Below, one piece after another: positions 1-64,000 of a stretch of 64,000 bases of DNA. The notes beneath the pieces are model-generated. The model was given only the letters and a program-made list of their open reading frames with translations, did no database searches and was not told where the DNA came from. Location: the NCBI GenBank assembly GCA_049297775.1, contig JBAQUX010000025.1, positions 58,835 to 122,834 of the forward strand, written 5' to 3'. This DNA comes from Minisyncoccia bacterium (GTDB lineage Bacteria; Patescibacteriota; Minisyncoccia; Phycocordibacterales; UBA2100). Every line of letters begins with the position of its first letter. Positions within the stretch are counted from its first letter, which is position 1. The position numbers were made by a program, and so were the translations under genes.

Positions 1-694
1 GGTATTGCTTATTTGCAACAAATTTCTTCTGTTCTACGGCAAGTACTTTTTTTTGAGTTTCGTGTGCATTCTTAAGGTTACTAATAGTCGCTTTTTCTTT
101 CTTAAGTGAATCACTATGTATCTGGACCGTTCCTTCTAGGTCACCTAATTGTTTAATTTCATTCCAGGAGTCTGAAATCGTCCCATTTCGCAAAAAAAGC
201 TCCATAAAGGATGTGCTTTCCGCCTCATTCATATTTCGTACCGTCTCACGAGTTGCCGCCTGCATGCGCTTAAGTGCCGCATTCTTGTCATCTATGCCTT
301 TTGCCAAAGTCTCGATTCTATCTTCAGCGGTAAGTATTTTAGATTTTGTTAAGGAGATGTTTGCCGTAGCTTTTTTTCGCGACACATCAAGTTCGTAAAT
401 AGTGTTCGAGAGTGTACGCTTCTTTGAACTTACTGAGTTTAAATCTTTTTGGTATTTTGAAATTTCCGCTTCAAGCTTTTTTATGTTTTCTGCATGCGCG
501 TCAATCTGACTTTTAAGTTGTAGTGCCTGATATTCTTTCTCCTGCGCCTTCGCTTGAATTTCTGCCGCTATAGCTGCTTCATCTACAGTTTGAACCACTG
601 CATCATCTTCTGCATATACAGCCTGAAATACACTTAGAAACAGCGTTATCGCAATAAAAAAAATGATTGTGCGTGAATTCACTCGTAAAAGCAT
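1..694 (-). CDS. Secreted coiled-coil protein, partial (stop lies outside the window). Has an N-terminal signal peptide then a long heptad-rich coiled coil, resembling the N-terminal part of EnvC/M23-type peptidoglycan hydrolase activators.
   Basis: Translated by hand from the minus strand: MLLRVNSRTIIFFIAITLFLSVFQAVYAEDD... followed by Q/K/E-rich heptad sequence. The ATG is at ~692-694. This ORF is absent from the ORF track because the frame runs off the window edge. Confidence 0.45.
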   Translation of the reverse strand, partial: MLLRVNSRTIIFFIAITLFLSVFQAVYAEDDAVVQTVDEAAIAAEIQAKAQEKEYQALQLKSQIDAHAENIKKLEAEISKYQKDLNSVSSKKRTLSNTIYELDVSRKKATANISLTKSKILTAEDRIETLAKGIDDKNAALKRMQAATRETVRNMNEAESTSFMELFLRNGTISDSWNEIKQLGDLEGTVQIHSDSLKKEKATISNLKNAHETQKKVLAVEQKKFVANKQY

Positions 695-701
695 GTGTGC
701 A

Positions 702-2153
702 TTATACAGCACTTTCTATGGCGAATTTAAGACGTTTCAACACCTCTGATTTCCCAAGAATTGATGCAACAGTGAACGGGTCAGGAGACTTCTCTCTGCC
801 AGTAAGCGCTACGCGGAGCGGCCACAGTACATTTCCTCGTCCTTCTTGCTCTGCATATGCCCAGACAGCGTTTTTGATTGATTCAGGGGTATACACCTGC
901 TCAGCTTCAAGTAGCGGAATAAGTGCCGTTAGATGCTTCACTACATCGTCTGCGGTCCCCTTTTTAGGAATAATGAGCGGATATAGATTTTGAGCGTCAC
1001 TAAAGAAGAAATCATATTCACCAGCCTCTGCGAGTGTCTGCATATCACTGAAAAGAGACATGCGGTCACGGAGCACGAGTATTACTTTTTCTGCAACAGC
1101 ATCAGTATACCCAGGCAATGCGCGTACCGTTTCTGGTATGCATTTTTTTGCCTCAGATACAAATGTATCGAGCGGGAGCTTCATCATATACTCGCGGTTG
1201 TACCACAATAATTTTTCTTCATTCATTACCGCACCATGTGTTTGTATATGTGTTACATCAAATGCGAGTAACAACTCCTCGCGTGAAAAAATTTCTTGTG
1301 TAGTACCCGGGTTCCAACCAATAAAAACAAGGAAGTTAAGCATTGCATCAGCAAGGTATCCTTCATTTCTATATTCCAAAATATCTTTTGCACCATCACG
1401 CTTGCCAAGTTTCTTGGTTTTATCATCGCGCAGTATTGGTGGGAGCGTAACAAATTTTGGTACCGGAATATCGAGAGCTTCGTATAGACTCAAAAATTTT
1501 GGAGTACTCGAAATAAATTCGTCCGCGCGCATGATATGCGTCACGCCCATATGAAAGTCATCCACAATGTGCGCAAAGTTGTATGTGGGATACCCATCAC
1601 TTTTAATAAGAATGAAGTCATCCAAACCTTCCTCGCCAGCCTCTAAATCACCGCGCACTTCGTCGTGCCAATGCATGCGCTTAATCTGTGGTACTTTAAA
1701 TCGTAACGGGCGTGTCCCATCCCATGGCATAAGCTCCTTAGGGCGATGATCACGAAACAGGAATGCACGCTTTTCTGCTTGTGCTTCCTTTCTAAACGCA
1801 TCAACCTCTTCAGCACTATACGGGTCTGGGTATGCATACCCTTTTTCAATAAGTTTCAGTGCCATCTCTTTGTATGTCGAAAGTCGCTCTGATTGTATAG
1901 ATGAGCCATAGGGGTTCACTTTATCTGGTCCATAGTCCCATTCTAAATTAAGCCAGCGGAGTGTTTCTTGTATATGCTCAATTGAACCAGGTACTTCGCG
2001 CTCTTTGTCAGTGTCTTCAATGCGAAGAATAAATGTGCCGTTATTCTTCCGAGCAAGTAACCATGCAAAGAGTGCGGTTCGTAAACCACCGATATGCATA
2101 AAACCTGTGGGACTTGGCGCAAATCGTGTAACTACCTTCATATTATGCTTCAT
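702..2153 (-). CDS. gltX: Glutamyl-tRNA synthetase (class I)
   Basis: N-terminus RFAPSPTGFMHIGGLRTALF (HIGH motif), a KMSKS-like KKLGKRDG, overall GluRS length and order. An alternative start is MKVVTRF (~2138). Confidence 0.9.
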   Translation of the reverse strand: MKHNMKVVTRFAPSPTGFMHIGGLRTALFAWLLARKNNGTFILRIEDTDKEREVPGSIEHIQETLRWLNLEWDYGPDKVNPYGSSIQSERLSTYKEMALKLIEKGYAYPDPYSAEEVDAFRKEAQAEKRAFLFRDHRPKELMPWDGTRPLRFKVPQIKRMHWHDEVRGDLEAGEEGLDDFILIKSDGYPTYNFAHIVDDFHMGVTHIMRADEFISSTPKFLSLYEALDIPVPKFVTLPPILRDDKTKKLGKRDGAKDILEYRNEGYLADAMLNFLVFIGWNPGTTQEIFSREELLLAFDVTHIQTHGAVMNEEKLLWYNREYMMKLPLDTFVSEAKKCIPETVRALPGYTDAVAEKVILVLRDRMSLFSDMQTLAEAGEYDFFFSDAQNLYPLIIPKKGTADDVVKHLTALIPLLEAEQVYTPESIKNAVWAYAEQEGRGNVLWPLRVALTGREKSPDPFTVASILGKSEVLKRLKFAIESAV

Positions 2154-3321
2154 GTTCGAGAACGGTATCGAGGATAACGCGTGCTAATTTTCTTGCGGCG
2201 TCTGGTCGTGCAAATGTGCGTGCAGAGCGAACCATATCATCTTTTAGTTGCTTGGTTTCCATGATGCGGTTTATCTCTGACACTAGAATGTGCGACGTAA
2301 GGTTGTGTTGCTCTATTACGGTACATGCACCCACACGAGCGAACGCGAACGCGTTCTTTGTTTGATCATGAGAAATTTGCTCAGGTATTGGAATAATAAT
2401 ACTTGGCAATCCCCATGCAGAAATTTCAAAAATGGTGCCCGTACCCGCACGAGAAACGACAAGGCTCGCCGCTCCAGCAGACATTCTGAGCGCCAGCGTA
2501 TTCAAAAAACCATATGTTTTATATCGGTCTTTAAATTCATTATTTTTAAGTACTACTTGCGAAATCTTTCTAACCTCGTCTAGATTTTGAGCACCAGTTT
2601 GGTGAATGACTTGATATTTTGGCAAAAGCAATGGAAGCGCATCAATGACTGCATTGTTAATTGTTTGTGCACCGAGTGTACCGCCCATGACAAGTATCGT
2701 TGGCAACTCCGGTGACAACTCAAGAAAGTTGTACATGCCTTCCTTTGCTGGAAGCGCAATATCCTTACGTACCGGATGTCCGACAAGGGCAATTTTTTCT
2801 TTCGGTACAGGTATGAGCTCTTCAGTTCCTGGGTATGATATCGCAACGAAACGAGCAAACTTTGCTCCATACAGGTTTGCGCGTCCTACTGATGCATCTG
2901 ATTCATGCACAATAACCGGTATCGCAAGAATGCGAGCAGCGACGAGTGTAGGAAAACTCGCGTATCCGCCCTTGGAAAAAATAACATCTGGGTAGAGTGA
3001 GTACAGTTGAAACACAGATTTGATAATTCCGAAAAATGTTTTTACAAAATCAAATACGTTTAATATTGAGGCGTAACGACGCAATTTACCTGCAGGACTT
3101 TGTATGAACACGATGTTGTGTTCTTGTAGTGCGAGCTTGTCGAACGGTTCAGGTCCTATATAAAAAAGTTGTGGCTCAATCATGTGGCGCTCAAGCGCAA
3201 GCGCAAATATCTCTTCTGCAACGGCAATAAGCGGGTAAAAGTGCCCGCCAGTACCGCCTCCTGTAAGTACAATTTTCATTACAGCGTATTGTATACGAAA
3301 TCTCTCGTTATACAAAGTCAA
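2143..3321 (-). CDS. murG: UDP-GlcNAc:lipid I N-acetylglucosaminyltransferase MurG
   Basis: MKIVLTGGGTGGHFYPLIAV signature, GT28 C-terminal region, position in the dcw cluster next to ftsW/mraY. The true start is probably the MKIVL Met (~3279). Confidence 0.9.
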   Translation of the reverse strand: MTLYNERFRIQYAVMKIVLTGGGTGGHFYPLIAVAEEIFALALERHMIEPQLFYIGPEPFDKLALQEHNIVFIQSPAGKLRRYASILNVFDFVKTFFGIIKSVFQLYSLYPDVIFSKGGYASFPTLVAARILAIPVIVHESDASVGRANLYGAKFARFVAISYPGTEELIPVPKEKIALVGHPVRKDIALPAKEGMYNFLELSPELPTILVMGGTLGAQTINNAVIDALPLLLPKYQVIHQTGAQNLDEVRKISQVVLKNNEFKDRYKTYGFLNTLALRMSAGAASLVVSRAGTGTIFEISAWGLPSIIIPIPEQISHDQTKNAFAFARVGACTVIEQHNLTSHILVSEINRIMETKQLKDDMVRSARTFARPDAARKLARVILDTVLEHEA

Positions 3322-3335
3322 AAAAATTGAGGAAG

Positions 3336-4460
3336 TTAGTATTTTTTAGCTGTGTAGCGGGATATATTCAATAGTACCCCCACTGCCCCGAGCGATATGC
3401 AGAGCGCTGTTCCACCATGACTCACAAATATGAGCGGGTTACCTGACAGTGGCAAGAGTGCAATAATCGCTGAAATATTAAGCAGGGACTGTAAGGTAAT
3501 TAAAAGTGTTATACCAAGTGCAAGTAATGTTCCAAATAAGTCTGGCGCACGTATCGCAATCATGCATCCACGAATGAAAAAAGCGAGAAACAGCCCAAGT
3601 AAAATGAGAGACCCGAAGAAACCAAACTCCTCAGCGTATACCGCAAAAATCGTATCGCCAATAGGTTCTGGTAAGTATCCGAACTTCTGAACACTTTGTC
3701 CAAATCCCCTACCAAAAATACCACCAGACCCAACGGCAATGAGTGACTGATGTACCTGATATCCTGAACCCAACACATCAGCTGTAGGGTTTAAAAAAGT
3801 TGTAACACGTTGATACGCATGAGGCTTTAAGATAAGCGCAACAGAAAGTAACAGCAGCCCACACCCAACAACCAAAAGTGCATCTCTCCAGCGCATACCG
3901 CTTGCAAAGAAAAGTGCACCGACCGACGCACAAATAATGAGAAGTACATCGATGTCAGGCTCAAGAATGAGTAGTATTCCTGGAAGTGTCAAAATTCCAC
4001 CAAGTGAACCAAGTGCCCATAGCGTTGATGTAGAAATGTTCTTAGTATTTCCAGCAAGGAATGATGCAGAGAAAAGTATTGTTGCATATTTCAAAATTTC
4101 AGAGGGTTGGAAAGTTATAAAGCCAAGAGATACCCAGCGTGTCGCTCCTTTCAGACTGAGTCCAATGACGGGCAGAAACACACAAAGCGTGAGAAGCGAT
4201 GAAGCGACAAATATGTGCAGTGCATATGTACGCCAAAACGTATACTTAATTTTCGAAAGCATGAGGAGCGCAATTGTGCCCAGTACTAACCCAAGAAAAA
4301 ATTGATTCACAATAATTGAGGTTATTGAAACGGTACCTCGCGCCAAGAGCCCCAACGATGCTGAGATAAATATAAAAAAACCGACAATAGACAACGTTGC
4401 AGTAATAAACTGTAGCGGACCGTCAGCCTTCTTTAATTTTGTTGCCATAACGCTACGCAA
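3336..4460 (-). CDS. ftsW: SEDS-family lipid II flippase/glycosyltransferase FtsW/RodA
   Basis: Polytopic membrane protein of ~370 aa, located between mraY and murG (dcw order), with typical SEDS Gly-rich loops. Confidence 0.8.
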   Translation of the reverse strand: MRSVMATKLKKADGPLQFITATLSIVGFFIFISASLGLLARGTVSITSIIVNQFFLGLVLGTIALLMLSKIKYTFWRTYALHIFVASSLLTLCVFLPVIGLSLKGATRWVSLGFITFQPSEILKYATILFSASFLAGNTKNISTSTLWALGSLGGILTLPGILLILEPDIDVLLIICASVGALFFASGMRWRDALLVVGCGLLLLSVALILKPHAYQRVTTFLNPTADVLGSGYQVHQSLIAVGSGGIFGRGFGQSVQKFGYLPEPIGDTIFAVYAEEFGFFGSLILLGLFLAFFIRGCMIAIRAPDLFGTLLALGITLLITLQSLLNISAIIALLPLSGNPLIFVSHGGTALCISLGAVGVLLNISRYTAKKY

Positions 4461-5529
4461 TCAATGCATACATAACACCGACAAACGCACACATCGCACT
4501 CAAGATCCAATAGCGCATCGTAACTTTGGCACTTGACCAACCAATTGCCTCAAAGTGGTGGTGTAACGGTGCGATGCGGAGCAACTTCACCCCATATATT
4601 TTTTTATAGATGAGTTGTACCACAACCGAGAGTACTGTTGCGACGAGTGGAAATCCGATAATGAGAAATGCCGAGACGCCGACACCATCACCAAGAGCAT
4701 CAGTCATGAAAGCTATCACCGCAAGAGTAAGTGTGAGAGACATGGTTCCGGTCTCCGTCATGTAAAACCGTGCCGGTGGTACGTTAAACCATAAAAATGC
4801 GAGTATCGAACCGACAAGCATTGCGGAGAATGATGCAAGGTCTGTTTGCCCTTGTTCAAACGCAATCAGTGCGTAGGCAGCAAAAATAGTAGCAAATACG
4901 CCACCTGAGAGACCATCAATGCCATCAATAACACCACTTGCATAGAGACAAATAGTAAAAATAACAAAAAACGGAATGATGAATACACCAATATCAAGAT
5001 ATCCAAAGAAAGGTACCCCTATCATAGATACTCCAAGCTTTGCATAGAACCACCAGCCAATTGCACCGGCCATCACCGTAATCAACGCGAGCCGTCGTCC
5101 CAGCGAGAGACCCTTTGGGTGCCCCTGAATGTCGTAAACATCGTTTACGATACCAACAAGCGCACCGACGATAAGCGTGGTGAGCGGTATCCATGTTTGT
5201 GAGCGGGAGATAAAACCAATACCCGCGTCACTGACGTCAGTAAAAATTTGCCCTAAGAGCGACACCGCAAGAATAGTTATGAGAGAACTTCCCCAGATAA
5301 CGATACCGCCCATGCGCGGAGTGCGCTTCTCTCCTTCTGCCTTGAGTGCATTAAATGTTGTAGCAACGGAACCATCAAGTGCTTGCTTGCCGGGATTTTT
5401 TTTCCATGCCTTGTATGCATACAAATATTTTGTTACGAGTGGTGTAATTGCGATTCCAATGGCAAATGAAAGCGTAGGAGTAATGAGGACCTTTAAAATT
5501 TCCGGTGTCATGATACTAGAGTATAGCAA
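4453..5529 (-). CDS. mraY: Phospho-N-acetylmuramoyl-pentapeptide transferase MraY
   Basis: 10-TM protein, with the DD/NDVYDIQG and GIDGLSGG motifs typical of MraY, in dcw context. Confidence 0.85.
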   Translation of the reverse strand: MLYSSIMTPEILKVLITPTLSFAIGIAITPLVTKYLYAYKAWKKNPGKQALDGSVATTFNALKAEGEKRTPRMGGIVIWGSSLITILAVSLLGQIFTDVSDAGIGFISRSQTWIPLTTLIVGALVGIVNDVYDIQGHPKGLSLGRRLALITVMAGAIGWWFYAKLGVSMIGVPFFGYLDIGVFIIPFFVIFTICLYASGVIDGIDGLSGGVFATIFAAYALIAFEQGQTDLASFSAMLVGSILAFLWFNVPPARFYMTETGTMSLTLTLAVIAFMTDALGDGVGVSAFLIIGFPLVATVLSVVVQLIYKKIYGVKLLRIAPLHHHFEAIGWSSAKVTMRYWILSAMCAFVGVMYALIA

Positions 5530-5569
5530 AGAAACCTCACCGAAACAGGTGTGTATATGTTACGCCACG

Positions 5570-6538
5570 CTATTGAGGAAGTGTTGCTTGAACCAACTTT
5601 TGCACGTCAGGAAAACGTCCATCCTTTGAGGAGCCGAGCACCACAATCGCCACAGGATTATTAATTCCCCTATCAAATACAATTGCCAAATTGCCCCCTG
5701 CCAAATCTGTGTATCCAGTCTTTCCAGCTATCAATGATGGAATATTCGGAATAGATTCATTTGTGTTTCGTGCTGCATGACTTACACCGCTTTGTGATGT
5801 GTACACTGCAGTTGATGCCGTAGTTGCTTCTAAAATAGAACTCTCAGTGCGAACCAAGTAGCCAAGGAGTGTTGCCACATCTTGTGCACTACCATATGCC
5901 GTTGCGATACCTGCTTCAGAGTCGAGACCTGTTTCATCGATAAATTTTGTGTTGCGCAACCCAATGTCATTCGCAGAAGAATTCATCGCACGTATAAACG
6001 CATCATGTGGTAACTCTCCTTCTGTTGCAATTTTCTTTCCTACTGCACCAGCAAGAGCTGCAGCTGCATCGTTAGATGACGTCATGAGCATAAAATCAGA
6101 AAGCGTCCGCGCAGACCATTGTTCTTGTGGTAAGAGTGAGCTATCTCCTTCACGCGAAAGTGCTGAATTGGTAATCACCACGATGTCACCCTCATCAAGC
6201 ACGGTATGCGCCACGTGTGCGGTCATCAGCTTGGTAATTGATGCAAGCGGTAATTGTACTTGTGCATTCTTCTCAAAGAGCACCACGCCATTTTTAAGGT
6301 CATACACAATTGCTGCCTTTGCCTCAAGAGTTGCAGGGTCAATCGTGACAGGTAAAAAAGCAGGCTCAGTGACTTCTTCCTTTGTATCAGAAACTACAAA
6401 GCCAACCCGCGCGGTGAGGTTATCTCTACTTTCAGAAAGAAAGCTCGTACCAACTGACTTTAAAACGTAGGGCGCAGTGAAAAATATTGCAATAGCTGCA
6501 AATGAATAGATGGCGATAAATTTCTGAATTTTATTCAT
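5570..6538 (-). CDS. D-alanyl-D-alanine carboxypeptidase (PBP5/6 family, S11 serine peptidase)
   Basis: Signal/TM N-terminus, SITK (SxxK), SSN (SxN) and KTGYT (KTG) active-site motifs. Confidence 0.8.
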   Translation of the reverse strand: MNKIQKFIAIYSFAAIAIFFTAPYVLKSVGTSFLSESRDNLTARVGFVVSDTKEEVTEPAFLPVTIDPATLEAKAAIVYDLKNGVVLFEKNAQVQLPLASITKLMTAHVAHTVLDEGDIVVITNSALSREGDSSLLPQEQWSARTLSDFMLMTSSNDAAAALAGAVGKKIATEGELPHDAFIRAMNSSANDIGLRNTKFIDETGLDSEAGIATAYGSAQDVATLLGYLVRTESSILEATTASTAVYTSQSGVSHAARNTNESIPNIPSLIAGKTGYTDLAGGNLAIVFDRGINNPVAIVVLGSSKDGRFPDVQKLVQATLPQ

Positions 6539-6580
6539 ATACTGAATGTATTTTTTAACACAAAATAGGGCGTATGTCTA

Positions 6581-7165
6581 TTACTGACTAGTGTCAACAT
6601 CATCCACTGGTGCATCGGTGTGCTGTGTTCTTCGTTCAAACTGAGCAATTTCTGTCCGTATTTCCTCAGCCTGTGGTAACGCTGAGTCCGTAGTAATACC
6701 AAGGTGTGCAAGTGCTTCTGTAGTAATTACATAGAGATTTTTTTGAGAACCGGTCCCTGCTGAGCGCTCAATAAGCCCTCGCATGCGCAAGTGACGCAAT
6801 GCAAAACTTGAATTAACTCCGCGAATTGCATCAATTTCAACTTGAGATGAGGGACCGCGATACAACAATATACCCAGTGTCTCTAGTGAGGCAGGGCCAA
6901 TATCTTCCTTAAATTCTTTTGATTGTACTTCTTCTATAAAAGTAGTACACGATGGCGAGACACGAAGTGACAGCTCTTCCCCAGTGAGAAAGAGGGATAC
7001 TCCACGCTCCGTGTACACAGCTTGTAATTCAGCAACAGCGGCATGCATTGCTTCATCAGAAATATCTTTTATAACTTTTTTAAGATAGGTAAATGTTATC
7101 GTACCGCCTTCATAAAAAAGAAGTGCCTCAATTTTTTTTGCAATATCACTAGTGTGTGTTTCCAT
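6581..7165 (-). CDS. scpB: Segregation and condensation protein B
   Basis: ScpB-like winged-helix sequence (IEALLFYEGGTITF...), adjacent to and overlapping scpA. Confidence 0.8.
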   Translation of the reverse strand: METHTSDIAKKIEALLFYEGGTITFTYLKKVIKDISDEAMHAAVAELQAVYTERGVSLFLTGEELSLRVSPSCTTFIEEVQSKEFKEDIGPASLETLGILLYRGPSSQVEIDAIRGVNSSFALRHLRMRGLIERSAGTGSQKNLYVITTEALAHLGITTDSALPQAEEIRTEIAQFERRTQHTDAPVDDVDTSQ

Positions 7166-7898
7166 AGTTTGGTACTCCTACTGTATCATGTTCAAGTTGA
7201 ATGTCTCCGTAGTCTGTAGATTGTTCCGCCGTGATTGTTCCCTGCTTCACCAATTCAAGTATGGCGAGAAACATAACCACAACTTCACCACGCGGAGCCG
7301 CCCCAGCCATATGCTTAAACGAAACCGACATCGCACGCATGACGCGCTCGGATAATTTTTGAATCATCTCCTCAATACTTACTGTCTTCTCAACGACAGC
7401 AGTATCTTTTATCTGAAATGGCTTTGGCAAGGTCGTTACTACATTTTGTAACGCGTTCTGAATTTGAGCGAGCGTACAATCACGTGATGGTACAAAAAAA
7501 ACTGAACGTTGTGGCTCCTTCCTAAATTCTACTGAGTACTGCGTATCCCATATTTCGCGGAGACCAATCGCCGCTTTTTTGTATACTGCATAACGTTCAA
7601 GAGCACTCTTTAAGTCGGCCACCTGCACCTCTTCCTCTGCAGTAAGTTCAAAGTCAGGAAGGAGTGATCGCGACTTAATAAGTAGCAACGTCGCTGCGAC
7701 GAGCAAGTACTGCGCTCGTTCAAACAGTGTAATAGGGCTCGCGTTCAAATAGGCAATATATTCATCAGTAACTGCAGCAAGTGATACATCATTGATGAAA
7801 AACTTTCGCTTTTCTACCAAATCCAAGAGCACATCGAGTGGCCCTTGAAAGTGCGCTGCGGTTACAGTGAAAGCATTCATGCTAGTGTGAGCGTGCAA
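7149..7898 (-). CDS. scpA: Segregation and condensation protein A
   Basis: FQGPLDVLLDLVEKRKFFINDVSLAAVTDEYIAYL, the typical ScpA N-terminus. Confidence 0.85.
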   Translation of the reverse strand: MHAHTSMNAFTVTAAHFQGPLDVLLDLVEKRKFFINDVSLAAVTDEYIAYLNASPITLFERAQYLLVAATLLLIKSRSLLPDFELTAEEEVQVADLKSALERYAVYKKAAIGLREIWDTQYSVEFRKEPQRSVFFVPSRDCTLAQIQNALQNVVTTLPKPFQIKDTAVVEKTVSIEEMIQKLSERVMRAMSVSFKHMAGAAPRGEVVVMFLAILELVKQGTITAEQSTDYGDIQLEHDTVGVPNYGNTH

Positions 7899-9270
7899 TA
7901 TCTACGAGGAGCCTTACTGGCTCACCTGTTGAGCCCTTTGCGAGACTGTCACGACTCGTCGCAGTCATACGTGGCGCAATGTCTAAGTGCGCCCATGCTT
8001 GGTTTTTTGCAATAAATTCCGCAAGGAAAATGGCACCATTAATACATCCGCCGTATCGTGAACCATCTGAAGGAATATTCGCGATGTCAGCTCTATCACT
8101 CTTTAACATATACTTGTACTCGTCCCAGAGTGGCAATTCCCAGACAAGCTCACCTGTAGCTTCTGCAGATGCAATAATGCGCTTACTTAATGCAGCATCT
8201 CTACTAAAGAGTGCTGAGCACATATCACCAAGTGCCACTAACGCAGCACCGGTAAGTGTTGCAACGTCCACAATTAATTTTGGCTGGTACACTTTTTGCG
8301 CATATGAGAGCGCATCAGCAAGGACCAAGCGCCCCTCGGCATCAGTGTTCAAAACTTCGATTGTTTTTCCGGAATATGACGTCAAGATATCTCCAGGACG
8401 ATAGCTGGTGCTTGAAATCATATTTTCTGCAAGTGGCACAATTGCAACAACATTTTTCTTTTCGCCAAGAGTTGCGAGTGCATGGACCGCAGCTACAACA
8501 GTAGCGCCTCCCATCATATCTAGATGCATTTCATGCATCGAACCGCCTGAGGATGGCTTTACCTGCAATCCACCGGAATCAAAAGTGATTCCTTTACCTA
8601 CAAACACAATCGGTGCGTCACCTTTTTTACCTCCCATATATTCTACGACTGCAAGTTGTGGCTTGTGTGTTGAACCTTGTCCCACCCCAAGAAGTGCACC
8701 CATCTTCATCTGACGCAATTTTGCATCATCAAATATTTTTACAGTTGTTTTAGGAATCTTCTTGAAGAGCGACTGAACATGCTTAGAAAACAATGCGGGT
8801 GTTACGTGACTTGCGGGGTCGTTTGCAACTGTACGAGCCCAATTGAGTGATGTACCCAAAAGAACACCACGCGCTAGTGCTGGTGCAAGTGCGGTTGGTG
8901 CACCGACAATACAAATATCAGTAAGTGGTTGTGGGGTCTTCCCTGTTTTATGTGCTACAAAATCATAGTTTGCCGCTACTGCATGAGACGCGAGGAGTTG
9001 TGCAAATGTCTGCACATCTTCTGTCTCAGGAAAATCTTTTGCAAGCAATTCCCACGCAATAGCAATTTGCAAAATATTTCTTTCCTTAGTGAAGCGGACA
9101 ATTGCACGAATTGTTTTAAATGCAGTGCGTCTTGTGTATGCCTTTTCTTTCTGTGCTGCAAACACGATACTTTTAACACCGGTATCTTCTACGAAACGCG
9201 TGTCATCATGGATACCTTCGCTCACATAGACAAAACTTTTTGGTACCTCTTTTGCAATTGAGAATTTCAT
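7882..9270 (-). CDS. pepA: Leucyl aminopeptidase (M17)
   Basis: The NTDAEGRLVLADAL signature and a GKGITFDSGG metal-binding region. Confidence 0.9.
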   Translation of the reverse strand: MKFSIAKEVPKSFVYVSEGIHDDTRFVEDTGVKSIVFAAQKEKAYTRRTAFKTIRAIVRFTKERNILQIAIAWELLAKDFPETEDVQTFAQLLASHAVAANYDFVAHKTGKTPQPLTDICIVGAPTALAPALARGVLLGTSLNWARTVANDPASHVTPALFSKHVQSLFKKIPKTTVKIFDDAKLRQMKMGALLGVGQGSTHKPQLAVVEYMGGKKGDAPIVFVGKGITFDSGGLQVKPSSGGSMHEMHLDMMGGATVVAAVHALATLGEKKNVVAIVPLAENMISSTSYRPGDILTSYSGKTIEVLNTDAEGRLVLADALSYAQKVYQPKLIVDVATLTGAALVALGDMCSALFSRDAALSKRIIASAEATGELVWELPLWDEYKYMLKSDRADIANIPSDGSRYGGCINGAIFLAEFIAKNQAWAHLDIAPRMTATSRDSLAKGSTGEPVRLLVDIARSH

Positions 9271-9272
9271 AC

Positions 9273-10646
9273 TTATTTCTTTTCCTCTGGTGCTGGTGCA
9301 ACTTCTGCATGTAAGCGTAGGTCAATACGTGTCATATCACGTGGAAACGCCGACGCCTCCTTGACGTTGCGTAATTCGAGCATGCGCGCAGTGATACGCT
9401 CAAGACCAGTAGAACAGCCACCATGTGGTGGGAGACCTGTTTTGAATGCCTGGAGATAGAACGCAAATTTCTCTGGGTCCATGCCACGCTCCTTGATACG
9501 AGCAACAAGCTCATCATAATCATGAATACGCTGTGCTCCACTGTTTATCTCAAGTCCACGGAACAAGAGGTCGAAACTCTTTGAGAAGCCAGGGCGTGCT
9601 GGGTCAGCATAGGTATAAAATGCACGCTTTGCTGTTGGGTAGTGTGTAATAAACACAAAGTCAGATTTATGTTCACGTAATGCATACTCACAAATTTGTC
9701 GTTCGTGTTCTGGCTCAAGGTCAGTCTCTCCAACACAGTCGTTGTTAAATTCCTTCTTGAGAATCTCTTGAGCTTCAGTAAGAGTAAACACTGGGAACTT
9801 TTCTCCGACGAGTGGCACAGTCGTACCAAAGCGCGTAAAGATATCTGCATGATTCTTTTCTGCACTTGCAACGACTGAGCGAATAACCTTTTCAAGCATC
9901 ACCATTACGTTTGTATGGTCTTCCACAAAGCCCATCTCGAAATCCATTTGCGTAATCTCACTTAGGTGGCGTGTTGTTGCAGATTTTTCTGCTCTAAAAA
10001 TTTTTGCGATAGTAAATGAACGCTCGAATGGCCCAACCATTATTTGCTTATAGAGTTGTGGACTAGTTGCAAGATATGCCTTTGTATCATCATAGTAATC
10101 AACCTTAAATACCGCAGAACCTCCTTCTGCATCCCCTCCTACTAGTGCTGGTGCCTGAAATTCAGTAAATCCATTCTCGCGCAACGTTGTACGATACGTG
10201 TTCACAATATCTGCTTGAAGCGTAAATATATCTCGTGCGCGTTCTCGGCGAAGCGTGAGCGGTAAGTTATCAAAATAGGTTTCGATGTTGAGATCAGCAT
10301 CAAGCTCAAACGGCAACTCCTGCACTTTAGAAAGAATATCTATTGCAGTGATTTGAAGTTCAATGCCACCGTTTACTTCTCCTGCCTTGCGCATTTTTTC
10401 TCCGCGCTCAACTATTGTTCCTTGAATTGCAATAGGACTTTGTGGACGAACATGTTCAGCAGTTGCAAAGGCATCTGCAGTTTGTGCAAATACAATTGTT
10501 TGTACGCTTGCGGTTCTGTCGCGCAGTTCAAAAAACATAAGCTTGCCGTGCTTACGAATAACTGTGACCATACCAGCTACAGTTACCGTTTTTCCAACAT
10601 GTTGTGAGAGTTCTGCAATGAGGACGCGCTCTTTAAGTGAAATCAT
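9273..10646 (-). CDS. aspS: Class IIb aminoacyl-tRNA synthetase, most likely archaeal/eukaryal-type aspartyl-tRNA synthetase (AsnRS not excluded)
   Basis: N-terminal OB fold; motif 2 FRAEKSATTRHLSEITQMDFEMGF; C-terminal HGGCSTGLERITARML...FPRD motif 3. Confidence 0.65.
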   Translation of the reverse strand: MISLKERVLIAELSQHVGKTVTVAGMVTVIRKHGKLMFFELRDRTASVQTIVFAQTADAFATAEHVRPQSPIAIQGTIVERGEKMRKAGEVNGGIELQITAIDILSKVQELPFELDADLNIETYFDNLPLTLRRERARDIFTLQADIVNTYRTTLRENGFTEFQAPALVGGDAEGGSAVFKVDYYDDTKAYLATSPQLYKQIMVGPFERSFTIAKIFRAEKSATTRHLSEITQMDFEMGFVEDHTNVMVMLEKVIRSVVASAEKNHADIFTRFGTTVPLVGEKFPVFTLTEAQEILKKEFNNDCVGETDLEPEHERQICEYALREHKSDFVFITHYPTAKRAFYTYADPARPGFSKSFDLLFRGLEINSGAQRIHDYDELVARIKERGMDPEKFAFYLQAFKTGLPPHGGCSTGLERITARMLELRNVKEASAFPRDMTRIDLRLHAEVAPAPEEKK

Positions 10647-10663
10647 GATTATGTGTTTATGTA

Positions 10664-11638
10664 TTAAATGGTGAGTCCTATCATCTGGCGCGCTTGTGCT
10701 ACCTTTTTTTGTGCCTGTGCCTGTGCCTTCTCTGCGCCACGATTGAGGATGTCTACGAGCTCAATTCTGTCTGAGAGGAGCAGACTTCTCTTCTCTCTAA
10801 ACGGCGCAACGTAGGAACGAACAATTTCGTACAAATTTTCTTTTGCTTCACCGTAGCCTATTGAGCCCTCACGGTAGCGAGTACTCAGTCGATTCAATTC
10901 GTCGCCATTCAAAAAGAGCTTGTACATTGCAAAAACATTACACGTATCTGGGTCGAGCGGTTCACCCTTTGCTTTTGATGTTGTAACAATGCCCATCACT
11001 GCCTTACGAAGTACGTCATCAGACGCAAAAAGCGGAATGACGTTTCCGTAACTTTTACTCATTTTTCTGCCATCAGTACCAGGTACCACCGCAACCTCCT
11101 CACGGATAATTGCCTGCGGTTCTTTAAAGAGTGTACCGTACGTGTCATTAAATTTGCGCGCCATGTCACGTGCAATTTCAAGGTGTTGCGCTTGGTCTTG
11201 TCCCACAGGCACAACATCCGCGTCATAGAGTAAAATATCTGCCGCCATCAACACTGGATAATTAAACGTTCCAACGCTTATTTCTTTATTCTTTGCTTCG
11301 GCATCTTTAAAGGCATGCGCACGCATGAGGTATGGCATAGATGCAAGACAGCTAAATATCCACGAGAGCTCTGTATGTGCAGAGACGCGTGACTGCTGGA
11401 AGAACGTTACCTTGTCAGGATTCAACCCAAGCGCAATATATGCAGCAGCTAAATCAAGAATATTTTGCGTGAGTTGTTGTGGTTCTATATACGAAGTTAT
11501 GGCATGGTAGTCAGCCATGAAGATAAAGCTTTCATGTGCATTCGCCATCTCCACCATTTGCCTAATGGCACCAAAATAGTTTCCAATATGAAGCTCTCCG
11601 GTTGGTTTTACCCCTGATACTAATACTTTTTCACTCAT
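10664..11638 (-). CDS. trpS: Tryptophanyl-tRNA synthetase
   Basis: GVKPTGELHIGNYFGA (HIGH-type) and KMSKSYGN (KMSKS) motifs, 324 aa. Confidence 0.9.
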   Translation of the reverse strand: MSEKVLVSGVKPTGELHIGNYFGAIRQMVEMANAHESFIFMADYHAITSYIEPQQLTQNILDLAAAYIALGLNPDKVTFFQQSRVSAHTELSWIFSCLASMPYLMRAHAFKDAEAKNKEISVGTFNYPVLMAADILLYDADVVPVGQDQAQHLEIARDMARKFNDTYGTLFKEPQAIIREEVAVVPGTDGRKMSKSYGNVIPLFASDDVLRKAVMGIVTTSKAKGEPLDPDTCNVFAMYKLFLNGDELNRLSTRYREGSIGYGEAKENLYEIVRSYVAPFREKRSLLLSDRIELVDILNRGAEKAQAQAQKKVAQARQMIGLTI

Positions 11639-11686
11639 ATCTATCTATAGTAGCAAACCATTTAAAACGATGCTAATCTCACACAC

Positions 11687-12823
11687 ATGCTCTCGTTTAA
11701 AGTACTTAAAAAATCATCACGCTCGTCTGCACGCCTCGGTATATTGAGCACTCCACACGGTGATATTGAAACACCTGCATTTGTTCCTGTTGCGACCAGA
11801 GCATCAGTGCGCACACTTCCCTCACATGAAGTAGTAGCAAGCGGTGCGCAACTCCTTATCGCAAACACGTTTCATCTCCATATAACTCCCGGTGAGAAAA
11901 TTGTAAAAGATGCCGGAGGCATACATACCTTTATGCACTGGAACAAACCACTAATGACAGACTCGGGAGGATTCCAAGTATTCAGTATGGGCTTCGGGAC
12001 CGACCATGGCATGGGAAAAATTTTAGATGAAAAGCCAGACGAAAGCATTACTCCGGGAATTCAGCCTAAAAAAATTCAAATAACTGAAGATGGTGTTTTT
12101 TTCCGTTCACCGAAAGATGGTTCAAAACTTTTCATAGGTCCAAAAGAATCAATTCGCATCCAAGAGCAACTCGGTGCAGATATTATGTACGCATTTGATG
12201 AGTGTCCCTCACCGCTTGCGAACGCTGAGTACATGCACGCCTCACTTGAAAAGACACATCGCTGGGCACAGGTATGCCTTAATGCACGTACTGGTTCACA
12301 GGCGCTCTACGGTATTGTGCAAGGTGGCTCATTTAAAGACCTACGCGCAAAAAGTGCGCAAGTAATTGGCGCTATGGGCTTTGATGGCTTTGGCATTGGT
12401 GGTGAATTCGGATACAACAAAGAAAATTTACGCGATGTCGTTGCCCACACAAATGCACACCTCCCTGAAGATAAGCCAAGACACCTCCTTGGCGTGGGAC
12501 ATCCGGAAGACTTTCCTTTTATTGTAGAGTCAGGCGCAGATACCTTTGACTGTATCGCACCAACACACTACGCACGCCACGGCACACTCTTTACCTCTGT
12601 GGGAAGACTCAACATGACGAATGCACAACATATAGAGTCGCATACCGTTATAGACCCAACGTGCCTCTGCCCAGTATGTACTTCATACTCACGAGCATAT
12701 CTGTCACACCTATTTCGCTCACATGAAGTTTCTGCGCTCACCCTCGCAACGATACACAACTTGCACTACCTGAATGCACTCGCAAAACAGATGCGAGAAA
12801 AAATCGCACGCGACGAAATATAA
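11687..12823 (+). CDS. tgt: Queuine tRNA-ribosyltransferase
   Basis: TPAFVPVAT...; zinc site CLCPVCTSYSRAYLSHL; ~378 aa. Confidence 0.9.
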   Translation: MLSFKVLKKSSRSSARLGILSTPHGDIETPAFVPVATRASVRTLPSHEVVASGAQLLIANTFHLHITPGEKIVKDAGGIHTFMHWNKPLMTDSGGFQVFSMGFGTDHGMGKILDEKPDESITPGIQPKKIQITEDGVFFRSPKDGSKLFIGPKESIRIQEQLGADIMYAFDECPSPLANAEYMHASLEKTHRWAQVCLNARTGSQALYGIVQGGSFKDLRAKSAQVIGAMGFDGFGIGGEFGYNKENLRDVVAHTNAHLPEDKPRHLLGVGHPEDFPFIVESGADTFDCIAPTHYARHGTLFTSVGRLNMTNAQHIESHTVIDPTCLCPVCTSYSRAYLSHLFRSHEVSALTLATIHNLHYLNALAKQMREKIARDEI

Positions 12824-13871
12824 CCACAGCAACGACATGGACGATTTTCAAAAATTACTGAGTGACTATGACTACCCAATAGCGCCAGAAAATATTGCAC
12901 TCGTGCCCAGAGAGCCCCGAGACAGTGCGAAATTGTTAGTGTACAAAAAATCTACTGGCACGGTTACCCTCGACACCTACGCGCGTCTGGCAGAGTACCT
13001 GCCGAAAAATGCACTCCTGGTGTTTAATGACACAAAAGTTATTCCTGCACGCCTCTATGCACACAAAGTCACAGGAGGAAAAGTAGAATTACTGTGTACC
13101 GAGGTTTCGCCAATGATTAACCAATGTAAAGCACTCACCAACAGACGATTGCGCATCGGTGATGTACTTACCTCTTTTGAAAGCACACTCACGGTTACTG
13201 GAAAAACTGATACAGAATACATATTTTCAGTGAGTCCAAGTATAGAAGCACTCGTGCAAGCACACGGGACGACACCAATACCACCATACCTAAAACAGAC
13301 ACCACTAACGGAGTATGAGCTCCGTATGCGCTACCAAACCATGTTTGCAAAGTATGATGGTTCGGCCGCTGCTCCGACGGCATCTCTCCATTTCACGCCC
13401 GAACTTATGCACTCGCTCCACAATGCAGGTATTGCCCACACCACGATAACGCTCCATGTAAGCTTGGGGACCTTTGCTCCACTTACCGCATCTGCAGTTG
13501 CTGAAGGCAAACTGCATGAGGAGTGGTACAGCATCAGCGAAGCATCTGCCCGTGCACTGAACGAAGCAAAATTAGAGGGGCGACCCATTATCCCTGTCGG
13601 TACTACGGCACTTCGTACTATCGAATCTGCAACAGACGATACAGGTATGGTGATACCAGGCACAGCAACTACCCGACTTTTCATCACACCGGGATACGTA
13701 CACAAAATAACTCGTGGACTCATTACTAATTTTCACGTACCAAAATCAAGCTTACTCATGCTCGTCGCATCACTGATAGGTAGAGAAAAACTGTTCGAGT
13801 TGTACGCGTATGCAAAACACAATGATTTTAGATTCTTTTCTTTTGGCGACGGCATGCTCATTGCCGAATAA
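12774..13871 (+). CDS. queA: S-adenosylmethionine:tRNA ribosyltransferase-isomerase
   Basis: QueA-like sequence ending FSFGDGMLIAE. Forms a queuosine pair with tgt. The real start is probably MDDFQKLL (~12837). Confidence 0.85.
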   Translation: MHSQNRCEKKSHATKYNHSNDMDDFQKLLSDYDYPIAPENIALVPREPRDSAKLLVYKKSTGTVTLDTYARLAEYLPKNALLVFNDTKVIPARLYAHKVTGGKVELLCTEVSPMINQCKALTNRRLRIGDVLTSFESTLTVTGKTDTEYIFSVSPSIEALVQAHGTTPIPPYLKQTPLTEYELRMRYQTMFAKYDGSAAAPTASLHFTPELMHSLHNAGIAHTTITLHVSLGTFAPLTASAVAEGKLHEEWYSISEASARALNEAKLEGRPIIPVGTTALRTIESATDDTGMVIPGTATTRLFITPGYVHKITRGLITNFHVPKSSLLMLVASLIGREKLFELYAYAKHNDFRFFSFGDGMLIAE

Positions 13872-13942
13872 TTTTTGAGGTATAAAAAATGACCATGCGC
13901 GAGTTTCCCCACGCATGGCCGAGTTGTAGTCAGGCTGAGACC

Positions 13943-14410
13943 TTAGGTCGTTTTGTCACGGAGAAGACTGAAAAGTTCAAGAACTTCTCGAGCCTTCTCA
14001 TCTGGCGTACACCGTGCGAGGTGTCCGTAGATGAGGCGTTCCGCAACTTGTCGAACCTTTTCTGGAGATTCGCCGTCCACTCCCCGAAAGATGTGCTGGA
14101 TGAGCCTGTCCAGTGCACCCTTCGTCGTTGCCTTCTCGAGGACGAACTCGATTTGAGAACGAAGAATTGGATCAACGTCGATGCCGGGCTGAGGGTGTGG
14201 ATCCTCATCCCTAATGGCGGCTTCGATACGCTGAATCGTCAATTCCGACGGTGGCTTACCCCCTTCTCTCGTAAGGGAGTAAATCGTAGCTGGGCTGACT
14301 TTCGCTTTGGACGCTAAGTCTTTAACAGTAATCCCAGTACGAGTACGGAACGCGGTGACGCGTCCCGCCAATAGGCGTGCGAGACTGGTCTCAGTCTGCT
14401 TGTGGGCCAT
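13943..14410 (-). CDS. Small helix-turn-helix DNA-binding protein (XRE/excisionase-like) in a GC-rich insert
   Basis: GITVKDLASKAKVSPATIYSLTREGG is an HTH. It has a strong SD (AAAGGAG, 8 nt before the ATG) and a TTGATT-17-CATAAT promoter. Local GC is ~55% versus ~43% elsewhere. The overlapping plus-strand ORF 13889..14317 is W/C-rich and not protein-like. Confidence 0.6.
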   Translation of the reverse strand: MAHKQTETSLARLLAGRVTAFRTRTGITVKDLASKAKVSPATIYSLTREGGKPPSELTIQRIEAAIRDEDPHPQPGIDVDPILRSQIEFVLEKATTKGALDRLIQHIFRGVDGESPEKVRQVAERLIYGHLARCTPDEKAREVLELFSLLRDKTT

Positions 14411-14481
14411 GGTTTTCTCCTTTCACTCTCGCCCGGGTCACAACCCAAGTAGAGATTCGGCGAGGTTGCCCAGGCATGTAT

Positions 14482-14510
14482 ATTATGCCATGAATATTTA
14501 AAATAATCAA
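14482..14510 (-). promoter_or_regulatory. Putative sigma70-type promoter of the HTH gene (TTGATT-17 nt-CATAAT)
   Basis: Read on the minus strand: ttgattattttaaatattcatggcataat, ~70 nt upstream of the HTH ATG. Confidence 0.4.
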
Positions 14511-14520
14511 GTTTCGATAT

Positions 14521-14563
14521 ATAAAAAAGTCCCTGGAGAGCTGCAACGCACGCTCCCCAGGGG
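14521..14563 (-). terminator. Rho-independent terminator downstream of the Fic gene
   Basis: Inverted repeat ccctggagag...ctccccaggg (10-bp stem, one mismatch) followed on the minus strand by TTTTTTAT. Confidence 0.5.
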
Positions 14564-14735
14564 TTCATAACATCTTGGGCCCGTGGGCCACCAAACTCAG
14601 TGCTCGTAGACATTCCCGTCTCGGAGGAACGTGTACACTGCAGTGAGCGATGCTACAAGAAAATAACTCTACAATATAAATTGAAATTTTGAAAGCGGTT
14701 AGACGCAAAACAATGGGTACATATACGCATAGTCA

Positions 14736-15956
14736 TTATTCTCTTGTGCGGACTGGTTTTGGCGCTGCATCTCCCTGTTCCTTAATATGTGGCGCCTCAA
14801 TATCATAATATACTCGCCCGATGTAGAACGGACTCTCGGGTGGCGGTCCCCAGGATGTGCCCGTTGATGCGTGTGTGCCCACATCTCGCGACAGCGACAT
14901 TTTAAGTGTATTTACCGCGTTTATAACAAGGTCTCCAAGATACCCATCAGGAATGCCAGCGCCGATGTCTGTACGAATTGCGTTACTCAACATATGTGTG
15001 TAAGCGCGTCGCAATTTTGGGTTCATTTGAACTTCCGGTAAGTATGAATGCGGTATATATGGAATTTTGTGCTTCTGCATAAATGCATGCAGATATTCGT
15101 TACTAATCGTCTCAAGTGCATTTTTTGCCATTGGTTCGTATTCAGTGAGGTACGGCATTCTGTCTACGGGGTACCCTATCAGATGTAAGTCTTTGATTAT
15201 CTGTGCCTCAAACGCTCTTCCATTACCATCAAAAAACGGGTGAATTATTTTTGAACCCATGATTGAAAAGAAGACAACAACCGTAAGATACTGGTCTATA
15301 TTTTTCGCACGACGCATGCCTTCGTCTCTCCACGCTGCAATGCGTGCCATAAGGTCGCCTACATTATCGAGCATACCTAAGTAGTATTCTGGCTCCTTAT
15401 TTGTATGTACAAATCGGTCAAAAATTTCTACTGTATGCGTTGCCGGCATTTCAGTTTTTGTACCGTCCGCGTCTATCCGTGCACCCTGACTTCTGAACGC
15501 TCCTTGCCTGCGCAGACCAATTTGAAATTGTGTAGACACTGCCTTTCCATTGCGAGCACTTGTTGCAAATTTAACCTCATGTTTTCCTCGCCAATACGGG
15601 ATGGGTGATGGTCCATCACTCGCCTCATCCATTTTCCGTTGCTTTCGCTCCAATACTTTCATCTTTGTCAAAATTGCATTCATCCCTGATTTTTGGTCTG
15701 CAATAGTAAGTACGTCTGGGTTATCCTGCGTTATCAATATAGCTGCTGCTTCCATGGCAAATCTGTCTGGCCACGGCTTCGTACTTCCGTGTGTCGTAAT
15801 ACGATGCATCAACTTCAAACCATCAAGCGTACCGAGGTGCTCAGGATTTTTTGGATCAAGTCGTTCAATGACTTTTGGAAGCAAAGCAAGAAATCGTCGG
15901 AGACCTTCCTCACGCGTGCCCGACTCAAGTGGATGCAAAAAATCAATACTAGTCAT
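14736..15956 (-). CDS. Fic/Doc-family protein (putative AMPylase or related phosphotransferase)
   Basis: Core motif HPFFDGNGRAFEA (HxFx[DE]GNGR; the final conserved Arg is replaced by Glu) within a ~400-aa protein. Confidence 0.75.
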   Translation of the reverse strand: MTSIDFLHPLESGTREEGLRRFLALLPKVIERLDPKNPEHLGTLDGLKLMHRITTHGSTKPWPDRFAMEAAAILITQDNPDVLTIADQKSGMNAILTKMKVLERKQRKMDEASDGPSPIPYWRGKHEVKFATSARNGKAVSTQFQIGLRRQGAFRSQGARIDADGTKTEMPATHTVEIFDRFVHTNKEPEYYLGMLDNVGDLMARIAAWRDEGMRRAKNIDQYLTVVVFFSIMGSKIIHPFFDGNGRAFEAQIIKDLHLIGYPVDRMPYLTEYEPMAKNALETISNEYLHAFMQKHKIPYIPHSYLPEVQMNPKLRRAYTHMLSNAIRTDIGAGIPDGYLGDLVINAVNTLKMSLSRDVGTHASTGTSWGPPPESPFYIGRVYYDIEAPHIKEQGDAAPKPVRTRE

Positions 15957-16012
15957 GCATAAAATAGTAGCATAAATCTTAGGTACACTAACGACGATAG
16001 TATAAAAGATTG

Positions 16013-17380
16013 CTATGTATTTGCAGGCTTCGAGCCGACTGGTGGCAACCCCTTTGATTTTTGCTTTTCATATTCTGCTCCGTATACACGCAAGTGTTCA
16101 GCCTTAATGACATCGAATTCCTTTTGGATCAGTTTGTCAGAAATTTTTAGTGATATAGAGTCTAAAACTTTAATGGTACATTTTTTTTGCTTAAAGCATT
16201 TTGATGATATTGCTAAAACCTTTTGCTGATACTGCATAATGCCATACAAGTAGCTGTCTCGAAGTTCGTTTGGATAATAGCTGTTAAACTCAACATCTGA
16301 GGAATTGAGTGCATCTTGAATAATATTATATTCTTCTTGAACTTGACCACTCATACGCGTCGACAATGCATACAAAGCTGTCGCATGAGCATCCATACTT
16401 GAAAGATTTTTATCATTCAATGCAATTGCTTTGTTGACAGTCGTAAGACTTAGAAAGTCTGAAGGATTCAAAGACTCAGAAAAATTTGATGCTTCACGTG
16501 CAGCAACACTTTGTTGCTCTAAAGCTTGAATTTTTACATCATTCTTAATTGCATTTTCAAGTTGCAAAAAGAATTGCGAATCTGTAACAGACCCTTGCGG
16601 TAATGGGGTTACCCTTGACCAATTATCTAGGTCTGATTTTAGATGTATAAGTGATTCGCTTAAACTTTCTACATAATTTAGCCCATAGACAAGTCCTGCG
16701 CGAGGTTCACTCTTAAGGTATGTATATTCATTATATTTTGCCTGAACTGACTCCTTAAATCCATTTCGTACGTCAGTGATATATTTCCAATACAAGTAAT
16801 GTTGCGATGGAGAGCTAAAAAATAATTGACCATGTGTAGCGGTAAAAGGGGTTGAAATCCGTGACAATCCTGCATATATATCTCTTGTTGCTGTGAGTAT
16901 AAGTATCAGAGATGCATGCTCTCTATCTAGATGCGCAGAGACCAAGCTTTCATCAAATGCTGGGTAGTCAGCCGAGAATGCACCCCACAGAAATCGCCCC
17001 TCTGCTGTTGCCTGCATATTTTTGAAGTATTGCTTTTTCTGCTCATGCATAAACTTTAATTGCCGAATGTACAAGTCAAACTCGTTTGCTATTTTTGTTA
17101 GCTCTGCCTGGTTATTTGGTCTTCTGAGGGCAACTTCACGCGCCGCATCGTATGCCTTACCAGCTGTTTCAGGATAAATCTGCTGCGTATTAATATATCC
17201 CCGAATATCTTTTTCAATCACTTTAAATTGCGAAGGCATGGTACCTCCCTCACCGGTGACACTTCGAATTACTTGTCTTAAATCTTGGTGGGATACAGGT
17301 TCTGATGCAAATGTTTGCGTTGGAAATAATACGCAAAAAGTTAATAAAAGTATATGAAGCCGAACTTTATGCGTAGTCAT
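16013..17380 (-). CDS. Secreted hypothetical protein
   Basis: Cleavable signal peptide (MTTHKVRLHILLLTFCVLFPTQTFASEP); no recognisable catalytic motifs. Confidence 0.5.
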   Translation of the reverse strand: MTTHKVRLHILLLTFCVLFPTQTFASEPVSHQDLRQVIRSVTGEGGTMPSQFKVIEKDIRGYINTQQIYPETAGKAYDAAREVALRRPNNQAELTKIANEFDLYIRQLKFMHEQKKQYFKNMQATAEGRFLWGAFSADYPAFDESLVSAHLDREHASLILILTATRDIYAGLSRISTPFTATHGQLFFSSPSQHYLYWKYITDVRNGFKESVQAKYNEYTYLKSEPRAGLVYGLNYVESLSESLIHLKSDLDNWSRVTPLPQGSVTDSQFFLQLENAIKNDVKIQALEQQSVAAREASNFSESLNPSDFLSLTTVNKAIALNDKNLSSMDAHATALYALSTRMSGQVQEEYNIIQDALNSSDVEFNSYYPNELRDSYLYGIMQYQQKVLAISSKCFKQKKCTIKVLDSISLKISDKLIQKEFDVIKAEHLRVYGAEYEKQKSKGLPPVGSKPANT

Positions 17381-17467
17381 CTATTGATTCTATCAAAGAA
17401 TAGCCTTATGCACCATCAAAAAAAATGAGGCCAGACACTAGTTTTTCATAGCTCAACTATCTTCTTC

Positions 17468-17514
17468 TACATGTATAACAAACACCGCCATAGGGCGGTG
17501 TTTGTTATACATGT
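17468..17514. repeat. Perfect 20-bp-stem hairpin/palindrome (catgtataacaaacaccgcc-ata-gggcggtgtttgttatacatg)
   Basis: Seen directly in the sequence, between the stop of 17529..19715 and the start of 16013..17380. No adjacent U-tract. Confidence 0.6.
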
Positions 17515-17528
17515 ATAGGAACAACGAA

Positions 17529-19715
17529 CTAGTGCGTAAGCACGTAATACTTTACCGCAGCGAAGTAATTAGTACCGTATCCTGCAGGCATATTCAACTT
17601 AACATCGAAGTTAGATTTAGACTTGAGTCCCGCATCGATACCTACAGTTATCCAGTGGAGTCGTGCAGCCTCTTCATTAGGGAAACTAAGGCTGTTCAAT
17701 GTCTGGTAGTCATACCAATTGAACACTTTCGGGTCGACCAAGTATTTATATGTGTCATAGAGCGCGTCTATGCTTGCTTGCACTTGTGCGAGTGTACCGA
17801 ATACGTAGTGAGACCTAAATTTGTAATCTCCCGCTGGTGCATTGCCTGGATATCGATATATGGACTGAATAGTAGTAAAACCATTTGAAGTCACAGATGC
17901 GAAATATGGAATGAGTCCAGTTAGGTCGTCAAACCTCTTGTCTGGTGAAAATATCGCCATCGCTTTCGTGCCATCAACTGAATGCGCAATAATCGGCTGA
18001 ACGGCAACGAATTTAGCATCCACAGTCGGATTTGTTGTGACGACGAGCGCTGTCAGCGCCTTAGTTCGCGGGTCATACACAGACAATTTTGGGAACTCTG
18101 TTCTCTTTACCGAGTTAAATGCTGGCAAGAAGCCGGAATCGTGGTATGTCTCGACAGTTCTCACGACCATGTCGGTAGTCAAAACCCCGGGCATACTCGT
18201 CGGCTTCGTAGATGTGCCAATATTTCCAATGGCGGCAGATTTGCCGAGCTTCACTGTGGACGTTGCTGTATTATTATTAAGAGTGAAATCTGGATTGTTC
18301 AGTCCATACGGTGCAACAAAGCACGTCGTCTTTCGCACTGGCGTACCCACATGTCCTCCAGTTGTCGGGTCATACGCATAGAAGTCCGTTGCAGCATTTG
18401 GGTTTACATAATACACAAGATCAGCGGTACTCACCATTCTATCGGCTGCAGATTTGTACCATATAGTTGGACTAGTAAGACCGCGGTTTGCACCATTTGC
18501 TATTACCACGTCAGCAACCGACCCTGTCTCGAGGGGGTTATTACAGTCATTGTAAAATGTCGGGTAGTCAGGCGTAGCCCCCACCATCGGAGTATTGAAG
18601 AAGAATGTCCCTTGTAGCGATCCGCCTCGTATATATTTAAGGTCAAGTGGCGGATCGTTCTGGACAAAGTTGTTTGAACCTCTCACAACCTGTGTAACTG
18701 CACCGCCATACGTTAATTTGTCAGTGGCTACAAACGTATCTCCATCTGACATATAATAACCATCATTTTCATATGTAGTTCCTAAATACGTCTTATTTGC
18801 AGAACCTGCTGGTATTGCTGGGTACACAGCTTCAGGAATATCCACAACAGGAAGCACAACAGTTACTGCTTGAGTCGCAGTAGCTGTACCGCCAGCTGTT
18901 TTAGTACAGGTCAATGTAAAGGTCTCGTTGTTCGTAATCATACTAGATACGACTGTCCCCGATATACCTGTTGCGAGTGTAGTCGATGCACCATTCTTAA
19001 CAGTACATGAACTCATTTGTGTTGAGCCCCATGTGAGGGTGGTTGTCTTACCCAATGCGACTGAAGTACTGGCTGCTGTAAGTGTCAGGGTTGGTACTGG
19101 AGAGGTGACGGTGATTGTAACGTTTTTTGTGATCGCTGATCCGGGTGCACCTGGTAACGGCTGACATACCAGTGAGAGCGTAGTCGTCGTGAGTGGCCCA
19201 TAGCTATATGCTGTTTGGTTAAGCGACGATAGGATCGTTGTTGCTCCATTTTTAAGTGTGCACGAGCTAGCATTAGTTGATGTCCATGTCAGTGATGTAT
19301 TAGTCCCAGACATGATTGTTGTAGGAGTTGCGGTAAATGTGGATGTTGGATTAGGTATTGCCGCATTAACAGTCACACCCACAGCTCCTGTGTCAGTCTC
19401 GTTACCATTATTCGGGTTATAACAATACACTGAATAATACGCATAGCCGGCTGCAGGCGTGTGAAATGAGTATCGATACGGGCCAGATGCATACACAGGA
19501 ATATCCAAGCCACTACCATAATACCGAGCGAGGCACACATTCTTAACCGCGTCTGGTTGCCAATTAATCTGTATCTGAGTTCCTTCCGTGACCGTAGTCC
19601 CCTGCACTGGGTACACTCCTATTGTTCCAGCTAATGAAATTCCAGGCAGCACAAGTAAAAAACTAATAAAGAAATAAATAATGCTGCGACGCGAGTAAAT
19701 ATAATTGGTAATCAT
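17529..19715 (-). CDS. Large secreted cell-surface protein with tandem Ig-like (~75-aa, Cys-containing) repeats
   Basis: N-terminal TM/signal (IIYFFISFLLVLPGISLAG). Two tandem repeats (...SLTWTSTNASSCTLKNGATT... and ...TLTWGSTQMSSCTVKNGASTT...). T/S/G-rich. Confidence 0.6.
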   Translation of the reverse strand: MITNYIYSRRSIIYFFISFLLVLPGISLAGTIGVYPVQGTTVTEGTQIQINWQPDAVKNVCLARYYGSGLDIPVYASGPYRYSFHTPAAGYAYYSVYCYNPNNGNETDTGAVGVTVNAAIPNPTSTFTATPTTIMSGTNTSLTWTSTNASSCTLKNGATTILSSLNQTAYSYGPLTTTTLSLVCQPLPGAPGSAITKNVTITVTSPVPTLTLTAASTSVALGKTTTLTWGSTQMSSCTVKNGASTTLATGISGTVVSSMITNNETFTLTCTKTAGGTATATQAVTVVLPVVDIPEAVYPAIPAGSANKTYLGTTYENDGYYMSDGDTFVATDKLTYGGAVTQVVRGSNNFVQNDPPLDLKYIRGGSLQGTFFFNTPMVGATPDYPTFYNDCNNPLETGSVADVVIANGANRGLTSPTIWYKSAADRMVSTADLVYYVNPNAATDFYAYDPTTGGHVGTPVRKTTCFVAPYGLNNPDFTLNNNTATSTVKLGKSAAIGNIGTSTKPTSMPGVLTTDMVVRTVETYHDSGFLPAFNSVKRTEFPKLSVYDPRTKALTALVVTTNPTVDAKFVAVQPIIAHSVDGTKAMAIFSPDKRFDDLTGLIPYFASVTSNGFTTIQSIYRYPGNAPAGDYKFRSHYVFGTLAQVQASIDALYDTYKYLVDPKVFNWYDYQTLNSLSFPNEEAARLHWITVGIDAGLKSKSNFDVKLNMPAGYGTNYFAAVKYYVLTH

Positions 19716-19734
19716 ATACTACAAAGCATACATC

Positions 19735-19777
19735 ATCACTACTAAAAGGCATAAGTACTTGTCGGTATAATTTTTTG
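19735..19777. promoter_or_regulatory. Conserved ~43-bp upstream element, copy B (tcacact-aaaaggcaTaagtacttgtcggtataattttttg), 5' of the surface-protein gene
   Basis: Near-identical to 34322..34364 upstream of the RHS gene. Contains the palindrome AAGTACTT and a TATAAT on the plus strand. Confidence 0.5.
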
Positions 19778-19904
19778 CAGAAGATACCAAGAATTTCACA
19801 GCTGCACTCAAGTCAATGTTGCGATGCATACAGGCACCCGCGCTGAAACGCGTCACGCATTGATTTATTGCAATGAAACTAATACCTGATCCTGGTTATT
19901 CTGT

Positions 19905-20035
19905 CGCGTATTTCCTTACCACCATTTTATTTTTTCTGGCATTTCGCCATCTTCTCTTGAAAGATTAGCGAAAGGTAGATGCATTTTTTCGACGCACCTA
20001 CATTTGGTATATTTACTTTCATGCCAGGGTAATCC
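19905..20035 (-). pseudogene. Decayed remnant of an immunity gene paralogous to imm3 (23160..23765)
   Basis: Minus-strand translation gives ...MKVNIPNVGASKK... and, in another frame, ...FANLSREDGEMPEKIKWW*. These resemble the imm3 N-terminus (MSIGASKLL) and C-terminus (FAKVSNSDGIMPSKIKWW*). The shared sequence ccaccattttatttt is present at both loci. Confidence 0.45.
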
Positions 20036-20058
20036 GATTCAAAATAGTAACTAACTTA

Positions 20059-20541
20059 CTAATTCAGTAACGTCCCCAACTCTGCATCTACAATTATCAC
20101 ACCTTTTTTCTTCAGCCTAAGCACAACATCTTTCAAAGACGATCTTGAAAAATACATCTCCTGAAGGACAATTTCATTTCCATTCTTTGCTTGAATTACA
20201 AGACTGTCACTACCATACGATATTACATGTGTCGGACCGTATGTCACACTACTTACTTCACTGAACTGCATTCTTCGCATAATCATGAGGTACTTTCTTT
20301 CATATATACCTGTTTCATCTACCCCGACTCCATCTAACTTTAAAATTAGATGGAGTAGTCCAAAAATTAACATGCACAACGCAGAGATAACAGCGCGAAA
20401 TTCCATTGTGTTTGGCTCAAGAAATAACATTGGAATTATAATGAACCCAATAATTGGTAAATATTGTACTGTTTTGTAGTAGTTGTAATACATATTTTTA
20501 TTACTTATTTTTTGAAGGTGGTGGAACAACAATAACTCCAC
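20059..20541 (-). CDS. Putative immunity protein for orphan toxin cassette CT1 (membrane protein)
   Basis: Lies immediately 3' of cassette CT1, with a hydrophobic TM segment (LPIIGFIIIPMLFL...ISALCMLIFGLLHLIL). The probable start is the MYYNYYK Met (~20493), which avoids overlap. Confidence 0.5.
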   Translation of the reverse strand: MELLLFHHLQKISNKNMYYNYYKTVQYLPIIGFIIIPMLFLEPNTMEFRAVISALCMLIFGLLHLILKLDGVGVDETGIYERKYLMIMRRMQFSEVSSVTYGPTHVISYGSDSLVIQAKNGNEIVLQEMYFSRSSLKDVVLRLKKKGVIIVDAELGTLLN

Positions 20542-21533
20542 TCCATGTAGATACAGCGCCGTTCGGAAGCGTCCATAATTGTGTATATGGATTTTGAATT
20601 TGTTGTTGCTGATGAGTATTTCCAGGTGAAGAAAGTATATTTTGCGTTACGACCGAAGTTGACGATCCAAATATTTCTCCTGTCATTTTTTCAAGAACCT
20701 TCTTAGAGGCGGGGACCTTGCCAACGCCCCAACTAAAGAAACCACCAGTCACATAAGTTGCACTTCCTGATAATGCAGCTTTTTTTATGTCTGGGTATTC
20801 TCCATTTAAAGCGTCCTGGGCAGCAGAGCCGAAAGCAGATGACACAGCTGTTGCTACTTTATATGAACCAAGGAACGCCATTGTAGTTCCACCAATTACA
20901 TCTCCGGCAACATATGACATCGGAGATGAAAGATTGTCTGTAAATGCATTTTCTCTTCCATTTGCGCGATTGTTGATTACGTCCCCTGTGTATGTTGCGT
21001 AGCTGTTTACTCCAGCCCCTATGATAAAGAGGCATGGGATGAGCGCCGGACCTGCACATGTTCCATTTGGATCAGTATACTTAATTGGATTATTTTTTGC
21101 GTACGAATACAGATTTTGCTGCTGAGGATCAAGGAGCAACTGTTGCGAAATATTATTAATCCCCAGTGTCTGAGCCACCGGATCCTGACTCACAAACTGC
21201 CCCGTACTTGGATTGTAATACCGTGCGTTCAAATATGAAAGCTGTGCAGTATCATCGTAGAGTTCTCCTATGTACTTGCGCTGGGTATCAAATGAGGTGG
21301 CTTTGGTGTTTTGTCTGATGTCACCGTAGGGATAATAATCAATCGTTTGCACCTCATTCGGTATGAGTGGTCCTGGTGGGACTACCGCTACGGTACGGGT
21401 TTGGGTGACTGATTGTCCGCCACTGTCGGTTGCCGTGTAGGTACGCGTGTAGGTACCTTGTACTGCAGTGTTTACGGTTCCAGTCACTGTTGGAGTAACC
21501 GTGCCGTCTTCTGTGTCTGTGGCGGTTGCGCTG
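20501..21533 (-). CDS. Orphan RHS C-terminal toxin cassette CT1 (silent; no ATG; in-frame homology to the RHS core end)
   Basis: 21178..21533 is near-identical to 25611..25960 of the main RHS gene (...TVTGTVNTAVQGTYTRTYTATDSGG...YYPYGDIRQ...ARYYNPSTGQFVSQDPV). Then comes a divergent NLYSYAKNNPIKYTDPNGT demarcation and a Gly-rich hydrophobic C-terminal domain. The frame opens after a TAA with no ATG; the track's 'M' is a GTG. Confidence 0.7.
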
Positions 21534-21642
21534 GGGTTGGTGAGGGGTTAATGAGAAAGAACTATCGACCGTGAGTGAATTATATCATTTGATAAACAAG
21601 GTTGAGAATAGGTTTTCTATTGGAAATATGATGACTGTCAGA

Positions 21643-22098
21643 TTATTTATTTTTACCGTCAAAAAAGGACTGCCATTTTAAAAGCCATGTATCCATATTA
21701 TCGTAACTATCCCGATAAAGCTTAAATTGCTTCACCGCTTCTGTATCTCTATTTAAAATTAAATTTGTGTAAAAACCATTTTTCGCAACCTCTGGGTACC
21801 CTAGAAACATCTTAACAAAGGGGTATATCTCTTCCAGGTTGTCGACAAGATGAATCTTCCAGTCTGGCGGTATCGAATCATCAACAACGTCGAAGCAATA
21901 TGCATACTCAAAGGTAAGTCTGTCCAACAAATATTGAATACCACTATCAAAAAAACCAACGGCAAGCACATTATATTCTTTGCCGAGCTCAACGCCAGCA
22001 AACATTTCTTCAGGGATGTGACTTCGCCCATTTCTGTCAAATTCAGAAGTATATTTCGCAATTTCGTCCCGATTCTTTCTAGCAAGTCTAACGCGCAT
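21643..22098 (-). CDS. Putative immunity protein for orphan cassette CT2
   Basis: 151-aa acidic cytoplasmic-type protein immediately 3' of CT2 (the usual toxin/immunity arrangement). Confidence 0.45.
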   Translation of the reverse strand: MRVRLARKNRDEIAKYTSEFDRNGRSHIPEEMFAGVELGKEYNVLAVGFFDSGIQYLLDRLTFEYAYCFDVVDDSIPPDWKIHLVDNLEEIYPFVKMFLGYPEVAKNGFYTNLILNRDTEAVKQFKLYRDSYDNMDTWLLKWQSFFDGKNK

Positions 22099-22107
22099 AA
22101 TTGTAAT

Positions 22108-23048
22108 TTAATTATTAATAAATTTAAAATCATCAACTTTAAATATCCCATTCACATTTAGGCCATTGAAATGAATCTCGACTTTTCCACCACCACTCCC
22201 TGAATATTCACGAGAATATGAATACTTATCCCACCCCTGCCACCTACCATCTTTCAACTCACTCATGATTTTTTTTCCTGACATCGGGTTTGACATGACC
22301 TCCTCCATAGAAAGCTTTTCTTCAAGACTATTGGCGACAGTTCTTCCGGTAGAACCCAAACCAGCAAACTCAGTCTTTGCCCCCATAGTTGCATTTTTAA
22401 TAGTCTTTCCATTTGTCGCAGAAAACCTTCCCGCTGAGCTCGACCCCTTGCCGGCCACCCCTGTAGCTAACCCAACCGCAGTATCACCAAGAATACCTCC
22501 CAAAATCGCATCTTGTTCAGCATCAGTACCGAAGAAGAAATTCTGTGTGGTTTGACTTCCTTGACCAGTTCCAATACTTTGCACACTATTAGATATCTGT
22601 CGTCCAACTGCTTGCATCGTACTGGATGCACCGTTGTTGTACACATTTGATATGAGAGAAAGAGTGCCTGCGCCTGTGCCCCAAATAGATCCTCCAGTAT
22701 TTTTTGCGGTACCTGAGATGGTAAACAACCCCGACGGATCCTTACTCCCTATCGGATTGTTCCCTGCATACGAGTAGCTGTTGAGACTTTGTGGATTCGC
22801 AAGGTTTTGTGATTGCCACCAAAACACCGGATCCTCACTCACAAACTGCCCCGTGCTTGGATTGTAATACCGTGCGTTCAAATATGAAAGCTGTGCAGTA
22901 TCATCGTAGTATTCTCCTATGTACTTACGCTGTATATCAAATGAGGTGGCTTTGGTGTTTTGTCTGATGTCGCCGTAGGGATAATAATCAATCGTTTGCA
23001 CCTCATTCGGTATAAGTGGTCCTGGTGGGACTACCGCTACGGTACGGG
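22108..23048 (-). CDS. Orphan RHS C-terminal toxin cassette CT2 (silent)
   Basis: 22826..23048 is homologous to the main gene's core end (VVPPGPLIPNEVQTIDYYPYGD...SEDPV). It then has SYSYAGNNPIGSKDPSGL (PxxxxDPxGL-type demarcation) and a unique Gly/Ser-rich C-terminus. No ATG (GTG at NEV). Confidence 0.7.
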
Positions 23049-23159
23049 TTTATCATAGTTAATTTGAAAGAACATTACGGACTTACATCTTCGACTTGAA
23101 GGCCGTAGGTATAATTTCTTATATACGAATCAGCAACGTTGTGACTATCGTATATTTTC

Positions 23160-23765
23160 CTACCACCATTTTATTTTGCTTGGCATTATCCCGTCCGAAT
23201 TAGAAACCTTAGCAAAGGTTAATTTCATTTTCTCAGAAATGAGGTCATCAATCATTCTATGTGTAGAAGATGCATATACACCGCATGGTTCATTTTTCAC
23301 TACAAGCAGTTTTCCATTTTCATCTACATATCTCGGAGCCTTGCCATTTTCATACGGCACCTCAATGAAACAGTGCTGGGAAAGCAAGTCGTCTTTTGTT
23401 AATTCTTTATGTTTGATTGTCTTGAAATATCCATCGAGCCAACCTCTTCGATTGCAAATCTCAGGGTCAATAAGTAAATTATTCTTATCAAGAACCGGAT
23501 CTGATTCAATTTCTTTTGTAATATGATTATATATGTACAAAAGAAAATCTTCACCCTTTGACATAGGACCTTGCCAATCCTCTCCCAAAATAACTCTTCC
23601 GTAAATATACCCGAGATACTTATTCTTAAATACAAAAATATCACCCACTTGCGGCTTCTTTCTGCTCACACCTAAAAAATCCATATTTATATCGTATTTT
23701 CTCATTTTATTTTCCTTTAGTTTTCTTTGCTTCCTGTATAATAACTTGCTGGCCCCAATTGACAA
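23160..23765 (-). CDS. Putative immunity protein for orphan cassette CT3
   Basis: Immediately 3' of CT3. The likely start is MRKYDINMDF (~23705). The C-terminus ...MPSKIKWW is shared with the remnant at 19905..20035. Confidence 0.45.
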   Translation of the reverse strand: MSIGASKLLYRKQRKLKENKMRKYDINMDFLGVSRKKPQVGDIFVFKNKYLGYIYGRVILGEDWQGPMSKGEDFLLYIYNHITKEIESDPVLDKNNLLIDPEICNRRGWLDGYFKTIKHKELTKDDLLSQHCFIEVPYENGKAPRYVDENGKLLVVKNEPCGVYASSTHRMIDDLISEKMKLTFAKVSNSDGIMPSKIKWW

Positions 23766-24587
23766 CTTCTTGATATATTGGGTTTTTGAATGAGATACTG
23801 CTTATTAAATTTTGATAGGCACCTCCTCCAGCAGTAATAAAAGCCTCTTCTACGGCGCGTGCCTGGTTGCGAGTATCGAAATCAGTAAATTTTTGCAATC
23901 TATCGAATCTTCCTCCATGCTGAAATTGTCTTTTAGCAACATCTTTCGCAATACCAACATACCTTTCGACACCAGCAATTAATCCTTTGTAGACAGATGC
24001 AGGTTCGCCTTTCATTAAGAATTCAGCAGCCTCCTTTGAAACTTGAATCCCTCTTACTGTGACAGTATCCAAACTTTTTTCGGCTACCTTTTTTTCCGTA
24101 CCTCCAGTCATAAAACCAGCTACAAATAATGCATTTTCAGCATTTTGCGTAGGAGACTGTTGATATATATTTGAACCAACGGGCTCTCCACTTTCAAAGT
24201 CTGGCATGAGTAACCCGCAGGCAACAGCCATTGCAACCGTTGAACACCGACCACTCGAATCTTTCCTCCCTATCGGATTCCCTCCAGCATAGCCATAACT
24301 ATTCTGTGCTTGTGGCTGTTGCACTGCTTGTGCACCGTCTTTAGTAAGTCCAAGTTCCCAAAACACCGGATCCTGACTCACAAACTGCCCCGTGCTTGGA
24401 TTGTAATACCGTGCATTCAAATATGAAAGCTGCGCAGTATCATCGTAGAGTTCTCCTATGTACTTACGCTGTATATCAAATGAGGTGGCATTGGTGTTTT
24501 GTCTGATGTCGCCGTAGGGATAATAATCAATCGTCTGCACCTCATTCGGTATGAGTGGTCCTGGTGGGACTACCGCTACGGTACGGG
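23707..24587 (-). CDS. Orphan RHS C-terminal toxin cassette CT3 (silent)
   Basis: 24369..24587 is homologous to the main core end. It has a QNSYGYAGGNPIGRKDSSGR demarcation and a unique ~200-aa C-terminal domain. An in-frame stop lies upstream with no ATG. Confidence 0.7.
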
Positions 24588-24665
24588 TTTGTCATAGTGA
24601 ATTTGAAAGAACATAACGGACTTACATCTTCGACTTGAAGGCCGGTAGGTACTTATGACTAAATT

Positions 24666-24932
24666 TTAAATAATTAAAATTTTCCAAAAGCCGTAGAGGG
24701 AAAGGCTGACAGATGCAACACCTATTACAAGCCATTGAATGCCTAATGAGTATCTTGTGTATGCGAGCCTCCATTTCGGCAAGCTTAAATATGATTCATT
24801 AACTGAATTTTCTTTTACGGATTCGATATTATTTATATAATATTTTTTTGACCATAGCGTACTGAAACCTATGTAACAAAAATATACACCAATTAAAAGG
24901 AGGGCGAGAGTCATGTATACGGTTGAAGACAT
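24666..24932 (-). CDS. Small 2-TM membrane protein, putative cognate immunity protein of the full-length RHS toxin
   Basis: 88 aa, two hydrophobic helices, starting 30 nt after the RHS stop on the same strand. Confidence 0.5.
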   Translation of the reverse strand: MSSTVYMTLALLLIGVYFCYIGFSTLWSKKYYINNIESVKENSVNESYLSLPKWRLAYTRYSLGIQWLVIGVASVSLSLYGFWKILII

Positions 24933-24962
24933 GTTGTAATATAAATTAGTTTCTAAATAATC

Positions 24963-27900
24963 TTATTTCTTCTGCTTCTGCACGTTCAGCATACCGCTTG
25001 AATTACGCTGATAACTAGCTCCGTCCTGATTCACAGTTTCGGGCAAACTGCTGGTATTCTGCTTTGCATTATTTTGTGAGCTGTTTTGCTGCTTTTTATC
25101 ACGATCATCATTGTAAAATTTAGTTAATTGAGGGCCCATGTAGTGATCCATAACATCTAAGATTGTTGGACCGATTTCAAGGATAAGTTTCTCGCCAATT
25201 TCTTTTGTGGCACTCGTCGCACCTCTGAACATGAGATCAATTCCGAGAGTTATGCTTGTATCCTTTTTTTGCTGCTGAGTAAAAAAGTTTGGGTAATCGT
25301 AATATACTGTTTTTAGGTCGTAAAGATTTACTAATGTTTGGGCGCCTGAGTAGACAGCAATGATTGGCAAAATTGGTATTGCCTCGCCACTTCTATCAAA
25401 ATTTTTAATTGGATTACCAACACCATATGCATATGCATTAAGAGCTTGCGGATTAGTGAGGAACTTTTGAAGGGTTGCGACGTCATCGTCGTTATTATTT
25501 CCTGCTGTTAATTTTTTTTGTATTGTTGGTACGTTTTCAAATAGCCTACTACTGGATTGAATTCTGTTTAATGACTCTGTAAGAGTAGGTGTGCCTAGAG
25601 ACAACACTACCGGATCCTGACTCACAAACTGCCCCGTGCTTGGATTGTAATACCGTGCATTCAAATATGAAAGCTGCGCAGTATCATCGTAGAGTTCTCC
25701 TATGTACTTACGCTGTATATCAAATGAGGTGGCTTTGGTGTTTTGTCTGATGTCGCCGTAGGGATAATAATCAATCGTCTGCACCTCATTCGGTATGAGT
25801 GGTCCTGGTGGGACTACCGCTACGGTACGGGTTTGGGTGACTGATTGTCCACCACTGTCGGTTGCGGTGTAGGTACGCGTGTAGGTACCTTGTACCGCAG
25901 TGTTTACCGTTCCAGTTACTGTTGGAGTAACGGTGCCGTCTTCTGTGTCTGTGGCGGTAGCACCACTGTCTACATAGGTTGAACCTTGTGAGACGAGTGT
26001 TGGGTTGGTGCCACTCAGCGTGAGTACTGGTGGTGTGTTGGTTTGTGGTGCGAAGATACCCGGGATTTGGGATTGGGTCAGCCCAGTGCCGGCAAGAATC
26101 TTTACTTCATCGAGTGTTCCTTTGTGATATGACCATACACCTCCCGTGTTTGATTTGCCAAGGTAGGCAGTGGTGCCGGTGAATGAAAGGTTGGTTACTT
26201 GGCTTGGTGTTGAAGATGACTGGAGGACGTTGTCGAAGTAGAGCTCGATGGTGTTGCCACGTCTGAGACACACCATGTCGTGCCAATTATTGTCATACAC
26301 AGGAACGGTTGACGTATTGAGTGTTGTGCCACCTACGTGACAATTACCCTGCATATTTGAGTTTACATACATGTAGATATTGCTGTAGTTGTTTACATCG
26401 GTGCCCTCAAAGAAGAGCGGGCTACTTGCGTAGTTGAGTGGCCACACTGTTTTGAACCGTACTGCAACAGTAAAGTCTGAAGTTGCAGGACTATATGGCG
26501 TGAAGGCAAGATTGTCTGAGGTGCCATTCAAGTACGCTGCGGTATCTGCAGTACCTTCCTTTCCTGCTACTGATGTGTACCCATTTGAAGTAAGTGGATA
26601 CGTACTCGTGTTTATACTATTCTCTAATTTACTTGTACTTCCTTGTGCTCCCGTGTACTTCCACTGTACGAGCGGTGTAGGAATAGTGTCGGCTGGGTTT
26701 GGAGCACGAACGATTACAGTGCGTATTTTGGTGTCGGTACTTCCACCACTATCTGTAACGCTATATGTCTTAACGTACGTACCTGTCGTGGCGGTGTTCA
26801 CCGCACCTGTTGTTACGATACTTTGTGTCAGTGTGCCATCTTCTGTGTCTATTGCACTTGCTCCTTGCTCCGTGTATGTCGCATTCTGTGCAACGATTAC
26901 GGTAGACTCACCGATTACAGATACTTTCGGTGGCCTATTGTATTGCACAATGTCTGACGTGATTGCGGATGATGAACCAAGAGTATCTGTATGCAGATAG
27001 TACGGTGTTACCGTAGTCCCAACTGTTTCTATTGTGGCTACTACTGTATCCCCTGCAAATATGTGCTTTGTCTTTTTACCTGTCGAATCTTTGTTATAGA
27101 ATTTGTTTGGATATTTTGTAGTCAGTGTGCCACTTGTGTGACTCACGCGTTGCTTGCTTGTGTCATAACCGTATGTTGTTGTTACTCCACCTTTTGTAAC
27201 ACTCGCGAGCGTATTGTTGTAATTCCACACATACGTACGAACGCCATCACTCACGACATTTCCGTTATTGTCATACGTGTAGGAACTTGCACCTATGGTA
27301 GTTACTGCATGTGGGTTTGCATATCCCGTACCTGCATAGCTATATGCACCGGTATCAGACTTATTGGTGATACTACCCAGTGCATCGTACGCAAATGTAT
27401 GTGCATAGTTTGTTCCCACGAGGGCGTTTGATGCTGTCGCACTCGTTAAGCGGTATAGGTCGTCATAACCCAACGCAAGGTTCTTCTTTGTATTGGTATC
27501 AGAAGCATCACCTATTGCCGTAATGTTACCTACGGCATCATATGCGTATGAGAGATACTGGTATGCCTTTGACGTGTAGGTTGTGAATGTTCCCGTAGTG
27601 CTCCAGTCAGTCTCAGAATTTCCGGTTGTCCAGAATTTAATGCGCCAATAGTATTTGGTGCCATTAAACGTGAGCGGTGCACCTGCGTACACTATGTCGC
27701 TGGTACGCGCCCCAAACGATGTCGCAGAAAGCGATGTACCTGCGGCGCCCGAATCCCACAGTATGCCAGTCGAGAAATCTGCACTCGTTGCAACTTGCAT
27801 ACGATATTTATGTGCGACTGTTCCTGATGCACCGAGATTAAATATACCTGAGAAAACTGGCGCACCACATTTTAGTTCTACTGGATTTAACGCTCCATCT

Positions 27901-30900
27901 TGTGCGGTTAGGCACCCTGAGTACAGATAACTTTGCACAACCTGTGGCGTGGTTACTACAAAATAATCTGAGCCGTCACTCCATGGACCTTGTGTACCTC
28001 CTGTATCCCAGAATCGTATTCTCCACAGATATTTAGTGCCGTTTAACTGCAACGCAGTGCCTCCGTACGTAATGTTTGGCGTCCTGTCACCTTGGTTTAA
28101 GAGAGTTGGCAGTGCGGATTTCTGTGAATCCCACAATGGTGTTGCCCAGTTTCCACCTTCAGGGATAACTTGCACTGCGTAATGCGCACCGCTGTCTACC
28201 AGGTCGGGGTCATTAAATGTTGCCGTAAATTTTGGAGTACCGGTGGTTACTGTTGTTGGATTACTTAAGCTTTCAACTTTTAAATCTGTTGCCGTTGGCG
28301 GAATTGTTGGAAGTGAGTATGTTACTTCTAGGTATGGGTCAAAATCAGTGCCCGTATACTCTGACATTCTGAATGCATACGAATGAAATCCGGAAGTTGG
28401 AGGTACGTTGTCTTTATCGTATCCCGAGCGTAAACCAATTTTCGTCCAACCGGTAAGATTAATTGAACCGATACCAGTCGCATTAAGTGCAAAAGTTTTC
28501 CAATCTGGCGATGTAAATGTTCCATTTGCAGAATTTACACGAGCACTTAACTCAGTTGTGCCAGACTGATCAAAGTCATTCAGTACGAGCGCAGTTGGTG
28601 ACGCCTGTGTTGTAGGCACAACTACAAGATACGCATTTGGGTCCCATGCGTAGTTTACATATGTCGAGTACAGCTTTAAATTTGCACCTGTTATATTCGC
28701 TGTATCAGGAAGCGCATCTGTATTAAAGGGAACAAACAAGCGCTCGATAGTATCTGAATATTGTGCATTTGAAGCAGTTGGACCGCAACTTGACGTGCAC
28801 GGATATGCGCCGACACTTGCATCGTGTGAGTCACTCCATGAATTAGTTGGAGAATAGTTTCCTACTGCCCCATCAGCAATGTCAGAAGAGTAACTCAAGA
28901 TTGCGTCTGTAGTTACCGGGTACACTGCCTTTACTAACCATTCTTTTGGAATATGTTTTGTTAAAAGATATCCTCCGGGAACTTTTGTATACTCAACTGT
29001 TATTTGAAGCTTCTTATTTTCTGAATCCCAAATTTTTGGTGCGAATATATATACAGAATCTTCACCTTTCAGGAGCCGTGCATTTGCAGTAGTACTCATT
29101 GTGTCTTTTATAGATGTGTCACCAACCAAAAGCTCTACATCATCCTGCACGCGCAACATAAACGATACATCGTATGTTGCATCTGCATCATTTAGATTTT
29201 TTAATGCATCTGCATTTTGAATTACTACGTCTTTTGCGACGAAATTATTGTCTGCGCGAAGCACTATATCTATCCCGTCACCATACGCATTTTTCTCTCC
29301 AATTTCTCGCTCTTCCTTTTCAGTACGACTTCCCATCTTCCCGTTTTTTTCTCGTATTTGAGCACTCTTTGTTGCATTTGAATTTCTAGACTTCTCGTAT
29401 TGAGACTCAATTGCAACCGCAAGCTTTCCTACGGTAAAGGTTGCGAGTTCTACACTTATGTCTGTCTTAATATCGAGAGCATATCTTGCATCTCGAACCT
29501 TATACCCTTCTGCATCTTTGCGAATGCGTGTATCTATTGGCTGTAATTTCCCTTCAGCATCTTTGTAATGCACTGGTGCAGAAAATAATCGTGTTACTCG
29601 TGTTTCGTTTCCTTGTTCATCTCTTCCAACACGAATCGTGTAGCTATTCTCAGTTCTTGCTTTTTCAATCTCGGTGTCGTCCTTTGTATGAACTAGTGAA
29701 AGTAATTTTGGAAAATCTTCCGTATTCGAAGGCTTTTCTACAACCACTTCAGGCTTTTTTTCTACAACATCCGTAACTATTTCTTTCGGAGTGTCGGAAG
29801 TGTTTTGTTCATCCGGAATCGTAGGCGTTTTGATAGAGTCAGACACTTCCTCTGGTTCTACTGCAATCTCAGGAAGTGGACTTTGTGGTGCCGTAATAGC
29901 CTTAATTTCTTCTTGTATCTGCACTTCTTGCACCTCTGGAGAAGCAACCACTTCCTCAGCAAGCGGAACAACGAGAGACTGTTCTGCTGGCACGATTGGT
30001 ATTTCAGCAACAGGTGTAACATCCTCAGCTGGCGGATCAATTGTAGAAATATTTTTCAAGCGATACATCTCATTTGAGTCGTAGGTGTGGTATGTCCACG
30101 TATTGTTGGCGAGTTGCTTCAAGGTAAACTGACCGTGCGGACCATAATCATAATTTGAGACCACATCAACCCATGTACCACCCGATTCTTTTCGTTGGAT
30201 TTTCTCAATCCTTCCCGTCTGGTTGTAGGTATATTTTACTTGTGCACTGTCTGGCGTAGTAATCGTAGATATATCTCCTGTTCGAGTGTAGTCAAAGTTT
30301 GTCGTGAATGTTTCTCCTCCGATAACTCTTTGCTCTTCTGCGACGTCACCACGAACCGTGTATGTATATGTAGACGTTGTTGTACCGCGCGTAGCTGTAC
30401 TTAACCTGCCTTTGCCATAGGTTCCTATATCATACGTATAGCTTGCTTCTATTCCTGAAACATTTGTTGCGTCTTCTGAAGTTAGTCTATCGAGTGCATC
30501 GTACGCATAGTTTACGACTGTTCCTGACGGTTGAGTTTCTTGAGTTTTATTGCCCTGTGCATCGTACACAAAATTCCAATTGCCAAAAGTACTGTCTGCA
30601 GGTGCATGCAAGTCTTCTGCACTTGTTCTGCGGTTTGCTTTATCATACGTGAAGGCACGAACATTTCCTCCGGCATCTTGTATAGTACTCAGATTATTTT
30701 TTGTATCGTATGTGTATGTGGTGACATTTGGTGTTGAGCCAACAAATTCTGTCACTTTGTATACACTGCCACGCGCATCTGTTTCATACATTTTTTGTTT
30801 ACCTTTGGCATCAACTATCGTCTTTTTCCAGTCCGTGTAGCTTGTTGCTGTCGTTCCAAGTGCATTTACTGAGCTCACGACTCTATTTAACGCATCGTAT

Positions 30901-33900
30901 ACAAATGAAGTTGCGAGTGCGGAGTTTGTACTTGGGCTCGTTTTACTCCCGCCAATACTGGCGTATGGCAATGATTGTGAGGTCACGGTACCGTCTCTCC
31001 CGTATGTTGCGTCAGCTACAGAATACTTTCCTCCTTCGTTACTCACGCGCTTTTGAATTACCCTGCCAAGTCCATCGGCATACGTGTACGAATCCTGTGA
31101 AAGGGATCCCGTAATGTAGGTCCGTTCATACACACTGTTTGCGTTACGCGTATCCGTATAGGTGAGTGTTTTTGAAGTTATCAGTGATGCCGGTGCACTA
31201 TTGTCACTTGCTCGCACTGATACTACACGCCCCAAGGCATCGTAGGTGGTTTCAACGGAATATGTATTTGCATCAGTTACCAGTTTTGGCTTACCTATGA
31301 TTTGATTGTACTGATACGTAGTTGCGTGCGTCAGCGGATTTGTACTGGTTGCCGGATACAAGTTTTGCGCATCGTACGTAAGCGTTGTTGTGTAGTTTCT
31401 TGGGTTGATAATCGAACTTACCAGTCCATACGAGTTGAACGTGCGCTGTGTTGAAGCATACGTGGCTCCTGAGAGGAGTTGTTCGGTTTTCGTTTCGTTT
31501 CCGATGGTCACTGTGCCTAGTGGCTGAGCATCATAGTAACGACGGGCCTCTGATTGAATGACTCCTAACTGATCTTTAAGAAGCTGGCGTGATACTTTGT
31601 TCAAAATTTTGCCAGCGGTATCTGTTGCATACGTGTACTCTGTTACGCGCTTATCTGTACCAGTATCAACATACGTGCCATCTGGCGAGGCGTTAACTTC
31701 TCCCCACTCTGACTCAGAAAAAATGTTACCGTTTGTGGTGTTATATGCACGAGTTTTTACTGTGTCTTTGTGCGATGCATCACCCTCATATATGAGCGTA
31801 GCAACTTGCGTGTTTTGTACAAAAAACTGATTCCCTGCTACTGCAGCAATCCAGCGAAGTACTTCCAAAGAATACAGAGACCCATTGCTTGCATACCGTG
31901 CGATTCTGTACGGCTTACCAATTTTTGAAGGGTGGTCTAACACTTCACCATTTGTAGTATCTGTAGTGTTTCCTTGGTGGTAATACGTTTTTGTTTTGTT
32001 ACCTGCAGAATCTGTAACGGTGATTATGTTAAACCCAGCGAATTGCTTATCATTATATGCATTAAAGTACTGCGATATACCTTCATAAAAATATGTTTTT
32101 GTATCAAGGTATCCAGAGCCATCGCCAATAGTAATAGTATCTACCGTAGTTACAGGATATGGTGAGCCAGTATTAACTAGATTTCCACTTCCATCTTTAT
32201 AGGCAAGCGAACTTTTGTACGTATACGACACACTCCCACCTTGCGGAAGTGTTACTGAGGTAAGCAAGTCTGCTTTTTTACCTGTATTCAAATATACTTT
32301 ATTTGTCAAAACACCACCTGGAAATATTGCACCGACCAAATCTGGCAGTGAGTCGCCGTTTATATCTAAGATTCTCCAACCCCCATCTTTTTGCCCAGTT
32401 ACTCCGTTCCAAGATGAAAACACCACATCTGAGGGAAGATTGTACGTACCCGTATTGAAAGTTGTACCGGTATTAGTGAATAATGATTGAACGTTTGTTC
32501 CACCAGCATTAGTTGCTGATTCAATAATATCTGGCAAACCATCTGCGTTTATATCAGCAATTCGTGAGCCGACTCTTTCTGACCCGTCTATACTAAAGGG
32601 ATAAGCTCCAGGTACGGTAATTGCAGATGTCAGAAAACCTTTAGCTGAGTTAAGTTTGAGTGCTTTTACCGTCACATTGTTTACGACAGACCACTCTATT
32701 GAGTCCAGTAGGCCGTCACCGTTAAAATCTCCAAACCGTCCATCATTGGTGTACGGCGCGCCATCTGTCCAGGTGACTGAATCTTTCCAGCCGAGAGTTA
32801 CTCCATTACCAAAATACGTAGACATAATATCTGCGCGACCGTCTCCATTCCAATCTGCAAATGATACATTGTTAGGGCCAGAATATAGACTACTAAATCC
32901 AAAACCGTCTGGAATGCTATACGCAGAATTCCATACATAATCTGTAGGACCTTTCACAAAAACTTTTTTATACTGTTTATTCTCAGACGGCGTCTGATTG
33001 TAATCATCATCATCGTGGGCCTCGACAAGGTCGTCCATTCCATCACCATTTACATCTCCGACGCGCAGGCCGAAGTCGTTGTGATTCAGCGTGTCCTCAG
33101 CTAAAAAGCAAGCATCCGTAGGAACAAGTGCTGTGGTAATTGTATTCCATGCAGTACCAGTATTAAGCGCAGTTTGCTTGTTGTAGCATTGAGCTGGAGT
33201 TGGCCCGCTTGCTTTAATTATATCTGGCAACCCATCCCCATTTACCTCAGCAAAGCGAACACCATTATCAGGTGTAAATGCTGTATCAATGAGAGGAATT
33301 GAAATTGACCAATTTGGTGCCACTTGCCATCCTACTGTCGGCTGTTGGTAGGCAAGTTGCGTTGCAGGTAGTGTGACAACATTACCTTGTTCATCTCGTC
33401 CACTCTCAACCACAGTACTCAAAACGGAACGAACACCATTTACACCGGTGCCATAGCCGAGGTCATATTTTCTAACCCAGGTGCCACTTTTCTTTGCGAT
33501 TACTTGTTTTATACGATAGTTTGACGTAACTGCAAAAGCGGTTTTGTATGATGGTACTGTGTCTACACGTGCTTCACGAATAAAATTTACTTCAAAAATA
33601 CCATCTGTGCTTCCTGAACCTGTATAGAAAATAGAATCTGGATATATTTGTCCAGCATTTTTAAAATATGTATATCGCGCAAAGTTATTATTTGTATCTC
33701 TCACTTCGTCAAGCATCCACTGATACACATTTGCAGTATTCGCGATGTCATCTTGTCGCGATGCGGCAGTAGAACCTAATTTGAATACGGTCCCGTCCTT
33801 TCCTGTAATAGTCCACGCTGTGCCTGTATACGCATATGTATTGTACGCACCAGAGTCGTATTTAGCTCTATAGATAGCAGGTGAGCCTGCAGTAATCAGA

Positions 33901-34286
33901 ACCAGCTCTCCATCAAGAGAAGAAGTAAAGGTGTTTTGTGTATAGAGATTATTTACGCCCTCTTTATTTAGTCTTGAGATTGCAGGGATACCCACTGACC
34001 ATCCGTATCCGTATAAGCCAGTATTATCACTTGTATTACTATTGTATGAAAGTGAGAGCGACGGTTCGATACCATTTCTTCCTGGAGGAGTTACGAACGG
34101 AATGTCATATGTCGCAGACCCAGTATTTCCTTCTGGGCGAATTTGAATTGTTTTAGATTTTGTTTCAAGAAGACTTACTGGAACGTTGTATCCGTTATCC
34201 TCTGCTCGAGCTACGTTTGGGAATGCGCACGTCTGTAAAAATATGGTGAGAACAACAATTACAGCGACAGCTCTTTTTGTGCGCAT
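24963..34286 (-). CDS. Giant (3107 aa) secreted RHS/YD-repeat polymorphic toxin with a TcB/SpvB-like N-terminus
   Basis: Signal peptide. SpvB/TcdB-N-like region (IEPSLSLSYNSNTSDNTGLYGYGWSVGIPAISRL). Multiple FG-GAP/VCBS-like repeats (DVNGDGMDDLV, DWNGDGRADI, DFNGDGLLDS, DINADGLPDII, DINGDSLPDLV). First YD-repeat block (YTYD..GN, YDALGR...). Pro/Glu-rich linker. Two fn3-like modules (KYLWRIRFWDTGG / KYYWRIKFWTTGN). Second YD block ending YYLHTDTLGSS. Two Ig-like modules (TYxxTDSGG). A LamG/ConA-like module (DNNWHDMVCLRRGNTIELYFDNVLQ...LDEVKIL). A terminal RHS core end (YYPYGDIRQ...RYYNPSTGQFVSQDPV + AYAYGVGNPIKNFDRSGE). A unique ~150-aa C-terminal domain. Confidence 0.9.
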   Translation of the reverse strand: MRTKRAVAVIVVLTIFLQTCAFPNVARAEDNGYNVPVSLLETKSKTIQIRPEGNTGSATYDIPFVTPPGRNGIEPSLSLSYNSNTSDNTGLYGYGWSVGIPAISRLNKEGVNNLYTQNTFTSSLDGELVLITAGSPAIYRAKYDSGAYNTYAYTGTAWTITGKDGTVFKLGSTAASRQDDIANTANVYQWMLDEVRDTNNNFARYTYFKNAGQIYPDSIFYTGSGSTDGIFEVNFIREARVDTVPSYKTAFAVTSNYRIKQVIAKKSGTWVRKYDLGYGTGVNGVRSVLSTVVESGRDEQGNVVTLPATQLAYQQPTVGWQVAPNWSISIPLIDTAFTPDNGVRFAEVNGDGLPDIIKASGPTPAQCYNKQTALNTGTAWNTITTALVPTDACFLAEDTLNHNDFGLRVGDVNGDGMDDLVEAHDDDDYNQTPSENKQYKKVFVKGPTDYVWNSAYSIPDGFGFSSLYSGPNNVSFADWNGDGRADIMSTYFGNGVTLGWKDSVTWTDGAPYTNDGRFGDFNGDGLLDSIEWSVVNNVTVKALKLNSAKGFLTSAITVPGAYPFSIDGSERVGSRIADINADGLPDIIESATNAGGTNVQSLFTNTGTTFNTGTYNLPSDVVFSSWNGVTGQKDGGWRILDINGDSLPDLVGAIFPGGVLTNKVYLNTGKKADLLTSVTLPQGGSVSYTYKSSLAYKDGSGNLVNTGSPYPVTTVDTITIGDGSGYLDTKTYFYEGISQYFNAYNDKQFAGFNIITVTDSAGNKTKTYYHQGNTTDTTNGEVLDHPSKIGKPYRIARYASNGSLYSLEVLRWIAAVAGNQFFVQNTQVATLIYEGDASHKDTVKTRAYNTTNGNIFSESEWGEVNASPDGTYVDTGTDKRVTEYTYATDTAGKILNKVSRQLLKDQLGVIQSEARRYYDAQPLGTVTIGNETKTEQLLSGATYASTQRTFNSYGLVSSIINPRNYTTTLTYDAQNLYPATSTNPLTHATTYQYNQIIGKPKLVTDANTYSVETTYDALGRVVSVRASDNSAPASLITSKTLTYTDTRNANSVYERTYITGSLSQDSYTYADGLGRVIQKRVSNEGGKYSVADATYGRDGTVTSQSLPYASIGGSKTSPSTNSALATSFVYDALNRVVSSVNALGTTATSYTDWKKTIVDAKGKQKMYETDARGSVYKVTEFVGSTPNVTTYTYDTKNNLSTIQDAGGNVRAFTYDKANRRTSAEDLHAPADSTFGNWNFVYDAQGNKTQETQPSGTVVNYAYDALDRLTSEDATNVSGIEASYTYDIGTYGKGRLSTATRGTTTSTYTYTVRGDVAEEQRVIGGETFTTNFDYTRTGDISTITTPDSAQVKYTYNQTGRIEKIQRKESGGTWVDVVSNYDYGPHGQFTLKQLANNTWTYHTYDSNEMYRLKNISTIDPPAEDVTPVAEIPIVPAEQSLVVPLAEEVVASPEVQEVQIQEEIKAITAPQSPLPEIAVEPEEVSDSIKTPTIPDEQNTSDTPKEIVTDVVEKKPEVVVEKPSNTEDFPKLLSLVHTKDDTEIEKARTENSYTIRVGRDEQGNETRVTRLFSAPVHYKDAEGKLQPIDTRIRKDAEGYKVRDARYALDIKTDISVELATFTVGKLAVAIESQYEKSRNSNATKSAQIREKNGKMGSRTEKEEREIGEKNAYGDGIDIVLRADNNFVAKDVVIQNADALKNLNDADATYDVSFMLRVQDDVELLVGDTSIKDTMSTTANARLLKGEDSVYIFAPKIWDSENKKLQITVEYTKVPGGYLLTKHIPKEWLVKAVYPVTTDAILSYSSDIADGAVGNYSPTNSWSDSHDASVGAYPCTSSCGPTASNAQYSDTIERLFVPFNTDALPDTANITGANLKLYSTYVNYAWDPNAYLVVVPTTQASPTALVLNDFDQSGTTELSARVNSANGTFTSPDWKTFALNATGIGSINLTGWTKIGLRSGYDKDNVPPTSGFHSYAFRMSEYTGTDFDPYLEVTYSLPTIPPTATDLKVESLSNPTTVTTGTPKFTATFNDPDLVDSGAHYAVQVIPEGGNWATPLWDSQKSALPTLLNQGDRTPNITYGGTALQLNGTKYLWRIRFWDTGGTQGPWSDGSDYFVVTTPQVVQSYLYSGCLTAQDGALNPVELKCGAPVFSGIFNLGASGTVAHKYRMQVATSADFSTGILWDSGAAGTSLSATSFGARTSDIVYAGAPLTFNGTKYYWRIKFWTTGNSETDWSTTGTFTTYTSKAYQYLSYAYDAVGNITAIGDASDTNTKKNLALGYDDLYRLTSATASNALVGTNYAHTFAYDALGSITNKSDTGAYSYAGTGYANPHAVTTIGASSYTYDNNGNVVSDGVRTYVWNYNNTLASVTKGGVTTTYGYDTSKQRVSHTSGTLTTKYPNKFYNKDSTGKKTKHIFAGDTVVATIETVGTTVTPYYLHTDTLGSSSAITSDIVQYNRPPKVSVIGESTVIVAQNATYTEQGASAIDTEDGTLTQSIVTTGAVNTATTGTYVKTYSVTDSGGSTDTKIRTVIVRAPNPADTIPTPLVQWKYTGAQGSTSKLENSINTSTYPLTSNGYTSVAGKEGTADTAAYLNGTSDNLAFTPYSPATSDFTVAVRFKTVWPLNYASSPLFFEGTDVNNYSNIYMYVNSNMQGNCHVGGTTLNTSTVPVYDNNWHDMVCLRRGNTIELYFDNVLQSSSTPSQVTNLSFTGTTAYLGKSNTGGVWSYHKGTLDEVKILAGTGLTQSQIPGIFAPQTNTPPVLTLSGTNPTLVSQGSTYVDSGATATDTEDGTVTPTVTGTVNTAVQGTYTRTYTATDSGGQSVTQTRTVAVVPPGPLIPNEVQTIDYYPYGDIRQNTKATSFDIQRKYIGELYDDTAQLSYLNARYYNPSTGQFVSQDPVVLSLGTPTLTESLNRIQSSSRLFENVPTIQKKLTAGNNNDDDVATLQKFLTNPQALNAYAYGVGNPIKNFDRSGEAIPILPIIAVYSGAQTLVNLYDLKTVYYDYPNFFTQQQKKDTSITLGIDLMFRGATSATKEIGEKLILEIGPTILDVMDHYMGPQLTKFYNDDRDKKQQNSSQNNAKQNTSSLPETVNQDGASYQRNSSGMLNVQKQKK

Positions 34287-34321
34287 ACAATATTTTTAGG
34301 AGTTAATGTATCCATGGTATC

Positions 34322-34364
34322 TCACACTCTAAAAGGCACAAGTACTTGTCGGTATAATTTTTTG
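34322..34364. promoter_or_regulatory. Conserved ~43-bp upstream element, copy A (tcacactctaaaaggcaCaagtacttgtcggtataattttttg), 5' of the RHS gene
   Basis: Near-identical to 19735..19777. Contains the 10-bp palindrome CAAGTACTTG. Lies 40-80 nt upstream of the RHS ATG, which has no Shine-Dalgarno. Confidence 0.5.
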
Positions 34365-34381
34365 TGTTCAAATCAAGAAAA

Positions 34382-35998
34382 CTACTCGGATTTTGGCGTT
34401 GCTGTTGTCGGGAGTTCAATAATAAAGCGTGAGCCCTTGCCTGCGCCATCTGACTCTGCCCAGACTCTACCCTTGTGCGCTTCAATCATTTGCTTTGCAA
34501 CGTAGAGTCCAAGTCCGGTACCACTGATGTTTACCCTAGACGCTCCACGCGCACGCACAAACTTATCAAAGAGTTTTCCTATTTCTTCCGCAGGGATACC
34601 AATACCCGTATCTGATACCACGATGCGAACGGTACTGCCTACCATCATACCTGTCACGGTTACCGAGCCGGCTTCTGTATACTTAATTGCGTTATCCGTG
34701 AGGTTACTAATGACGTGTTTAATTTTTCCGTAATCACAATTAACCATGAGTGGTACATCGCCTGGCACTCCGGTAAGGTCGAGCTTTCGATACTTTGATT
34801 GCTGTGCTAACTCAGTGGTAACTTCTGTTATAAGCGTGCGCACATCAAAATCTGAAAAGTCATACACCATTCTTCCCTGCTCTATACGCGACACACTTAA
34901 GAAGTCTTCAATCGTTTGTGACATGAGCACACCTGAGTGCACGATGCGTCCCAAGATTTCTTTCATTCTGTCATTAATTTCTCCATACGAACCGCCAAGA
35001 AGTAGCGATGAGTAGCCATTCACCGCAGTTAAGGGTGTGCGGAGTTGGTGTGTTGCAATAGAAAGGAATTCTGATTTTTGCTGACTTAACTTTTCAAGTG
35101 ATTCGTTTGCGACTTCTAGTTGCTCTGCCAGGTGCTGTACGCGAGCACGCTCATTAATTTCGTTCTGCACACTGCGTACGAGTAAATATGAAAATCCAAT
35201 ACTAAAGATAAGTGTAATAAATGCAATGAGCGAACGTGATGCATACAATCCCACTTCGGTAACGGTATTTAAGAGTGAGAACGTATAGAGTAATACCGAA
35301 GCGCCCGCAAACAACTGCGCGGCAACCACCTTAGCACTCATGAGCCCGTGACGGAGCACGCCATAGCTCATGAAGAAGATATAGAACATCACAAAGTAGT
35401 TACCAAACGGATATGCCCCAAACATTTGCGGGAAGAAGTTTGTTGCACCGCCAAGCGTACTCACGGAAGTAGCAATAAGTGTAATGAGTAACTGCTTTTT
35501 TACTTTTGCATCCTCCTCGCGCTTATATGACAAAAATAGCAATGTGTTTGCGATACCGCCCACCGTAAGAAAGAACGCTGGGAATAAAAGATACAAAGAG
35601 CCAGGCACAATCCAGTAGACACCGAGAGACACATTTTCTACTCCTAATTTAAAGTATGGCGTAAGACTAAAGAGTATGAGTACCGAAGCAATACTGTAGA
35701 TAAAGGTTGAGTACAGATGTGCGTTTTTAAACTTCCCAAGCTCTGAAGTAAACGAGTAATATGTTGCCGGAATTAAAATTGCCGCGATATCAAGCATGTA
35801 CTGCCACAACACGGCATTCTCATATGAAGTGCTGTAGGTAACTCCCGCAAGACCTAAGCTCCACAGTCCAATCGTTGAAGAAAAAATAATCCATTTTCTA
35901 TTAAGCACTGACTTTGTTTCAGTACTATAAATAAGAAAACCAAACGCAATGCTGGTCAAAAACGTCATGAAGCACGTGATTGAAAATATCACTCCCAT
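34382..35998 (-). CDS. Sensor histidine kinase with a multi-TM N-terminal sensor domain (orphan; no adjacent response regulator)
   Basis: About 8 hydrophobic segments, then H-box SEFLSIATHQLRTPL, N-box DNAIKYT, G1 DTGIGI and G2 GTGLGL. Confidence 0.85.
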   Translation of the reverse strand: MGVIFSITCFMTFLTSIAFGFLIYSTETKSVLNRKWIIFSSTIGLWSLGLAGVTYSTSYENAVLWQYMLDIAAILIPATYYSFTSELGKFKNAHLYSTFIYSIASVLILFSLTPYFKLGVENVSLGVYWIVPGSLYLLFPAFFLTVGGIANTLLFLSYKREEDAKVKKQLLITLIATSVSTLGGATNFFPQMFGAYPFGNYFVMFYIFFMSYGVLRHGLMSAKVVAAQLFAGASVLLYTFSLLNTVTEVGLYASRSLIAFITLIFSIGFSYLLVRSVQNEINERARVQHLAEQLEVANESLEKLSQQKSEFLSIATHQLRTPLTAVNGYSSLLLGGSYGEINDRMKEILGRIVHSGVLMSQTIEDFLSVSRIEQGRMVYDFSDFDVRTLITEVTTELAQQSKYRKLDLTGVPGDVPLMVNCDYGKIKHVISNLTDNAIKYTEAGSVTVTGMMVGSTVRIVVSDTGIGIPAEEIGKLFDKFVRARGASRVNISGTGLGLYVAKQMIEAHKGRVWAESDGAGKGSRFIIELPTTATPKSE

Positions 35999-36000
35999 GG

Positions 36001-36654
36001 TTAACTTTTTAGAATGGTCCAGCCAAGCATCTTTGCCTTTTGCTCAAAAAACCATTTTGGGTTGACGACGATTCGTGTACGTACCGCGCTAAATAATGGC
36101 ATGTCAGAAATATGGTCAGAATAAAATGTTGCATTAGAAAGTATGAGTCCACGTTTTTCTGCGTACGCTGAAACTCGCGCCACTTTTTCATCACCATGCA
36201 CTGGCTTACCTAGTATGACTCCGGTAAATACCTCATCTTTTACTTCAAGCTCCGTAGCCAGAACATTGGTGATACCCAGTGCGCGCGCGAGTGGCTTTGC
36301 AAGGACATCGGCAGAGTTTGTGACAAGCACCACTTCTGAACCATCCATCAAATGCACTTTTAGTTTATCTACCACCACAGTGTTCAGACACTCATGTAGA
36401 ACTGTCTGTATGTAGGGCGCAAGCAGTGTCTCTACTTCAGAAACTTTCATGCCTTTCATAAATGCATACGCATACACCATTACTTTTTGCGGATCACGCA
36501 TGAGACCAAGCTTGTACATCACAAATGCAAGTAAGAGCCTCACATAAAAATAGCCAGTGATTACCTTTTTTTCTTTGAGGTAATTCAATAACATTTTTTG
36601 AGACTGCCCTCGTATGAGCGTATCGTCTAAGTCGAAGAGTATTAAATCTTTCAT
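36001..36654 (-). CDS. HAD-superfamily hydrolase (subfamily IB, SerB-like)
   Basis: N-terminal LILFDLDDTLI (DxDxT) motif, ~217 aa. Confidence 0.7.
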   Translation of the reverse strand: MKDLILFDLDDTLIRGQSQKMLLNYLKEKKVITGYFYVRLLLAFVMYKLGLMRDPQKVMVYAYAFMKGMKVSEVETLLAPYIQTVLHECLNTVVVDKLKVHLMDGSEVVLVTNSADVLAKPLARALGITNVLATELEVKDEVFTGVILGKPVHGDEKVARVSAYAEKRGLILSNATFYSDHISDMPLFSAVRTRIVVNPKWFFEQKAKMLGWTILKS

Positions 36655-37373
36655 GAGTTTCGTTTTAAATATTCTTTGCCTGAGAGTTTGCTTATTTTTT
36701 CCATGACGACATCGGTCAGTACCAGATGCTCATCGTGAGAAAGGTCTTTGTCGTGGTGTTCATGGAGCGAATGCGGTTCTCCCACATGAATTGACACAAT
36801 CTTCTTTAATCGTGGGATTTTATGATGACGCGCCATGACCGCGTATGTACCCTTAATGCCTACGGGGATTATGGGCACTTTCATTTTGTGTGCAAACTTG
36901 GTAACACCAGTAAATGCTGGCAACATGTGGTGTTCATGCTTTGAGCGCGTTCCTTCAGGAAAGATACCTATCAAATCGCCACGCTCCAGGTGAAAGCGCA
37001 CTTTTTCATTTACTTCTGATTTATCATGCTCAGTACGGTTTACGCGTATCTGTCCCATTGCACGCATGATGGGCGCCCAGATGGGGCTCTCGAAAAATTT
37101 TTCAGCTGCGAGAAAATGTACATGTCTATCAGATACCGCTAAGAAACAAATGAAGTCAAAATAACTTTGATGATTGAGTGCCACAATGGCAGAGCCTTCC
37201 TTGGGGAGATGTTCCATCCCCGAAACTTGTCGTACCCAAATCAAACGAATAAGAGGCGCTATAAGCACCTTAAGTATGCGATACATTTTGTCACTCCGTT
37301 CTGTTTCAGCTTCTAGCGTCTTTGTATGCGTACTCATTGCATCAGTATACCATCTTGAGCCCTCCGAACTCAT
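36651..37373 (-). CDS. plsC: 1-acyl-sn-glycerol-3-phosphate acyltransferase (LPLAT family)
   Basis: NHQSYFDF (Hx4D) and FPEGTRS motifs. Confidence 0.75.
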   Translation of the reverse strand: MSSEGSRWYTDAMSTHTKTLEAETERSDKMYRILKVLIAPLIRLIWVRQVSGMEHLPKEGSAIVALNHQSYFDFICFLAVSDRHVHFLAAEKFFESPIWAPIMRAMGQIRVNRTEHDKSEVNEKVRFHLERGDLIGIFPEGTRSKHEHHMLPAFTGVTKFAHKMKVPIIPVGIKGTYAVMARHHKIPRLKKIVSIHVGEPHSLHEHHDKDLSHDEHLVLTDVVMEKISKLSGKEYLKRNS

Positions 37374-37382
37374 GCAGAGAGA

Positions 37383-38051
37383 CTACGAACTGAGGATATT
37401 TTTTGCGAATTGTCTGTACCCTTCTGCTCTCTGTTCTGGAGTATCAGTACTTGTAGACGCTCCCATTTCAGATTGAAATGTGGTGTGTTTTTTATATGAG
37501 ACACGTGTCTTCCCTGCATCTATGGTGATGGTAAGCGGTACCACAATCGCACTCGTACTCTCGGCAAGATATCCTGCACCACCGTGCACAGTTGTTTTGT
37601 TTGTGATGCCACCGTATGGAAAAATACATACCGTCCCACCCCTTTGTAATACGCCTGCATGTGCAGAAAGTGCTTGTTCGTAGTTACCCGTACCGCGCTC
37701 TGCTGGCCACGCACCCACAGACTTCATAAAAAGTGCGCTCGTAAAGAAATATTTTTGCCATGAGATATTTCCGCCCGTATAGTTTTTGCCTTGGTCTCCC
37801 ACGAAAATCACTGGTTTAAAAACCAGTTCTGTATACATGAGACCTGAGATAACATACGCAAAGTCGAGGAGGCTTACATGGTTAGAAATAAGCAATACGC
37901 CCTTTTTTTGTGATTGCGCAAGTGTAATTGCGTGTCGAACATGCTCGATTCCTTCTATGGTGAGACCTTTTTGAAACTTAAGACCTAAAAACCAGAATGG
38001 CTTGCTCGCAACTTGAATGAGTGTGGGGAGAACGTAGTGATACCAATGCAT
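37383..38051 (-). CDS. Second LPLAT-family acyltransferase
   Basis: NHVSLLDF (Hx4D) motif and FPYGG; adjacent to plsC. Confidence 0.6.
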   Translation of the reverse strand: MHWYHYVLPTLIQVASKPFWFLGLKFQKGLTIEGIEHVRHAITLAQSQKKGVLLISNHVSLLDFAYVISGLMYTELVFKPVIFVGDQGKNYTGGNISWQKYFFTSALFMKSVGAWPAERGTGNYEQALSAHAGVLQRGGTVCIFPYGGITNKTTVHGGAGYLAESTSAIVVPLTITIDAGKTRVSYKKHTTFQSEMGASTSTDTPEQRAEGYRQFAKNILSS

Positions 38052-38087
38052 AATATAATTATAACATGAATTGGTAGAAAATCAAGT

Positions 38088-38573
38088 CTACACCTTTCTC
38101 GATAAGGATATGGCAACAACACCGGCACAGAGGAAGTAGAACAGCGTTGCGTCCCCTGCTGTCAGTGATGTAAGAAACGGACCGAAGGTAACGAGTGAAC
38201 CAAGTGAGATAATACGTGTGCACACAAAGATTACCATCACCGTTACCCCACCTGCAGCGATAGCCACTTTGGAAAGTCGCTTAGTGTCATCTAAACCGCT
38301 GTTTGAGTGATGTGTTGCCCAAAATGAAAATACAAACAATCCTATAAAAATAAGTGTTTGCGGTGTAAGTGGTAGTGCAGAAAAGAGTGAGGTAATCGCC
38401 GTAGGTACGACATTTGTACCAATATGTGTGGTAAGAAATGACGCAACGATAAGCGCGAGCCCCACTTCTGAAACAACTTGTACTCCTTTAAGAAACGCAA
38501 TAGTACACGCAAGTACAAAAATGCCAGAGATGAATATGATGTCAGAGGATATTCCTAAAAGTGTGTCAGGCAT
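38088..38573 (-). CDS. Hypothetical polytopic membrane protein
   Basis: 161 aa with 4-5 hydrophobic helices; no motifs. Confidence 0.45.
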   Translation of the reverse strand: MPDTLLGISSDIIFISGIFVLACTIAFLKGVQVVSEVGLALIVASFLTTHIGTNVVPTAITSLFSALPLTPQTLIFIGLFVFSFWATHHSNSGLDDTKRLSKVAIAAGGVTVMVIFVCTRIISLGSLVTFGPFLTSLTAGDATLFYFLCAGVVAISLSRKV

Positions 38574-38644
38574 AGAAGTAATTATTTTTACTTGGTAAGT
38601 ATATCACTGGAGAACTTTCTACCAAAACCTACACTGTATATTCT

Positions 38645-39739
38645 CTACAAACCTTCGTTGTGCAATTCATTAATGAGCTCTTTTGCTTTTTTAGAAAGTT
38701 TTTTTGGAATGTGAATAGAGACCACGACAATCAAATCACCACGGTTCCCTCCACGAATCGGAAACCCTCTGCCTTTTACGCGCACGGTTTCTCCGTGATC
38801 TACTCCTGCAGGAATATGTACGGTTACTTCTCCATCAACTGCGTGCACCACTTGTTCCTTTCCAAGAAGAGCTTCGCTCAACTTTACTTCTACTGGATGT
38901 ACAATGTCGTTTCCGCTTCGTGCAAAATGCGCATCCTCCTTAACGTGAATGCGTATATATAAATCCCCCGGCACTCCTCCGGCGACTGCTTCTCCCTTCC
39001 CATTCATGCGGAGCATCTCTTCGCTTTGAATACCTGCGGGGATGTTCATAGTTATCTTTTCTTCCTGCTTGTAGACTTTTTGTCCTCTGCACGTACCACA
39101 CTTTTCTTTAGGGATTGTTCCCACGCCACCACATGTGTCACACTCTCGCACCTGCGCAAAAGTACCAAGGATGGTTCGTCGAGATTCTTGTATCTGTCCC
39201 TTACCATCGCATGTCGCACACTTGGTTGTCTCAGCAGTCTTGCCTCCCGTACCCTTACAGGTCTCACACGATGCAATTTTGTTTATCAGGACCACACGCT
39301 CAACACCGAAGAGTGACTCCTTGAAGGTAATCTGCACATCAACAGAAATATCTCGCCCCTTCTTCTGTCCGCGTCGCTGACCTCTGCCTCCACCGCCAAA
39401 AAATTCTCCGAACATATCTCCCAAATCAAACTCGACACCACCACCATTCGTAAATTGAGAAAAATCAAAGCCTTCAAAACCAGACGCACCGCCAAAACCT
39501 CCTGAAGCTCCGCCACCCTGTGGTCCTGCACCATTAAATGACTGACCGTACCGGTCATACTCTGCACGACGTGTCGCATCACTTAACACACTATATGCCT
39601 CACTTATTTCTTTAAATTTTTTTTCATCACCACCTTTTTTGTCTGGATGGTATTGCTGGGCAAGTTTTCTAAATGCCTTCTTAATATCATCATCTGATGC
39701 ATTTTTTGCTACGCCGAGTGTATCGTAAAAGTTTTTCAT
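38645..39739 (-). CDS. dnaJ: Chaperone DnaJ
   Basis: J-domain with HPD (QQYHPDK), G/F-rich region, four CxxCxGxG zinc-finger repeats (CETCKGTG, CATCDGKG, CDTCGGVG, CGTCRGQK). Confidence 0.9.
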   Translation of the reverse strand: MKNFYDTLGVAKNASDDDIKKAFRKLAQQYHPDKKGGDEKKFKEISEAYSVLSDATRRAEYDRYGQSFNGAGPQGGGASGGFGGASGFEGFDFSQFTNGGGVEFDLGDMFGEFFGGGGRGQRRGQKKGRDISVDVQITFKESLFGVERVVLINKIASCETCKGTGGKTAETTKCATCDGKGQIQESRRTILGTFAQVRECDTCGGVGTIPKEKCGTCRGQKVYKQEEKITMNIPAGIQSEEMLRMNGKGEAVAGGVPGDLYIRIHVKEDAHFARSGNDIVHPVEVKLSEALLGKEQVVHAVDGEVTVHIPAGVDHGETVRVKGRGFPIRGGNRGDLIVVVSIHIPKKLSKKAKELINELHNEGL

Positions 39740-39751
39740 AGTGGTTGTGTA

Positions 39752-40897
39752 TTACTGCTGTTTGTTTGTGTCATGTGCGAGCTGGTTCAGCATGTGCCCT
39801 ACCATATCTTGTCCATCAGATGTTGCAAGTGCATCATTATGTCGTCCACTCACTGTTGCAAAGCGATCAGGGAGCACTCCAGATTTTTTTAATTTTTCAC
39901 GTATCTCATCCCCTGGGAAGAGCCCTTCGTCGTGCGCAACGATAACCCCCACATGATGCCCCTTTTGCTGTAGCAATTTGATATGCGTGCGAATATCTGC
40001 GTTATGCATCACCCCAATTGATTCCCATGCGAGTACCGGATGCTTCACTACATTAGTTAGTGCTTCTTTAAAAACTGCACGTAATGCTTGTGGCAATTGT
40101 CCATTTGAAAACCCACGAGGTATATCTCCGAGTAACTCTGCGTTATATTTAAACGCGAGTCGCGCACGAGATACTGCCGAGTGCATCAACTGAGCGGTGA
40201 GTGAGCGCTTTTTTGTATCATCGTCCTCTGCTGTTGTTATTCCCAATGGGTCAAGGAGAACCACTGAGCGTACGGCTTCTGAACGTTCTACACCATAGAG
40301 TGCTGTATAAAACGCACCCTCGGAATGCCCCACAATATCTGCTTGCTCAATTTTTTTTCCTGAGAACACTGCATCGAGCAATGCAATTTTTCGTAATTCT
40401 GGGTACGGGATTCTTTTTCCCATTTCTTTCTGTAGGTGTGTTGCCTCAATTCCTACCGGTGCATTAAATGCAATGACTCGTCGCCCACCCGTTCGGCCGT
40501 GTCGCATGTTCGCACTTTCCTCTTCTTTTGGCTCAGCGTGAAATTCTGCCTGTGGGTCTACCTGTGGCGAAACAGTTTCTGTGTGTGGAGTTTTGCGTAA
40601 CAGCTGACCTGCAGAAATACCGCGCGCGAGTGCTGCGTAGGGATAGCCACTCGTCATCCAGCCACTCGCTATAACCACAGGGACCGGATTTATGTTTTCA
40701 GAATTTTTTGGATTCCATTCATGCACTTCTATAATTTGTCCGTCTGGAAGGGTCAACTGTGCGACCGTATGGACGGTTTCAAGCGCGTTCTGATCTTCTA
40801 CCACTTCTTCAGGTGCCACATGAATCTGCCTGCTTCCGTTATATCTATCAGTCGTATAGAGTCCTGGTTTTGTACCTATAGTCATTCGTTCACGCAT
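39752..40897 (-). CDS. Alpha/beta-hydrolase-fold protein (esterase/lipase-like)
   Basis: GHSEG nucleophile elbow (IVGHSEGAFYTALYG); ~380 aa. Confidence 0.5.
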   Translation of the reverse strand: MRERMTIGTKPGLYTTDRYNGSRQIHVAPEEVVEDQNALETVHTVAQLTLPDGQIIEVHEWNPKNSENINPVPVVIASGWMTSGYPYAALARGISAGQLLRKTPHTETVSPQVDPQAEFHAEPKEEESANMRHGRTGGRRVIAFNAPVGIEATHLQKEMGKRIPYPELRKIALLDAVFSGKKIEQADIVGHSEGAFYTALYGVERSEAVRSVVLLDPLGITTAEDDDTKKRSLTAQLMHSAVSRARLAFKYNAELLGDIPRGFSNGQLPQALRAVFKEALTNVVKHPVLAWESIGVMHNADIRTHIKLLQQKGHHVGVIVAHDEGLFPGDEIREKLKKSGVLPDRFATVSGRHNDALATSDGQDMVGHMLNQLAHDTNKQQ

Positions 40898-40906
40898 ACT
40901 ATGTTA

Positions 40907-42154
40907 TTAATTTTTTACCAAGACCGCTACCTTTTGTTTGCCACGCTTGATAAGCGCCAGACCATTCGCAAAAAAATCATTCTCGTGCAATAGCTTTTGT
41001 ACATCTGATACTCGTTCAGCATTGTTCATAAGAATCGCATTACTCTCAATGAACTGCCGTGCCTCGCGCTTTGATGAGGCAAGACCTGTAGTGACGAGTA
41101 CGTCTGTAAGCGCGTCACCAATTGCAACAGCGGTGTGTGGCGCAGATTTCAAGAATAGAGAGACATCAGTAACGGACTCAACGCTCACGTCACCAAACAA
41201 TATCTGAGTGATGTGTTGCGCAGATTCTGCCTCAGCTTTCCCATGTATGAATGCGGTAACTTCGTATGCGAGCTTCCGCTGTGCACTACGCTTACCTTTA
41301 TCTGCAGTGTGGTCAAGTTCAATTTCTGAAATTTCATCAAGCGAGAGGAGTGTAAAAATCTTTAGATAATCAATGACACTCTCATCTGAACTGTTTAACC
41401 AAAATTGATAGAACGCGTAGGGCGATGTTTTTTCTGCATCAAGCCATACCGCGTTACCTTCACTTTTACCAAACTTTTTCCCTGTCGCCTTATCTACAAT
41501 AAGTGGCATCGTAAGCGCGTATGCGGTCTTTCCTTCTTTGCGACGAATTAAATCTACTCCTGCGACGATATTTCCCCACTGGTCGGAGCCACCGATTTGT
41601 AAGTCACATCCCTGTTCACGATTAAGGTGCAGGTAGTCATACGCTTGTAGTAATGGGTACGAAAATTCTGTGTATGAAATGCCATCATCACTCTGCAGGC
41701 GTGTAGCTATAGCATCTTTCTTCATTAAGTTATTTACCGTGAAGTGCTTACCGATATCGCGCAAAAATTCTATCAAGCCTAACTTGCCAAGCCAGTCGTA
41801 ATTATCTACCACTACAAGCTCTGGAATGTTTAACACCTTCTCTGCTTGCTTCTTGAGCTTGTCTACACGTCGCGCAATTTCATCTCTGGGCAAGAGCGGG
41901 CGCTCAACATCGGGCTTTGGATCGCCAATCATTCCTGTACCACCTCCGGCGAGCATGATTACTTTGTGCCCTGCATCTGCTAAGTGACGCATGAGCATGT
42001 AGCCCACCAAGTTTCCTGCGTGGATGGAATCAGCAGTAGGATCGACTCCAAAATATACCGTACGCTTTTCTGGCGCATCAGTAATGTCTGACAATTTCTC
42101 TGCAGAAAATTGATTGACGAATCCGCGAGTAGTAAGTATGTGTGCGAGTGACAT
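40907..42154 (-). CDS. tyrS: Tyrosyl-tRNA synthetase
   Basis: YFGVDPTADSIHAGNLVG (HIGH region), KFGKSEGN (KMSKS), C-terminal S4-like domain. Confidence 0.9.
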   Translation of the reverse strand: MSLAHILTTRGFVNQFSAEKLSDITDAPEKRTVYFGVDPTADSIHAGNLVGYMLMRHLADAGHKVIMLAGGGTGMIGDPKPDVERPLLPRDEIARRVDKLKKQAEKVLNIPELVVVDNYDWLGKLGLIEFLRDIGKHFTVNNLMKKDAIATRLQSDDGISYTEFSYPLLQAYDYLHLNREQGCDLQIGGSDQWGNIVAGVDLIRRKEGKTAYALTMPLIVDKATGKKFGKSEGNAVWLDAEKTSPYAFYQFWLNSSDESVIDYLKIFTLLSLDEISEIELDHTADKGKRSAQRKLAYEVTAFIHGKAEAESAQHITQILFGDVSVESVTDVSLFLKSAPHTAVAIGDALTDVLVTTGLASSKREARQFIESNAILMNNAERVSDVQKLLHENDFFANGLALIKRGKQKVAVLVKN

Positions 42155-42253
42155 GGTGCCTAGTATACTATGTGCGCGCTAAAGTTAAAATAATTTGTTT
42201 TTGGCATTTGAGGTGGTATAACACGTGCAGTTCAACAGTAGAGGGGTACGCCG

Positions 42254-42385
42254 ATGCGGCGCATAGCTTTGAACTGCGGAATTCTCCTGTTTGTCATCAC
42301 CTGTAGCGGATGTACCATGACTGGTCGTATCTTCTATGAGTTCCCCGGCGGTCCAACCGCTGAGATAAAAATTTCAAACAAGTGA
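42254..42385 (+). CDS. Small (43 aa) putative secreted/lipo-peptide ORF
   Basis: ATG preceded by GAGGGG 7 nt upstream. MRRIALNCGILLFVITCSGCTM... has a signal-like N-terminus. Followed by a clean rho-independent terminator. Not in the ORF track (<60 aa). Confidence 0.3.
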   Translation: MRRIALNCGILLFVITCSGCTMTGRIFYEFPGGPTAEIKISNK

Positions 42386-42393
42386 TTCTGCGC

Positions 42394-42434
42394 GTGCACC
42401 GACCCTCGTTTTTCGTACGGTGCACGTTTTTTAT
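42394..42434 (+). terminator. Rho-independent terminator (cgtgcaccg...cggtgcacg + TTTTTTAT)
   Basis: Perfect 9-bp stem with a 16-nt loop and a 7-T run, seen directly. Confidence 0.6.
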
Positions 42435-42512
42435 ACTGATTCTACACGCGCTCGATGCATTGCATTTTTTGCGTAACTATGATGAAATCTCGGTCCACGT
42501 GTCTGAAGGGAG

Positions 42513-42734
42513 ATGTTCATGACGTCAAGACAACATGGAGCTATCACGGCGATGGCTATTGCGTTAATACTGTTGGTTCACGGGAGTGGGTACAACCTCA
42601 CTACCGAGCTTGGATGGAGACGGTTGACCGACTTTCTCCCCCCACCTCACGAAGTTAACTTCGTGGCAATAGTGCTTTCGGCATTTCTTGCGGGAGTCGC
42701 GCTCATTTTGCGATTTGGTCCGCAAGAAAACTAA
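42513..42734 (+). CDS. Small (73 aa) two-TM membrane protein
   Basis: SD GAAGGGAG 5 nt before the ATG; two hydrophobic helices; followed by a terminator. Confidence 0.45.
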   Translation: MFMTSRQHGAITAMAIALILLVHGSGYNLTTELGWRRLTDFLPPPHEVNFVAIVLSAFLAGVALILRFGPQEN

Positions 42735-42757
42735 ACTGACCCCACAGGGTTGGTCTG

Positions 42758-42798
42758 GCCGACGCGAGAGCCCTTCTCTCGCTTCGGTCATTTTTATT
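42758..42798 (+). terminator. Rho-independent terminator (gccgacgcgagag-ccctt-ctctcgcttcggtc + ATTTTTATT)
   Basis: Imperfect 13-bp stem and a T-run, seen directly. Confidence 0.45.
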
Positions 42799-42800
42799 AC

Positions 42801-43082
42801 CTACACGAGCGAACGCCAGCCACCGCCATTGTGTGCATCTATGCCATGCGCCATAAGTACACCTACCGCAATACCACTACGCCCTCCAGAGAGACACACT
42901 ACGACGACTGGTTTGTCCCAAGACTTAATTTCATCAATCATTTTGTGCACGTCTTGTAATGGAATATTTTTTGAGCCGGGAACATTTCCTTCAGAAAACT
43001 CTTGAGGAGAGCGCACATCTATAACAATCGCGCCCTCACTCAATAATTTTTCAAAACTTTGCTTTTTCCCGAAACCAAACAT
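42801..43082 (-). CDS. Single-domain rhodanese-like sulfurtransferase
   Basis: 93 aa; active-site loop VVVVCLSGGRSG (CxxGxR). Confidence 0.75.
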   Translation of the reverse strand: MFGFGKKQSFEKLLSEGAIVIDVRSPQEFSEGNVPGSKNIPLQDVHKMIDEIKSWDKPVVVVCLSGGRSGIAVGVLMAHGIDAHNGGGWRSLV

Positions 43083-43084
43083 AT

Positions 43085-44965
43085 CTAGACCTCCTTTGCA
43101 CCCTCTGCGCCGTCTGGTGTTCCTGTTTGTGGCTCACCTTGAGCTCCTGCACCATCTGCTGATGCTTCTGGTTGCATTGCTGGACCAATTTTTTGCATCG
43201 CCATACCAAGTGCCTCTGTGGCATTCTTCATTGCCTCAAGCTCTCCGCCGGCGAGTGCTGTCTTTAATTCGGTGATTTTTCCTTCTACTTCTGTTTTTAC
43301 ATCTGCAGGCACTTTTTCACCGTGCTCCTTCAAAGACTTCTCTGCTTGATAAAGCACCTGTTCTCCAAAGTTCTTTGCTTCGACAGCATCCTTTTTCTTC
43401 TTGTCTTCATCTGCATACTTTTCAGCGTCCTTGGTCATTTTTTCTACTTCTTCTTTTGAAAGTCCTGAACTTCCCTTAATTTCAATAGTCTGCTTCTTAC
43501 CGGATGCCTTTTCTACGGCTGACACTTTCAAGATACCGTTTGCATCAATATCAAATGTCACCTCCACCTGTGGTACACCGCGTGGTGCTGGTGGAATACC
43601 ATCAAGCACGAAACGTCCGAGTGAGCGGTTGTCTGCTGCCATTTCTCGCTCTCCTTGCACGACGTTAATTTCTACTGATGGCTGATTGTCTGCTGCAGTA
43701 GAAAATACCTGTGACTTACTTGTAGGAATAGTCGTGTTGCGCATGATGAGCTTTGTAGCGATAGAACCCATTGTTTCAATACCGAGTGAGAGTGGTGTCA
43801 CATCGAGCAAGAGCACATCCTTCACATCACCTTGCAAAATACCTGCTTGAATTGCTGCACCCACTGCCACCACTTCGTCTGGGTTAATACTCTTGTTTGG
43901 CTCTTTGCCAAAGTAGTTTTTAACCGCATCAGCAATAGCTGGCATGCGTGTTTGTCCACCCACCAAGATAACTTGGTTAATGTCTGTAACTGAGAATCCT
44001 GAAGATTGAAGCGTGTCCTTAGTAATCTTCATTGAGCGCTCAATAAACTCACTGGTAAGCTCTTCGAGTTTTGAGCGTGAGAGTTTCATTAACAAGTGCT
44101 GTGGACCTTCTGTAGATGACGTAATGAATGGAATGTTGATTTCACTTTCTGCAGTAGTAGAAAGTTCAATTTTTGCTTTCTCCGCTGCTTCGTCAATACG
44201 TTGTAACGCGAGCGCGTCCTTACCTACATCAATACCGCTTTGCTTTTTAAATTCATCTACCACGTAGCGAATTATTTTTTGGTCAATGTCGCGTCCACCC
44301 ATATGTGAGTCACCCCCGGTAGACTTAACTTCAATAACATCATCACCTACTTCAAGTACTGACACGTCGAACGTACCGCCACCAAAGTCATACACGATTA
44401 TTTTTTCTTCCTTCTTTGAGTTAAAGCCGTATGCGAGTGCTGCTGCTGTTGGCTCGTTAATGATGCGCTTTACATCAAGTCCTGCAATTGCTCCCGCATC
44501 CTTTGTTGCTTTGCGCTGGTCGTCGTTAAAGTATGCAGGAACGGTAATTACTGCTTCAGTAATTTTTTCTCCCGTCTTTGCCTCTGCGTCTGCCTTCAGC
44601 TTTGCCAAAACCATTGCAGAAATTTCTTCTGGGCGGTAGTCCTTGTCGCCAATGGTGACGAGCACACCACCATCTGGCCCTGCCTTCAGTGCATACGGTA
44701 CGGTGCCAATATCTTTTTGCACTTCTGCGTCAGAAAACTTGTGCCCGATGTAGCGCTTGATGCCGTAAATAGTGTTTTTTGGGTTGGTGACTGATTGTCT
44801 GCGAGCAATAACACCCACGAGTCTGTCGCCACTTTTAGAAATACCTACCACAGATGGTGTGGTGCGTGCTCCTTCACTGTTTTCAAGTATGGTTGGTTGT
44901 CCTGCCTGAATGATAGCCGTTGCAGAGTTTGTTGTTCCTAAGTCTATACCAAGAATTTTTGACAT
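43085..44965 (-). CDS. dnaK: Chaperone DnaK (Hsp70)
   Basis: [19 protein letters not shown]..., full-length Hsp70 with a C-terminal lid. Confidence 0.95.
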
Positions 44966-44995
44966 ATATATTTTATTAAATGCTAATGTACCGGT

Positions 44996-45024
44996 ATTCT
45001 AAAACGCTCCTGCAAATTATGCAA
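44996..45024 (-). promoter_or_regulatory. Putative sigma70-type promoter for dnaK (TTGCAT-17 nt-TAGAAT)
   Basis: Read on the minus strand ~30 nt upstream of the dnaK ATG. No CIRCE inverted repeat was found. Confidence 0.35.
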
Positions 45025-45089
45025 GGGGGGTATTTACAGGAGTGTCTTCATCCCACCTTCAGAAAATTTTGTACAAGAAATGCACGTGG

Positions 45090-47423
45090 TTACTTAGTAA
45101 CTATCACCATCGTACCGGTGGGCACGATATTCATGAGCTCATTTATTTTTGCATTTTCCACCCGCACACAGCCATTACTCACCTCTCCTGTCATACCGCC
45201 ATCTGGAGAACCGTGTATGGCAATTTCTGGATGCCACTGTCCCGCAAGCACAAGCATGCCTCCTACTTGTCCGCCGTATTCCTTTGGAAATGGTTGCCCT
45301 TTATTTTGAAGCCACCATTGTGCATCACGCTTTCCGACGAGTTGGTATGTTCCTGTAGGTGTAACGTGGTCGCCAATATATCTACGTTCATTTACTCCGC
45401 CCTTACCTATCGCAATATCAAAATTTTGTTCGAGCGCACCCGTTTTTCTATTATAAATCCACAAGTGTCGTGCACTCTTATCAATCACAATCATTTTTTC
45501 CGGACCTTTTTCTGCCTCTGCATATTTTTCTAACACCGTCGGCACGTTGACGCGCCATAAACTAAGCACAAAGTTTTTTGTTGCCTTTGCCACCGCAGAC
45601 GGAAATGATTGGTCAGGGAGCTTGGGCGATTTTGCTCTGTCTTTTGTGGTAAACGGCCACTGGTTAGAAAAGAGTGAATTTTTAAGTACGTCCCACGTCG
45701 TTGGGTTATACATCTCTGGCTTCATCACGTAATAGTCTTCGCCACGTATCACTTGCTTCGTCATAAAGCCAAGACGCACATGCAAATCGAGAACCTTCGT
45801 GGCGATTCTGTTGAGGTCTACTTCAGTTAAATCGGGCACGCCGTCTTTGTTTAAATCAACACCCTCTTTCATGTACTTCACCACGTCACTAATGATACGT
45901 CGCTCTTCTCCGGCGATACCACGAATAAACGCGATGTGGTTACCCGAGGCAAGTGCCTGGTGTACGGCAAGTGCACGCTCTTCAAAACTACGCGCCGGTT
46001 GTGCGCGTGCGTGCTCAGCAATAAATGCTCGTGATGATTCCATGCTGAGGTCGTCAGTTACGGCGACACCTTGAAGCCCAAGACCTGTTTTACTTTTAGG
46101 ACCAGTGAGTGTGTGGATGGCACGACGCGAATATACAGTCGGAATTTTTGAGTCTCCCCACAAGTTGTTGCCGGTGACCGCAGTCATAATGCCCCCAATC
46201 GGTGTTGGGTCGTTTGCGCGTGCGAGCAATGTGTTTATCTGCGCATCAAGTGTTGCCATCAAGCGCTGATTCGCTGCAATGATGACTTGTGTGCGTCCTT
46301 TTTGTGTAGGCACCGCAAGAATTTGTTTTTCATATTCAATATTTTTTGCACGCAATCGTTCTATCTGTGCGCGAAGCTCTGTGGTGCGTCGCTCTATGTA
46401 GTCATTACTCGCATCATTGTTTATCACATCACGGTATGGCACCAGCATTCCTGAGTCTCGTCGGATTACCACATTCGCCTGTTCGCGATGCGGATCTCCT
46501 TCAGCGAGGTTTGTTCCTACGAAGTGCTTGGGAACCACCACGACAGAAGTAGTATCTTTAAACCCGCGAATGTAGGCACCGGCAAGTGCAGAGACCACGT
46601 CGGGGCGCGAGCCATACGCTCTATCATCACGCTCTGCAGGACGAGAGCCATCAATATTTTCTACGATGTCGAGGTTCGGTCCAAAGACCAGGTTAATACC
46701 AGCATGCTCACAAATTTTTGCGATGGTTTTGCCATAGCCCTGCATTTCGTCCAAGAACTTTTGTCTCGCGCCATCTGTAGTGAGTCTGCTATATACGCGT
46801 CCGAGCCATTCCTGACTCGGCAGTGGATGGTCTGCTACAGCGCGTACTTTACCCGCATCACCATTATGTCTGCGTACGTAAAATTCATATTCTTTTTGTC
46901 GTTCCACCAACATGCGTTCAGGTATGCCAAATTTTCGCAGGTCTTCTTGCGTAAGTTTAAAGTGATTAATAAGTCCACCCTCAATATCAGCAGAAATAAG
47001 GACCGGATGTTTTGCTTCAAGGCGAATTTTTCTAATATTTTCTGTGGCGTCAGCGAGTGAGGTCAGTTCACTCCGGTATAAGTGTATGAGTCCCAGATTC
47101 GCACTTGAATTTCTGAGCGCAAATCCCACAGAGGGAAAACGGTTTGCCATACCTTGTGTATACCGCCCCGAATAGAGAGACGAGCCAAGTGCCAGACGCA
47201 GTTTTTCGGTAACCGGAAGTTCAGCAACAGTAAATGCATGGTTGCGAGCAATATTTTCTGTGTTCACTCCGCGTTGCCCCACTTCCATAGCACCTAAGCC
47301 TCCCGCGAAGGCAAGCGCAGTGATACCACTCCGGCGCAAGTTACGCTTAAACGGCGTGATTGGTTGCTTTGGTTGTGGCTCGTTTTTTGGCACACCTTCA
47401 GACATGTGTCTATCGTAGCACAT
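45090..47423 (-). CDS. Bifunctional peptidoglycan enzyme: glycoside hydrolase family 3 (NagZ-like beta-N-acetylhexosaminidase) N-terminal region fused to a C-terminal L,D-transpeptidase (YkuD) domain
   Basis: GH3 motifs ISADIEGGLINHF and VVPKHFVGTNLAEGDPH. C-terminal LDT motif HGSPDGGMTGEVSNGCVRVEN (His/Cys catalytic pair). Confidence 0.7.
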   Translation of the reverse strand: MCYDRHMSEGVPKNEPQPKQPITPFKRNLRRSGITALAFAGGLGAMEVGQRGVNTENIARNHAFTVAELPVTEKLRLALGSSLYSGRYTQGMANRFPSVGFALRNSSANLGLIHLYRSELTSLADATENIRKIRLEAKHPVLISADIEGGLINHFKLTQEDLRKFGIPERMLVERQKEYEFYVRRHNGDAGKVRAVADHPLPSQEWLGRVYSRLTTDGARQKFLDEMQGYGKTIAKICEHAGINLVFGPNLDIVENIDGSRPAERDDRAYGSRPDVVSALAGAYIRGFKDTTSVVVVPKHFVGTNLAEGDPHREQANVVIRRDSGMLVPYRDVINNDASNDYIERRTTELRAQIERLRAKNIEYEKQILAVPTQKGRTQVIIAANQRLMATLDAQINTLLARANDPTPIGGIMTAVTGNNLWGDSKIPTVYSRRAIHTLTGPKSKTGLGLQGVAVTDDLSMESSRAFIAEHARAQPARSFEERALAVHQALASGNHIAFIRGIAGEERRIISDVVKYMKEGVDLNKDGVPDLTEVDLNRIATKVLDLHVRLGFMTKQVIRGEDYYVMKPEMYNPTTWDVLKNSLFSNQWPFTTKDRAKSPKLPDQSFPSAVAKATKNFVLSLWRVNVPTVLEKYAEAEKGPEKMIVIDKSARHLWIYNRKTGALEQNFDIAIGKGGVNERRYIGDHVTPTGTYQLVGKRDAQWWLQNKGQPFPKEYGGQVGGMLVLAGQWHPEIAIHGSPDGGMTGEVSNGCVRVENAKINELMNIVPTGTMVIVTK

Positions 47424-47749
47424 GCATCTCTTCTAAAAATGCACTACGCACAACGCATCTGCAAAATTTCAGAGCGCCCTACCCTCGTGTGTATATATAG
47501 ATACTCAGCAACAGCGCAAGTGAGACACCAAATATCATGGAAGCTTCTCGCGCATATGGTGCGCCGAGCGCAGATACCGCTGTCGTAAAAAATACGACCA
47601 GTGCGTACCCAAGTGCAACGAGCATCAGTGTGGTGAGTATGTTTATAAATGGTTTCATCGCCTTGTTGCAATTAATAGTATATCTGTGTATATTGGTAGT
47701 AATCACCACGAAAGAGACCCTGACATGGCCCTCCATGTTGGGGGCTTTT

Positions 47750-48271
47750 TTATTTCTTGCTACTTGGTACTTTAGAAGCATATTCTAATAGTGAGCGCTG
47801 GTCGTTAATATACGCGATTGGTGCACCAGTTCTCTTAAGTAAGATGGAGCATTTCCCCGTGACCGCTGGCGACAGTATTACTTGCAATGCTGACTTCTCA
47901 ACAAGTACCTTGATGAGAGGCGCATAATCTCCGTCGCTCGCGACAATGACACATTTATTCAGCCGACCTTCATATAAGTCAGCACAGGCTTTCATAAGCA
48001 GGTCTGAGTCACAATTACCTTTTGGTATTCCATTTTGATACAAGACATCTTTAAATGCTAGTTCAAATCCGCATGCCTGCAAATGCACATACAAATTCTT
48101 GTACTTAGGAATTAAACCAATAAATATATACGCTGTATCAATTTTATACTTATCTGACAACCATACACGGAAACGTGCATAATCCAATTTCCAGTTCATC
48201 GTCGGGTCCTTAAGTGCCCTGTCTAAATTCGCTGCATCAATGTAAGCGATATTTATTTTCGATGATGACAT
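47750..48271 (-). CDS. NYN-domain (LabA/PIN-like) putative ribonuclease
   Basis: IAYIDAANLDRAL... and ...VIVASDGDYAPLI (conserved acidic residues of the NYN fold). Confidence 0.6.
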   Translation of the reverse strand: MSSSKINIAYIDAANLDRALKDPTMNWKLDYARFRVWLSDKYKIDTAYIFIGLIPKYKNLYVHLQACGFELAFKDVLYQNGIPKGNCDSDLLMKACADLYEGRLNKCVIVASDGDYAPLIKVLVEKSALQVILSPAVTGKCSILLKRTGAPIAYINDQRSLLEYASKVPSSKK

Positions 48272-48332
48272 ACTACAAATGTTACCACAGAAAAATGCTG
48301 AGAAAATTTATATGTATTTTTTACTCAAACAA

Positions 48333-48902
48333 TTATCCTAAATCAAAATGCGTGATGTACTTCTCTGTTTCGTCTATATCAATCGCAAGCACATAGCGCA
48401 CGTGCTCCTCAACATTAAAAAATTGTGAAATGGTGCGCACCTCTTCGCCACATTCAAATGGATAAATGTAGACCGAGCGTTGGTATGTGGTAAATCCCAT
48501 GTCTTCAAGTTTTTGACGGAACGAGTTTCGGACTGTGGTCATCTCCTTAGGAAAGTCGAACATGACAATGCGCCACTTTTTGTCCCAGCGCTTTGGTGCG
48601 GAAATACTGAGGTCCCAGATGGCAACTTCAGCAAGCTTTACCTTCCCTTCCTGCGTCAGCAATATGTAGTACTCGTCCCCGCGTGAGTCTATGGAGACAC
48701 GGTTTTGTTCTTCAAGGTATTTTATTGCCTTCCAGATGCGGTTACGTTCAAAGCGGTCCTGTGGCTTAAAGTAATTAATCACCTCAAAGGCGCTTGCCTC
48801 AGTCTTTGCGCCTTCGTCAAAGCCACCTTCAACAAGCCGTAAAATACTCCGCGCAAGTTCACCGCGCTCAGGCTTGGGTGCAGGCATGTGTGCCTTGGTC
48901 AT
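48333..48902 (-). CDS. Hypothetical protein: N-terminal winged helix plus C-terminal Cas2/VapD-like ferredoxin-fold region (PaaX-like architecture)
   Basis: The C-terminus WRIVMFDFPKEMTTVRNSFRQKLEDMGFTTYQRSVYIYPFECGEEV resembles the Cas2 beta-alpha-beta-beta core. The N-terminus is wHTH-like. Confidence 0.35.
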   Translation of the reverse strand: MTKAHMPAPKPERGELARSILRLVEGGFDEGAKTEASAFEVINYFKPQDRFERNRIWKAIKYLEEQNRVSIDSRGDEYYILLTQEGKVKLAEVAIWDLSISAPKRWDKKWRIVMFDFPKEMTTVRNSFRQKLEDMGFTTYQRSVYIYPFECGEEVRTISQFFNVEEHVRYVLAIDIDETEKYITHFDLG

Positions 48903-48948
48903 AAGAAGAGCCTAACACAGAGCCACGCTACAGTAAATATGATGATGC

Positions 48949-48976
48949 TTGTATGTAGTGGAGCGAGGTGTATACT
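48949..48976 (+). promoter_or_regulatory. Putative promoter (TTGTAT-16 nt-TATACT) for the tRNA-like gene
   Basis: Hexamers seen directly; the -10 ends ~8 nt before the tRNA 5' end. Confidence 0.35.
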
Positions 48977-48984
48977 TTATATAT

Positions 48985-49083
48985 TGTCCCGTAGTTTAAC
49001 GGCAGAACATTCTTCTTTCTGAGCGCTTAAAATTTTGAGCTTTCTGAAAAAGGAAAATCTTGGTTCGAATCCAAGCGGGACAG
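48985..49083 (+). tRNA. Atypical tRNA-like gene (~99 nt), a candidate tRNA-Gln(CUG) interrupted by a 25-nt insertion flanked by an 8-nt direct repeat (CTTTCTGA)
   Basis: Perfect 7-bp acceptor stem (tgtcccg/cgggaca). D-arm gttt-aacggca-gaac with GG. Canonical T-arm cttgg-TTCGAAT-ccaag. About 49 nt lie between the D and T arms instead of ~22. Removing one CTTTCTGA-flanked 25-mer (49023..49047) leaves an anticodon arm cttct-ttCTGaa-aaagg with one C:A mismatch. Confidence 0.45.
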
Positions 49084-49135
49084 CAATTCGACATAATATT
49101 TTTAGCATATTTGAGAAAAGGAATACGAATGTAAT

Positions 49136-50173
49136 ATGCAGAAAACACAAAAAGAAAACGAGATATGCATAGAGCTTCACTATGATTTTGCAGACAGTGA
49201 TACGCATTCAATAAACTTTTATACGAGGAATAGTTGCTCTTTGGCTCAAGCTGAGATTATTTCTTTTGTAATCGAATCACTCTACCCGGAGCAACAGTTC
49301 GAAATACTATCACTGGCCACAAAGGAAGGTTCTTTGAAAGATTTTGCAGTAGTAAAATTTATAAGTAATAGCCAGAATACAATCCTACTGGCGACAGCGA
49401 TTTCGACCGTTGCGGCTGTAATTTCTATACTTCTATATAGTAGTCAGAAACAGGTAAACCAGAGTACAGATGAGCTAAATACTTTAGCGATATTTGAGAA
49501 ATGTAAAGGATACGACCTAGACGATCTCCAAATTGAGAAAATTAAGGAAATTTGCGCTTCATTCATTCCCAAAAAGCAGAAAAATATATTTTATGAATCT
49601 ATAATATCGAATAACGAAGTAATGTGCATAAATCCTAAATTTACACAAGGAACAAATGAGGTATTTTCTTGCAGAATTGAAAAGAATAATTTTGAGGATT
49701 ATATTGAAAAAATACCTAAGGAAAAAGAGTTTCTGAAGACAGATTTGACGGGTCACATACAACTATCTCAGCCATACATAGATAGACAACAACAGTACGG
49801 TAGAGGGGTACCCTGGAAAGGTATATATTATGGCCTAGATATACTTGACGAGAATGATGAACTTATAATTGGAGACGGCGCAAACGTACTCTTTTATATG
49901 CAGGATGCAAATTACAAGAATCAAATATTGAACCAAGAGGTCAACTTTACTAGCGGCGACAATATTAATGTTGTATTCGATATAAGTCGCAACTATGATT
50001 TTGTAAGCCGAAAATTCGGAGGATCTAGGATGTACGTAAAAAGAGTTGTGCATCACAATGATAACCTCGTTGAACATAAGAAAAATCTTTTGTTAAAAAA
50101 AGAAAAGCAACGATTTGATGAAAAAAACTCTAATCAGGGATTACTATTTGATGGTACTTCTACTCAGCAATGA
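49136..50173 (+). CDS. AT-rich orphan hypothetical protein with an internal TM helix
   Basis: ~35% GC versus ~43% genome. No recognisable motifs. TM NTILLATAISTVAAVISILLY. Starts 53 nt after the tRNA-like gene. Confidence 0.5.
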   Translation: MQKTQKENEICIELHYDFADSDTHSINFYTRNSCSLAQAEIISFVIESLYPEQQFEILSLATKEGSLKDFAVVKFISNSQNTILLATAISTVAAVISILLYSSQKQVNQSTDELNTLAIFEKCKGYDLDDLQIEKIKEICASFIPKKQKNIFYESIISNNEVMCINPKFTQGTNEVFSCRIEKNNFEDYIEKIPKEKEFLKTDLTGHIQLSQPYIDRQQQYGRGVPWKGIYYGLDILDENDELIIGDGANVLFYMQDANYKNQILNQEVNFTSGDNINVVFDISRNYDFVSRKFGGSRMYVKRVVHHNDNLVEHKKNLLLKKEKQRFDEKNSNQGLLFDGTSTQQ

Positions 50174-50189
50174 TGGAGTTGCGGTCTAG

Positions 50190-51068
50190 TTGCTATATAC
50201 TGCGCGAGTGACTTGGATTATATACACCTGCATATCGATATTTTCTCGCGCTATTGGCTCTATTGCGCATAAAGTTCTTGCCAAGGAAGTGAGCGCATCG
50301 GGTGAGACACTCGGGTTTCTCTTTCTAACTGCAAGTCTATTTCTTACATTTATTGCGGTACCCGTGTTTGATTTACAGATTGATACATCATTTACCAAAA
50401 ACGAATGGCTGACACTTCTCGGTATGGCACTTACTCAAGGCATTGGAGTTATTTTGTATTTTAAATCGCTCAAGCGCTTAAGTAGCTCGACTGCGCAAAT
50501 TGTTTTCTCTTCCATGCTGATATTCAGCACCATTTTTGCAATTATTTTTCTTGATTCACACTTTACGCTTATAAATATTGTTGGGATTGTTACCTTGATA
50601 CTCGCCATCACCCTTGTCTCTCGACACGACTTACATGGTGACACAAGTGGCATCGTTCTCATGATTGCATCGGCATTTCTTTTTGCCATCTATCAAGTGA
50701 TTAGTGTTGCAGTAGTACACACGTTTACTCTCGTAACATATTTACTTGCCACATATCTTGGCGCAGCAACATGCATAGCTTTATACGCACCTCGCACTGT
50801 TTTTGCAGAAATTGTATATAGTAAAGACCAAGTACAATTACTTTACCTCTCACTCATTGCAGGGGCGACGAGTCTTGGTAATGTTGCCTTTGCATACCTC
50901 GCCTACGCGAGTGCACCAGAACCAATTAAAGTTGCTCTGTTGCTTACCACCCAAGTTGTTGTCTCAGTAATTCTCGCGTACATCTTCCTAAAGGAACGTG
51001 ACGACTTTTTTGCAAAATGTGTTTCTGCAATTCTTGTGGTTATTGCTGGGTATGCACTACTCGGCTAG
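50190..51068 (+). CDS. EamA/DMT-family transporter
   Basis: ~10 TM helices arranged as two EamA-like halves. Confidence 0.6.
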   Translation: MLYTARVTWIIYTCISIFSRAIGSIAHKVLAKEVSASGETLGFLFLTASLFLTFIAVPVFDLQIDTSFTKNEWLTLLGMALTQGIGVILYFKSLKRLSSSTAQIVFSSMLIFSTIFAIIFLDSHFTLINIVGIVTLILAITLVSRHDLHGDTSGIVLMIASAFLFAIYQVISVAVVHTFTLVTYLLATYLGAATCIALYAPRTVFAEIVYSKDQVQLLYLSLIAGATSLGNVAFAYLAYASAPEPIKVALLLTTQVVVSVILAYIFLKERDDFFAKCVSAILVVIAGYALLG

Positions 51069-51086
51069 CTTGAGTATAAAGTAGTA

Positions 51087-51689
51087 TTACTTCCACAACT
51101 TTACGCGTGCAGGGCGAATGACTCTACCGCCAAGTTCATAGCCAGTACGGAGGACTTGCGCAACCGTATGTGATTTTGCCTCCTCACCTGCGGGTGTTTC
51201 TTCAGTGTCTTCAATTGGGTCATGGCGTACGGCATCAAACACTTCGCCAACTTTTCCGTACGAAGTAATACCGTTTTCATCGAGCACTTTTTTAAACTGT
51301 GAATGAATGTACTCAATACCCACACGCCAGTTACTGTCTACCTTTTCCCAGGCACTTCCGGTAAATGCAGAATCAAAGGCATCAAGTATGGGGAGCAGTT
51401 CCTCAAGCATGCCCTCCTTTACCATGGCACCCACGCGTGCGCGCTGTTCTTCTGCCACCTTGTCGCGGTTTACGACATCGGCCTTCATGCGTTGCCAGCC
51501 ATTCAGGTACTCCTGCTTCTCTGCTTCAAGTTTTTTTATTTTCTCGCGGAGCTTTTTTACGAGGGACGCACCCGTGTCTTCGTCATACTCAACACCACTC
51601 GTGTCTTCTGCCTCATCTGCGCCATCTGCAACAACCGCGTCCTCGTGGTCGTGGTTACAGTTTTCTCCATGTACATGTTCGTCGTTCAT
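51087..51689 (-). CDS. grpE: Nucleotide exchange factor GrpE
   Basis: Acidic N-terminus, coiled-coil, and the C-terminal beta-domain VAQVLRTGYELGGRVIRPARVKL. Confidence 0.85.
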   Translation of the reverse strand: MNDEHVHGENCNHDHEDAVVADGADEAEDTSGVEYDEDTGASLVKKLREKIKKLEAEKQEYLNGWQRMKADVVNRDKVAEEQRARVGAMVKEGMLEELLPILDAFDSAFTGSAWEKVDSNWRVGIEYIHSQFKKVLDENGITSYGKVGEVFDAVRHDPIEDTEETPAGEEAKSHTVAQVLRTGYELGGRVIRPARVKLWK

Positions 51690-51763
51690 AAAATGATTAT
51701 ACTTAAAAATACATAAATTTCTACCCCAGCGCGGTAGTTCGTCCTCACATAAAATTCAGAAAA

Positions 51764-52936
51764 CTAATGTGCCCTATCCGTTCGATACAGAAGAAATGCT
51801 CCTGAGCCCAGCACCGTAAAGAATATACCCGAAATGGTAAGGGCGGTCCCCAAGGTATAGGCATCTGCCATGTACCCAAGGAATGGGCTACAAACCGCAA
51901 AAATGAGCCGTGAGAGCATGCTATTTACTGAGAGTATCGTTGCACGTACTGAGGATTCCGTGCGCGCATGGAGGTAGTCTTCTACGATTGCACTGCGCGC
52001 TGAGCGCGTAAAGGCAAACACAAACAGAAGTGGCAACAGTACCCATGAGTATGTGGTGCCAAGCAGTATGTACGATACGCCAACAGCGAGTGATAATACT
52101 AGGAGTGAGTTATTGAGTCCGCACAACTTTTCAAATCTATCTGCATAAAGTGCAAAAAATCCTACCGAGAGATTGATGACTGCCCACACAGCACCGAAGT
52201 ACACAATAGGTACTGCGCTTGCCGTGAGGTACGGCTGTACAAACCACACCATCGTGAGTGTTGATGCGCTGATAATAGAACCATGGAGCACAAACCCGAG
52301 TACTGCTTTTTTCTTGAATGCATCATGCACCACAAATGCCATGTCGTGAAGCACCGAGCGGTGTGTTGTACGCTTGTGTAGTTTTGTTTGCACCAAAAAA
52401 AGCGAGAGCGGTACAAGGCAACTCATGACCACGGCTTGCACATAGAGCGGAAGGCGCAAACTAAGCGCAGCAAGAAACCCACCCAAGAGTGCGGCGCCCG
52501 CTTCAGAGACGCTAAATCCCAATGACTGTTTGCCGAGCTCTTTCTTGTAGGTACCTTCCTTCGATTCTGACATGAGCGAATCGTAGAGCAATGCTGAGTC
52601 TGCACCTGAGACAAACGCAAGCCCGATACCGAGTAATAGTTCTGCGATAAGTATCGTGGTGAAGTTAAATGAAAACGCATACACCCAATACCCGAATGCA
52701 TACACGAAACAACCAAGGCGTATAGAATTTACCGTACCCAATCTATCCGCGAAATACCCTGATGGAATTTCAAAAAAAATCATCGCAACGGAAAAGAGTG
52801 CCTGCACGATAAAGAGGTCTGTCGTACTTAATCCATTTGATGCATAAAAGAGCGAGATGGTCGGTAAGAAAAACATCGCACCTTTTAAAATTTTGAGTGC
52901 GCGCAAGAGATACACATTTCTTTGATACAGGGACAT
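51764..52936 (-). CDS. MFS transporter
   Basis: 12 predicted TM helices; MFS-like loop between TM2 and TM3. Confidence 0.65.
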   Translation of the reverse strand: MSLYQRNVYLLRALKILKGAMFFLPTISLFYASNGLSTTDLFIVQALFSVAMIFFEIPSGYFADRLGTVNSIRLGCFVYAFGYWVYAFSFNFTTILIAELLLGIGLAFVSGADSALLYDSLMSESKEGTYKKELGKQSLGFSVSEAGAALLGGFLAALSLRLPLYVQAVVMSCLVPLSLFLVQTKLHKRTTHRSVLHDMAFVVHDAFKKKAVLGFVLHGSIISASTLTMVWFVQPYLTASAVPIVYFGAVWAVINLSVGFFALYADRFEKLCGLNNSLLVLSLAVGVSYILLGTTYSWVLLPLLFVFAFTRSARSAIVEDYLHARTESSVRATILSVNSMLSRLIFAVCSPFLGYMADAYTLGTALTISGIFFTVLGSGAFLLYRTDRAH

Positions 52937-53321
52937 CGCTGTAGTCTAGCCTGTACCCGTAGCAGAATGCAATGCAAAAAAAATACCGCGGGCAACTCAA
53001 CCTGAGCTGCACCGCGATTCTGTTCCTCATCGGAGTACCGTGATAATCCACCTAAGGATAGGTATACCGACCCAGTACGAGAGCGCGCCGAGGGCGACAA
53101 GGAAATACACCGAGACTGCGAGGCAACCCCAATTTGTCTCTCGTGGCGTATCCTTGTATGCACGTGACTCTCTCTTCTCTGGCTTTCGTGGTGGTAGCTG
53201 GTGGACGTTACTCATACACACACTCCTTTCGTAACATGCCCCATACCCCACCACGACCCTAGCAAAAGAGCGCATAGATTGCAAAATTCCCTCATACCTT
53301 TAGGCTTGGTATACTTTTCCT

Positions 53322-54173
53322 ATGACTTCCGAAAGTTCAGAACGAGACGCCTCTGACCGAATACCTACAAGACTGGGTGAGCATTGGGACGCACAGCCAC
53401 CACTCCTTATGGGACGCGAGCACTTTCAGTTTCAGTTTGATGTGGCAAAAGAAATGCAACGCGTCACTGGTGAACCATTCATTGAGGTACTGAAAAAATA
53501 CACATCACTCCCCCGCGCATTTCTTTTTGTGCTTTCACCCACCGATGCATCAGTAACCATGAACACCACCGTGAAAGAATCTGAGATGGTAGACGAGGCA
53601 TATAAGATTTATAGAAAAACGCATCGAAATGGTACCCCTGCTGAATATCATCCTGAATCGCCAAACCCTAATAACTGGGTAGGTTATGGATGCTTCATGG
53701 CTGACTACAGAGAACACGAGAAGGCAGTGCATATACATTTTTCTAATGTTGAGTTTGACCCTAACGGTTCCCCGCTTCGCGGTGAAAAGACTGATGCACG
53801 ACTGCAAGAATTGCATGATTTATTTACCTACATACAGAAAAAATTTCCTCGCGCAGAGTACGTACTCGGTGACTCATGGCTCTATACGCTTCCGCAGTAT
53901 CGCGCACTGTTTCCTGATTCATACGTAGAAGTGCAGACACCATCTGCGCGCATGGATGAAGCAGAATTTCTGCGAACCGGTGCATCTTGGGGCCAGTTTC
54001 TTGGCTGGGATTACACACTCAATATGGAGCGTGGACAGCAATTACTTAATAATTTGCGTGCGCTCCCTGACAACTCAGCACGCGTGCACGATATTGCACA
54101 GGCATTTCCTGCGCGACTACATGCATACAAAGGACCGATTACTGACTTCTACAAAAAGTACGGCGTTACGTAG
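53322..54173 (+). CDS. Hypothetical protein
   Basis: 283-aa ORF with protein-like composition; no motifs recognised. Confidence 0.4.
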   Translation: MTSESSERDASDRIPTRLGEHWDAQPPLLMGREHFQFQFDVAKEMQRVTGEPFIEVLKKYTSLPRAFLFVLSPTDASVTMNTTVKESEMVDEAYKIYRKTHRNGTPAEYHPESPNPNNWVGYGCFMADYREHEKAVHIHFSNVEFDPNGSPLRGEKTDARLQELHDLFTYIQKKFPRAEYVLGDSWLYTLPQYRALFPDSYVEVQTPSARMDEAEFLRTGASWGQFLGWDYTLNMERGQQLLNNLRALPDNSARVHDIAQAFPARLHAYKGPITDFYKKYGVT

Positions 54174-54219
54174 TATTGGATAGTGACTAAAAAACTCCCT
54201 TGCGGGAGTTTTTGATTGA

Positions 54220-54609
54220 TTAACGTTTTGAGAACTGTGGTGCTCGGCGAGCCTTCTTCAAACCAAACTTCTTACGCTCAACTGAACGTTGGTCACGAGT
54301 GAGGAAACCTGCCTTCTTAAGATCACCGCGAAGTGAAATATCATTCTTGATGAGTGCACGTGCAATACCGTGTCGTACTGACTCAGCTTGTGAAGAAACT
54401 CCACCGCCGTGTGTAAGTACGGTTACTTCATATGTGTGCTCTCCCATAGACTCAAGCGCCATAGCTTGGTGTGCCTTGATTGGAAAATAAACCTCAAGTT
54501 TCTTACCATTTACCACAACTGTTGTCTTCTTAGCTGGAGTGATGCGCACACGTGCTGTTGCCGTTTTGCGTCGTCCTACTGCCTCGATGTATTTTTCTTT
54601 TGCTGACAT
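54220..54609 (-). CDS. rpsI: 30S ribosomal protein S9
   Basis: C-terminal GGGVSSQAESVRHGIARAL...KKARRAPQFSKR. Confidence 0.95.
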   Translation of the reverse strand: MSAKEKYIEAVGRRKTATARVRITPAKKTTVVVNGKKLEVYFPIKAHQAMALESMGEHTYEVTVLTHGGGVSSQAESVRHGIARALIKNDISLRGDLKKAGFLTRDQRSVERKKFGLKKARRAPQFSKR

Positions 54610-54618
54610 AGTTCAGTG

Positions 54619-54999
54619 TTATTTGGTTTTATTAATAATGAGGTTCTTCATTCTGCGTGTGTGGAGTGAGTTGCGAGGAACCATTTTTGAAACAGCTGCC
54701 TTTAATACTTCACTGTGTCCGAACTTTTCGATAACACGGCGCATAGAGATATGGCGAAGACCACCTGGGTATCCTGAATACTTTACGTATTGCTTTGTTC
54801 CCACACGTGAGTCTGGAATGTCGAGCTTGTCTACGTTTTCGATTGTTACTGTTACTGGATATGCGACGTTCTTCACTGCGTCAACAGACTCCTTTCCAAG
54901 AAGGATAGAAGCTATTTTTGATGCGGCGCGTCCAATGCGCATTCCTGTTACATCTATTGTGTGTGTTTTTTTCTCAGTCATGGTGATTTCGTTATACAA
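54619..54999 (-). CDS. rplM: 50S ribosomal protein L13
   Basis: L13-like sequence, immediately upstream of rpsI. Confidence 0.9.
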   Translation of the reverse strand: MYNEITMTEKKTHTIDVTGMRIGRAASKIASILLGKESVDAVKNVAYPVTVTIENVDKLDIPDSRVGTKQYVKYSGYPGGLRHISMRRVIEKFGHSEVLKAAVSKMVPRNSLHTRRMKNLIINKTK

Positions 55000-55345
55000 A
55001 TTCTATGAACGCTGTGTCGTGCGCAACGTTTGCTGCACCTCCAAGCTTTGTAATACGTGTGTATCCACCTGGACGTGTTGCGTAGCGAGGGCCAATAACA
55101 TCATGGAGCTTTGCAACGGTCTCGAGGTCGTTACCTGTGCGAGATGCCACAATGCGGCGTGATGCGAGGGTGTTCTTCTTTGCCATAGTAACCAAGCGTT
55201 CTACGTGCGGGCGGAGTTCTTTAGCTTTTGCAATCGTAGTTTCAATTCCTCCGTGCATCACCATTGATCGTGTGAGTGACTTCAAAAGTGCCATACGTTG
55301 TACGCTGTCTCTGCCAAGTGCTCTGTTTCTTCGGTGATGCTTCAT
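54992..55345 (-). CDS. rplQ: 50S ribosomal protein L17
   Basis: L17 sequence (LGRDSVQRMALLKSLTRSMVMHGGIETT). Confidence 0.9.
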   Translation of the reverse strand: MKHHRRNRALGRDSVQRMALLKSLTRSMVMHGGIETTIAKAKELRPHVERLVTMAKKNTLASRRIVASRTGNDLETVAKLHDVIGPRYATRPGGYTRITKLGGAANVAHDTAFIEFV

Positions 55346-55384
55346 AACGGGGATTACTCTACGATACTAAGTTAATAAATGCAA

Positions 55385-56353
55385 TTACGCGCGAAGGGCA
55401 ATGCCGTGCTCGCTTAATGCTTTCTTGATTTCCTGCACTCCTTTCTGACCCAACCCTTGGATAGCAAGAAGGTCTTCCTCTCGCTTGCGGACCAAGCCAC
55501 CGAGAGTTCTGATACCTGCTTCATCAATAACAGCGGCAACACGTGGTGTGAGTGAAAGCTCATCAACGCGCATCTTTAATACCTCCATATCTCCTTGTGG
55601 AGCCTCGTCGCGCTCTGTCATTGGAGTTGTGTTGGTTTCAATTACTGGTGTCTCAAGAGTTTCCTCTTTGAATCCAACAATTGCCTTCAATTGGTGAATC
55701 ATGATGTCGATAGACTTCTCGAGTGCATCCTTTGGAGCAATCGTTCCGTCTGTCTCAAGTGTTACCTTCAAGCGGTTGAAATCTGTTCTGTCGCCAACAC
55801 GCATGTTCTCTACTTCGTAGTTTACGCGACGAATCGGAGAAAATGCTGCATCGAGTGCAATTGCACCAATCTCAACACGGTCTTTGTGTATTATCTCTTT
55901 TGCAATAAAGCCAATGCCCTTTTCAATAGTAAATTCGATTTCGAGCTTCTTCTTTGGAGCGAGTTCACAGATGTACTGGTCTGGGTTCATTACCTCAACT
56001 TGTCCTGGAAGTGAGATGTCACTTGCAGTAACCATCTTGCCACCAGTAACAGAAAGTGTGAGCTTTTGCTTCTCTTCTCCAGTCATCATGAAGCGTACGC
56101 GCTTAAGGTTCAAAAGTAGCGTGATGACATCTTCCTTAACACCCTCAACTGTAGAAAATTCGTGTGGTGCGCCATCAATCTTTACTCCGGTGATTGCAAC
56201 ACCTGGAAGTGAAGAAAGGATGATACGGCGAAGTGAGTTACCGATAGTGTGTCCGTAACCAGGGTAAAAGCCGTCGATTTCGAAAACTGCTTTGTTGCCG
56301 TCCTCTTTAATGATTCGTGGCTTTGATGGTAGTACGATTTGGTGCTCTGACAT
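55385..56353 (-). CDS. rpoA: DNA-directed RNA polymerase alpha subunit
   Basis: N-terminal dimerisation domain and C-terminal alpha-CTD; located in the rpsK-rpsD-rpoA-rplQ cluster. Confidence 0.95.
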   Translation of the reverse strand: MSEHQIVLPSKPRIIKEDGNKAVFEIDGFYPGYGHTIGNSLRRIILSSLPGVAITGVKIDGAPHEFSTVEGVKEDVITLLLNLKRVRFMMTGEEKQKLTLSVTGGKMVTASDISLPGQVEVMNPDQYICELAPKKKLEIEFTIEKGIGFIAKEIIHKDRVEIGAIALDAAFSPIRRVNYEVENMRVGDRTDFNRLKVTLETDGTIAPKDALEKSIDIMIHQLKAIVGFKEETLETPVIETNTTPMTERDEAPQGDMEVLKMRVDELSLTPRVAAVIDEAGIRTLGGLVRKREEDLLAIQGLGQKGVQEIKKALSEHGIALRA

Positions 56354-56393
56354 AGGCTTTTTATATTACGTAAATAATAAAATACAATAACTA

Positions 56394-56990
56394 CTATCGT
56401 GTATAGAATTCGAAAATCTGAGCGAGGTTAAACATGGTCTCATCCTGCTTAAATACTGGAGTACTGACGATTTTTCCTGACTTCTTTGCAACATCTGGAG
56501 TCATCCATGCTGGTGCATTGAGTTCTGAAATGTTTACGAACAATGCACTGTCCTTACTACCTTCACGGAGTGTGAGAACATCACCAACCTTAAGTGCGTG
56601 TGATGGAATAGTAGAACGTACACCGTTGATAACGATGTGGCCGTGAGATACGAGCTGGCGAGCCATGCGTCGTGTCTTTGCGAGTCCGAGGCGGTACACC
56701 GCGTTGTCTGCACGAAGTTCAAGTGCGGCAAAGATTGCAGCTGGTGAATCCTTCTCGTTTACTGTCTCACTGATGTACTTTTGCAATTGCTTTTCTGTAA
56801 TACCGTATGCAAAGCGAAGCTTTTGTTTCTCTAAGAACTGCTTGCCGTAGTCTGACATTGCGCGTGGCTTCTTTCCACGACGTGCATTCTTGTGACGCTC
56901 TTCAGAGCGAGTAAACTTTGCAGTTTGTGTCTTTTCAAAGATACCTGCGCCAAGTCTTTTTGCTATTTTAAATTTTGGTCCAATCTTCAT
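56394..56990 (-). CDS. rpsD: 30S ribosomal protein S4
   Basis: S4 sequence with an S4 RNA-binding domain. Confidence 0.9.
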   Translation of the reverse strand: MKIGPKFKIAKRLGAGIFEKTQTAKFTRSEERHKNARRGKKPRAMSDYGKQFLEKQKLRFAYGITEKQLQKYISETVNEKDSPAAIFAALELRADNAVYRLGLAKTRRMARQLVSHGHIVINGVRSTIPSHALKVGDVLTLREGSKDSALFVNISELNAPAWMTPDVAKKSGKIVSTPVFKQDETMFNLAQIFEFYTR

Positions 56991-57015
56991 ATGAGTAGTG
57001 TATTAATGACTAGGG

Positions 57016-57450
57016 TTAGATGCGGCGTGGCTTTGGAGCACGAGGACCGTTGTGTGGCACTGGTGTGTCATCAACAATCTTAAGTATGCCAATTCCCTTA
57101 CCTGCAAATGAGCGGAGTGCAGACTCACGTCCTGATCCTACCCCTCTAATAACTACGGTAACTTCTTTTACACCCATGAGTTGTGCCTTCTCTCCGATAA
57201 GCTCACCAACCTTGGCTGCAGCAAACGGTGTACCCTTCTTTGCACCTGCAAAACCGAGTGAACCACTTGAAGACCACATGACTACGTTGCCACGCTCGTC
57301 TGAGAGCGCAACCTTTGTGTTGTTATATGTTGCCTGAATAGAAAGGATACCCTTTACTATCTTTTTTGAACCAGCCTTAGAAAGAGCGCGAGAACGCAAC
57401 TCTTTGTTAACTGAAGTTCCTTTTTGTTTGATTATACGTTTTTTTCCCAT
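57016..57450 (-). CDS. rpsK: 30S ribosomal protein S11
   Basis: S11 sequence (…ATYNNTKVALSDERGNVVMWSSSGSLGFAGAKK…). Confidence 0.9.
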   Translation of the reverse strand: MGKKRIIKQKGTSVNKELRSRALSKAGSKKIVKGILSIQATYNNTKVALSDERGNVVMWSSSGSLGFAGAKKGTPFAAAKVGELIGEKAQLMGVKEVTVVIRGVGSGRESALRSFAGKGIGILKIVDDTPVPHNGPRAPKPRRI

Positions 57451-57523
57451 GATTTTTTCGGCTTGATTAGTGACACCATTTCAGCCCTAGTGGGTGTCGT
57501 TTATAAAAATTGCGCACTGCTAC

Positions 57524-57904
57524 TTATGTCTTCTCCAACTTGCGGCGACCACTTGTCATCGTCTTACGAACGTTGCCACGGATACTTCGGCTGTTGGTAC
57601 GTGTTGTTTGACCGTGTACTGGAAGCTTCTTCATGTGTCGGTCTCCTCTCCATGATTTAATTTCTCGGAGGCGCTTGATGTTTGAAGAAATCAAACGGCG
57701 GAGGTTACCTTCGATTGGTCGAGTTTCAATAGCTGTACGTATTGCACCTTCTTCTTCTGTAGAGAGGTCCTTTGGGCGCTTTCCAAAATCAATTGAGAGA
57801 GACTCAAGGATTGTCTTAGCGAGTGGTCGTCCTACACCATATACGGCAGTGAGACCGATTTCGAGTCTCTTTTCTTCTGGAATGTTGACACCTGCAATAC
57901 GCAT
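57524..57904 (-). CDS. rpsM: 30S ribosomal protein S13
   Basis: MRIAGVNIPEEKRLEIGLTAVYGVG... Confidence 0.9.
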   Translation of the reverse strand: MRIAGVNIPEEKRLEIGLTAVYGVGRPLAKTILESLSIDFGKRPKDLSTEEEGAIRTAIETRPIEGNLRRLISSNIKRLREIKSWRGDRHMKKLPVHGQTTRTNSRSIRGNVRKTMTSGRRKLEKT

Positions 57905-57935
57905 AAATGATTTGATTGAAAAATTAATAATTATG

Positions 57936-58049
57936 ATTAGCCCTGACGTTGCTTGTGTCGTGGGTTCTTACATACAATCTGTACTCTGCCTCGGCGGTGC
58001 ACTGTCTGGCAGTCCTTACATCGTGGTTTTGTTGAAGCTTTTACTTTCA
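57936..58049 (-). CDS. rpmJ: 50S ribosomal protein L36
   Basis: Hand translation gives [37 protein letters not shown] (37 aa, C-x2-C...C-x4-H zinc ribbon). Below the ORF-track length cutoff. Confidence 0.85.
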
Positions 58050-58074
58050 TGATTGTTATGTAAATTTTTGAAAA

Positions 58075-58293
58075 TTATATTCTGCGGTTGATTCGTGCCT
58101 TTCCTCCGTATTGGTCTATTTGCACTAACACCTTGTCTCCTACCAGCACTTTGATTCTATTGAATCGCATTTTGCCTGCAAGATACGCGAGCACTTCAGT
58201 AGTTTCTCCTTCAATAATCACTCTAAACATCGCATTTGGTAACGCTTCCGTTACGACTGCTTGTTTTAGTAATTCTGGTGAAGTTGTAGCCAC
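58075..58293 (-). CDS. infA: Translation initiation factor IF-1
   Basis: 72 aa, S1-like OB fold ([12 protein letters not shown]..., [16 protein letters not shown]). Confidence 0.9.
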
Positions 58294-58397
58294 TTTAAAA
58301 TCTTGCGCCCTAGAAAAAGACTAGAACTAACAAGTTCGGGGAATACTACCAAAGATGTGGACGAGTGTCAACGAGATGATTCTAAGAACACAGTGAC

Positions 58398-59285
58398 TTA
58401 GACGCGAAGTACCGCATCAGTGAGAGCTAGCGCGCGAACAATCGCCTTCACATCATGTACTCGGACTATGTCTGCGCCACGCTCAGCTGACAGAACCGCG
58501 GCAGCAATAGTTGCCTCGAGACGCTCTTCCTTGGGGAGATTGAGCTTATACCCCAGAAATGACTTACGTGAAGGACCGACCAATACCGGATACCCCATAT
58601 TAGTAATATGCTCGAGATATTTAATTAATTGTAAGTTTTGTTCTGTCGTTTTGCCGAAGCCAATACCTGGGTCGAGAATGATATGCTCATGTGGAATACC
58701 TACTGCCAGTCCAAGCTGTACTAACTCCATGAGGTAGGCGCCCACATCGGCAACGACGTCGGTGTATACAATACCTTCATACCGTCCTCCGAGTTGTGGA
58801 TCTATGTGGAGGTTTTTTTCATTACTCCTGTTGTGCGTGATGATGATGGGAACACCAAACTCGTGAGCAACCTGCAGTAACTGAGGTGTGACACGCACAT
58901 CTGCAACTGTATTAAGTAACGACGCTCCTGCCTGTAATGCCTGGCGCGCTACTTCTGGTTTTATCGTATCTACGGAGATAGGCACGGTGACACGCGTAGC
59001 GAGTGCACTAATGACGGGGAGCACGCGCGCGAGCTCTTCCTCAGTACTTACTGGTACGGAACCAGGACGAGTAGACTCTCCACCTACATCTAAGATATGG
59101 GCACCGTCACGTACAAATTGTTCTCCCTGTGCACACGACACTTCACACCAATCACCTTCTGTTACCAAAGTGCCGTCGCCCGAGAATGAATCCGTCGTCA
59201 CATTAATGATACCCATCACGTATGCCTGCGTGCCCCAGGTAAATGAGGTGTTACGAATAGTGAGATTACTTTTCTGTACTGTCAT
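58398..59285 (-). CDS. folP: Dihydropteroate synthase
   Basis: MGIINVTTDSFSGDG pterin-binding motif, TIM-barrel length. Confidence 0.85.
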   Translation of the reverse strand: MTVQKSNLTIRNTSFTWGTQAYVMGIINVTTDSFSGDGTLVTEGDWCEVSCAQGEQFVRDGAHILDVGGESTRPGSVPVSTEEELARVLPVISALATRVTVPISVDTIKPEVARQALQAGASLLNTVADVRVTPQLLQVAHEFGVPIIITHNRSNEKNLHIDPQLGGRYEGIVYTDVVADVGAYLMELVQLGLAVGIPHEHIILDPGIGFGKTTEQNLQLIKYLEHITNMGYPVLVGPSRKSFLGYKLNLPKEERLEATIAAAVLSAERGADIVRVHDVKAIVRALALTDAVLRV

Positions 59286-59760
59286 GTATCGCCACTATAG
59301 CATCGCGGTCATCTAATTTCTGCATCAGTGCATGCACCGTTACCCCGTAGCGAGGTAGGAGTAGTTCAGGCGCAATTTCTGAAAGTGGCACGAGTACAAA
59401 CGCGCGTTCATGCATACGTGCATGCGGAATGGTGAGTTCTGCTTTGCTAACTTCCCTGTCGTCATATGTCAGAATATCCATATCAATTACACGCGCACCA
59501 TTACGAACTGTGGGCGTGCGCCCCAGAGCACGCTCACTTTTTTTTAATCTCTGCAAAAGAACTTGTGGACTGAGTGTCGTTTCCAATGCACATACTGCAT
59601 TTAAAAAGTTTGCCTGATTCTCTATGTATTTTGGCTTGGTTTCATACAACGACGACTGTGCCGTAACTGTACCCAAAGTACTGAGTAGTCGCAGTGCCTC
59701 GTGGAGGTGAAAACTGGTATCGCCCACATTTGAACCAAGTGCAATATATGCAGTAGCCAT
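59266..59760 (-). CDS. folK: 6-hydroxymethyl-7,8-dihydropterin pyrophosphokinase
   Basis: AYIALGSNVGD...RVIDMDIL motifs. Confidence 0.85.
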   Translation of the reverse strand: MATAYIALGSNVGDTSFHLHEALRLLSTLGTVTAQSSLYETKPKYIENQANFLNAVCALETTLSPQVLLQRLKKSERALGRTPTVRNGARVIDMDILTYDDREVSKAELTIPHARMHERAFVLVPLSEIAPELLLPRYGVTVHALMQKLDDRDAIVAIHDSTEK

Positions 59761-59770
59761 AGTGAACGTC

Positions 59771-60880
59771 TTAGCGTTGCGAATCTATGTGCAACTTTTT
59801 AAGCACGAGATGCTCCGCGTATGTTTTGCTGTAGTAAGTCTTTCCGTATTTATCGGCAAGATAGAAAATATATGGATTTGGTGTTGGGTGCACCACTGCA
59901 TCAAGTGCATTCATGCCAGGATTGTTTATAGGACCCGGTGGGAGACCTCCATGTCGGTAGGTATTGTATGGAGATTCATTTTTTAAATCTTTGAGTGTGA
60001 GACCAAACGTTCCCTTACCAAGAATGTATAGAAATGTTGCGTCTACTTGGAGCGGCATATTTATCTTCAGACGATTGTCTATAACTGAGGCAATCATCTT
60101 TCTATCGGCTGTATCGTTTTCTTCTTTTTCCAAGATTGACGCAATGGTAACCACGTCGTGCAGAGAGTAGTTCGATTTTTTTATATCTGCCTGAAGTGGT
60201 TCAATCTTTTTATAGAATGCGTTTTGCATTATTTTTATCACGTCTGCCTCTTTTGAATTTGGGAGTACGTTGTACGTATCTGGAAACAAGTAGCCTTCGT
60301 ATTGCTCTGCCTGACGCACAAATTCTTCAGCCTTGAACGCAATGAGCTTCTTTTCAAAAATTTTCCCTATCTCCTTTACGGTACTGCCCTCAGGGATAAG
60401 CACGGTTACCGGCTCAAGCCCAAAAGCGTTTGGTGACGTGATGCGCTGAGCAACTTCAAGTAATGTTGCAGGCTTTTTGAATAGGTAGTCGCCGGCATAT
60501 ACCTTATCTTCTCGTCCTCGAATTTTTATAATCATCTTGAGCCAGAATGCAGAACGAACGACTGAGTCCTTTTCGAGTGCATCTACAACACCCTGGAGAC
60601 TGACACCTTTAGGCACTGCAACTAAGCGCTGGGTAACTTCAGCGTCGCCGGTTACTGGTGCACCCGTAGCATTAAAAAAGTTTTGCGGTGCTTTGTTTAT
60701 AAAAGCTTCTGCATAAAAAAATACTACCGCAAGTATTGCGACGAGAAAAATAGTTCGCAGGTTTGCATGATAGTTCCAGCGTCTGGTGACGTATGCTTCT
60801 GCATCATGTACTAATTGTTCACCAGGAAGTTGCTCCTGAAGTTCATCTTGTTTCTTCATGTATCTGTTAGTATAGCGCAC
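59771..60880 (-). CDS. mltG: Endolytic murein transglycosylase MltG (YceG family)
   Basis: N-terminal TM; the LPPGPINNPGMNAL motif typical of YceG/MltG. Confidence 0.8.
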   Translation of the reverse strand: MRYTNRYMKKQDELQEQLPGEQLVHDAEAYVTRRWNYHANLRTIFLVAILAVVFFYAEAFINKAPQNFFNATGAPVTGDAEVTQRLVAVPKGVSLQGVVDALEKDSVVRSAFWLKMIIKIRGREDKVYAGDYLFKKPATLLEVAQRITSPNAFGLEPVTVLIPEGSTVKEIGKIFEKKLIAFKAEEFVRQAEQYEGYLFPDTYNVLPNSKEADVIKIMQNAFYKKIEPLQADIKKSNYSLHDVVTIASILEKEENDTADRKMIASVIDNRLKINMPLQVDATFLYILGKGTFGLTLKDLKNESPYNTYRHGGLPPGPINNPGMNALDAVVHPTPNPYIFYLADKYGKTYYSKTYAEHLVLKKLHIDSQR

Positions 60881-60885
60881 GAGTG

Positions 60886-61917
60886 CTACTTTGTAGCAAA
60901 CTTTCCATCACCATTCTTAACAAATGTTTCTGTATCTTGGAGATTCACGAGAATAGTGCCGTCTTTTACATAGCGCTCACGTTTTACGCGGTCAATTATT
61001 TCTTTGCGAGACAACGGTCCTTCGCGGTGCAAAATATCTTTGATAACTTCTTTTACCACACCCTTTGAGTATCCCCATTCTGAGAGCGCATAGAGTCCAC
61101 GTCCCACGAGAATAAATCGTCCATCTTTTATGAGTTCATTGTGACACGTTGCTTCGTGTGCTTTTCGTCCAAAAAGTTCTGAGATAGAACGTGCGACTTC
61201 TGCAAAGTGCATTGGTGAGCCGTGACGCTTGAGCGAAAGATATGCCATGTCACGCATGTTTTTTACACGGACTCCTGGTGCATCAACGCGACCCCATTCG
61301 CCGAGTGGGTTTCTGCCGATTTTCTTTGAGAGTGAAAGCCAGCGCTTTGCGATTTCTTCTTCTTGGTATTTATCGTTTAAGTGTGTGAGATCTGCAAGAA
61401 AACGCTTCATAAGCTCTGCCTCAGCTACCAATTCTGTGTCATTGAGGTTGCGGTAGAGATTGCGAAGTGCTGTATGTACAGACTCTGCAACGCCATGGTC
61501 TGCATGCCAGCGGTGTACGAACTCTGGGTCCTCCTTCATGCGGTTGAATTCGTTTCCAACGACGAGCAAAAAGTGTATGTGGTTTTGGATACTTTCGTTC
61601 TTTGAAATAGCTTCGAGGAGCTCTTGTTCTGGCACAATACCGCCTAAATCAATGATTACACCTGATATTTCCTTAAAAACGGCCTGAGACTCCTTGTAGT
61701 CCGCAGACTCACGAATTGCCTCAATTGCTCGGTTTTCAATTTGTCGGACACGCTCACGAGTGATGGTGTACTTACTACCTATAGATTCGAGTGTCTCTCG
61801 CTTTACCGCTGTGCCCAAGCCATAGCGCCCTGAAAGAACGTCGCGCTCACGATTTGGAAGCACTCCGAGGAGCTTTTTGGTTACTTGTTTAGGTTTGAAG
61901 GTAATGACGAATGACAT
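60886..61917 (-). CDS. Atypical DNA-binding protein: N-terminal sigma-70 region-4-like HTH and a C-terminal HARE-HTH-like (RNA polymerase delta RpoE-like) domain. Not a canonical sigma factor, because regions 1-3 are absent.
   Basis: N-terminus LPNRERDVLSGRYGLGTAVKRETLESIGSKYTITRERVRQIENRAIEAI. C-terminus SPMHFAEVARSI...ATCHNELIKDGRFILVGRGLYALSEWG. Confidence 0.45.
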   Translation of the reverse strand: MSFVITFKPKQVTKKLLGVLPNRERDVLSGRYGLGTAVKRETLESIGSKYTITRERVRQIENRAIEAIRESADYKESQAVFKEISGVIIDLGGIVPEQELLEAISKNESIQNHIHFLLVVGNEFNRMKEDPEFVHRWHADHGVAESVHTALRNLYRNLNDTELVAEAELMKRFLADLTHLNDKYQEEEIAKRWLSLSKKIGRNPLGEWGRVDAPGVRVKNMRDMAYLSLKRHGSPMHFAEVARSISELFGRKAHEATCHNELIKDGRFILVGRGLYALSEWGYSKGVVKEVIKDILHREGPLSRKEIIDRVKRERYVKDGTILVNLQDTETFVKNGDGKFATK

Positions 61918-62058
61918 ATGTTTTCAGATTACGGGAGTAGTTCTAACATGGATTTATAAAAACGTCAAGTCGCACAGTACCACTCTATCCGGATTTGTCT
62001 ATCCCCTACGCAGAAGAGGCTGTTGATAACCACCTGAGCGTACGAGTTCTCTGCTTGG

Positions 62059-64000
62059 CTAAAGTGGAGCGACAACGATATTCACTAATCGCTGTGGGAC
62101 AATGATAATTTTTACGATGCGCTGGTCTGCAGTCCATTTTTCTACTGCGCGTTGTGCTAATTGCTCTATCACCTCCTTACTCTCAGCAATGGCACACGTA
62201 AACTGACCGCGCAATTTACCATTTACCTGTACTGCCATGATGACTGAACTTGCTATGAGCTTTTTTTCTTGCCACTTTGGCCACTTCTCAAGGTGTATGG
62301 ATTGTTTGTGTCCACGGATATGCCACAACTCCTCAGCGCAGTGCGGTGCAAGTGGTGCAAGAAGTTTTATAAGTGTGTCGTACTGTGCAGAAGTTATTCC
62401 CTGCTTTTCTGCATGATTGATGAAGGTCATGAGCGCTGCAATCGCAGTATTAAATTTCATCTCTTGCATGTCCTCACTACACTTCTTTATCATTTTGTGT
62501 AACTCACGCTCAGTATCTTCAGAAACTTTTGTAGAGAGAGAAAATTGCAATTTCCACACTCGCTCCAAAAAGCGACGGACACCGGCGATACTTTCCTGAC
62601 TCCAAGGGTAACTTCCCACTTCGTTGTACGGCCCAATAAAGGCAAGGTACATACGCACTGTGTCTGCACCGAGGCGCTTTACTACATCATCTGGGTCAAT
62701 AACATTCCCTTTTGACTTACTCATCTTCTGACCATCTGGACCCATAATGAGCCCGCGATTCATGCGTCGCACGTATGGTTCTGGATGAGAAACCATTTTC
62801 ATATCATAGAGTGCCTTGTGCCAAAAACGTGAGTACAGCACGTGCATCGTGGTGTGCTCTGCGCCTCCTGAATACACATCAACGGGGAGCCACTGTGCAA
62901 GAGCCTTTGCTGATGCAAATTGTTGCTTGTTTTTCGGATCAGCGTATCGGAGGTAATACCACGATGAATCCACAAAGGTATCGAGTGTGTCTGTCTCACG
63001 CTCTGCTTTACCTTTACACACAGGACACGTTGTTTTTACAAATCGCGCAGATTTTGCAAGCGGTGATTTACCATCACCATCTGGTAAGTAGTCGGTAATG
63101 CGTGGCAATTCTACAGGAAGTTGCTTTTCAGGTACTGGTTGTGGACCACATTTTGCACAGTGCACCATTGGTATTGGTACGCCCCAATAGCGCTGGCGAC
63201 TTACAATCCAATCACGAAGACGATATGTCTTTTTTACAACACCGTACAATTCGGTAAACAACTTTTTAGCTTCTTCTGTTGTTATGCCGTCATGTGCTCC
63301 TGAATTAACGAGTCGCCCTTCTCCGGTATATATTGTTGGACCTTTCTCAAAAGCTTTTTTCGTTGCATCCTTTTCCATGAGTGTAAGGAATGCGAACAAC
63401 TCGTCCCATGTCTTCCATGTATTTCTGTGCTGGCCTGATTCTTCATCTGCAACAGGTACCGACGCGCCGCTTTGGAGTTCAAAGTAAAGATTTTGAAAAC
63501 GGGCGCGAATATTTGTCTGCTTTCGCTGGTGATAGAACTCGATAAATGAGAAGCCTTTCACATCGCGGATGAATTTTGCATCAGTGTATCCAGCCTCTTC
63601 TTGTATCTCTCGCTTTCCAGCGGTAACGACATCTTCGCCAGGCTCAATGCCCCCAGAGACCATCGTACGCACGCCACTGTGGTCGGTCCATTCTTGTGCC
63701 AGATACTCGTCCTTTTCCCAGTGCTTCACAATACACATGACGGCATCTCGTTCCTTAAATGCACCATCCTCGCGTACTTTCTCATTGCCGGTACTTGCAG
63801 TAGATACTTTTGCTACCACTTGCGTTACTGGGATGCCAAACTTTTTGGCAAACTCATTATCGCGCTCATCGTGTGCTGGAACTGCCATAACTGCGCCCGT
63901 TCCGTATTGTGCTAACACATAATCTGCAATGTATACCGGAATGTTTTTTCCTGTTGCTGGATTCTGTGCTTGCACACCAAGAAGTGGAAGACCTGTCTTT
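62059..64000 (-). CDS. leuS: Leucyl-tRNA synthetase, partial (N-terminal part lies outside the window), carrying an in-frame Nudix-hydrolase domain insertion after the CP1 editing domain
   Basis: End of the editing domain: GTGAVMAVPAHDERDNEFA. Downstream LeuRS core: RLRDWIVSRQRYWGVPIPMV, KMSKSKGN. Between them ~165 aa with a canonical Nudix box GGIEPGEDVVTAGKREIQEEAGY (Gx5Ex7REUxEExGU). The track's start at 63975 is a GTG inside the gene; the frame stays open to the window edge. Confidence 0.85.
   Translation of the reverse strand, partial: KTGLPLLGVQAQNPATGKNIPVYIADYVLAQYGTGAVMAVPAHDERDNEFAKKFGIPVTQVVAKVSTASTGNEKVREDGAFKERDAVMCIVKHWEKDEYLAQEWTDHSGVRTMVSGGIEPGEDVVTAGKREIQEEAGYTDAKFIRDVKGFSFIEFYHQRKQTNIRARFQNLYFELQSGASVPVADEESGQHRNTWKTWDELFAFLTLMEKDATKKAFEKGPTIYTGEGRLVNSGAHDGITTEEAKKLFTELYGVVKKTYRLRDWIVSRQRYWGVPIPMVHCAKCGPQPVPEKQLPVELPRITDYLPDGDGKSPLAKSARFVKTTCPVCKGKAERETDTLDTFVDSSWYYLRYADPKNKQQFASAKALAQWLPVDVYSGGAEHTTMHVLYSRFWHKALYDMKMVSHPEPYVRRMNRGLIMGPDGQKMSKSKGNVIDPDDVVKRLGADTVRMYLAFIGPYNEVGSYPWSQESIAGVRRFLERVWKLQFSLSTKVSEDTERELHKMIKKCSEDMQEMKFNTAIAALMTFINHAEKQGITSAQYDTLIKLLAPLAPHCAEELWHIRGHKQSIHLEKWPKWQEKKLIASSVIMAVQVNGKLRGQFTCAIAESKEVIEQLAQRAVEKWTADQRIVKIIIVPQRLVNIVVAPL

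Follow-up and report, generated by a model that had tools for sequence, protein, structure and literature searches.

Near-identical short direct repeats around an accessory gene cluster, placed in a variable slot between conserved blocks, are the hallmark of attL/attR-type island junctions. A conserved sequence of ∼35 bp upstream of more than one surface-protein gene is known from another reduced genome, that of Mycoplasma pulmonis, where the 34-bp vrs sites of the vsa locus are mutually inverted and inversions are carried out by a dedicated recombinase. Rhs loci of Enterobacteriaceae have a main SpvB/RHS gene and, behind it, orphan modules that each open with a copy of the core end, with small ORFs between them; short direct repeats around an entire Rhs locus have, to our knowledge, not been described. 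Large surface proteins and toxins of Patescibacteria are prime candidates for host interaction, and we are aware of almost nothing that is known about gene regulation and genome plasticity in these bacteria.

Here, we describe two copies of a 36-bp sequence, CTAAAAGGCA[T/C]AAGTACTTGTCGGTATAATTTTTTG, in a metagenome-assembled genome (MAG) of Minisyncoccia (Patescibacteria). Both lie within the window, i.e. the whole stretch of 64,000 nt that was analysed, at 19742–19777 and 34329–34364. They align without gaps and are identical at 35/36 positions, the sole mismatch being T/C at 19752/34339. Both copies have the same orientation and are therefore direct repeats, with a start-to-start spacing of 14,587 bp. 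With two gaps allowed, BLAST within the window extended the match to 19733–19777 and 34322–34364 (93% identity over 45 columns, E = 4e-13). An earlier note had reported a near-identical element of ∼43 bp at these positions, 27–62 and 43–78 nt from the two ATGs; the element is present as reported, its 43 bp corresponding to the gapped BLAST extension and the distances being right for the 36-bp core. The locus is made up of the following features:

17462..17521, minus strand: hairpin (28-nt arms, 4-nt loop) immediately past the stop codon of the 728-aa gene
17529..19715, minus strand: gene for a 728-aa secreted protein with Ig-like repeats, downstream of copy A (NCBI: hypothetical protein, Minisyncoccia MAG)
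19742..19777, minus strand: copy A of the 36-bp repeat, CAAAAAATTATACCGACAAGTACTTATGCCTTTTAG on the gene strand, its end 27 nt 5′ of the ATG of the 728-aa gene
19778..24962, minus strand: remaining enclosed segment with three orphan RHS core-end and tip modules, small putative immunity ORFs and a degenerate remnant
19901–19990: the degenerate 90-nt remnant, inside the enclosed segment
21177, 22826 and 24365: 300-nt repeat marking the orphan modules, with a fourth copy at 25609 inside the main RHS gene
24963..34286, minus strand: gene for a 3107-aa SpvB/FG-GAP/RHS-repeat protein with Ig-like and laminin-G domains, downstream of copy B
34329..34364, minus strand: copy B of the 36-bp repeat, CAAAAAATTATACCGACAAGTACTTGTGCCTTTTAG on the gene strand, its end 43 nt 5′ of the RHS ATG
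34382..35998, minus strand: histidine kinase (HK) gene, upstream of copy B and last gene of a conserved DnaK-DnaJ-acyltransferase-HAD-HK block

That the entire RHS cluster lies between two copies in direct orientation had not been mentioned in the earlier note. Neither half of the element (a 25-mer and a 20-mer) matched any other site in the window at ≤3 mismatches, and two matches were obtained in 0 of 100 shuffles in the control for these halves. Outside the two copies, the flanks showed no significant similarity (p > 0.2), so the edges of the repeat are sharp. An identity of 35/36 with such abrupt edges, which had likewise gone without comment, indicates duplication and not two independently conserved sites.

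We searched for a third copy in the window and 10 kb past each of its ends, which together cover 84 kb of a genome of probably ∼1 Mb. None was found in these 84 kb, either with the whole element (≤9/36 mismatches) or with a core 19-mer (≤4/19 mismatches), and the element was not found upstream of the window's other genes for unknown or secreted proteins. Two copies 14,587 bp apart, with none elsewhere in these 84 kb, do not make a dispersed repeat (REP/MITE) or a CRISPR array, and the architecture speaks against a CRISPR repeat; random scatter as a repeat family, named in the earlier note as an observation that would count against its proposal, was not seen in the 84 kb. The element resembles Correia/REP/MITE-type repeats in being a short repeated intergenic sequence with promoter-like hexamers, but differs from them in its copy number, in having no terminal inverted repeats within it and in being absent from the other genomes searched.

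Between the repeats lie precisely the main RHS gene, every orphan module and the remnant at 19901–19990, a cluster of 14.6 kb. As at attL/attR-type junctions, the repeats are in direct orientation around an accessory segment, and the slot, between the DnaK…HK block and a TrpS/AspS block, varies in content among related genomes. Unlike at such junctions, the segment has no integrase, neither a tRNA nor any other classical target is present, an empty site was not seen and the composition is not clearly foreign. Pfam and precomputed annotations of the enclosed segment gave only RHS/TEN_YD-shell, Ig-like and unannotated small ORFs, with no integrase, recombinase or transposase gene. At 0.36, the GC3 of the cluster lies less than one standard deviation below that of the rest (0.405 ± 0.05), i.e. 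its composition is not deviant. Neither an empty site nor an excised circle was seen in any assembly. Of the species' assemblies that reach one of the junctions, 4/4 either contain the cluster or end within it. The order of the main SpvB/RHS gene and the three orphan modules, each opening with a core-end copy and with small ORFs in between, matches that of Enterobacteriaceae Rhs loci, from which this locus differs in its host, a Patescibacteria MAG, and in the short direct repeats flanking it as a whole. In contrast to the vrs sites of M. pulmonis, the sites here are direct, so that recombination between them would cause a deletion and not a switch, and a recombinase was not seen.

Outside the cluster, the HK is a core Paceibacteria gene with conserved synteny whatever its downstream neighbour; at two loci of HK orthologues (L039 and L054), the upstream block is kept and the genes past the HK differ. 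Nothing was found that links the element to this kinase, whose pathway the earlier note had suggested as a common regulator. On the other side of the locus, the 728-aa protein has no Pfam match; its repeats match other Patescibacteria Ig-repeat proteins, and no orthologue was found outside the species. Its best match has only the Ig-like repeats in common and comes from a high-GC organism that uses Shine–Dalgarno (SD) sequences. The hairpin at 17462..17521 is probably a terminator, which would make the 728-aa gene a single-gene unit.

Among relatives, the element was carried only by strains with ≥97% nucleotide identity. It was missing downstream of the HK orthologues at L039, where the sequence was read, and at L054, where the gene table only was used. 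RHS homologues in other Paceibacteria (40–42% identity) lie in unrelated contexts, and the element was missing upstream of those at L048, L050 and L051. More distant relatives had neither cluster nor element. Exact scans with the 19-mer AAGTACTTGTCGGTATAAT covered 185,579 GTDB species genomes, JGI metagenomes and viral contigs, and returned 6, 29 and 0 matches, respectively. All of these were dismissed as chance matches, being inside coding sequence (mostly one SAR324 gene) and without flank similarity. Two of the follow-ups proposed in the earlier note gave no support for a regulon: the comparison of orthologous promoters found no element at the HK and RHS loci above, and the motif search gave two copies in 84 kb and nothing related in any of the three collections scanned. 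Literature searches on leaderless genes and on Rhs toxins of Patescibacteria yielded nothing bearing on the element.

Within the species, the copies are identical across all assemblies, copy B being identical in three other assemblies. The order HK–element–RHS is already present in a strain with 97% nucleotide identity, so a single difference in 36 bp fits neutral drift since duplication. Compared with this strain, there were 2 substitutions in the 59 nt of spacer outside the element versus 0 in the 36-bp element, a difference that is not significant.

We next considered the element in the context of the genome's start signals. Promoters of this genome follow the pattern (TG)nTAnnnT without a conserved −35 box, and the hexamer ends 6–8 nt 5′ of the ATG in 18/41 genes. 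SD-like tetramers precede 6/47 genes, against a background of 9.4%, and many genes in this MAG look leaderless. The statement that neither gene has an SD sequence is true for both, but describes a genome-wide trait; because of this general absence and the many genes that look leaderless, it is uninformative on these two genes. Just beyond each copy and within copy B or A, the following candidate sites were noted:

19725..19730, minus strand: candidate −10 box TATGCT, 11 nt 3′ of copy A and 9 nt before the ATG
34314..34319, minus strand: TACCAT, a candidate −10 box preceded by G at −14, located 9 nt 3′ of copy B and 27 nt 5′ of the RHS ATG
34338..34349, no strand: palindrome ACAAGTACTTGT in copy B, 12/12 symmetric, candidate site for a dimeric protein
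19751–19762: counterpart ATAAGTACTTGT in copy A, 10/12 symmetric

From the first box, which was assigned by the genome's promoter pattern, a transcription start site (TSS) at ∼19718 is predicted, giving a near-leaderless mRNA; from the second, a TSS at ∼34307 is predicted. On the gene strand, the −35-like hexamers TTATGC and TTGTGC lie 18 and 16 nt upstream of TATGCT and TACCAT, respectively. Both are weak, and a consensus promoter scan flagged neither site, the hexamers being below threshold. The distance from repeat to −10 box differs by 2 nt between the copies, that from repeat to ATG by 16 nt. Of the shared promoter or leader suggested in the earlier note, a promoter-upstream segment is compatible with these positions (TAnnnT 9–11 nt downstream, palindrome at the operator/−35 position); of an RNA leader there was no sign.

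The palindrome described in the earlier note was confirmed, perfect in copy B and disrupted in copy A by the copies' single difference. A 12-bp palindrome is expected by chance in ∼0.6% of 36-mers (25 centres × 4^−6). The symmetry is limited to these contiguous 12 bp, as the next three positions on each side (GGC/CGG) are non-complementary. Its dyad symmetry (12/12 and 10/12) would fit a dimeric regulator. Class II activator sites such as those of CRP/FNR lie at about −41.5, and the palindrome likewise lies at about −37 to −39 from the predicted TSSs, before two genes that could sensibly be co-regulated. It is unlike −35-overlapping operators of the CRP/FNR class II or Cro/XRE type in being a contiguous 6+6 palindrome, in occurring at two sites and in being embedded in a conserved block of 36 bp, far beyond operator length. 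Two further readings of the internal sequence were rejected. A sigma-54 promoter (plus-strand GGCAC-N6-TTGT) has its spacing one off and GT for GC, is directed away from the genes and reads GGCAT in copy A. The variable position yields ATG in copy A and GTG in copy B, but a leaderless mini-ORF would lack a suitably spaced −10 box, and its products (29 and 5 aa) are unrelated past the first three residues.

Taking together the repeat with its orientation and sharp edges, the enclosed content, the placement next to TAnnnT boxes and the lack of further copies in the sequences searched, we infer that both copies may descend from one promoter-proximal segment that was duplicated by the recombination that placed the RHS cluster, each now serving as an upstream half-promoter. 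We give this reading a probability of roughly 45%. It has against it the absence of integrase, recombinase and transposase genes from the segment, the unremarkable GC3, the failure to see an empty site or circle and, for the promoter, the broken palindrome of copy A, the unequal distances to −10 box and ATG and the weak −35-like hexamers. Still, the pair of copies resembles a single promoter-upstream segment that was duplicated more than it resembles the trace of a regulon. The ancestral segment would have comprised 36 bp ungapped, or ∼45 bp with gaps. Direct repeats are the junctions expected after a single crossover of a cluster-bearing DNA circle, whether homologous (Campbell-type) or site-specific, and an equivalent rearrangement would lead to the same arrangement. 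The unoccupied site, or the product of a deletion, would consist of the HK 3′ end, one element copy and tagtgatgatgtatgc. If the crossover site was just 5′ of a gene start, each copy would now form the upstream half of the following gene's promoter. On the gene strand, each copy would contribute an A-tract, CAAAAAATTATA, at about −45 to −58, the palindrome centred at about −37 to −39, and a weak −35-like hexamer, TT(G/A)TGC, 16 or 18 nt 5′ of the TAnnnT −10 box just beyond the repeat. If a dimeric regulator binds the palindrome, the RHS gene and the Ig-repeat gene would both come under its control. Co-regulation of the 728-aa and RHS genes is plausible.

The element could instead be the operator or promoter motif of a true regulon, in which a transcription factor, possibly below a two-component system, binds the palindrome at several secreted-protein genes and the bracketing of the cluster is coincidental. 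Both copies do lie 5′ of genes for large secreted proteins, in the same orientation and with the 12-bp palindrome about −37/−39 from a plausible TSS, and candidate HTH regulators are encoded nearby (XRE-type, 13943..14410; PaaX-like, 48333..48902). We nevertheless regard a regulon as unlikely, since no third copy was found in the 84 kb even at the permissive thresholds above, the near-identity with abrupt edges is unlike that of independent binding sites, the exact 19-mer recurred in the GTDB, JGI and viral sets only as chance coding matches, and the HK is a core gene with a variable downstream neighbour. Several degenerate sites, as expected of a regulon motif, were not found in the window and its 20 kb of extensions, and neither was conservation at orthologous promoters.

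The opposite strand offers another reading. The perfect TATAAT pointed out in the earlier note is there, on the plus strand at 19766 and 34353, and CGGTATAAT could act as a near-consensus −10 box with G at −14, firing away from both genes; its transcripts would be antisense to the HK 3′ end at copy B and to the last immunity/orphan module at copy A. Promoters of this genome need little beyond (TG)nTAnnnT, and perfect TATAAT is under-represented (29 observed versus ∼60 expected), which suggests that an intergenic copy may be active. However, no gene or conserved ORF follows, the short TTG/GTG ORFs being unrelated between the sites, a start codon is missing at the usual 6–8 nt, the two downstream regions share no similarity, and neither an Rfam family nor a stable structure was found. 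A functional plus-strand promoter is therefore quite improbable.

Equally doubtful is a reading of the element as a site-specific recombination site, with the 14.6-kb cluster as an excisable, re-integrating cassette and a recombinase (Xer-like or other) encoded elsewhere. This would account for direct 36-bp repeats with a central palindrome, for a cluster in a variable slot and for RHS genes whose contexts differ among relatives. Just inside both copies (4 and 6 nt) lies an 8-bp inverted repeat, AGATACCA, which fits this reading as well as the preferred one, at p ∼0.01 for a feature spotted post hoc. Against it, no recombinase gene was found nearby, no empty site in four assemblies, and the arrangement does not change between strains with 97% nucleotide identity. 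Moreover, lox, FRT and dif sites have 11–13 bp arms around a 6–8 bp spacer, unlike the 6+6 palindrome without spacer seen here; an Xer/dif-type site was rejected, as the symmetry lies only in the contiguous 12 bp and not in two 11-bp arms around a 6–8 bp centre. A more elaborate version is slightly harder still to credit: a Patescibacteria episymbiont would carry a mobile RHS cassette that recombines at the element, its excised circle re-integrating promoter-proximally through a recombinase encoded elsewhere and bringing a promoter/operator half-site, which would place the toxin and its adhesin-like neighbour under the same control.

That the element acts as RNA, as a terminator of the upstream unit or a shared 5′ leader, is highly improbable. 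On the gene strand, the palindrome does have a short T-run behind it, and copy B starts 17 nt past the HK stop codon. However, folding is no better than that of shuffles (MFE z-scores −0.9 to +1.4, near zero or positive for either strand), neither copy was called as a terminator-like site, Rfam gave no match even at E ≤ 1, and the loop-less 12-bp palindrome can form only a 4-bp A/T-rich stem. The fold z-scores, terminator calls and Rfam search thus give no support to a structured RNA leader or intrinsic terminator.

The duplicated promoter-proximal segment thus remains our preferred reading, and its weight is limited to that of a single duplicated 36-bp segment with two copies in one species. 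Should the element be a true operator, it would be a first handle on how genes for large surface proteins and toxins are co-regulated in Patescibacteria. Should it be a true recombination junction, it would document the entry of an RHS toxin cluster into a reduced genome.

A near-identical 36-bp repeat, reading CTAAAAGGCA[T/C]AAGTACTTGTCGGTATAATTTTTTG on the plus strand, was found at 19742-19777 (copy A) and 34329-34364 (copy B), the two copies agreeing at 35 of 36 positions without gaps (repeat family D7). With two gaps allowed, the BLAST match lengthened to 19733-19777 versus 34322-34364 (E = 4e-13). This is the 43-bp element described in the earlier note, which was confirmed in every detail. 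On the minus strand, that of both downstream genes, the element reads CAAAAAATTATACCGACAAGTACTT(A/G)TGCCTTTTAG and ends 27 nt (copy A, 728-aa gene) or 43 nt (copy B, RHS gene) before the start codon. The copies lie in direct orientation, 14,587 bp apart, and two matches were obtained in no shuffled sequence. Local alignment of 30-300 nt on each side gave scores no better than shuffles, indicating that the repeat edges are sharp, and neither half of the element recurred in the window at ≤3 mismatches. An 8-bp inverted repeat, AGATACCA, is situated 4 and 6 nt inside the two copies (plus strand 19782-19789 and minus strand 34322..34315; p about 0.01 in 25-nt windows, spotted post hoc).

Features associated with the two copies (window positions)
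17529..19715, minus strand: secreted Ig-repeat protein, 728 aa, downstream of copy A
TATGCT, minus strand: candidate −10 box, 11 nt past copy A and 9 nt before the ATG; predicted transcription start site (TSS) about 19718
19901-19990: degenerate 90-nt remnant, just inside copy A
21177, 22826 and 24365: 300-nt core-end repeat heading each of three orphan modules
24963..34286, minus strand: SpvB/FG-GAP/RHS protein, 3107 aa, downstream of copy B
25609: fourth copy of the 300-nt core-end repeat, within the main RHS gene
TACCAT, minus strand: candidate −10 box, 9 nt past copy B and 27 nt before the RHS ATG; predicted TSS about 34307

Copies A and B enclose a complete RHS locus, consisting of the main gene, three orphan modules, small interleaved ORFs and the 90-nt remnant. 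The locus (20059-34286, minus strand) has an orphan-module architecture of the classical type: behind each core-end repeat copy (79-96% identity among the four) come a tip that differs from copy to copy and a small ORF of low GC content, probably an immunity gene. The sequences upstream of ORFs 22108..23001 and 23707..24540 are nearly identical. The remnant shares 70% identity with 23145-23234, the 3′ end of a 201-aa ORF (23160..23765), and looks like what is left of another module, for the most part deleted, at the array's distal end. NCBI lists the 728-aa protein as hypothetical, from a Minisyncoccia (Patescibacteria) MAG, and annotates it with 707 aa, placing the start 21 codons after the first ATG. 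As the predicted signal peptide MITNYIYSRRSIIYFFISFLLVLPGISLAG would largely be lost with that start, the longer ORF looks more plausible. A near-perfect hairpin (17462-17521; 28-nt arms, 4-nt loop) lies 8 nt past the stop codon, its stem far longer than that of a typical intrinsic terminator.

The earlier note had suggested a common regulator of the two genes, perhaps acting through the adjacent histidine kinase (HK; 34382..35998, minus strand), a link that our comparisons do not support. HK, with hundreds of orthologues in Paceibacteria at 40-50% identity, is the last gene of a conserved DnaK-DnaJ-...-acyltransferase-HAD-HK block, and the next gene varies between genomes. In one related locus (L039), it is followed by a 411-aa protein and then QueA/TGT; in another (L054), the order after HK is a 105-aa protein, a further kinase, a hydrolase and TrpS...AspS. 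Between HK and QueA/TGT-TrpS-AspS, the window carries the RHS cluster, the genes for the proteins of 728, 455 and 406 aa and a gene of the XRE type. This varying gene content marks the interval as a variable accessory slot, and the position of HK next to the element looks incidental. The element was absent from the intergenic sequence after HK in L039, and nothing like it was found upstream of the RHS homologues of other Paceibacteria, which share 40-42% identity and lie in unrelated contexts. No orthologue of the 728-aa protein was found beyond the species. Exact 19-mer scans returned no match in viral contigs and, in JGI metagenomes and GTDB species genomes, only chance matches within coding sequence; as far as such scans reach, the element is not conserved beyond the species.

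Two NCBI assemblies and two Logan runs contain the species, and every short-read assembly breaks within the RHS repeats. For the sister strain (GCA_021733565.1, compared over window 25978-45992), nucleotide identity is 97.1% in the housekeeping genes and over the initial 1.4 kb of the RHS gene, but only about 94% deeper in that gene, with unalignable gaps. The strain has the same HK-element-RHS order and an identical element, so the duplication cannot be younger than the strain split. Because neutral drift since then predicts about one difference per 36 bp, the close match between the copies does not speak for purifying selection and simply reflects a duplication, the duplicated unit being the element itself.

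Globally, SD-like tetramers preceded 6 of 47 genes (background 9.4%), while a TAnnnT hexamer, often with TGn in front of it, ended 6-8 nt before the ATG of 18 of 41 genes (for example 37383..38051, 51087..51689, 53322..54173 and 16013..17380). Aligned, these promoters carried information at the −10 box and at −15/−14 only, with none at −35. Background-level SD signals together with TAnnnT boxes so close to the ATG suggest that the organism depends largely on leaderless mRNAs. The observation that neither gene has a Shine–Dalgarno sequence thus holds but, as SD-less starts occur throughout the genome, is uninformative about these two. The XRE-type HTH gene (13943..14410, minus strand; 155 aa), unlike nearly all other genes here, has a canonical AAGGAG 7 nt before its ATG; given this and its composition (GC 54%, GC3 54% versus about 40%), it was probably acquired recently. 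The spacer upstream of it (14411-14735; 325 nt) is GC-rich. Elsewhere, a 343-aa protein (60886..61917, minus strand) adjoining YceG and folate genes combines an N-terminal Sigma70 region 4 (residues 16-70), a HARE-HTH and a DUF3320 fragment, an unusual architecture for a sigma-related protein. Rfam called a 99-nt tRNA (48985-49083, plus strand; 47.6 bits) whose anticodon-loop region contains an insertion of 31 nt, whereas ARAGORN did not call it; this may be a bacterial tRNA with an intron or one that is atypical in some other way.

On the gene strand, the element supplies TT(A/G)TGC 18 nt (copy A) or 16 nt (copy B) from the candidate −10 boxes. Its 12-bp palindrome is centred about −38.5 (copy A) and −36.5 (copy B) from the predicted TSS, and its A-tract spans about −45 to −58. 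At site B, AGATACCA overlaps TACCAT. We infer, with a probability of roughly 45%, that the copies stem from one crossover event, whether homologous or site-specific, at a short stretch close to a promoter, by which the RHS cluster would have been inserted or rearranged, leaving one copy at each junction. Since the crossover site would have lain shortly before a gene start, each copy would form the upstream part of the promoter region of the next gene, and a putative dimeric regulator on the palindrome would affect both; XRE-type and PaaX-like HTH proteins encoded nearby are candidates. Against this reading, the enclosed segment contains no recombinase gene and is not clearly foreign in composition, and no empty site was seen. 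The consensus promoter scan, which flagged neither site, and the single A/B substitution, which weakens the palindrome in copy A, also argue against this explanation.

A genuine regulon motif is unlikely, being undermined by the abrupt edges, the absence from relatives and the copy number: no third copy was found at ≤9 of 36 mismatches in the window and 10 kb past each end, which also rules out a dispersed repeat. Shared control of both genes is possible, but on the basis of two sites of common descent, not of a motif. A plus-strand promoter firing antisense to HK and the last orphan module is less probable still. Its near-perfect −10 box, CGGTATAAT, lies in a genome where perfect TATAAT occurs at about half the frequency expected from composition (29 versus about 60). 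Nothing is conserved downstream of this box. We give equally little credence to a mobile RHS cassette for which the element would be an active site of site-specific recombination. An RNA-level role is very improbable: fold energies on either strand were no better than shuffles, no terminator-like site was called at either copy and Rfam returned nothing even at E≤1, ruling out a structured RNA or terminator.

The element is thus best regarded as a single promoter-upstream segment that was duplicated, its two copies flanking an RHS toxin cluster in a variable slot of the genome. It adds a new instance to two known kinds of feature: repeats at the junctions of an accessory cluster, and duplication of a promoter or operator region.

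Follow-up and report, generated by a model that had tools for sequence, protein, structure and literature searches.

Architecture of the locus

The stretch of DNA that was analysed (the window, 64 kb) carries a large rhs gene followed by a small membrane ORF and by three cassettes in the order CT3, CT2 and CT1, with every gene on the minus strand (Table 1). The initial annotation had placed a 3107-aa RHS protein ahead of a same-strand small ORF and three cassettes, and the ORFs and domain matches agree with this layout. Assignment of the main gene to the RHS family was borne out by its RHS/YD repeats, SpvB, FG-GAP/TcdB and Rhs core regions, with Pfam matches to SpvB (6e-18) and RHS_repeat (1.5e-20) and NCBIfam matches to YD_repeat_2x (1.6e-16) and Rhs_assc_core (6e-14). 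Further Pfam matches were to FG-GAP_3, Ig_Rha78A_N, Laminin_G_3 and Bact_surface_Ig-like, and Rhs_assc_core was also found in all three cassettes (3.1e-18 in CT1). The SpvB region, the FG-GAP propeller and the YD repeats would form a TcB/TcC-like RHS cage that would hold the C-terminal toxin tip. The Ig and LamG insertions in this cage probably act as adhesins, and the N-terminus suggests that the protein is most likely exported via the Sec pathway. The 64 kb window showed no delivery partner of the TcA, T6SS or PAAR type.

Table 1. Features of the locus, as window positions or as residues (aa) of the main protein.
Feature	Position	Strand	Description
Main rhs gene	24963..34286	-	3107 aa; ORF and translation
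N-terminus, main protein	aa 1-28		Signal-peptide-like, judged by inspection only
SpvB, main protein	aa 53-~330		
FG-GAP/TcdB mid-N propeller, main protein	aa ~348-660		
RHS repeats, first block, main protein	aa ~670-1450		
Insertion of ~790 aa, main protein	aa ~1450-2240		P/E-rich linker and two Ig_Rha78A_N domains
RHS repeats, second block, main protein	aa ~2240-2453		
Ig-LamG-Ig insertion, main protein	aa 2458-2824		Followed by core end, linker and toxin tip
Main core-end segment repeated in cassettes	25609..25964	-	Last Ig domain and IDYYPYGD...QDPV; proposed recombination substrate; repeat families D1, D2
Deployed C-terminal region	24966..25608	-	75-aa linker ending in GNPIKNFDRSGE, then 139-aa tip
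88-aa ORF	24666..24932	-	Two hydrophobic segments; candidate immunity protein, on position only
CT3 5' boundary	24365..24644	-	53-60 nt junction common to CT2, in-frame TGA, then core-end repeat
CT3 orphan reading frame	23707..24540	-	277 aa from internal GTG; core end, GNPIGRKDSSGR linker, hydrophobic pre-toxin segment, tip
CT3 GIY-YIG/URI-type nuclease tip (predicted)	23710-24069	-	
imm3	23160..23705	-	181 aa, Imm26 family; ATG overlaps CT3 stop codon
CT2 5' boundary	22826..23105	-	Junction as in CT3, in-frame TGA TAA, then core-end repeat
CT2 orphan reading frame	22108..23001	-	297 aa; core end, NNPIGSKDPSGL, Gly/Ser-rich pre-toxin segment, tip
CT2 tip	about 22111-22365	-	~85 aa, C-terminal, RelE/BECR-like fold
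imm2	21643..22098	-	151 aa; candidate cognate immunity protein of CT2
CT1 5' boundary	21177..21532	-	336-355 nt repeat from mid last Ig domain; in-frame TAA upstream
CT1 orphan reading frame	20501..21487	-	Partial Ig domain, core end, NNPIKYTDPNGT, ~185-aa glycine-rich hydrophobic tip
imm1	20059..20493	-	144 aa; two hydrophobic segments and C-terminal domain; candidate cognate immunity protein
Imm26-family relic (3' end of second gene)	19916..19990	-	Repeat D3; translations VEKMHLPFANLSREDGEMPEKIKWW and SEKMKLTFAKVSNSDGIMPSKIKWW, each ending in a stop

Core-end repeats and the point of divergence

A repeat finder grouped the core ends into one four-copy direct-repeat family (21177-21476, 22826-23125, 24365-24664 and 25609-25908), all copies being direct and in the same reading frame. 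With the core end as query, tblastn recovered exactly these four copies in the 64 kb window (E-values 1e-41 to 1e-43), and no other match was below E=2. When the copies were compared in register, the main core end was 99.5% identical to that of CT3 over 214 nt (1 mismatch) and 96.7% identical to that of CT2 over 211 nt, while CT3 and CT2 shared 95.9% over 267 nt. For CT1 the figure was 95.8% over 336 nt, with homology up to about 21532, within the last Ig domain. Identity to the main copy therefore drops from the proximal to the distal cassettes. The alignments confirm that a near-identical core-end copy opens each cassette (214-336 nt, 95.8-99.5%), and the 355 bp previously given for CT1 matches. 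Between the main and CT1 repeats, 13 codons differ synonymously and 2 nonsynonymously, which argues that the CT1 repeat was imported after diverging within the coding sequence of a functional gene. CT3 and CT2 also have in common a non-coding junction of 53-60 nt, which the main gene does not have; such identity would be expected if every insertion brought a copy of the boundary with it.

All four copies encode ...IDYYPYGDIRQ...RYYNPSTGQFVS(Q/E)DPV and diverge immediately after DPV. The NPxxxxDxxG motif, through which the initial annotation saw the divergence run, is present in each (GNPIKNFDRSGE in the main gene, GNPIGRKDSSGR in CT3, NNPIGSKDPSGL in CT2 and NNPIKYTDPNGT in CT1). The Rhs aspartyl-protease motifs QDPV ... 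NPxxxxDxxG probably serve to free the tip, cleavage being predicted from these motifs. The second of them is without the usual proline in the main gene (DRSGE) and CT3 (DSSGR), and in the main gene it lies ~70 aa past DPV; in canonical Rhs proteins it lies ~23 aa past DPV. Beyond the first ~50-70 motif-bearing residues after DPV, BLASTP found no similarity among the four C-terminal regions, and it found none among the four downstream ORFs, as expected from the earlier description of unrelated C-terminal domains followed by different small ORFs. This lack of similarity past the motif-bearing stretch speaks against a simple tandem duplication of one tip.

Repeats of 214-336 nt typically break or mis-join short-read assemblies, the source is a MAG, and one assembly does break there; an assembler might thus have strung the alternative 3' ends of co-existing strains in tandem. 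However, every junction is crossed by independent contigs with unique sequence on both sides at 100%, 1-14 diagnostic mismatches separate the copies, and the CT2/CT3 junction sequence does not occur in the main gene. Contig L104 of GCA_049296875.1 matches window positions 25721..22908 at 100% and covers the main C-terminus, the 88-aa ORF, CT3, Imm26 and the CT2 repeat, while L002 matches 23036..11643 at 99.99%, from CT2 on to the flanking housekeeping genes. Logan contigs, each at 100%, bridge main to CT3 (L105), CT3 to CT2 (L001) and CT2 to CT1 (L003). As the junctions are spanned in two further assemblies of this organism, the locus is not misassembled; an artefact is largely refuted and we consider it extremely improbable.

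Toxin tips and candidate immunity genes

The CT3 tip has the fold and family of GIY-YIG proteins and the pattern Y...YxG...R...RxxE...N (family alignment A6), and it keeps most of the invariant positions of that alignment, including Y, G, R and E. The Pfam GIY-YIG model does not detect CT3 itself and matches only 20 of 25 relatives, weakly. Among the matches listed, this type of tip stood at the C-terminal end in 150 of 150 proteins, including RHS-repeat proteins of 1417-3253 aa. The adjacent imm3 matches Pfam Imm26 at 5.2e-11 (43.2 bits, cutoff 23.3), and the gene after the homologous toxin P0025 is again an Imm26 gene. A published table pairs Tox-URI1 with Imm26 and lists RHS repeats and TcdB/TcaC export for this toxin (PMC3482391). 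CT3 shares the nuclease pattern, the GIY-YIG fold and the neighboring Imm26 protein, and it is likened to Tox-URI1 by fold, pattern and Imm26 partner rather than by the clade profile. The prediction of a GIY-YIG/URI-type nuclease tip in CT3, with imm3 as its cognate Imm26 immunity protein, is thus supported.

The CT2 tip is a probable RelE/BECR-like RNase, and Pedobacter RHS and HINT toxins carry it as well. Its neighbor imm2 has no Pfam family but is 31% identical (E 2e-15) to the ORF directly after the PT-HINT toxin P0005, which bears a CT2-type tip. Another homologue of the tip, P0003, is followed by a gene of the Pfam WapI family; imm2 itself has no match to WapI. CT1-like tips (39-44% identity) occur in the orphan-like ORFs P0290 and P0291, and imm1 is 30% identical (E 2e-16) to the ORF right after a CT1-like toxin in contig L100; the ORF downstream of P0291 in contig L098 has an imm1-like layout. 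The CT1 tip, glycine-rich and hydrophobic, is a probable membrane-acting toxin next to the membrane protein imm1.

The deployed C-terminal region gave no Pfam match even at E<=10, and its sole database match is P0289, which is this gene as it occurs in the sister assembly. The 88-aa ORF begins 30 nt after the main stop codon and is present in contigs L104 and L105; no homologues of it were found. From its position, this membrane protein probably shields the producer from the deployed tip. The pairing of each toxin with an immunity gene, as originally proposed, therefore holds for the three cassettes, through Imm26 and through imm2 and imm1 homologues that come after homologous toxins in unrelated contigs, whereas for the deployed tip it follows from position only. 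The suggested profile searches matched Imm26 but placed neither the deployed tip nor imm2 in a Pfam family.

Proposed exchange of tips and relation to known systems

Most likely this is a chromosomal RHS polymorphic-toxin locus with spare tips that could be swapped in frame. Each module comprises a 5'-truncated core end, a different tip and a putative cognate immunity gene and, having no start codon, signal peptide or shell, would be undeliverable alone. Recombination of the RecA type, with the main core end and a cassette repeat (214-336 nt) as partners, would fuse the tip in frame to the delivery protein, a swap by direct-repeat recombination deleting 1244, 2783 or 4432 bp. Incoming DNA of the core-CT-imm-junction-core type could bring in a new tip, with the previous one displaced downstream. 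The immunity genes, with their own ATGs, would probably also protect against neighbors deploying those tips. Recombination between direct repeats runs in one direction only, and any cassettes in between are lost. No recombinant junction of the main core with CT1, CT2 or CT3 was observed in assembled sequence. Two proteins of related contigs are mosaic: P0001 (L004) has a core end 96.6% identical to the main copy, a linker 94.6% identical to CT3, a pre-toxin segment inside an 89%-identical match to CT2 and a new ParB-like tip at its end, and P0002 joins the CT3 linker and pre-toxin segment to Tox-REase-7. We read these mosaics, together with the junction common to CT2 and CT3, the identity gradient, the imported CT1 repeat and the Imm26 relic, as evidence for exchange of tips. 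The G+C of two of the five 1-kb cassette bins (0.37 and 0.38; the other three 0.41-0.43), lower than that of most other bins of the window (0.41-0.50), fits exchange as well, and no terminator-like site was found within the array on the coding strand.

The Imm26 relic distal to imm1 is the trace of a lost cassette and points to past cassette turnover. That cassettes do decay, that the immunity ORFs have their own ATG where the toxin frames have none, and that the identity gradient fits serial displacement would also suit an island kept for immunity, in which displaced former tips decay, are rarely or never redeployed, and selection maintains the immunity genes against neighbors. Orphan immunity genes with such a protective role are known (PMC10539506). 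Against this, all three toxin frames are still open (277-328 codons), catalytic-type motifs are intact, with most invariant family positions kept in CT3, and repeats of 96-99.5% remain good recombination substrates. We hold this account to be possible but the weaker one; it is compatible with swappable tips.

The cassettes would be silent, as initially described, judging only from the missing start codon and signal peptide and from in-frame stops at the 5' homology border, which in CT2 and CT3 lie directly at this border and, in the case of CT1, upstream of the cassette. Salmonella orphans are expressed internally (PMC7043789), and the cassettes here might be expressed in place, either as an intracellular toxin-antitoxin-like module or as remnants or variants of autonomous secreted shell-less toxins. 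The candidate internal start is a conserved GTG (Val of NEVQT), and recorded CDSs fit it (CT1, 283 aa, NCBI-named P0288; CT3, 277 aa, P0019 and L104). Just 5' of CT1 there is a promoter-like site that has an extended -10, although such sites are in modest excess overall (24 versus 15.6 ± 3.8 in shuffled sequence), and a missing Shine-Dalgarno signal is uninformative because the genome shows none anywhere. The counterparts of these cassettes in related contigs are intact genes, with tips that are mosaics of CT3 and CT2 pieces. A signal peptide, the Rhs core end, a tip and, optionally, an Ig domain make up P0001, P0002, P0025 and the next gene in L005, and an immunity gene follows each of them. 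None of the three cassettes in the window has a signal peptide or ATG, however, the in-frame stops sit immediately 5' of the homology, and the region upstream of CT1 has no significant similarity to the relatives' signal-peptide region. Expression in place is accordingly unlikely. The intact relatives do indicate that 'orphan' is a degenerate, not the only, state in this lineage, and they allow a different primary function for such units.

The 'orphan tip' organization put forward in the initial annotation was essentially right and matches the published orphan-module definition (PMC4436062). Orphan rhs-CT/rhsI modules occur in E. coli, Salmonella, Dickeya and Serratia (reviewed in PMC4436062, which cites Koskiniemi 2014, PMC3967940). 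There, as here, a full-length gene is followed by same-strand 5'-truncated modules that retain a stretch homologous to the core, differ in their CT tips, have one immunity gene apiece, and diverge around a PxxxxDPxGL-type motif. In contrast to these loci, the present one has no PAAR or VgrG/T6SS context but a Sec-type N-terminus and a TcB-like SpvB/FG-GAP head, shares a non-coding 5' junction between CT2 and CT3, and resides in a small-genome Patescibacterium. Its nucleotide homology also stops at DPV, short of the demarcation motif, and linker and cleavage motif are therefore supplied by each cassette itself. WapA/WapI of Bacillus subtilis is a Sec-exported RHS contact-dependent inhibition toxin of a Gram-positive (PMC4436062). 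Like the main protein, WapA is an RHS-repeat protein with a classical signal peptide (here signal-peptide-like by inspection), no dedicated secretion system and a variable CT tip that a downstream gene neutralizes (predicted here). WapA is not known to have an SpvB/FG-GAP head.

That head, with its FG-GAP/TcdB mid-N propeller, YD-repeat shell, Rhs core and C-terminal hypervariable region, recalls TcB-TcC (BC) cocoons and teneurin-type YD shells, here all in one polypeptide. Unlike TcB-TcC, the locus has no TcA-like partner in the window, and ~790 aa and ~385 aa of Ig, LamG and other domains are inserted in the shell-coding region. Judging from the downstream immunity genes and the orphan cassettes, the role would be antibacterial (or directed at host microbes) rather than insecticidal. 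NCBI protein names identify the genome as a Minisyncoccia (Patescibacteria) MAG, in keeping with its description as CPR-like. An RHS toxin in this group is less exceptional than first claimed, since a Saccharibacterium was already reported to encode an RHS toxin of 2487 aa together with an immunity gene (PMC6031116) and the closest named homologues of the N-terminal 700 aa of the main protein come from several Patescibacteria lineages. The layout is well known in other bacteria and ordinary in kind, and it is new for this lineage.

Architecture of the RHS locus

The initial annotation described a 3107-aa RHS gene followed on the same strand by a putative immunity gene and three orphan cassettes, and the ORF map, the four-copy repeat and the in-register identities bear out both its coordinates and its description (see table). 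A repeat finder recovered a single direct-repeat family with four copies, and a tblastn search with the core-end peptide found four copies and no others in the 64 kb window. The cassette repeats lie downstream of the 3′ end of the full-length gene, on its strand, and their homology to it is confined to the last 214-336 nt of the core end. Aligned in register as the initial annotation had proposed, the main copy matched the cassettes at 95.8-99.5% identity over 211-336 nt, and identity falls from CT3 (214 nt, 99.5%, 1 mismatch) to CT2 (211 nt, 96.7%, 7 mismatches) and CT1 (336 nt, 95.8%, 14 mismatches), whose repeat extends back to ~21532, inside the last Ig-like domain. All four copies encode ...RTVAVVPPGPLIPNEVQTIDYYPYGDIRQ...RYYNPSTGQFVS(Q/E)DPV and match Rhs_assc_core (TIGR03696; main 6e-14, CT3 1.8e-15, CT2 8.7e-19, CT1 3.1e-18). 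Nucleotide identity ends directly after DPV, where each copy continues into a diverged linker carrying NPxxxxDxxG; of the four, CT2 (DPSGL) and CT1 (DPNGT) alone have the canonical DPxG, as against DRSGE in the main gene and DSSGR in CT3.

Simple tandem duplication would have left C-terminal regions homologous to one another. All-against-all BLASTP showed similarity among the four regions only in the first ~50-70 aa, which bear the motif, and found no mutual similarity among the four downstream ORFs. Simple tandem duplication was rejected since the tips are mutually unrelated, and the distinct tips of the initial annotation stand. Judged at the level of sequence, the locus carries every hallmark of rhs orphan modules, which supports the orphan-tip interpretation overall.

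Since the window derives from a metagenome-assembled genome, mis-joining was checked. In GCA_049296875.1, a sister assembly of the same organism, one contig (L104) is identical to window 25721..22908, spanning the main core end, the main tip, the 88-aa ORF, CT3 and Imm26 and running into the CT2 repeat, and a second (L002) equals 23036..11643, from the CT2 repeat to housekeeping genes. Logan contigs of run SRR28011841 bridged the main-to-CT3, CT3-to-CT2 and CT2-to-CT1 junctions at 100% identity, with the repeat copies distinguishable by diagnostic mismatches. An assembly artefact was rejected because independent contigs bridge the array junctions and the junction 5′ of CT2 and CT3 is missing from the main gene. 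The tandem array is genuine.

The RHS locus forms an island among housekeeping genes, as the rest of the window consists of core genes, including several aminoacyl-tRNA synthetases, DnaK/DnaJ, Tgt/QueA and YceG; Tgt, TyrRS and DnaJ are among the flanking proteins. Of the five 1-kb bins that span the cassettes, two have a G+C content (0.37 and 0.38) below the 0.41-0.50 found in most other bins of the window, and the other three have 0.41-0.43. The class Minisyncoccia, of which the source bacterium is a member, belongs to the phylum Minisyncoccota, the validly published name for the Patescibacteria or CPR. Elsewhere in the window, the leucyl-tRNA synthetase ORF, which runs toward the window end, has a NUDIX domain at aa 76-196 of the listed ORF, between its editing-domain and catalytic-domain matches. 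A 99-nt tRNA match covered the full Rfam model at 47.6 bits; ARAGORN called no tRNA in the window, this site included, and the site may contain an intron or an unusually long insertion. The 728-aa ORF adjoining the array (707 aa in the NCBI call) has a hydrophobic N-terminus, repeated 'TLTW.ST..SCT' modules and no Pfam match, and may be a surface protein.

Features of the RHS locus and of the surrounding window (aa positions refer to the main protein)
Feature	Position	Strand	Remarks
Main rhs ORF	34286..24963	-	3107 aa
SpvB	aa 53-~330		Pfam PF03534, 1.2e-19
FG-GAP/TcdB mid-N	aa ~348-660		PF13517, 1.8e-13; PF12256, 2.9e-06
RHS/YD repeats	aa ~670-1450 and ~2240-2453		PF05593, 1.5e-20, 5 stretches; TIGR01643, 1.6e-16 (Pfam, NCBIfam)
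~790-aa insertion	aa ~1450-2240 (roughly 27567-29936)		contains two Ig_Rha78A_N domains (Pfam)
Bact_surface_Ig-like, Laminin_G_3, Bact_surface_Ig-like	aa 2458-2824		Pfam
Ig-LamG-Ig block	25815-26915	-	~385 aa
Rhs_assc_core	from aa 2840		NCBIfam
88-aa ORF	24932..24666	-	3′ of main gene
CT3 open frame	24540 to 23707	-
imm3	23705..23160	-	181-aa ORF; ATG overlaps CT3 stop
CT2 frame	23001..22108	-
imm2	22098..21643	-	151-aa ORF
CT1 frame	21487..20501	-
imm1	20493..20059	-	144-aa ORF
Direct-repeat copies	21177-21476, 22826-23125, 24365-24664, 25609-25908		repeat finder
CT2/CT3 common junction	23053-23105 and 24592-24644	-	53-60 nt, non-coding
Promoter-like site	21579-21608	-	TTCTCA-18-TATAAT
Imm26 relic	19916-19990	-	25 codons, in frame
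728-aa ORF	17529-19715	-
tRNA match	48985-49083	+	Rfam
Leucyl-tRNA synthetase ORF	62059-63975	-

The main protein and its relation to known RHS systems

Judged by inspection, MRTKRAVAVIVVLTIFLQTCAFPNVARA/ED, the N-terminus of the main protein, resembles a signal peptide of the Sec type. The RHS repeat region is split by the ~790-aa insertion, which comprises a P/E-rich linker, an unassigned part and the two Ig domains. The Ig-LamG-Ig block lies between 'YYLHTDTLGSSS' and 'IDYYPYGD', motifs whose equivalents are only ~17 aa apart in P0025, a related short protein with a signal peptide, Rhs core end and toxin tip. We infer that the Ig and LamG insertions decorate a TcB/TcC-type cage as surface-exposed, adhesin-like elements.

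The main protein shares with the BC subunit of ABC toxins a head of SpvB and TcdB mid-N/FG-GAP domains fused to an RHS shell. It differs from an ABC toxin complex in that no TcA-type pore-forming partner was found among the scanned window ORFs of at least 150 aa. A T6SS-delivered Rhs effector, in contrast, has a PAAR/VgrG-binding N-terminus and T6SS genes; no PAAR or T6SS families were among the Pfam matches of the main protein or its neighbours, and housekeeping genes lie on either side of the locus. The main protein resembles WapA in how it is likely exported. The locus also departs from enterobacterial rhs orphans, which have a PAAR/T6SS head, in its TcB-like, putatively Sec-type head, in the large insertions in the shell, in a homology boundary that lies upstream of the demarcation motif, and in its patescibacterial host lineage.

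Among named homologues, the best matches to the N-terminal 700 aa were 33-40% identical and came from Paceibacterota, Gracilibacteria and 'Patescibacteria group' MAGs. The initial annotation considered the locus notable for a CPR-like genome. This is toned down, since RHS proteins were already known from CPR: an RHS toxin of 2487 aa, accompanied by an immunity gene, was noted in a Saccharibacterium (PMC6031116). The literature searched contained no description of orphan rhs arrays in CPR.

Predicted toxin tips, immunity partners and possible expression of the cassettes

The profile and homology searches of the C-terminal regions and downstream ORFs supported the toxin-immunity pairs proposed in the initial annotation for the three cassettes, each tip having its putative cognate immunity gene adjacent (CT3/Imm26, CT2/imm2 and CT1/imm1). 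The post-cleavage region of CT3 was searched exhaustively with HMMER against 1.84 billion representatives; this returned 349 matches at E ≤ 1e-3 and was far more informative than a concatenated query of all four tips, which gave few. Among the 150 matches listed, the matching stretch falls at the C-terminus of proteins of 86 to 3253 aa, and the four longest homologues tested are RHS-repeat proteins. The family alignment shows the pattern VYxG...YVGIT...RR..QH...R..ARAIEQ...N, and 20 of 25 members matched Pfam GIY-YIG weakly. The partner imm3 belongs to Pfam Imm26 (5.2e-11), and an Imm26 gene also directly follows the homologous toxin P0025. Imm26 is listed as an immunity partner of Tox-URI1, for which RHS and TcdB/TcaC are among the listed contexts (Zhang et al. 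2012, PMC3482391). With its GIY-YIG/URI fold and motifs and its Imm26 neighbour, CT3 has the makeup of a Tox-URI1/Imm26 pair.

The last ~85 aa of CT2 follow the pattern GLGSTGRTVAN...RW.GW.K...H...NG...VDDFKF, and an RHS protein from Pedobacter and a PT-HINT toxin are among the proteins that end in this tip; we infer a BECR/RelE-like RNase. The ORF right after the PT-HINT toxin is 31% identical to imm2 (E 2e-15). A different CT2-tip homologue is followed by a Pfam WapI-family gene, and homology of imm2 to WapI was rejected (E 6.5). The CT1 tip is glycine-rich and hydrophobic, with homologues at 39-44% identity in orphan-like ORFs that retain the Rhs core-end motif. Downstream of each homologue lies an ORF of 147-148 aa that shares with imm1 the layout of two hydrophobic segments, and one of these, on contig L100, shows clear homology to imm1 (30% identity, E 2e-16).

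The deployed tip had no family match and no homologue except the same gene in the sister assembly. Its candidate 88-aa partner, paired with it by position only, has two hydrophobic segments; a membrane-related action would be a guess. Even at E ≤ 10, Pfam and NCBIfam returned nothing usable for the tips, imm1, imm2 or the 88-aa ORF, and DUF826 and OspI-like matches were disregarded as weak and under cutoffs. A PDB sequence search with the CT2 and CT3 family profiles gave no meaningful match, so that fold comparison had to be used.

We also considered whether the cassettes are silent, as the initial annotation had stated. In CT2 and CT3 an in-frame TGA (TAA) directly precedes the first homologous codon, while in CT1 a TAA in frame lies 30 nt before the homology begins; no ATG or signal peptide was found in any of the three. 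As they stand, the cassettes are unable to make an exported, caged toxin. The earliest possible start is a GTG that is a Val codon in the main gene, and the recorded CDS lengths, 283 aa for CT1 (NCBI-named) and 277 aa for CT3, fit a start there. No recognisable Shine-Dalgarno motif preceded any of 12 inspected starts, housekeeping genes included (e.g. 34287-34326, 42155-42194); its lack is uninformative on the cassette starts because all inspected genes of this genome are without it. No terminator-like site was found on the coding strand inside the array. The promoter-like site just 5′ of the CT1 repeat has an upstream TG (extended -10), and promoter-like matches in the region are only modestly above shuffled expectation. 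A decayed signal peptide 5′ of CT1, of the kind in the related secreted proteins P0001 and P0002, was dropped as DNA alignment gave no convincing homology upstream of 21532. Transcription of the cassettes and internal translation are possible, and Salmonella orphans are expressed by internal translation (PMC7043789). The term silent is therefore toned down: the stops and the missing ATG and signal peptide stand, and internal expression is possible.

Signs of cassette exchange, and shell-less relatives

Comparative evidence came from a few short contigs (L004, L005 and L106), of which L004 and L005 are from other samples. A first scan of a genome collection for close RHS relatives found nothing, and alignment-based scans of genome and metagenome contigs found 92 loci with the match confined to the common Ig-like domain; besides the contigs already known, a single scanned locus (L095) contained the Rhs core end. 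The 3′ end of a main-type gene on L004 is 96.8% identical up to 'IDYYPYG', beyond which its core end diverges and leads into a tip of a fifth kind; next come an immunity-sized ORF and the gene for P0001. P0001 (L004 1605-2936) is an intact protein of 443 aa with its own signal peptide and Ig domain, a core end 96.6% identical to the main one, a linker 94.6% identical to that of CT3, and a pre-toxin segment lying inside a stretch that matches CT2 at 89% identity; it ends in a ParB-like tip. P0002 (L005 661-1902) joins a signal peptide, Ig domain and core end to a Tox-REase-7 tip through a linker and pre-toxin segment of the CT3 type. From these mosaics we conclude that segments are shuffled by recombination at several breakpoints, of which DPV is only one.

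P0001, P0002, the further signal-peptide and Ig gene that starts on L005 (2473-2661) after P0002 and an immunity-sized ORF, and P0025 (L106 81-1178) are intact examples of a shell-less layout: signal peptide, optional Ig domain, Rhs core end, toxin tip and immunity gene. These genes, without a YD shell, occupy the place of the start-less cassettes of the window, and an immunity-sized ORF follows every one whose downstream sequence is on the contig, Imm26 in the case of P0025.

Immediately 5′ of their repeats, CT2 and CT3 have a common junction that is 96% identical and absent from the main gene, CT1, the rest of the window and every comparison locus. A structured RNA or a mobile-element end was rejected: the junction has the same folding energy as shuffled sequence and is absent elsewhere in the window and the comparison loci. 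We read the junction as a boundary that is copied whenever a cassette inserts; that CT2 and CT3 share it is expected if a core-CT-imm-junction-core fragment inserts at the main core end. The CT1 repeat (21177-21532) differs from the main copy (25609-25964) by 13 synonymous and 2 nonsynonymous codons, which indicates that it diverged under purifying selection, as part of a functional gene, prior to import; the CT1 copy would thus have diverged as a translated gene elsewhere and not by decay in place. Just distal to imm1, the 25 codons VEKMHLPFANLSREDGEMPEKIKWW* match the C-terminus of imm3 at 16 of 25 residues, stop codon included. By this resemblance they are a remnant of a second Imm26-family gene, probably marking a lost fourth cassette.

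A working model builds on the observed architecture, repeats, distinct toxin-immunity modules and mosaic relatives. By analogy with established Rhs biology (PMC4436062), the main protein would be exported via Sec, form a cage and encapsulate the tip, bind its target through the Ig and LamG insertions, and free the tip by aspartyl autoproteolysis at QDPV / D(P/S/R)xG. Direct-repeat recombination could redeploy CT3, CT2 or CT1 in frame with loss of 1244, 2783 or 4432 bp, respectively, and new core-CT-imm-junction-core DNA would enter by homologous recombination with the core end of the main gene, pushing the old tip downstream. The immunity genes would probably double as a defensive set.

The shell-less proteins of the relatives could be a separate secreted class engaged in tip exchange with the giant RHS gene. 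We regard it as rather unlikely that the cassettes themselves derive from, and swap tips with, such an autonomous Sec-secreted class and are not merely silent spares. If so, the Rhs plug and protease module would need no YD cage to function, or at least to be secreted, and the small toxins would belong with the adhesin-decorated RHS protein to a single recombining arsenal of an epibiotic cell against its host or rivals.

The locus leaves the understanding of Rhs systems themselves unchanged. Patescibacteria probably live attached to other microbes, and their ways of fighting competitors or handling hosts are poorly understood. Here a single MAG holds a well-resolved, complete polymorphic-toxin locus with a deployed tip, three reserve tips, predicted to be a DNase (CT3), a probable RNase (CT2) and a probable membrane toxin (CT1), and matching immunity genes, offering testable toxin-immunity pairs and predicted recombinant junctions for population metagenomes. 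It suggests that a small genome devotes ~14 kb to kin or competitor discrimination, with a toxin repertoire that evolves through cassette exchange.

Follow-up and report, generated by a model that had tools for sequence, protein, structure and literature searches.

TcB-TcC toxins such as YenB/YenC2 and TcdB2-TccC3 combine an SpvB domain, a propeller, a TcdB mid-N region and an RHS shell with an Rhs-associated core, which bears aspartyl-protease motifs, and they enclose a variable tip formed by the C-terminus; the TcB propeller docks onto TcA. In a survey of Tc loci, 97.9% of the TcC variable regions were 201-400 aa long, and the loci were found in Proteobacteria and Firmicutes only. We analyzed a 64-kb stretch of DNA (the window) from a Patescibacteria lineage of the class Minisyncoccia. 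It encodes a giant RHS protein built of corresponding parts, with a presumably encapsulated tip and an atypical second protease motif; B and C are joined into a single polypeptide, an arrangement also known from certain natural and engineered BC fusions. Unlike TcB-TcC, this protein has a Sec signal peptide, is accompanied by putative immunity genes and orphan cassettes and has no TcA gene nearby. Its tip is about half the usual size of the TcC HVR, the shell of its base-form homologues (those with empty insertion sites) is shorter, 1214 aa of accessory domains are placed in hairpins of the shell, and its host phylum is absent from the Tc survey. The mosquito salivary protein SGS1 (PDB 8FJP; Liu et al. 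2023, PMC9935623) carries CBM, lectin and wedge domains that are inserted in the YD-repeat sequence and lie on the shell exterior. SGS1 resembles our protein in being one polypeptide of >3000 aa in which a Tc-like Rhs/YD shell is combined with an Rhs core plug and a C-terminal cargo that is helical and hydrophobic; its core aligns weakly with ours. Unlike our protein, it is eukaryotic (acquired by transfer) and without immunity genes or orphan tips; it also differs in its inserted folds and in an extra N-terminal propeller. The likeness lies in the principle of insertion: the alignment with SGS1 spans profile positions 370-492 only, and a correspondence between its wedge domain and site A of our family was considered but could not be drawn from this range.

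WapA of S. suis, an Rhs toxin of 3158 aa that is exported by Sec, serves interbacterial competition; it has a DNRLRE domain and comes with immunity genes and orphans. Contact-dependent killing of other bacteria by WapA-type toxins has been demonstrated (PMC12704120). The WapA type (B. subtilis, S. suis) resembles our protein in its signal peptide, its length of ~3100 aa and its Rhs barrel, in polymorphic tips next to genes of immunity type with orphan cassettes further downstream, and in a domain for which ours has a DNRLRE-like counterpart. The accessory domains of WapA (DNRLRE, LysM) are N-terminal to the barrel, whereas those of our protein are spliced into the shell. WapA has no TcB-like head of SpvB and FG-GAP domains, and our protein has no detected LysM; no sortase partner was detected in the protein or among the neighbours scanned. 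The T6SS Rhs effectors (RhsA, Rhs1, Tse5, Tse15) and the teneurins also have a YD shell, a C-terminal core plug and autoproteolysis motifs, and Tse5 has a pore-forming tip. In contrast to the T6SS effectors, our protein lacks PAAR, VgrG-binding and clade domains, and none of the neighbour genes scanned belongs to a T6SS; the decorations of teneurins are mostly appended to the shell whereas ours are spliced in at hairpins. We found no dedicated study of RHS or YD proteins in Patescibacteria/CPR in the open-access literature. We judge the architecture to be a variation on known RHS/Tc-like cocoons, with SGS1 and the Sec-exported WapA toxins as the closest precedents. It is likely, in our assessment, that the protein is a Sec-secreted, single-chain TcB/TcC-like RHS cocoon with one decorated shell that heads a polymorphic-toxin locus.

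The gene occupies positions 24963..34286 as one unbroken frame of 3107 codons plus the stop; this and all features below are on the minus strand of the window. A sequence-only reading of this DNA had listed the modules of the protein, and Pfam and NCBIfam searches supported nearly all of them; all are present in the order given there. The same reading had pointed to a start codon that lacks a Shine-Dalgarno sequence. This is correct, but it is not specific to the giant gene since ~32 of the 36 genes in the window also lack one, and the absence is a genome-wide trait as counted on these 36 genes. Exact look-up of the protein in the contig index gave no record. A partial protein from a Minisyncoccia MAG (P0001) is 100% identical and stops at a contig end, and a syntenic orthologue (P0002) has 41% identity over 96% of the length. 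When the whole protein was searched against PDB sequences almost nothing was returned, and the informative searches were those with the N-terminus and with a shell profile.

The N-terminal head is that of a secreted TcB-like protein. Residues 1-28 (34203..34286) read as a Sec-type signal peptide, with MRTKR, a hydrophobic core and a boundary between ARA and ED; the Kyte-Doolittle hydrophobic segment covers aa 4-27 with a maximum of 2.07. The SpvB/TcB N-terminal domain follows at aa 53-~320 (33327..34130; PF03534, E 9e-20), in agreement with the SpvB-like N-terminus proposed earlier, and this part of the protein matched YenB, TcdB1 and SpvB among the PDB sequences (E ~7e-7). The FG-GAP beta-propeller with TcdB_toxin_midN spans aa ~330-690 (32217..33299), and the FG-GAP repeats proposed from the letters alone are represented by seven stretches of FG-GAP_3 (PF13517, E 1.5e-15), with PF01839 (E 4e-11) and PF12256 (E 1e-9) in the same region. 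The SpvB, FG-GAP and TcdB_toxin_midN domains are kept in all 120 homologues. DUF6531 reached only E 0.023, below its cut-off.

The sequence-only reading had described two separate YD-repeat blocks, possibly two shells. Both blocks are recognized as RHS_repeat (PF05593): the first at aa ~691-1420 (30027..32216; seven stretches, E 2e-21), which is collinear with all 120 homologues, and the second at aa 2243-2443 (26958..27560; three stretches, E 3e-7), which ends in the expected YYLHTDTLGSS at aa 2429. For the whole protein, the RHS repeats score E 1.5e-20 with PF05593 and E 1.6e-16 with TIGR01643. In ~30 base-form homologues of ~1850-2050 aa, the segments corresponding to aa 51-1420, 2243-2443 and 2836-2978 adjoin one another, and no more than 3 and 7 residues lie between them. 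In P0029, for example, residues 51-1420 of our protein align with 123-1475, residues 2243-2443 with 1479-1681 and residues 2836-2978 with 1689-1803, and P0048, P0021 and P0052 align in the same contiguous three-segment pattern. A profile of the uninterrupted shell matches solved single shells in one continuous stretch (best E 5e-34), covering profile positions 40-496 in Rhs 8h8a, 120-491 in TcdB2-TccC3 and 38-498 in a teneurin-like protein, and it matches T6SS Rhs effectors and teneurins strongly. Because the two blocks are collinear with the base-form homologues and with solved single-shell proteins, the alignments show that the giant RHS protein is one TcB/TcC-like RHS shell with two hairpin-loop insertions, and the notion of two shells was abandoned.

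Insertions occur at three discrete hot-spots (A, C and B), all within the final ~260 shell residues, and cassette content varies across the family. Occupancy was counted across 115 homologues, in which empty sites measure 2-4 aa at A, 21-28 aa at C and 7 aa at B. Site A is occupied in 71 homologues by inserts of 159-1558 aa, site C, which lies inside the second shell part and is empty in our protein, in 12, and site B in 14. The architecture had been called unusual; insertion at these sites is in fact common, and what is rare is the full combination of insertions A and B, present only in our protein and P0002.

Insertion A (aa 1421-2242, 822 aa; 27561..30026) begins with a Pro/Glu/Val-rich low-complexity linker (29697..30026) with a P+E fraction of 0.22-0.32 in a composition scan. 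The linker had been given as ~250 aa long; it measures ~110 aa (aa ~1416-1530, of which aa ~1421-1530 belong to the insertion). The following ~465 residues (aa 1531-1995) hold two folded beta domains that the sequence-only reading had missed (AF2 mean pLDDT 88). The first, U1, is all-beta (aa ~1531-1790; 28917..29696; pLDDT mostly >90), is conserved in ~13 homologues and had no match in Pfam, NCBIfam or PDB sequence searches. Its Foldseek matches, all weak, were to polysaccharide-lyase domains of the beta-supersandwich type and to YidC P1, and on its predicted structure we consider U1 a new beta-sandwich domain without a family match. The second, U2 (aa ~1791-1995; 28302..28916), is a DNRLRE/CBM96-like beta-sandwich according to NF033679 (E 8e-5; 22.7 bits, below the cut-off of 34) and Foldseek, in which the CBMs 8wab (TMt 0.65) and 7vbo (TMt 0.52) and the pro-BMP9 prodomain were all matched with a probability of 1.00. 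The CBM96 family was founded on 7VBO, a relative of DNRLRE. The model thus assigns U2 a previously unrecognized carbohydrate-binding-module fold, with a putative CBM function. A PDB sequence search with U1 and U2 together returned almost nothing. The insertion closes with two Ig_Rha78A_N domains (PF25788, two stretches, E 1.6e-21) at aa ~1996-2242 (27561..28301), which are the two fn3-like modules noted earlier (aa ~1996-2237).

Insertion B (aa 2444-2835, 392 aa; 25782..26957) is made of an Ig-like, a LamG and an Ig-like domain. The Ig-like modules are Bact_surface_Ig-like domains (PF16403 twice, E 2e-30; aa ~2450-2527 and 2755-2824) and the LamG module is Laminin_G_3 (PF13385, E 3e-12; aa 2587-2740), both as the earlier reading had them. 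Homology at the sequence level was found with P0002 only: a homologue search with the insertion otherwise returned generic PF16403 Ig domains, and the LamG domain had no close relative beyond P0002. The LamG inserts of P0061, P0090 and P0102 were rejected as relatives, since they are located at site C and are not sequence-homologous; the coverage of 1.0 for these proteins was discounted as a product of long gapped HSPs.

The suggestion that such modules decorate the shell agrees with our results, in that the Ig, LamG and fn3-like modules break the shell sequence as in the solved SGS1. Inserts of 392 and 822 aa are too large to fit elsewhere than outside the cocoon; from this size and the SGS1 precedent we infer that the cassettes point outward. 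Cassettes on the outer face would act as putative adhesion or glycan-binding modules, and the surface to which they tether the cocoon could be that of a host or competitor cell of an epibiont-type bacterium or the producer's own envelope. That the modules fasten the cocoon to the producer's own envelope (S-layer glycans or cell wall), and not to a target, would suit a protein with a Sec signal peptide but no LPXTG, LysM or SLH anchor recognized in domain searches, and the N-terminal DNRLRE + LysM region of S. suis WapA was assigned to cell-wall binding (PMC12704120). The modules differ greatly among relatives, however, which fits variable targets better but is not decisive, and we regard anchoring to the producer as rather unlikely. 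Both roles could coexist, for example if insertions A and B each had a different one.

The second insertion is followed by the terminal RHS core end (aa 2836-2968; 25383..25781; TIGR03696, E 3e-15) that had been predicted from the sequence; the Rhs_assc_core match covers aa 2840-2895 with 56.5 bits against a cut-off of 32.5. It is laid out as YYPYGD..RYYNPSTGQFVSQDPV, a 72-aa spacer and then NAYAYGVGNPIKNFDRSGE, and it can be aligned to the solved cores of Rhs, Tse15, Tse5, SGS1 and TccC3. The first protease motif, QDPV, is present. In the second, FDRSGE, 72 aa downstream, the Asp is kept and the Pro and Leu are replaced, where the canonical motif is DPxGL and the orphan cassettes have KDSSGR, KDPSGL and TDPNGT. 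Autoproteolysis could be impaired because this second motif is atypical and the 72-aa spacer is long. The C-terminal variable tip (aa 2969-3107; 24963..25382) is common to seven homologues and consists of a hydrophobic/helical segment, a DYPxxFTQQ(E/Q)K motif, an LDxxDxY motif and an S/N/Q-rich tail. It has no match in Pfam, and a word-indexed homologue search with the tip returned nothing; its relatives came from local BLAST/phmmer and from an exhaustive profile search, in which the tip family comprises 106 representatives at E<=1e-10 and is widely recurrent as orphan cassettes. The AF2 model of the tip is unreliable (pLDDT 47), hence we make no fold-based functional claim, and the peak hydropathy of 1.47 is under the usual TM threshold. 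Because of these two values, the assignment as a membrane-active tip is weak.

Directly downstream of the tip lies a gene for a putative cognate immunity protein of 88 aa with two TM segments by hydropathy (24666..24932) and no family match. Three orphan cassettes follow, each with a TIGR03696 core end. Orphan 1 (23707..24664; E 2e-15) carries a different tip and is followed by an immunity gene of the Imm26 family (23160..23765; PF15428, E 5e-11). Orphan 2 (22108..23125; E 9e-19) has the canonical DPSGL core end and again a different tip; the 151-aa gene next to it (21643..22098), without a family match, is a putative immunity gene by position only. Orphan 3 (20501..21529) comprises the end of the second Ig-like domain (PF16403 C-terminal half), the core end and a Gly-rich tip, and its putative immunity gene (20059..20541) encodes 160 aa with two TM segments, as judged from position and hydropathy. 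A core-end DNA repeat of ~300 nt occurs in four copies at the locus; relative to the orphan 3 copy, identity is 96% for the giant gene, 80% for orphan 1 and 79% for orphan 2. The tail of P0001 matches the orphan 3 tip. P0129 is 92% identical over the second Ig-like domain (Ig2), yet it bears Tox-REase-7 in place of our tip, and relatives carry named nuclease toxin tips at the same Ig2-core junction. The two-TM gene for a putative immunity protein and the three orphan cassettes, each with a tip and an immunity-type ORF, therefore make this a polymorphic toxin locus, and the immunity gene and orphan array suggest that the giant RHS protein is a polymorphic, probably antibacterial, toxin. In the proposed mechanism, aspartyl autoproteolysis at the core end would cut off the ~140-aa helical, partly hydrophobic tip, which would stay enclosed by the shell. 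Once released it may act on the target membrane, in which case the membrane-embedded two-TM protein would be the immunity factor, and the orphan cassettes could permit tip switching via recombination across the Ig2/core repeat.

A protein that carries ~1200 aa of binding-type modules spliced into its shell could instead be an adhesin or scaffold, its cocoon being a rigid display platform for epibiont attachment and its tip vestigial or non-toxic. Module content differs across the family as host adaptation would predict, SGS1 and teneurin show that such a shell can serve other than as a toxin, and the atypical second protease motif points the same way. Against this, four alternative tips each precede an adjoining small ORF, including Imm26, nuclease tips occupy the same Ig2-core junction in relatives, and the tip family is widespread as orphans. 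Together these form a signature of active toxin/immunity diversification, and we consider the adhesin explanation improbable.

For a toxin, the question of delivery arises from the earlier description of the shell as ABC-toxin-like. The B/C part of that description holds, but no TcA was found in the window or near P0002 and P0029, and the immunity and orphan array is present. No other ORF in the 64-kb window exceeds 777 aa, and no TcA-type Pfam domain occurs among the 20 neighbour genes scanned. Within 64 kb, the locus is not a classical ABC toxin. A true ABC toxin B-C subunit, with a distant TcA that docks on the propeller and translocates the tip into eukaryotic or other cells, and with the inserts as accessories, would account for the conservation of SpvB, FG-GAP and TcdB_toxin_midN throughout the 120 homologues and for the matches of the N-terminus to YenB and TcdB1 and of the shell profile to TcdB2-TccC3. 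We hold it to be very unlikely, since TcA-like genes are missing from these neighbourhoods, immunity genes and orphan tips are typical of bacteria-targeting polymorphic toxins, a tip of ~140 aa lies below the size range of nearly all surveyed TcC variable regions, and the surveyed Tc loci come from other phyla. Patescibacteria also have small genomes. In the reading of a Sec-secreted cocoon that we favour, delivery would proceed without TcA or a type VI secretion system and would resemble that of the Sec-exported WapA-type Rhs toxins.

That two RHS genes were joined by mis-assembly or behind a masked frameshift, so as to give two shells, is scarcely credible: >800 aa, including a low-complexity linker, do separate the two YD blocks, and repeats at the locus do break assemblies (P0001 is partial and at a contig end), but the frame has no interruption, with neither stop nor frameshift at 29.7-30.1 kb, both junctions are spanned collinearly, in single HSPs, by P0002 and P0003, which come from independent samples, the second YD block is just 200 aa and is the exact segment that base forms carry at that position, and the gene has one SpvB/propeller and one core end only. 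The fusion artefact is already refuted for the gene body. The identity of the attached tip alone is still assembly-dependent, as the present tip could reflect the way in which a repeat of 96-99% identity was resolved in the assembly.

A large part of all bacterial diversity belongs to the Patescibacteria (CPR), whose ultra-small members possess tiny genomes and live in attachment to other cells. A lineage of this kind here invests ~9.3 kb in one secreted protein. The single decorated cocoon, with hot-spot cassettes in >100 relatives and a toxin/immunity array, offers a testable model of partner-cell recognition and attack. It also extends to a large bacterial family a principle known from one eukaryotic structure, SGS1, in which the wall of a YD shell has further domains spliced into it, and loops that can take up 160-1550 aa would be useful for the engineering of Tc/Rhs capsules. 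It is possible, though doubtful, that hot-spots A, C and B near the closed pole of the cocoon, together with tip swaps, form a plug-in retargeting platform for TcA-independent killing. Exchange of glycan- or protein-binding cassettes at these sites, and of tips at the Ig2/core junction, would then let these bacteria adjust which host or competitor cells the self-contained cocoon binds and kills. If this is true, the family would be a template for engineered retargetable protein-delivery capsules, and genes that take up ~1% of the genome would play a major part in setting the host range of epibiotic CPR bacteria.

We scanned the giant RHS protein, whole and as nine overlapping pieces, against Pfam and NCBIfam. 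The modules named in the sequence-only reading were recovered in the order it had given. After a typical Sec signal peptide, an SpvB domain (aa 53-~320, E 9e-20) is followed by seven FG-GAP_3 stretches with TcdB_toxin_midN (aa ~330-690; E 1.5e-15 and 1e-9, respectively) and by a first RHS_repeat block of seven stretches (aa ~690-1420). The modules described as fn3-like are present and were identified as two Ig_Rha78A_N domains (aa ~1996-2237, E 1.6e-21). A second RHS_repeat block of three stretches (aa 2243-2443), with YYLHTDTLGSS at its end (aa 2429), precedes a Bact_surface_Ig-like domain (aa ~2450-2527), Laminin_G_3 (aa 2587-2740, E 3e-12), a second Bact_surface_Ig-like domain (aa 2755-2824; E 2e-30 for the two copies together) and, from aa 2840, the Rhs-associated core TIGR03696 (56.5 bits against a cut-off of 32.5). 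The Pro/Glu-rich linker exists, but it spans only ~110 aa (aa ~1416-1530) and not the proposed ~250 aa. The ~465 aa that follow it are not linker, as AlphaFold2 modeled them confidently as two all-beta domains (mean pLDDT 88, pTM 0.85, 29-sequence alignment).

We assessed whether the two YD blocks form separate shells. Searching with the giant protein returned 681 proteins at E ≤ 1e-20, and those with names derive mostly from Patescibacteria lineages. Many are base forms of 1830-2050 aa that lack the large shell insertions, and BLAST alignments of the query to the top 120 hits revealed that the three shell pieces adjoin without a break in these base forms. In one of them, P0029, residues 123-1475, 1479-1681 and 1689-1803 correspond to query residues 51-1420, 2243-2443 and 2836-2978. 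At the first insertion point (site A) P0029 reads LYRLSNKTTLNAGATKLQDTTYTYDAVGNIT and the query MYRLKNISTID[822 aa]YLSYAYDAVGNIT; at site B, YYVHTDTLLGSNVISDSTGAKNQLLDYYPFG is opposed to YYLHTDTLGSSSAITSD[~390 aa]NEVQTIDYYPYG. We derived a shell profile from 15 base-form segments that run uninterrupted through sites A and B and a third site, C. It matched the Rhs-family protein 8h8a (E 5e-34, profile positions 40-496), TcdB2-TccC3 (positions 120-491) and a teneurin-like protein (positions 38-498), each in one continuous stretch, and likewise matched TccC2, a solved single-shell protein, continuously. Contiguity in the base forms and continuous matches to single shells show that both YD blocks belong to one RHS shell, interrupted by insertions A (aa 1421-2242) and B (aa 2444-2835), and refute the idea of two shells. 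For the gene body we can exclude that an assembly error fused two genes, because the ORF (24963-34286, reverse strand) runs for 3107 codons without interruption, with neither stop nor frameshift at 29.7-30.1 kb, independent homologues align collinearly through this junction, and the base forms are contiguous.

The insertion sites are hot-spots. Occupancy was measured between the flanking shell anchors in 115 homologues. Site A (between query residues 1420 and 2243) is occupied in 71 of them by inserts of 159-1558 aa and holds 2-4 aa when empty; for site B (between residues 2443 and 2836) the figures are 14 homologues, 164-658 aa and 7 aa. Site C, a third hot-spot that is empty in the query, lies within block 2 (residues 2345-2368, window nt ~27183-27254); it holds 21-28 aa when empty and inserts of 175-450 aa in 12 homologues. 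Its cassettes, found in P0038, P0047, P0061, P0090, P0102, P0109, P0016 and P0046 among others, include U2-like and other LamG/DUF2341-type modules.

Insertion A comprises the Pro/Glu-rich linker, two domains that we call U1 and U2, and the two Ig_Rha78A_N domains; insertion B is ordered Ig-like, LamG, Ig-like. For U1 (aa ~1531-1790), comparison with sequence families and with PDB sequences gave no match, and its fold resembles, only weakly, YidC P1 and the beta-supersandwich accessory domains found in polysaccharide lyases. U2 (aa ~1791-1995) has a below-threshold hit to DNRLRE NF033679 (E 8e-5), and Foldseek matched its fold, with probability 1.00 in each case, to the pro-BMP9 prodomain, to a CBM that binds chondroitin sulfate (8wab, TMt 0.65) and to one that binds alginate (7vbo, TMt 0.52). 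7VBO founded the CBM96 family and is related to the DNRLRE domain. Across the family the cassettes are combinatorial: U2 alone, U2 with Ig_Rha78A_N, linker with U1, U2 and Ig_Rha78A_N, pairs of Ig-like domains, and other LamG-containing inserts at site C. Outside the three hot-spots, domains resembling U2 (DNRLRE/CBM96-like) are found near residues 170-700 of P0014, P0077, P0064 and P0042, perhaps in or beside the propeller region or in partial gene models.

The closest structural precedent for this decoration is the mosquito salivary protein SGS1 (3364 aa), a Tc-like Rhs/YD shell carrying on its exterior a CBM, a lectin-CRD, a wedge and a second propeller from segments inserted among the YD repeats (PMC9935623). 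From insert size and the SGS1 structure we infer that the inserts lie on the cocoon exterior. The decorated shell proposed earlier holds in topology and fold types but not in function, receptor or glycan binding being putative.

The best match, P0001, is the NCBI copy of this same gene; it is incomplete and comes from a MAG with the label Minisyncoccia bacterium (phylum Minisyncoccota, i.e., Patescibacteria/CPR). Its identity is 100% over the aligned 94% of the query and 99.7% over aa 1-2906. Insertion A together with an insertion B of the query's type was found only in the query and P0002 (3229 aa, 41% identity across 96% of the query; ~35% in U1/U2 and ~36% in insertion B). The P0002 locus is syntenic: TyrRS, DnaJ and a 160-aa gene lie upstream, and genes for an acyltransferase and a histidine kinase are close by. 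The full design has thus been retained despite considerable divergence.

The core end of the giant protein has a conserved first protease motif (QDPV) and, 72 aa downstream, an atypical second one (FDRSGE) that keeps the Asp. After the core-end motif NAYAYGVGNPIKNFDRSGE, the tip (the C-terminal variable end) has a hydrophobic, helix-like stretch, followed by the conserved motif DYPxxF(T/S)xQEK, a stretch rich in Gly/Ala, the LDxLDxY motif and an S/N/Q-rich tail, a layout common to the query and seven giants of the homologue set. When 1.84 billion cluster representatives were searched with a tip profile, 106 members reached E ≤ 1e-10, mostly of 150-450 aa and representing orphan cassettes or fragments; no scanned member carries a named toxin domain. 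The AlphaFold2 tip model (pLDDT 47, three helices) is unreliable and gives no fold-based function. The tip is directly followed by an ORF of 88 aa that has two TM segments and is a putative immunity protein; together with the hydrophobic helical tip, it weakly suggests a membrane-directed activity.

Farther downstream are three further core-end copies (VQTIDYYPYGDIRQNT...), each TIGR03696-positive, each with a different tip and each with a small ORF behind it. Among these ORFs, one belongs to Imm26 (E 5e-11) and a second contains two TM segments. A ~300-nt DNA repeat occurs in four copies (96% identity between the main-gene and orphan-3 copies) and extends upstream into the codons of the second Ig-like domain. 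In related genomes the junction of this domain with the core bears other tips: P0129, 92% identical over the domain, ends in Tox-REase-7. By these features the locus is recognizable as a polymorphic-toxin array. The last residues of P0001 (…SQDPVAQTLGINNISQQLLLDP) are the orphan-3 tip, unlike the tip attached in the window (regions 25569-25908 and 21125-21529 compared). This mismatch stems either from real switching of tips within the population or from two assemblies having resolved the 96-99% identical repeat differently.

Several observations concern the array and its surroundings. The tips of orphan 2 (22108-23001, reverse) and orphan 3 (20501-21487, reverse) are Gly/Ser-rich without a family match; that of orphan 3 is Gly-rich, moderately hydrophobic and partnered by a 2-TM ORF, features that suggest a second type of membrane-directed toxin in the array. 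P0128 (443 aa) and P0129 (413 aa), to be compared with window region 25383-26080, have their own signal peptide, linker, Ig-like domain, Rhs core end and tip, without any shell. They may be mini-toxins that are secreted on their own, or cassettes that await recombination. Just downstream of the orphans, two proteins of 455 aa (16013-17380, reverse) and 728 aa (17529-19715, reverse) without Pfam or NCBIfam matches are predicted to be secreted from N-terminal hydrophobic signal-like segments; the larger has repeated Thr/Ser-rich, Ig-like-looking segments. A nearby 406-aa ORF (14736-15956, reverse) has the Fic active-site motif HPFFDGNGR, no Pfam match at E ≤ 0.01, and may be a divergent Fic/AMPylase-type protein. 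Rfam reports a 99-nt tRNA (48985-49083, forward, 47.6 bits), whereas ARAGORN finds none in the window; it may be atypical or intron-containing. The start codon of the giant gene does lack a Shine-Dalgarno sequence, as had been noted, yet so do ~32 of 36 gene starts examined in the window, including dnaK, dnaJ and tyrS. The absence is thus a genome property, and initiation seems largely SD-independent.

We compared the locus with known systems. The ABC-toxin label is apt only for the B/C-like head, which is clearly homologous by sequence; no TcA-like gene was found in the 64-kb window (next largest ORF 777 aa; twenty neighbouring genes scanned are housekeeping or unrelated) or at the P0002 and P0029 loci. 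In a published survey, 96% of Tc loci belonged to Proteobacteria and 3% to Firmicutes, and HVRs measured 201-400 aa, whereas the tips here are ~140-205 aa and accompanied by immunity-type genes. At these loci, ABC-toxin membership therefore fails for want of a defining feature. Functionally, the closest analogues are the WapA-type Rhs toxins that monoderm bacteria export by Sec. One of them, S. suis WapA-CT1 (3158 aa), mediates competition between bacteria and combines an Rhs barrel with a signal peptide, a DNRLRE domain, polymorphic tips, immunity genes and orphans (PMC12704120). Its accessory domains are N-terminal, whereas those of the giant protein are spliced into the shell.

A literature search of open-access papers found none on RHS proteins of Patescibacteria. 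All module types are already known, the family is abundant in databases, and the mechanism is inferred. The giant protein is best described as a TcB/TcC-type single-chain cocoon in a CPR polymorphic-toxin locus, with three defined hot-spots for interchangeable binding-type cassettes. The modular hot-spot pattern and a TcB head without TcA are worth following up.
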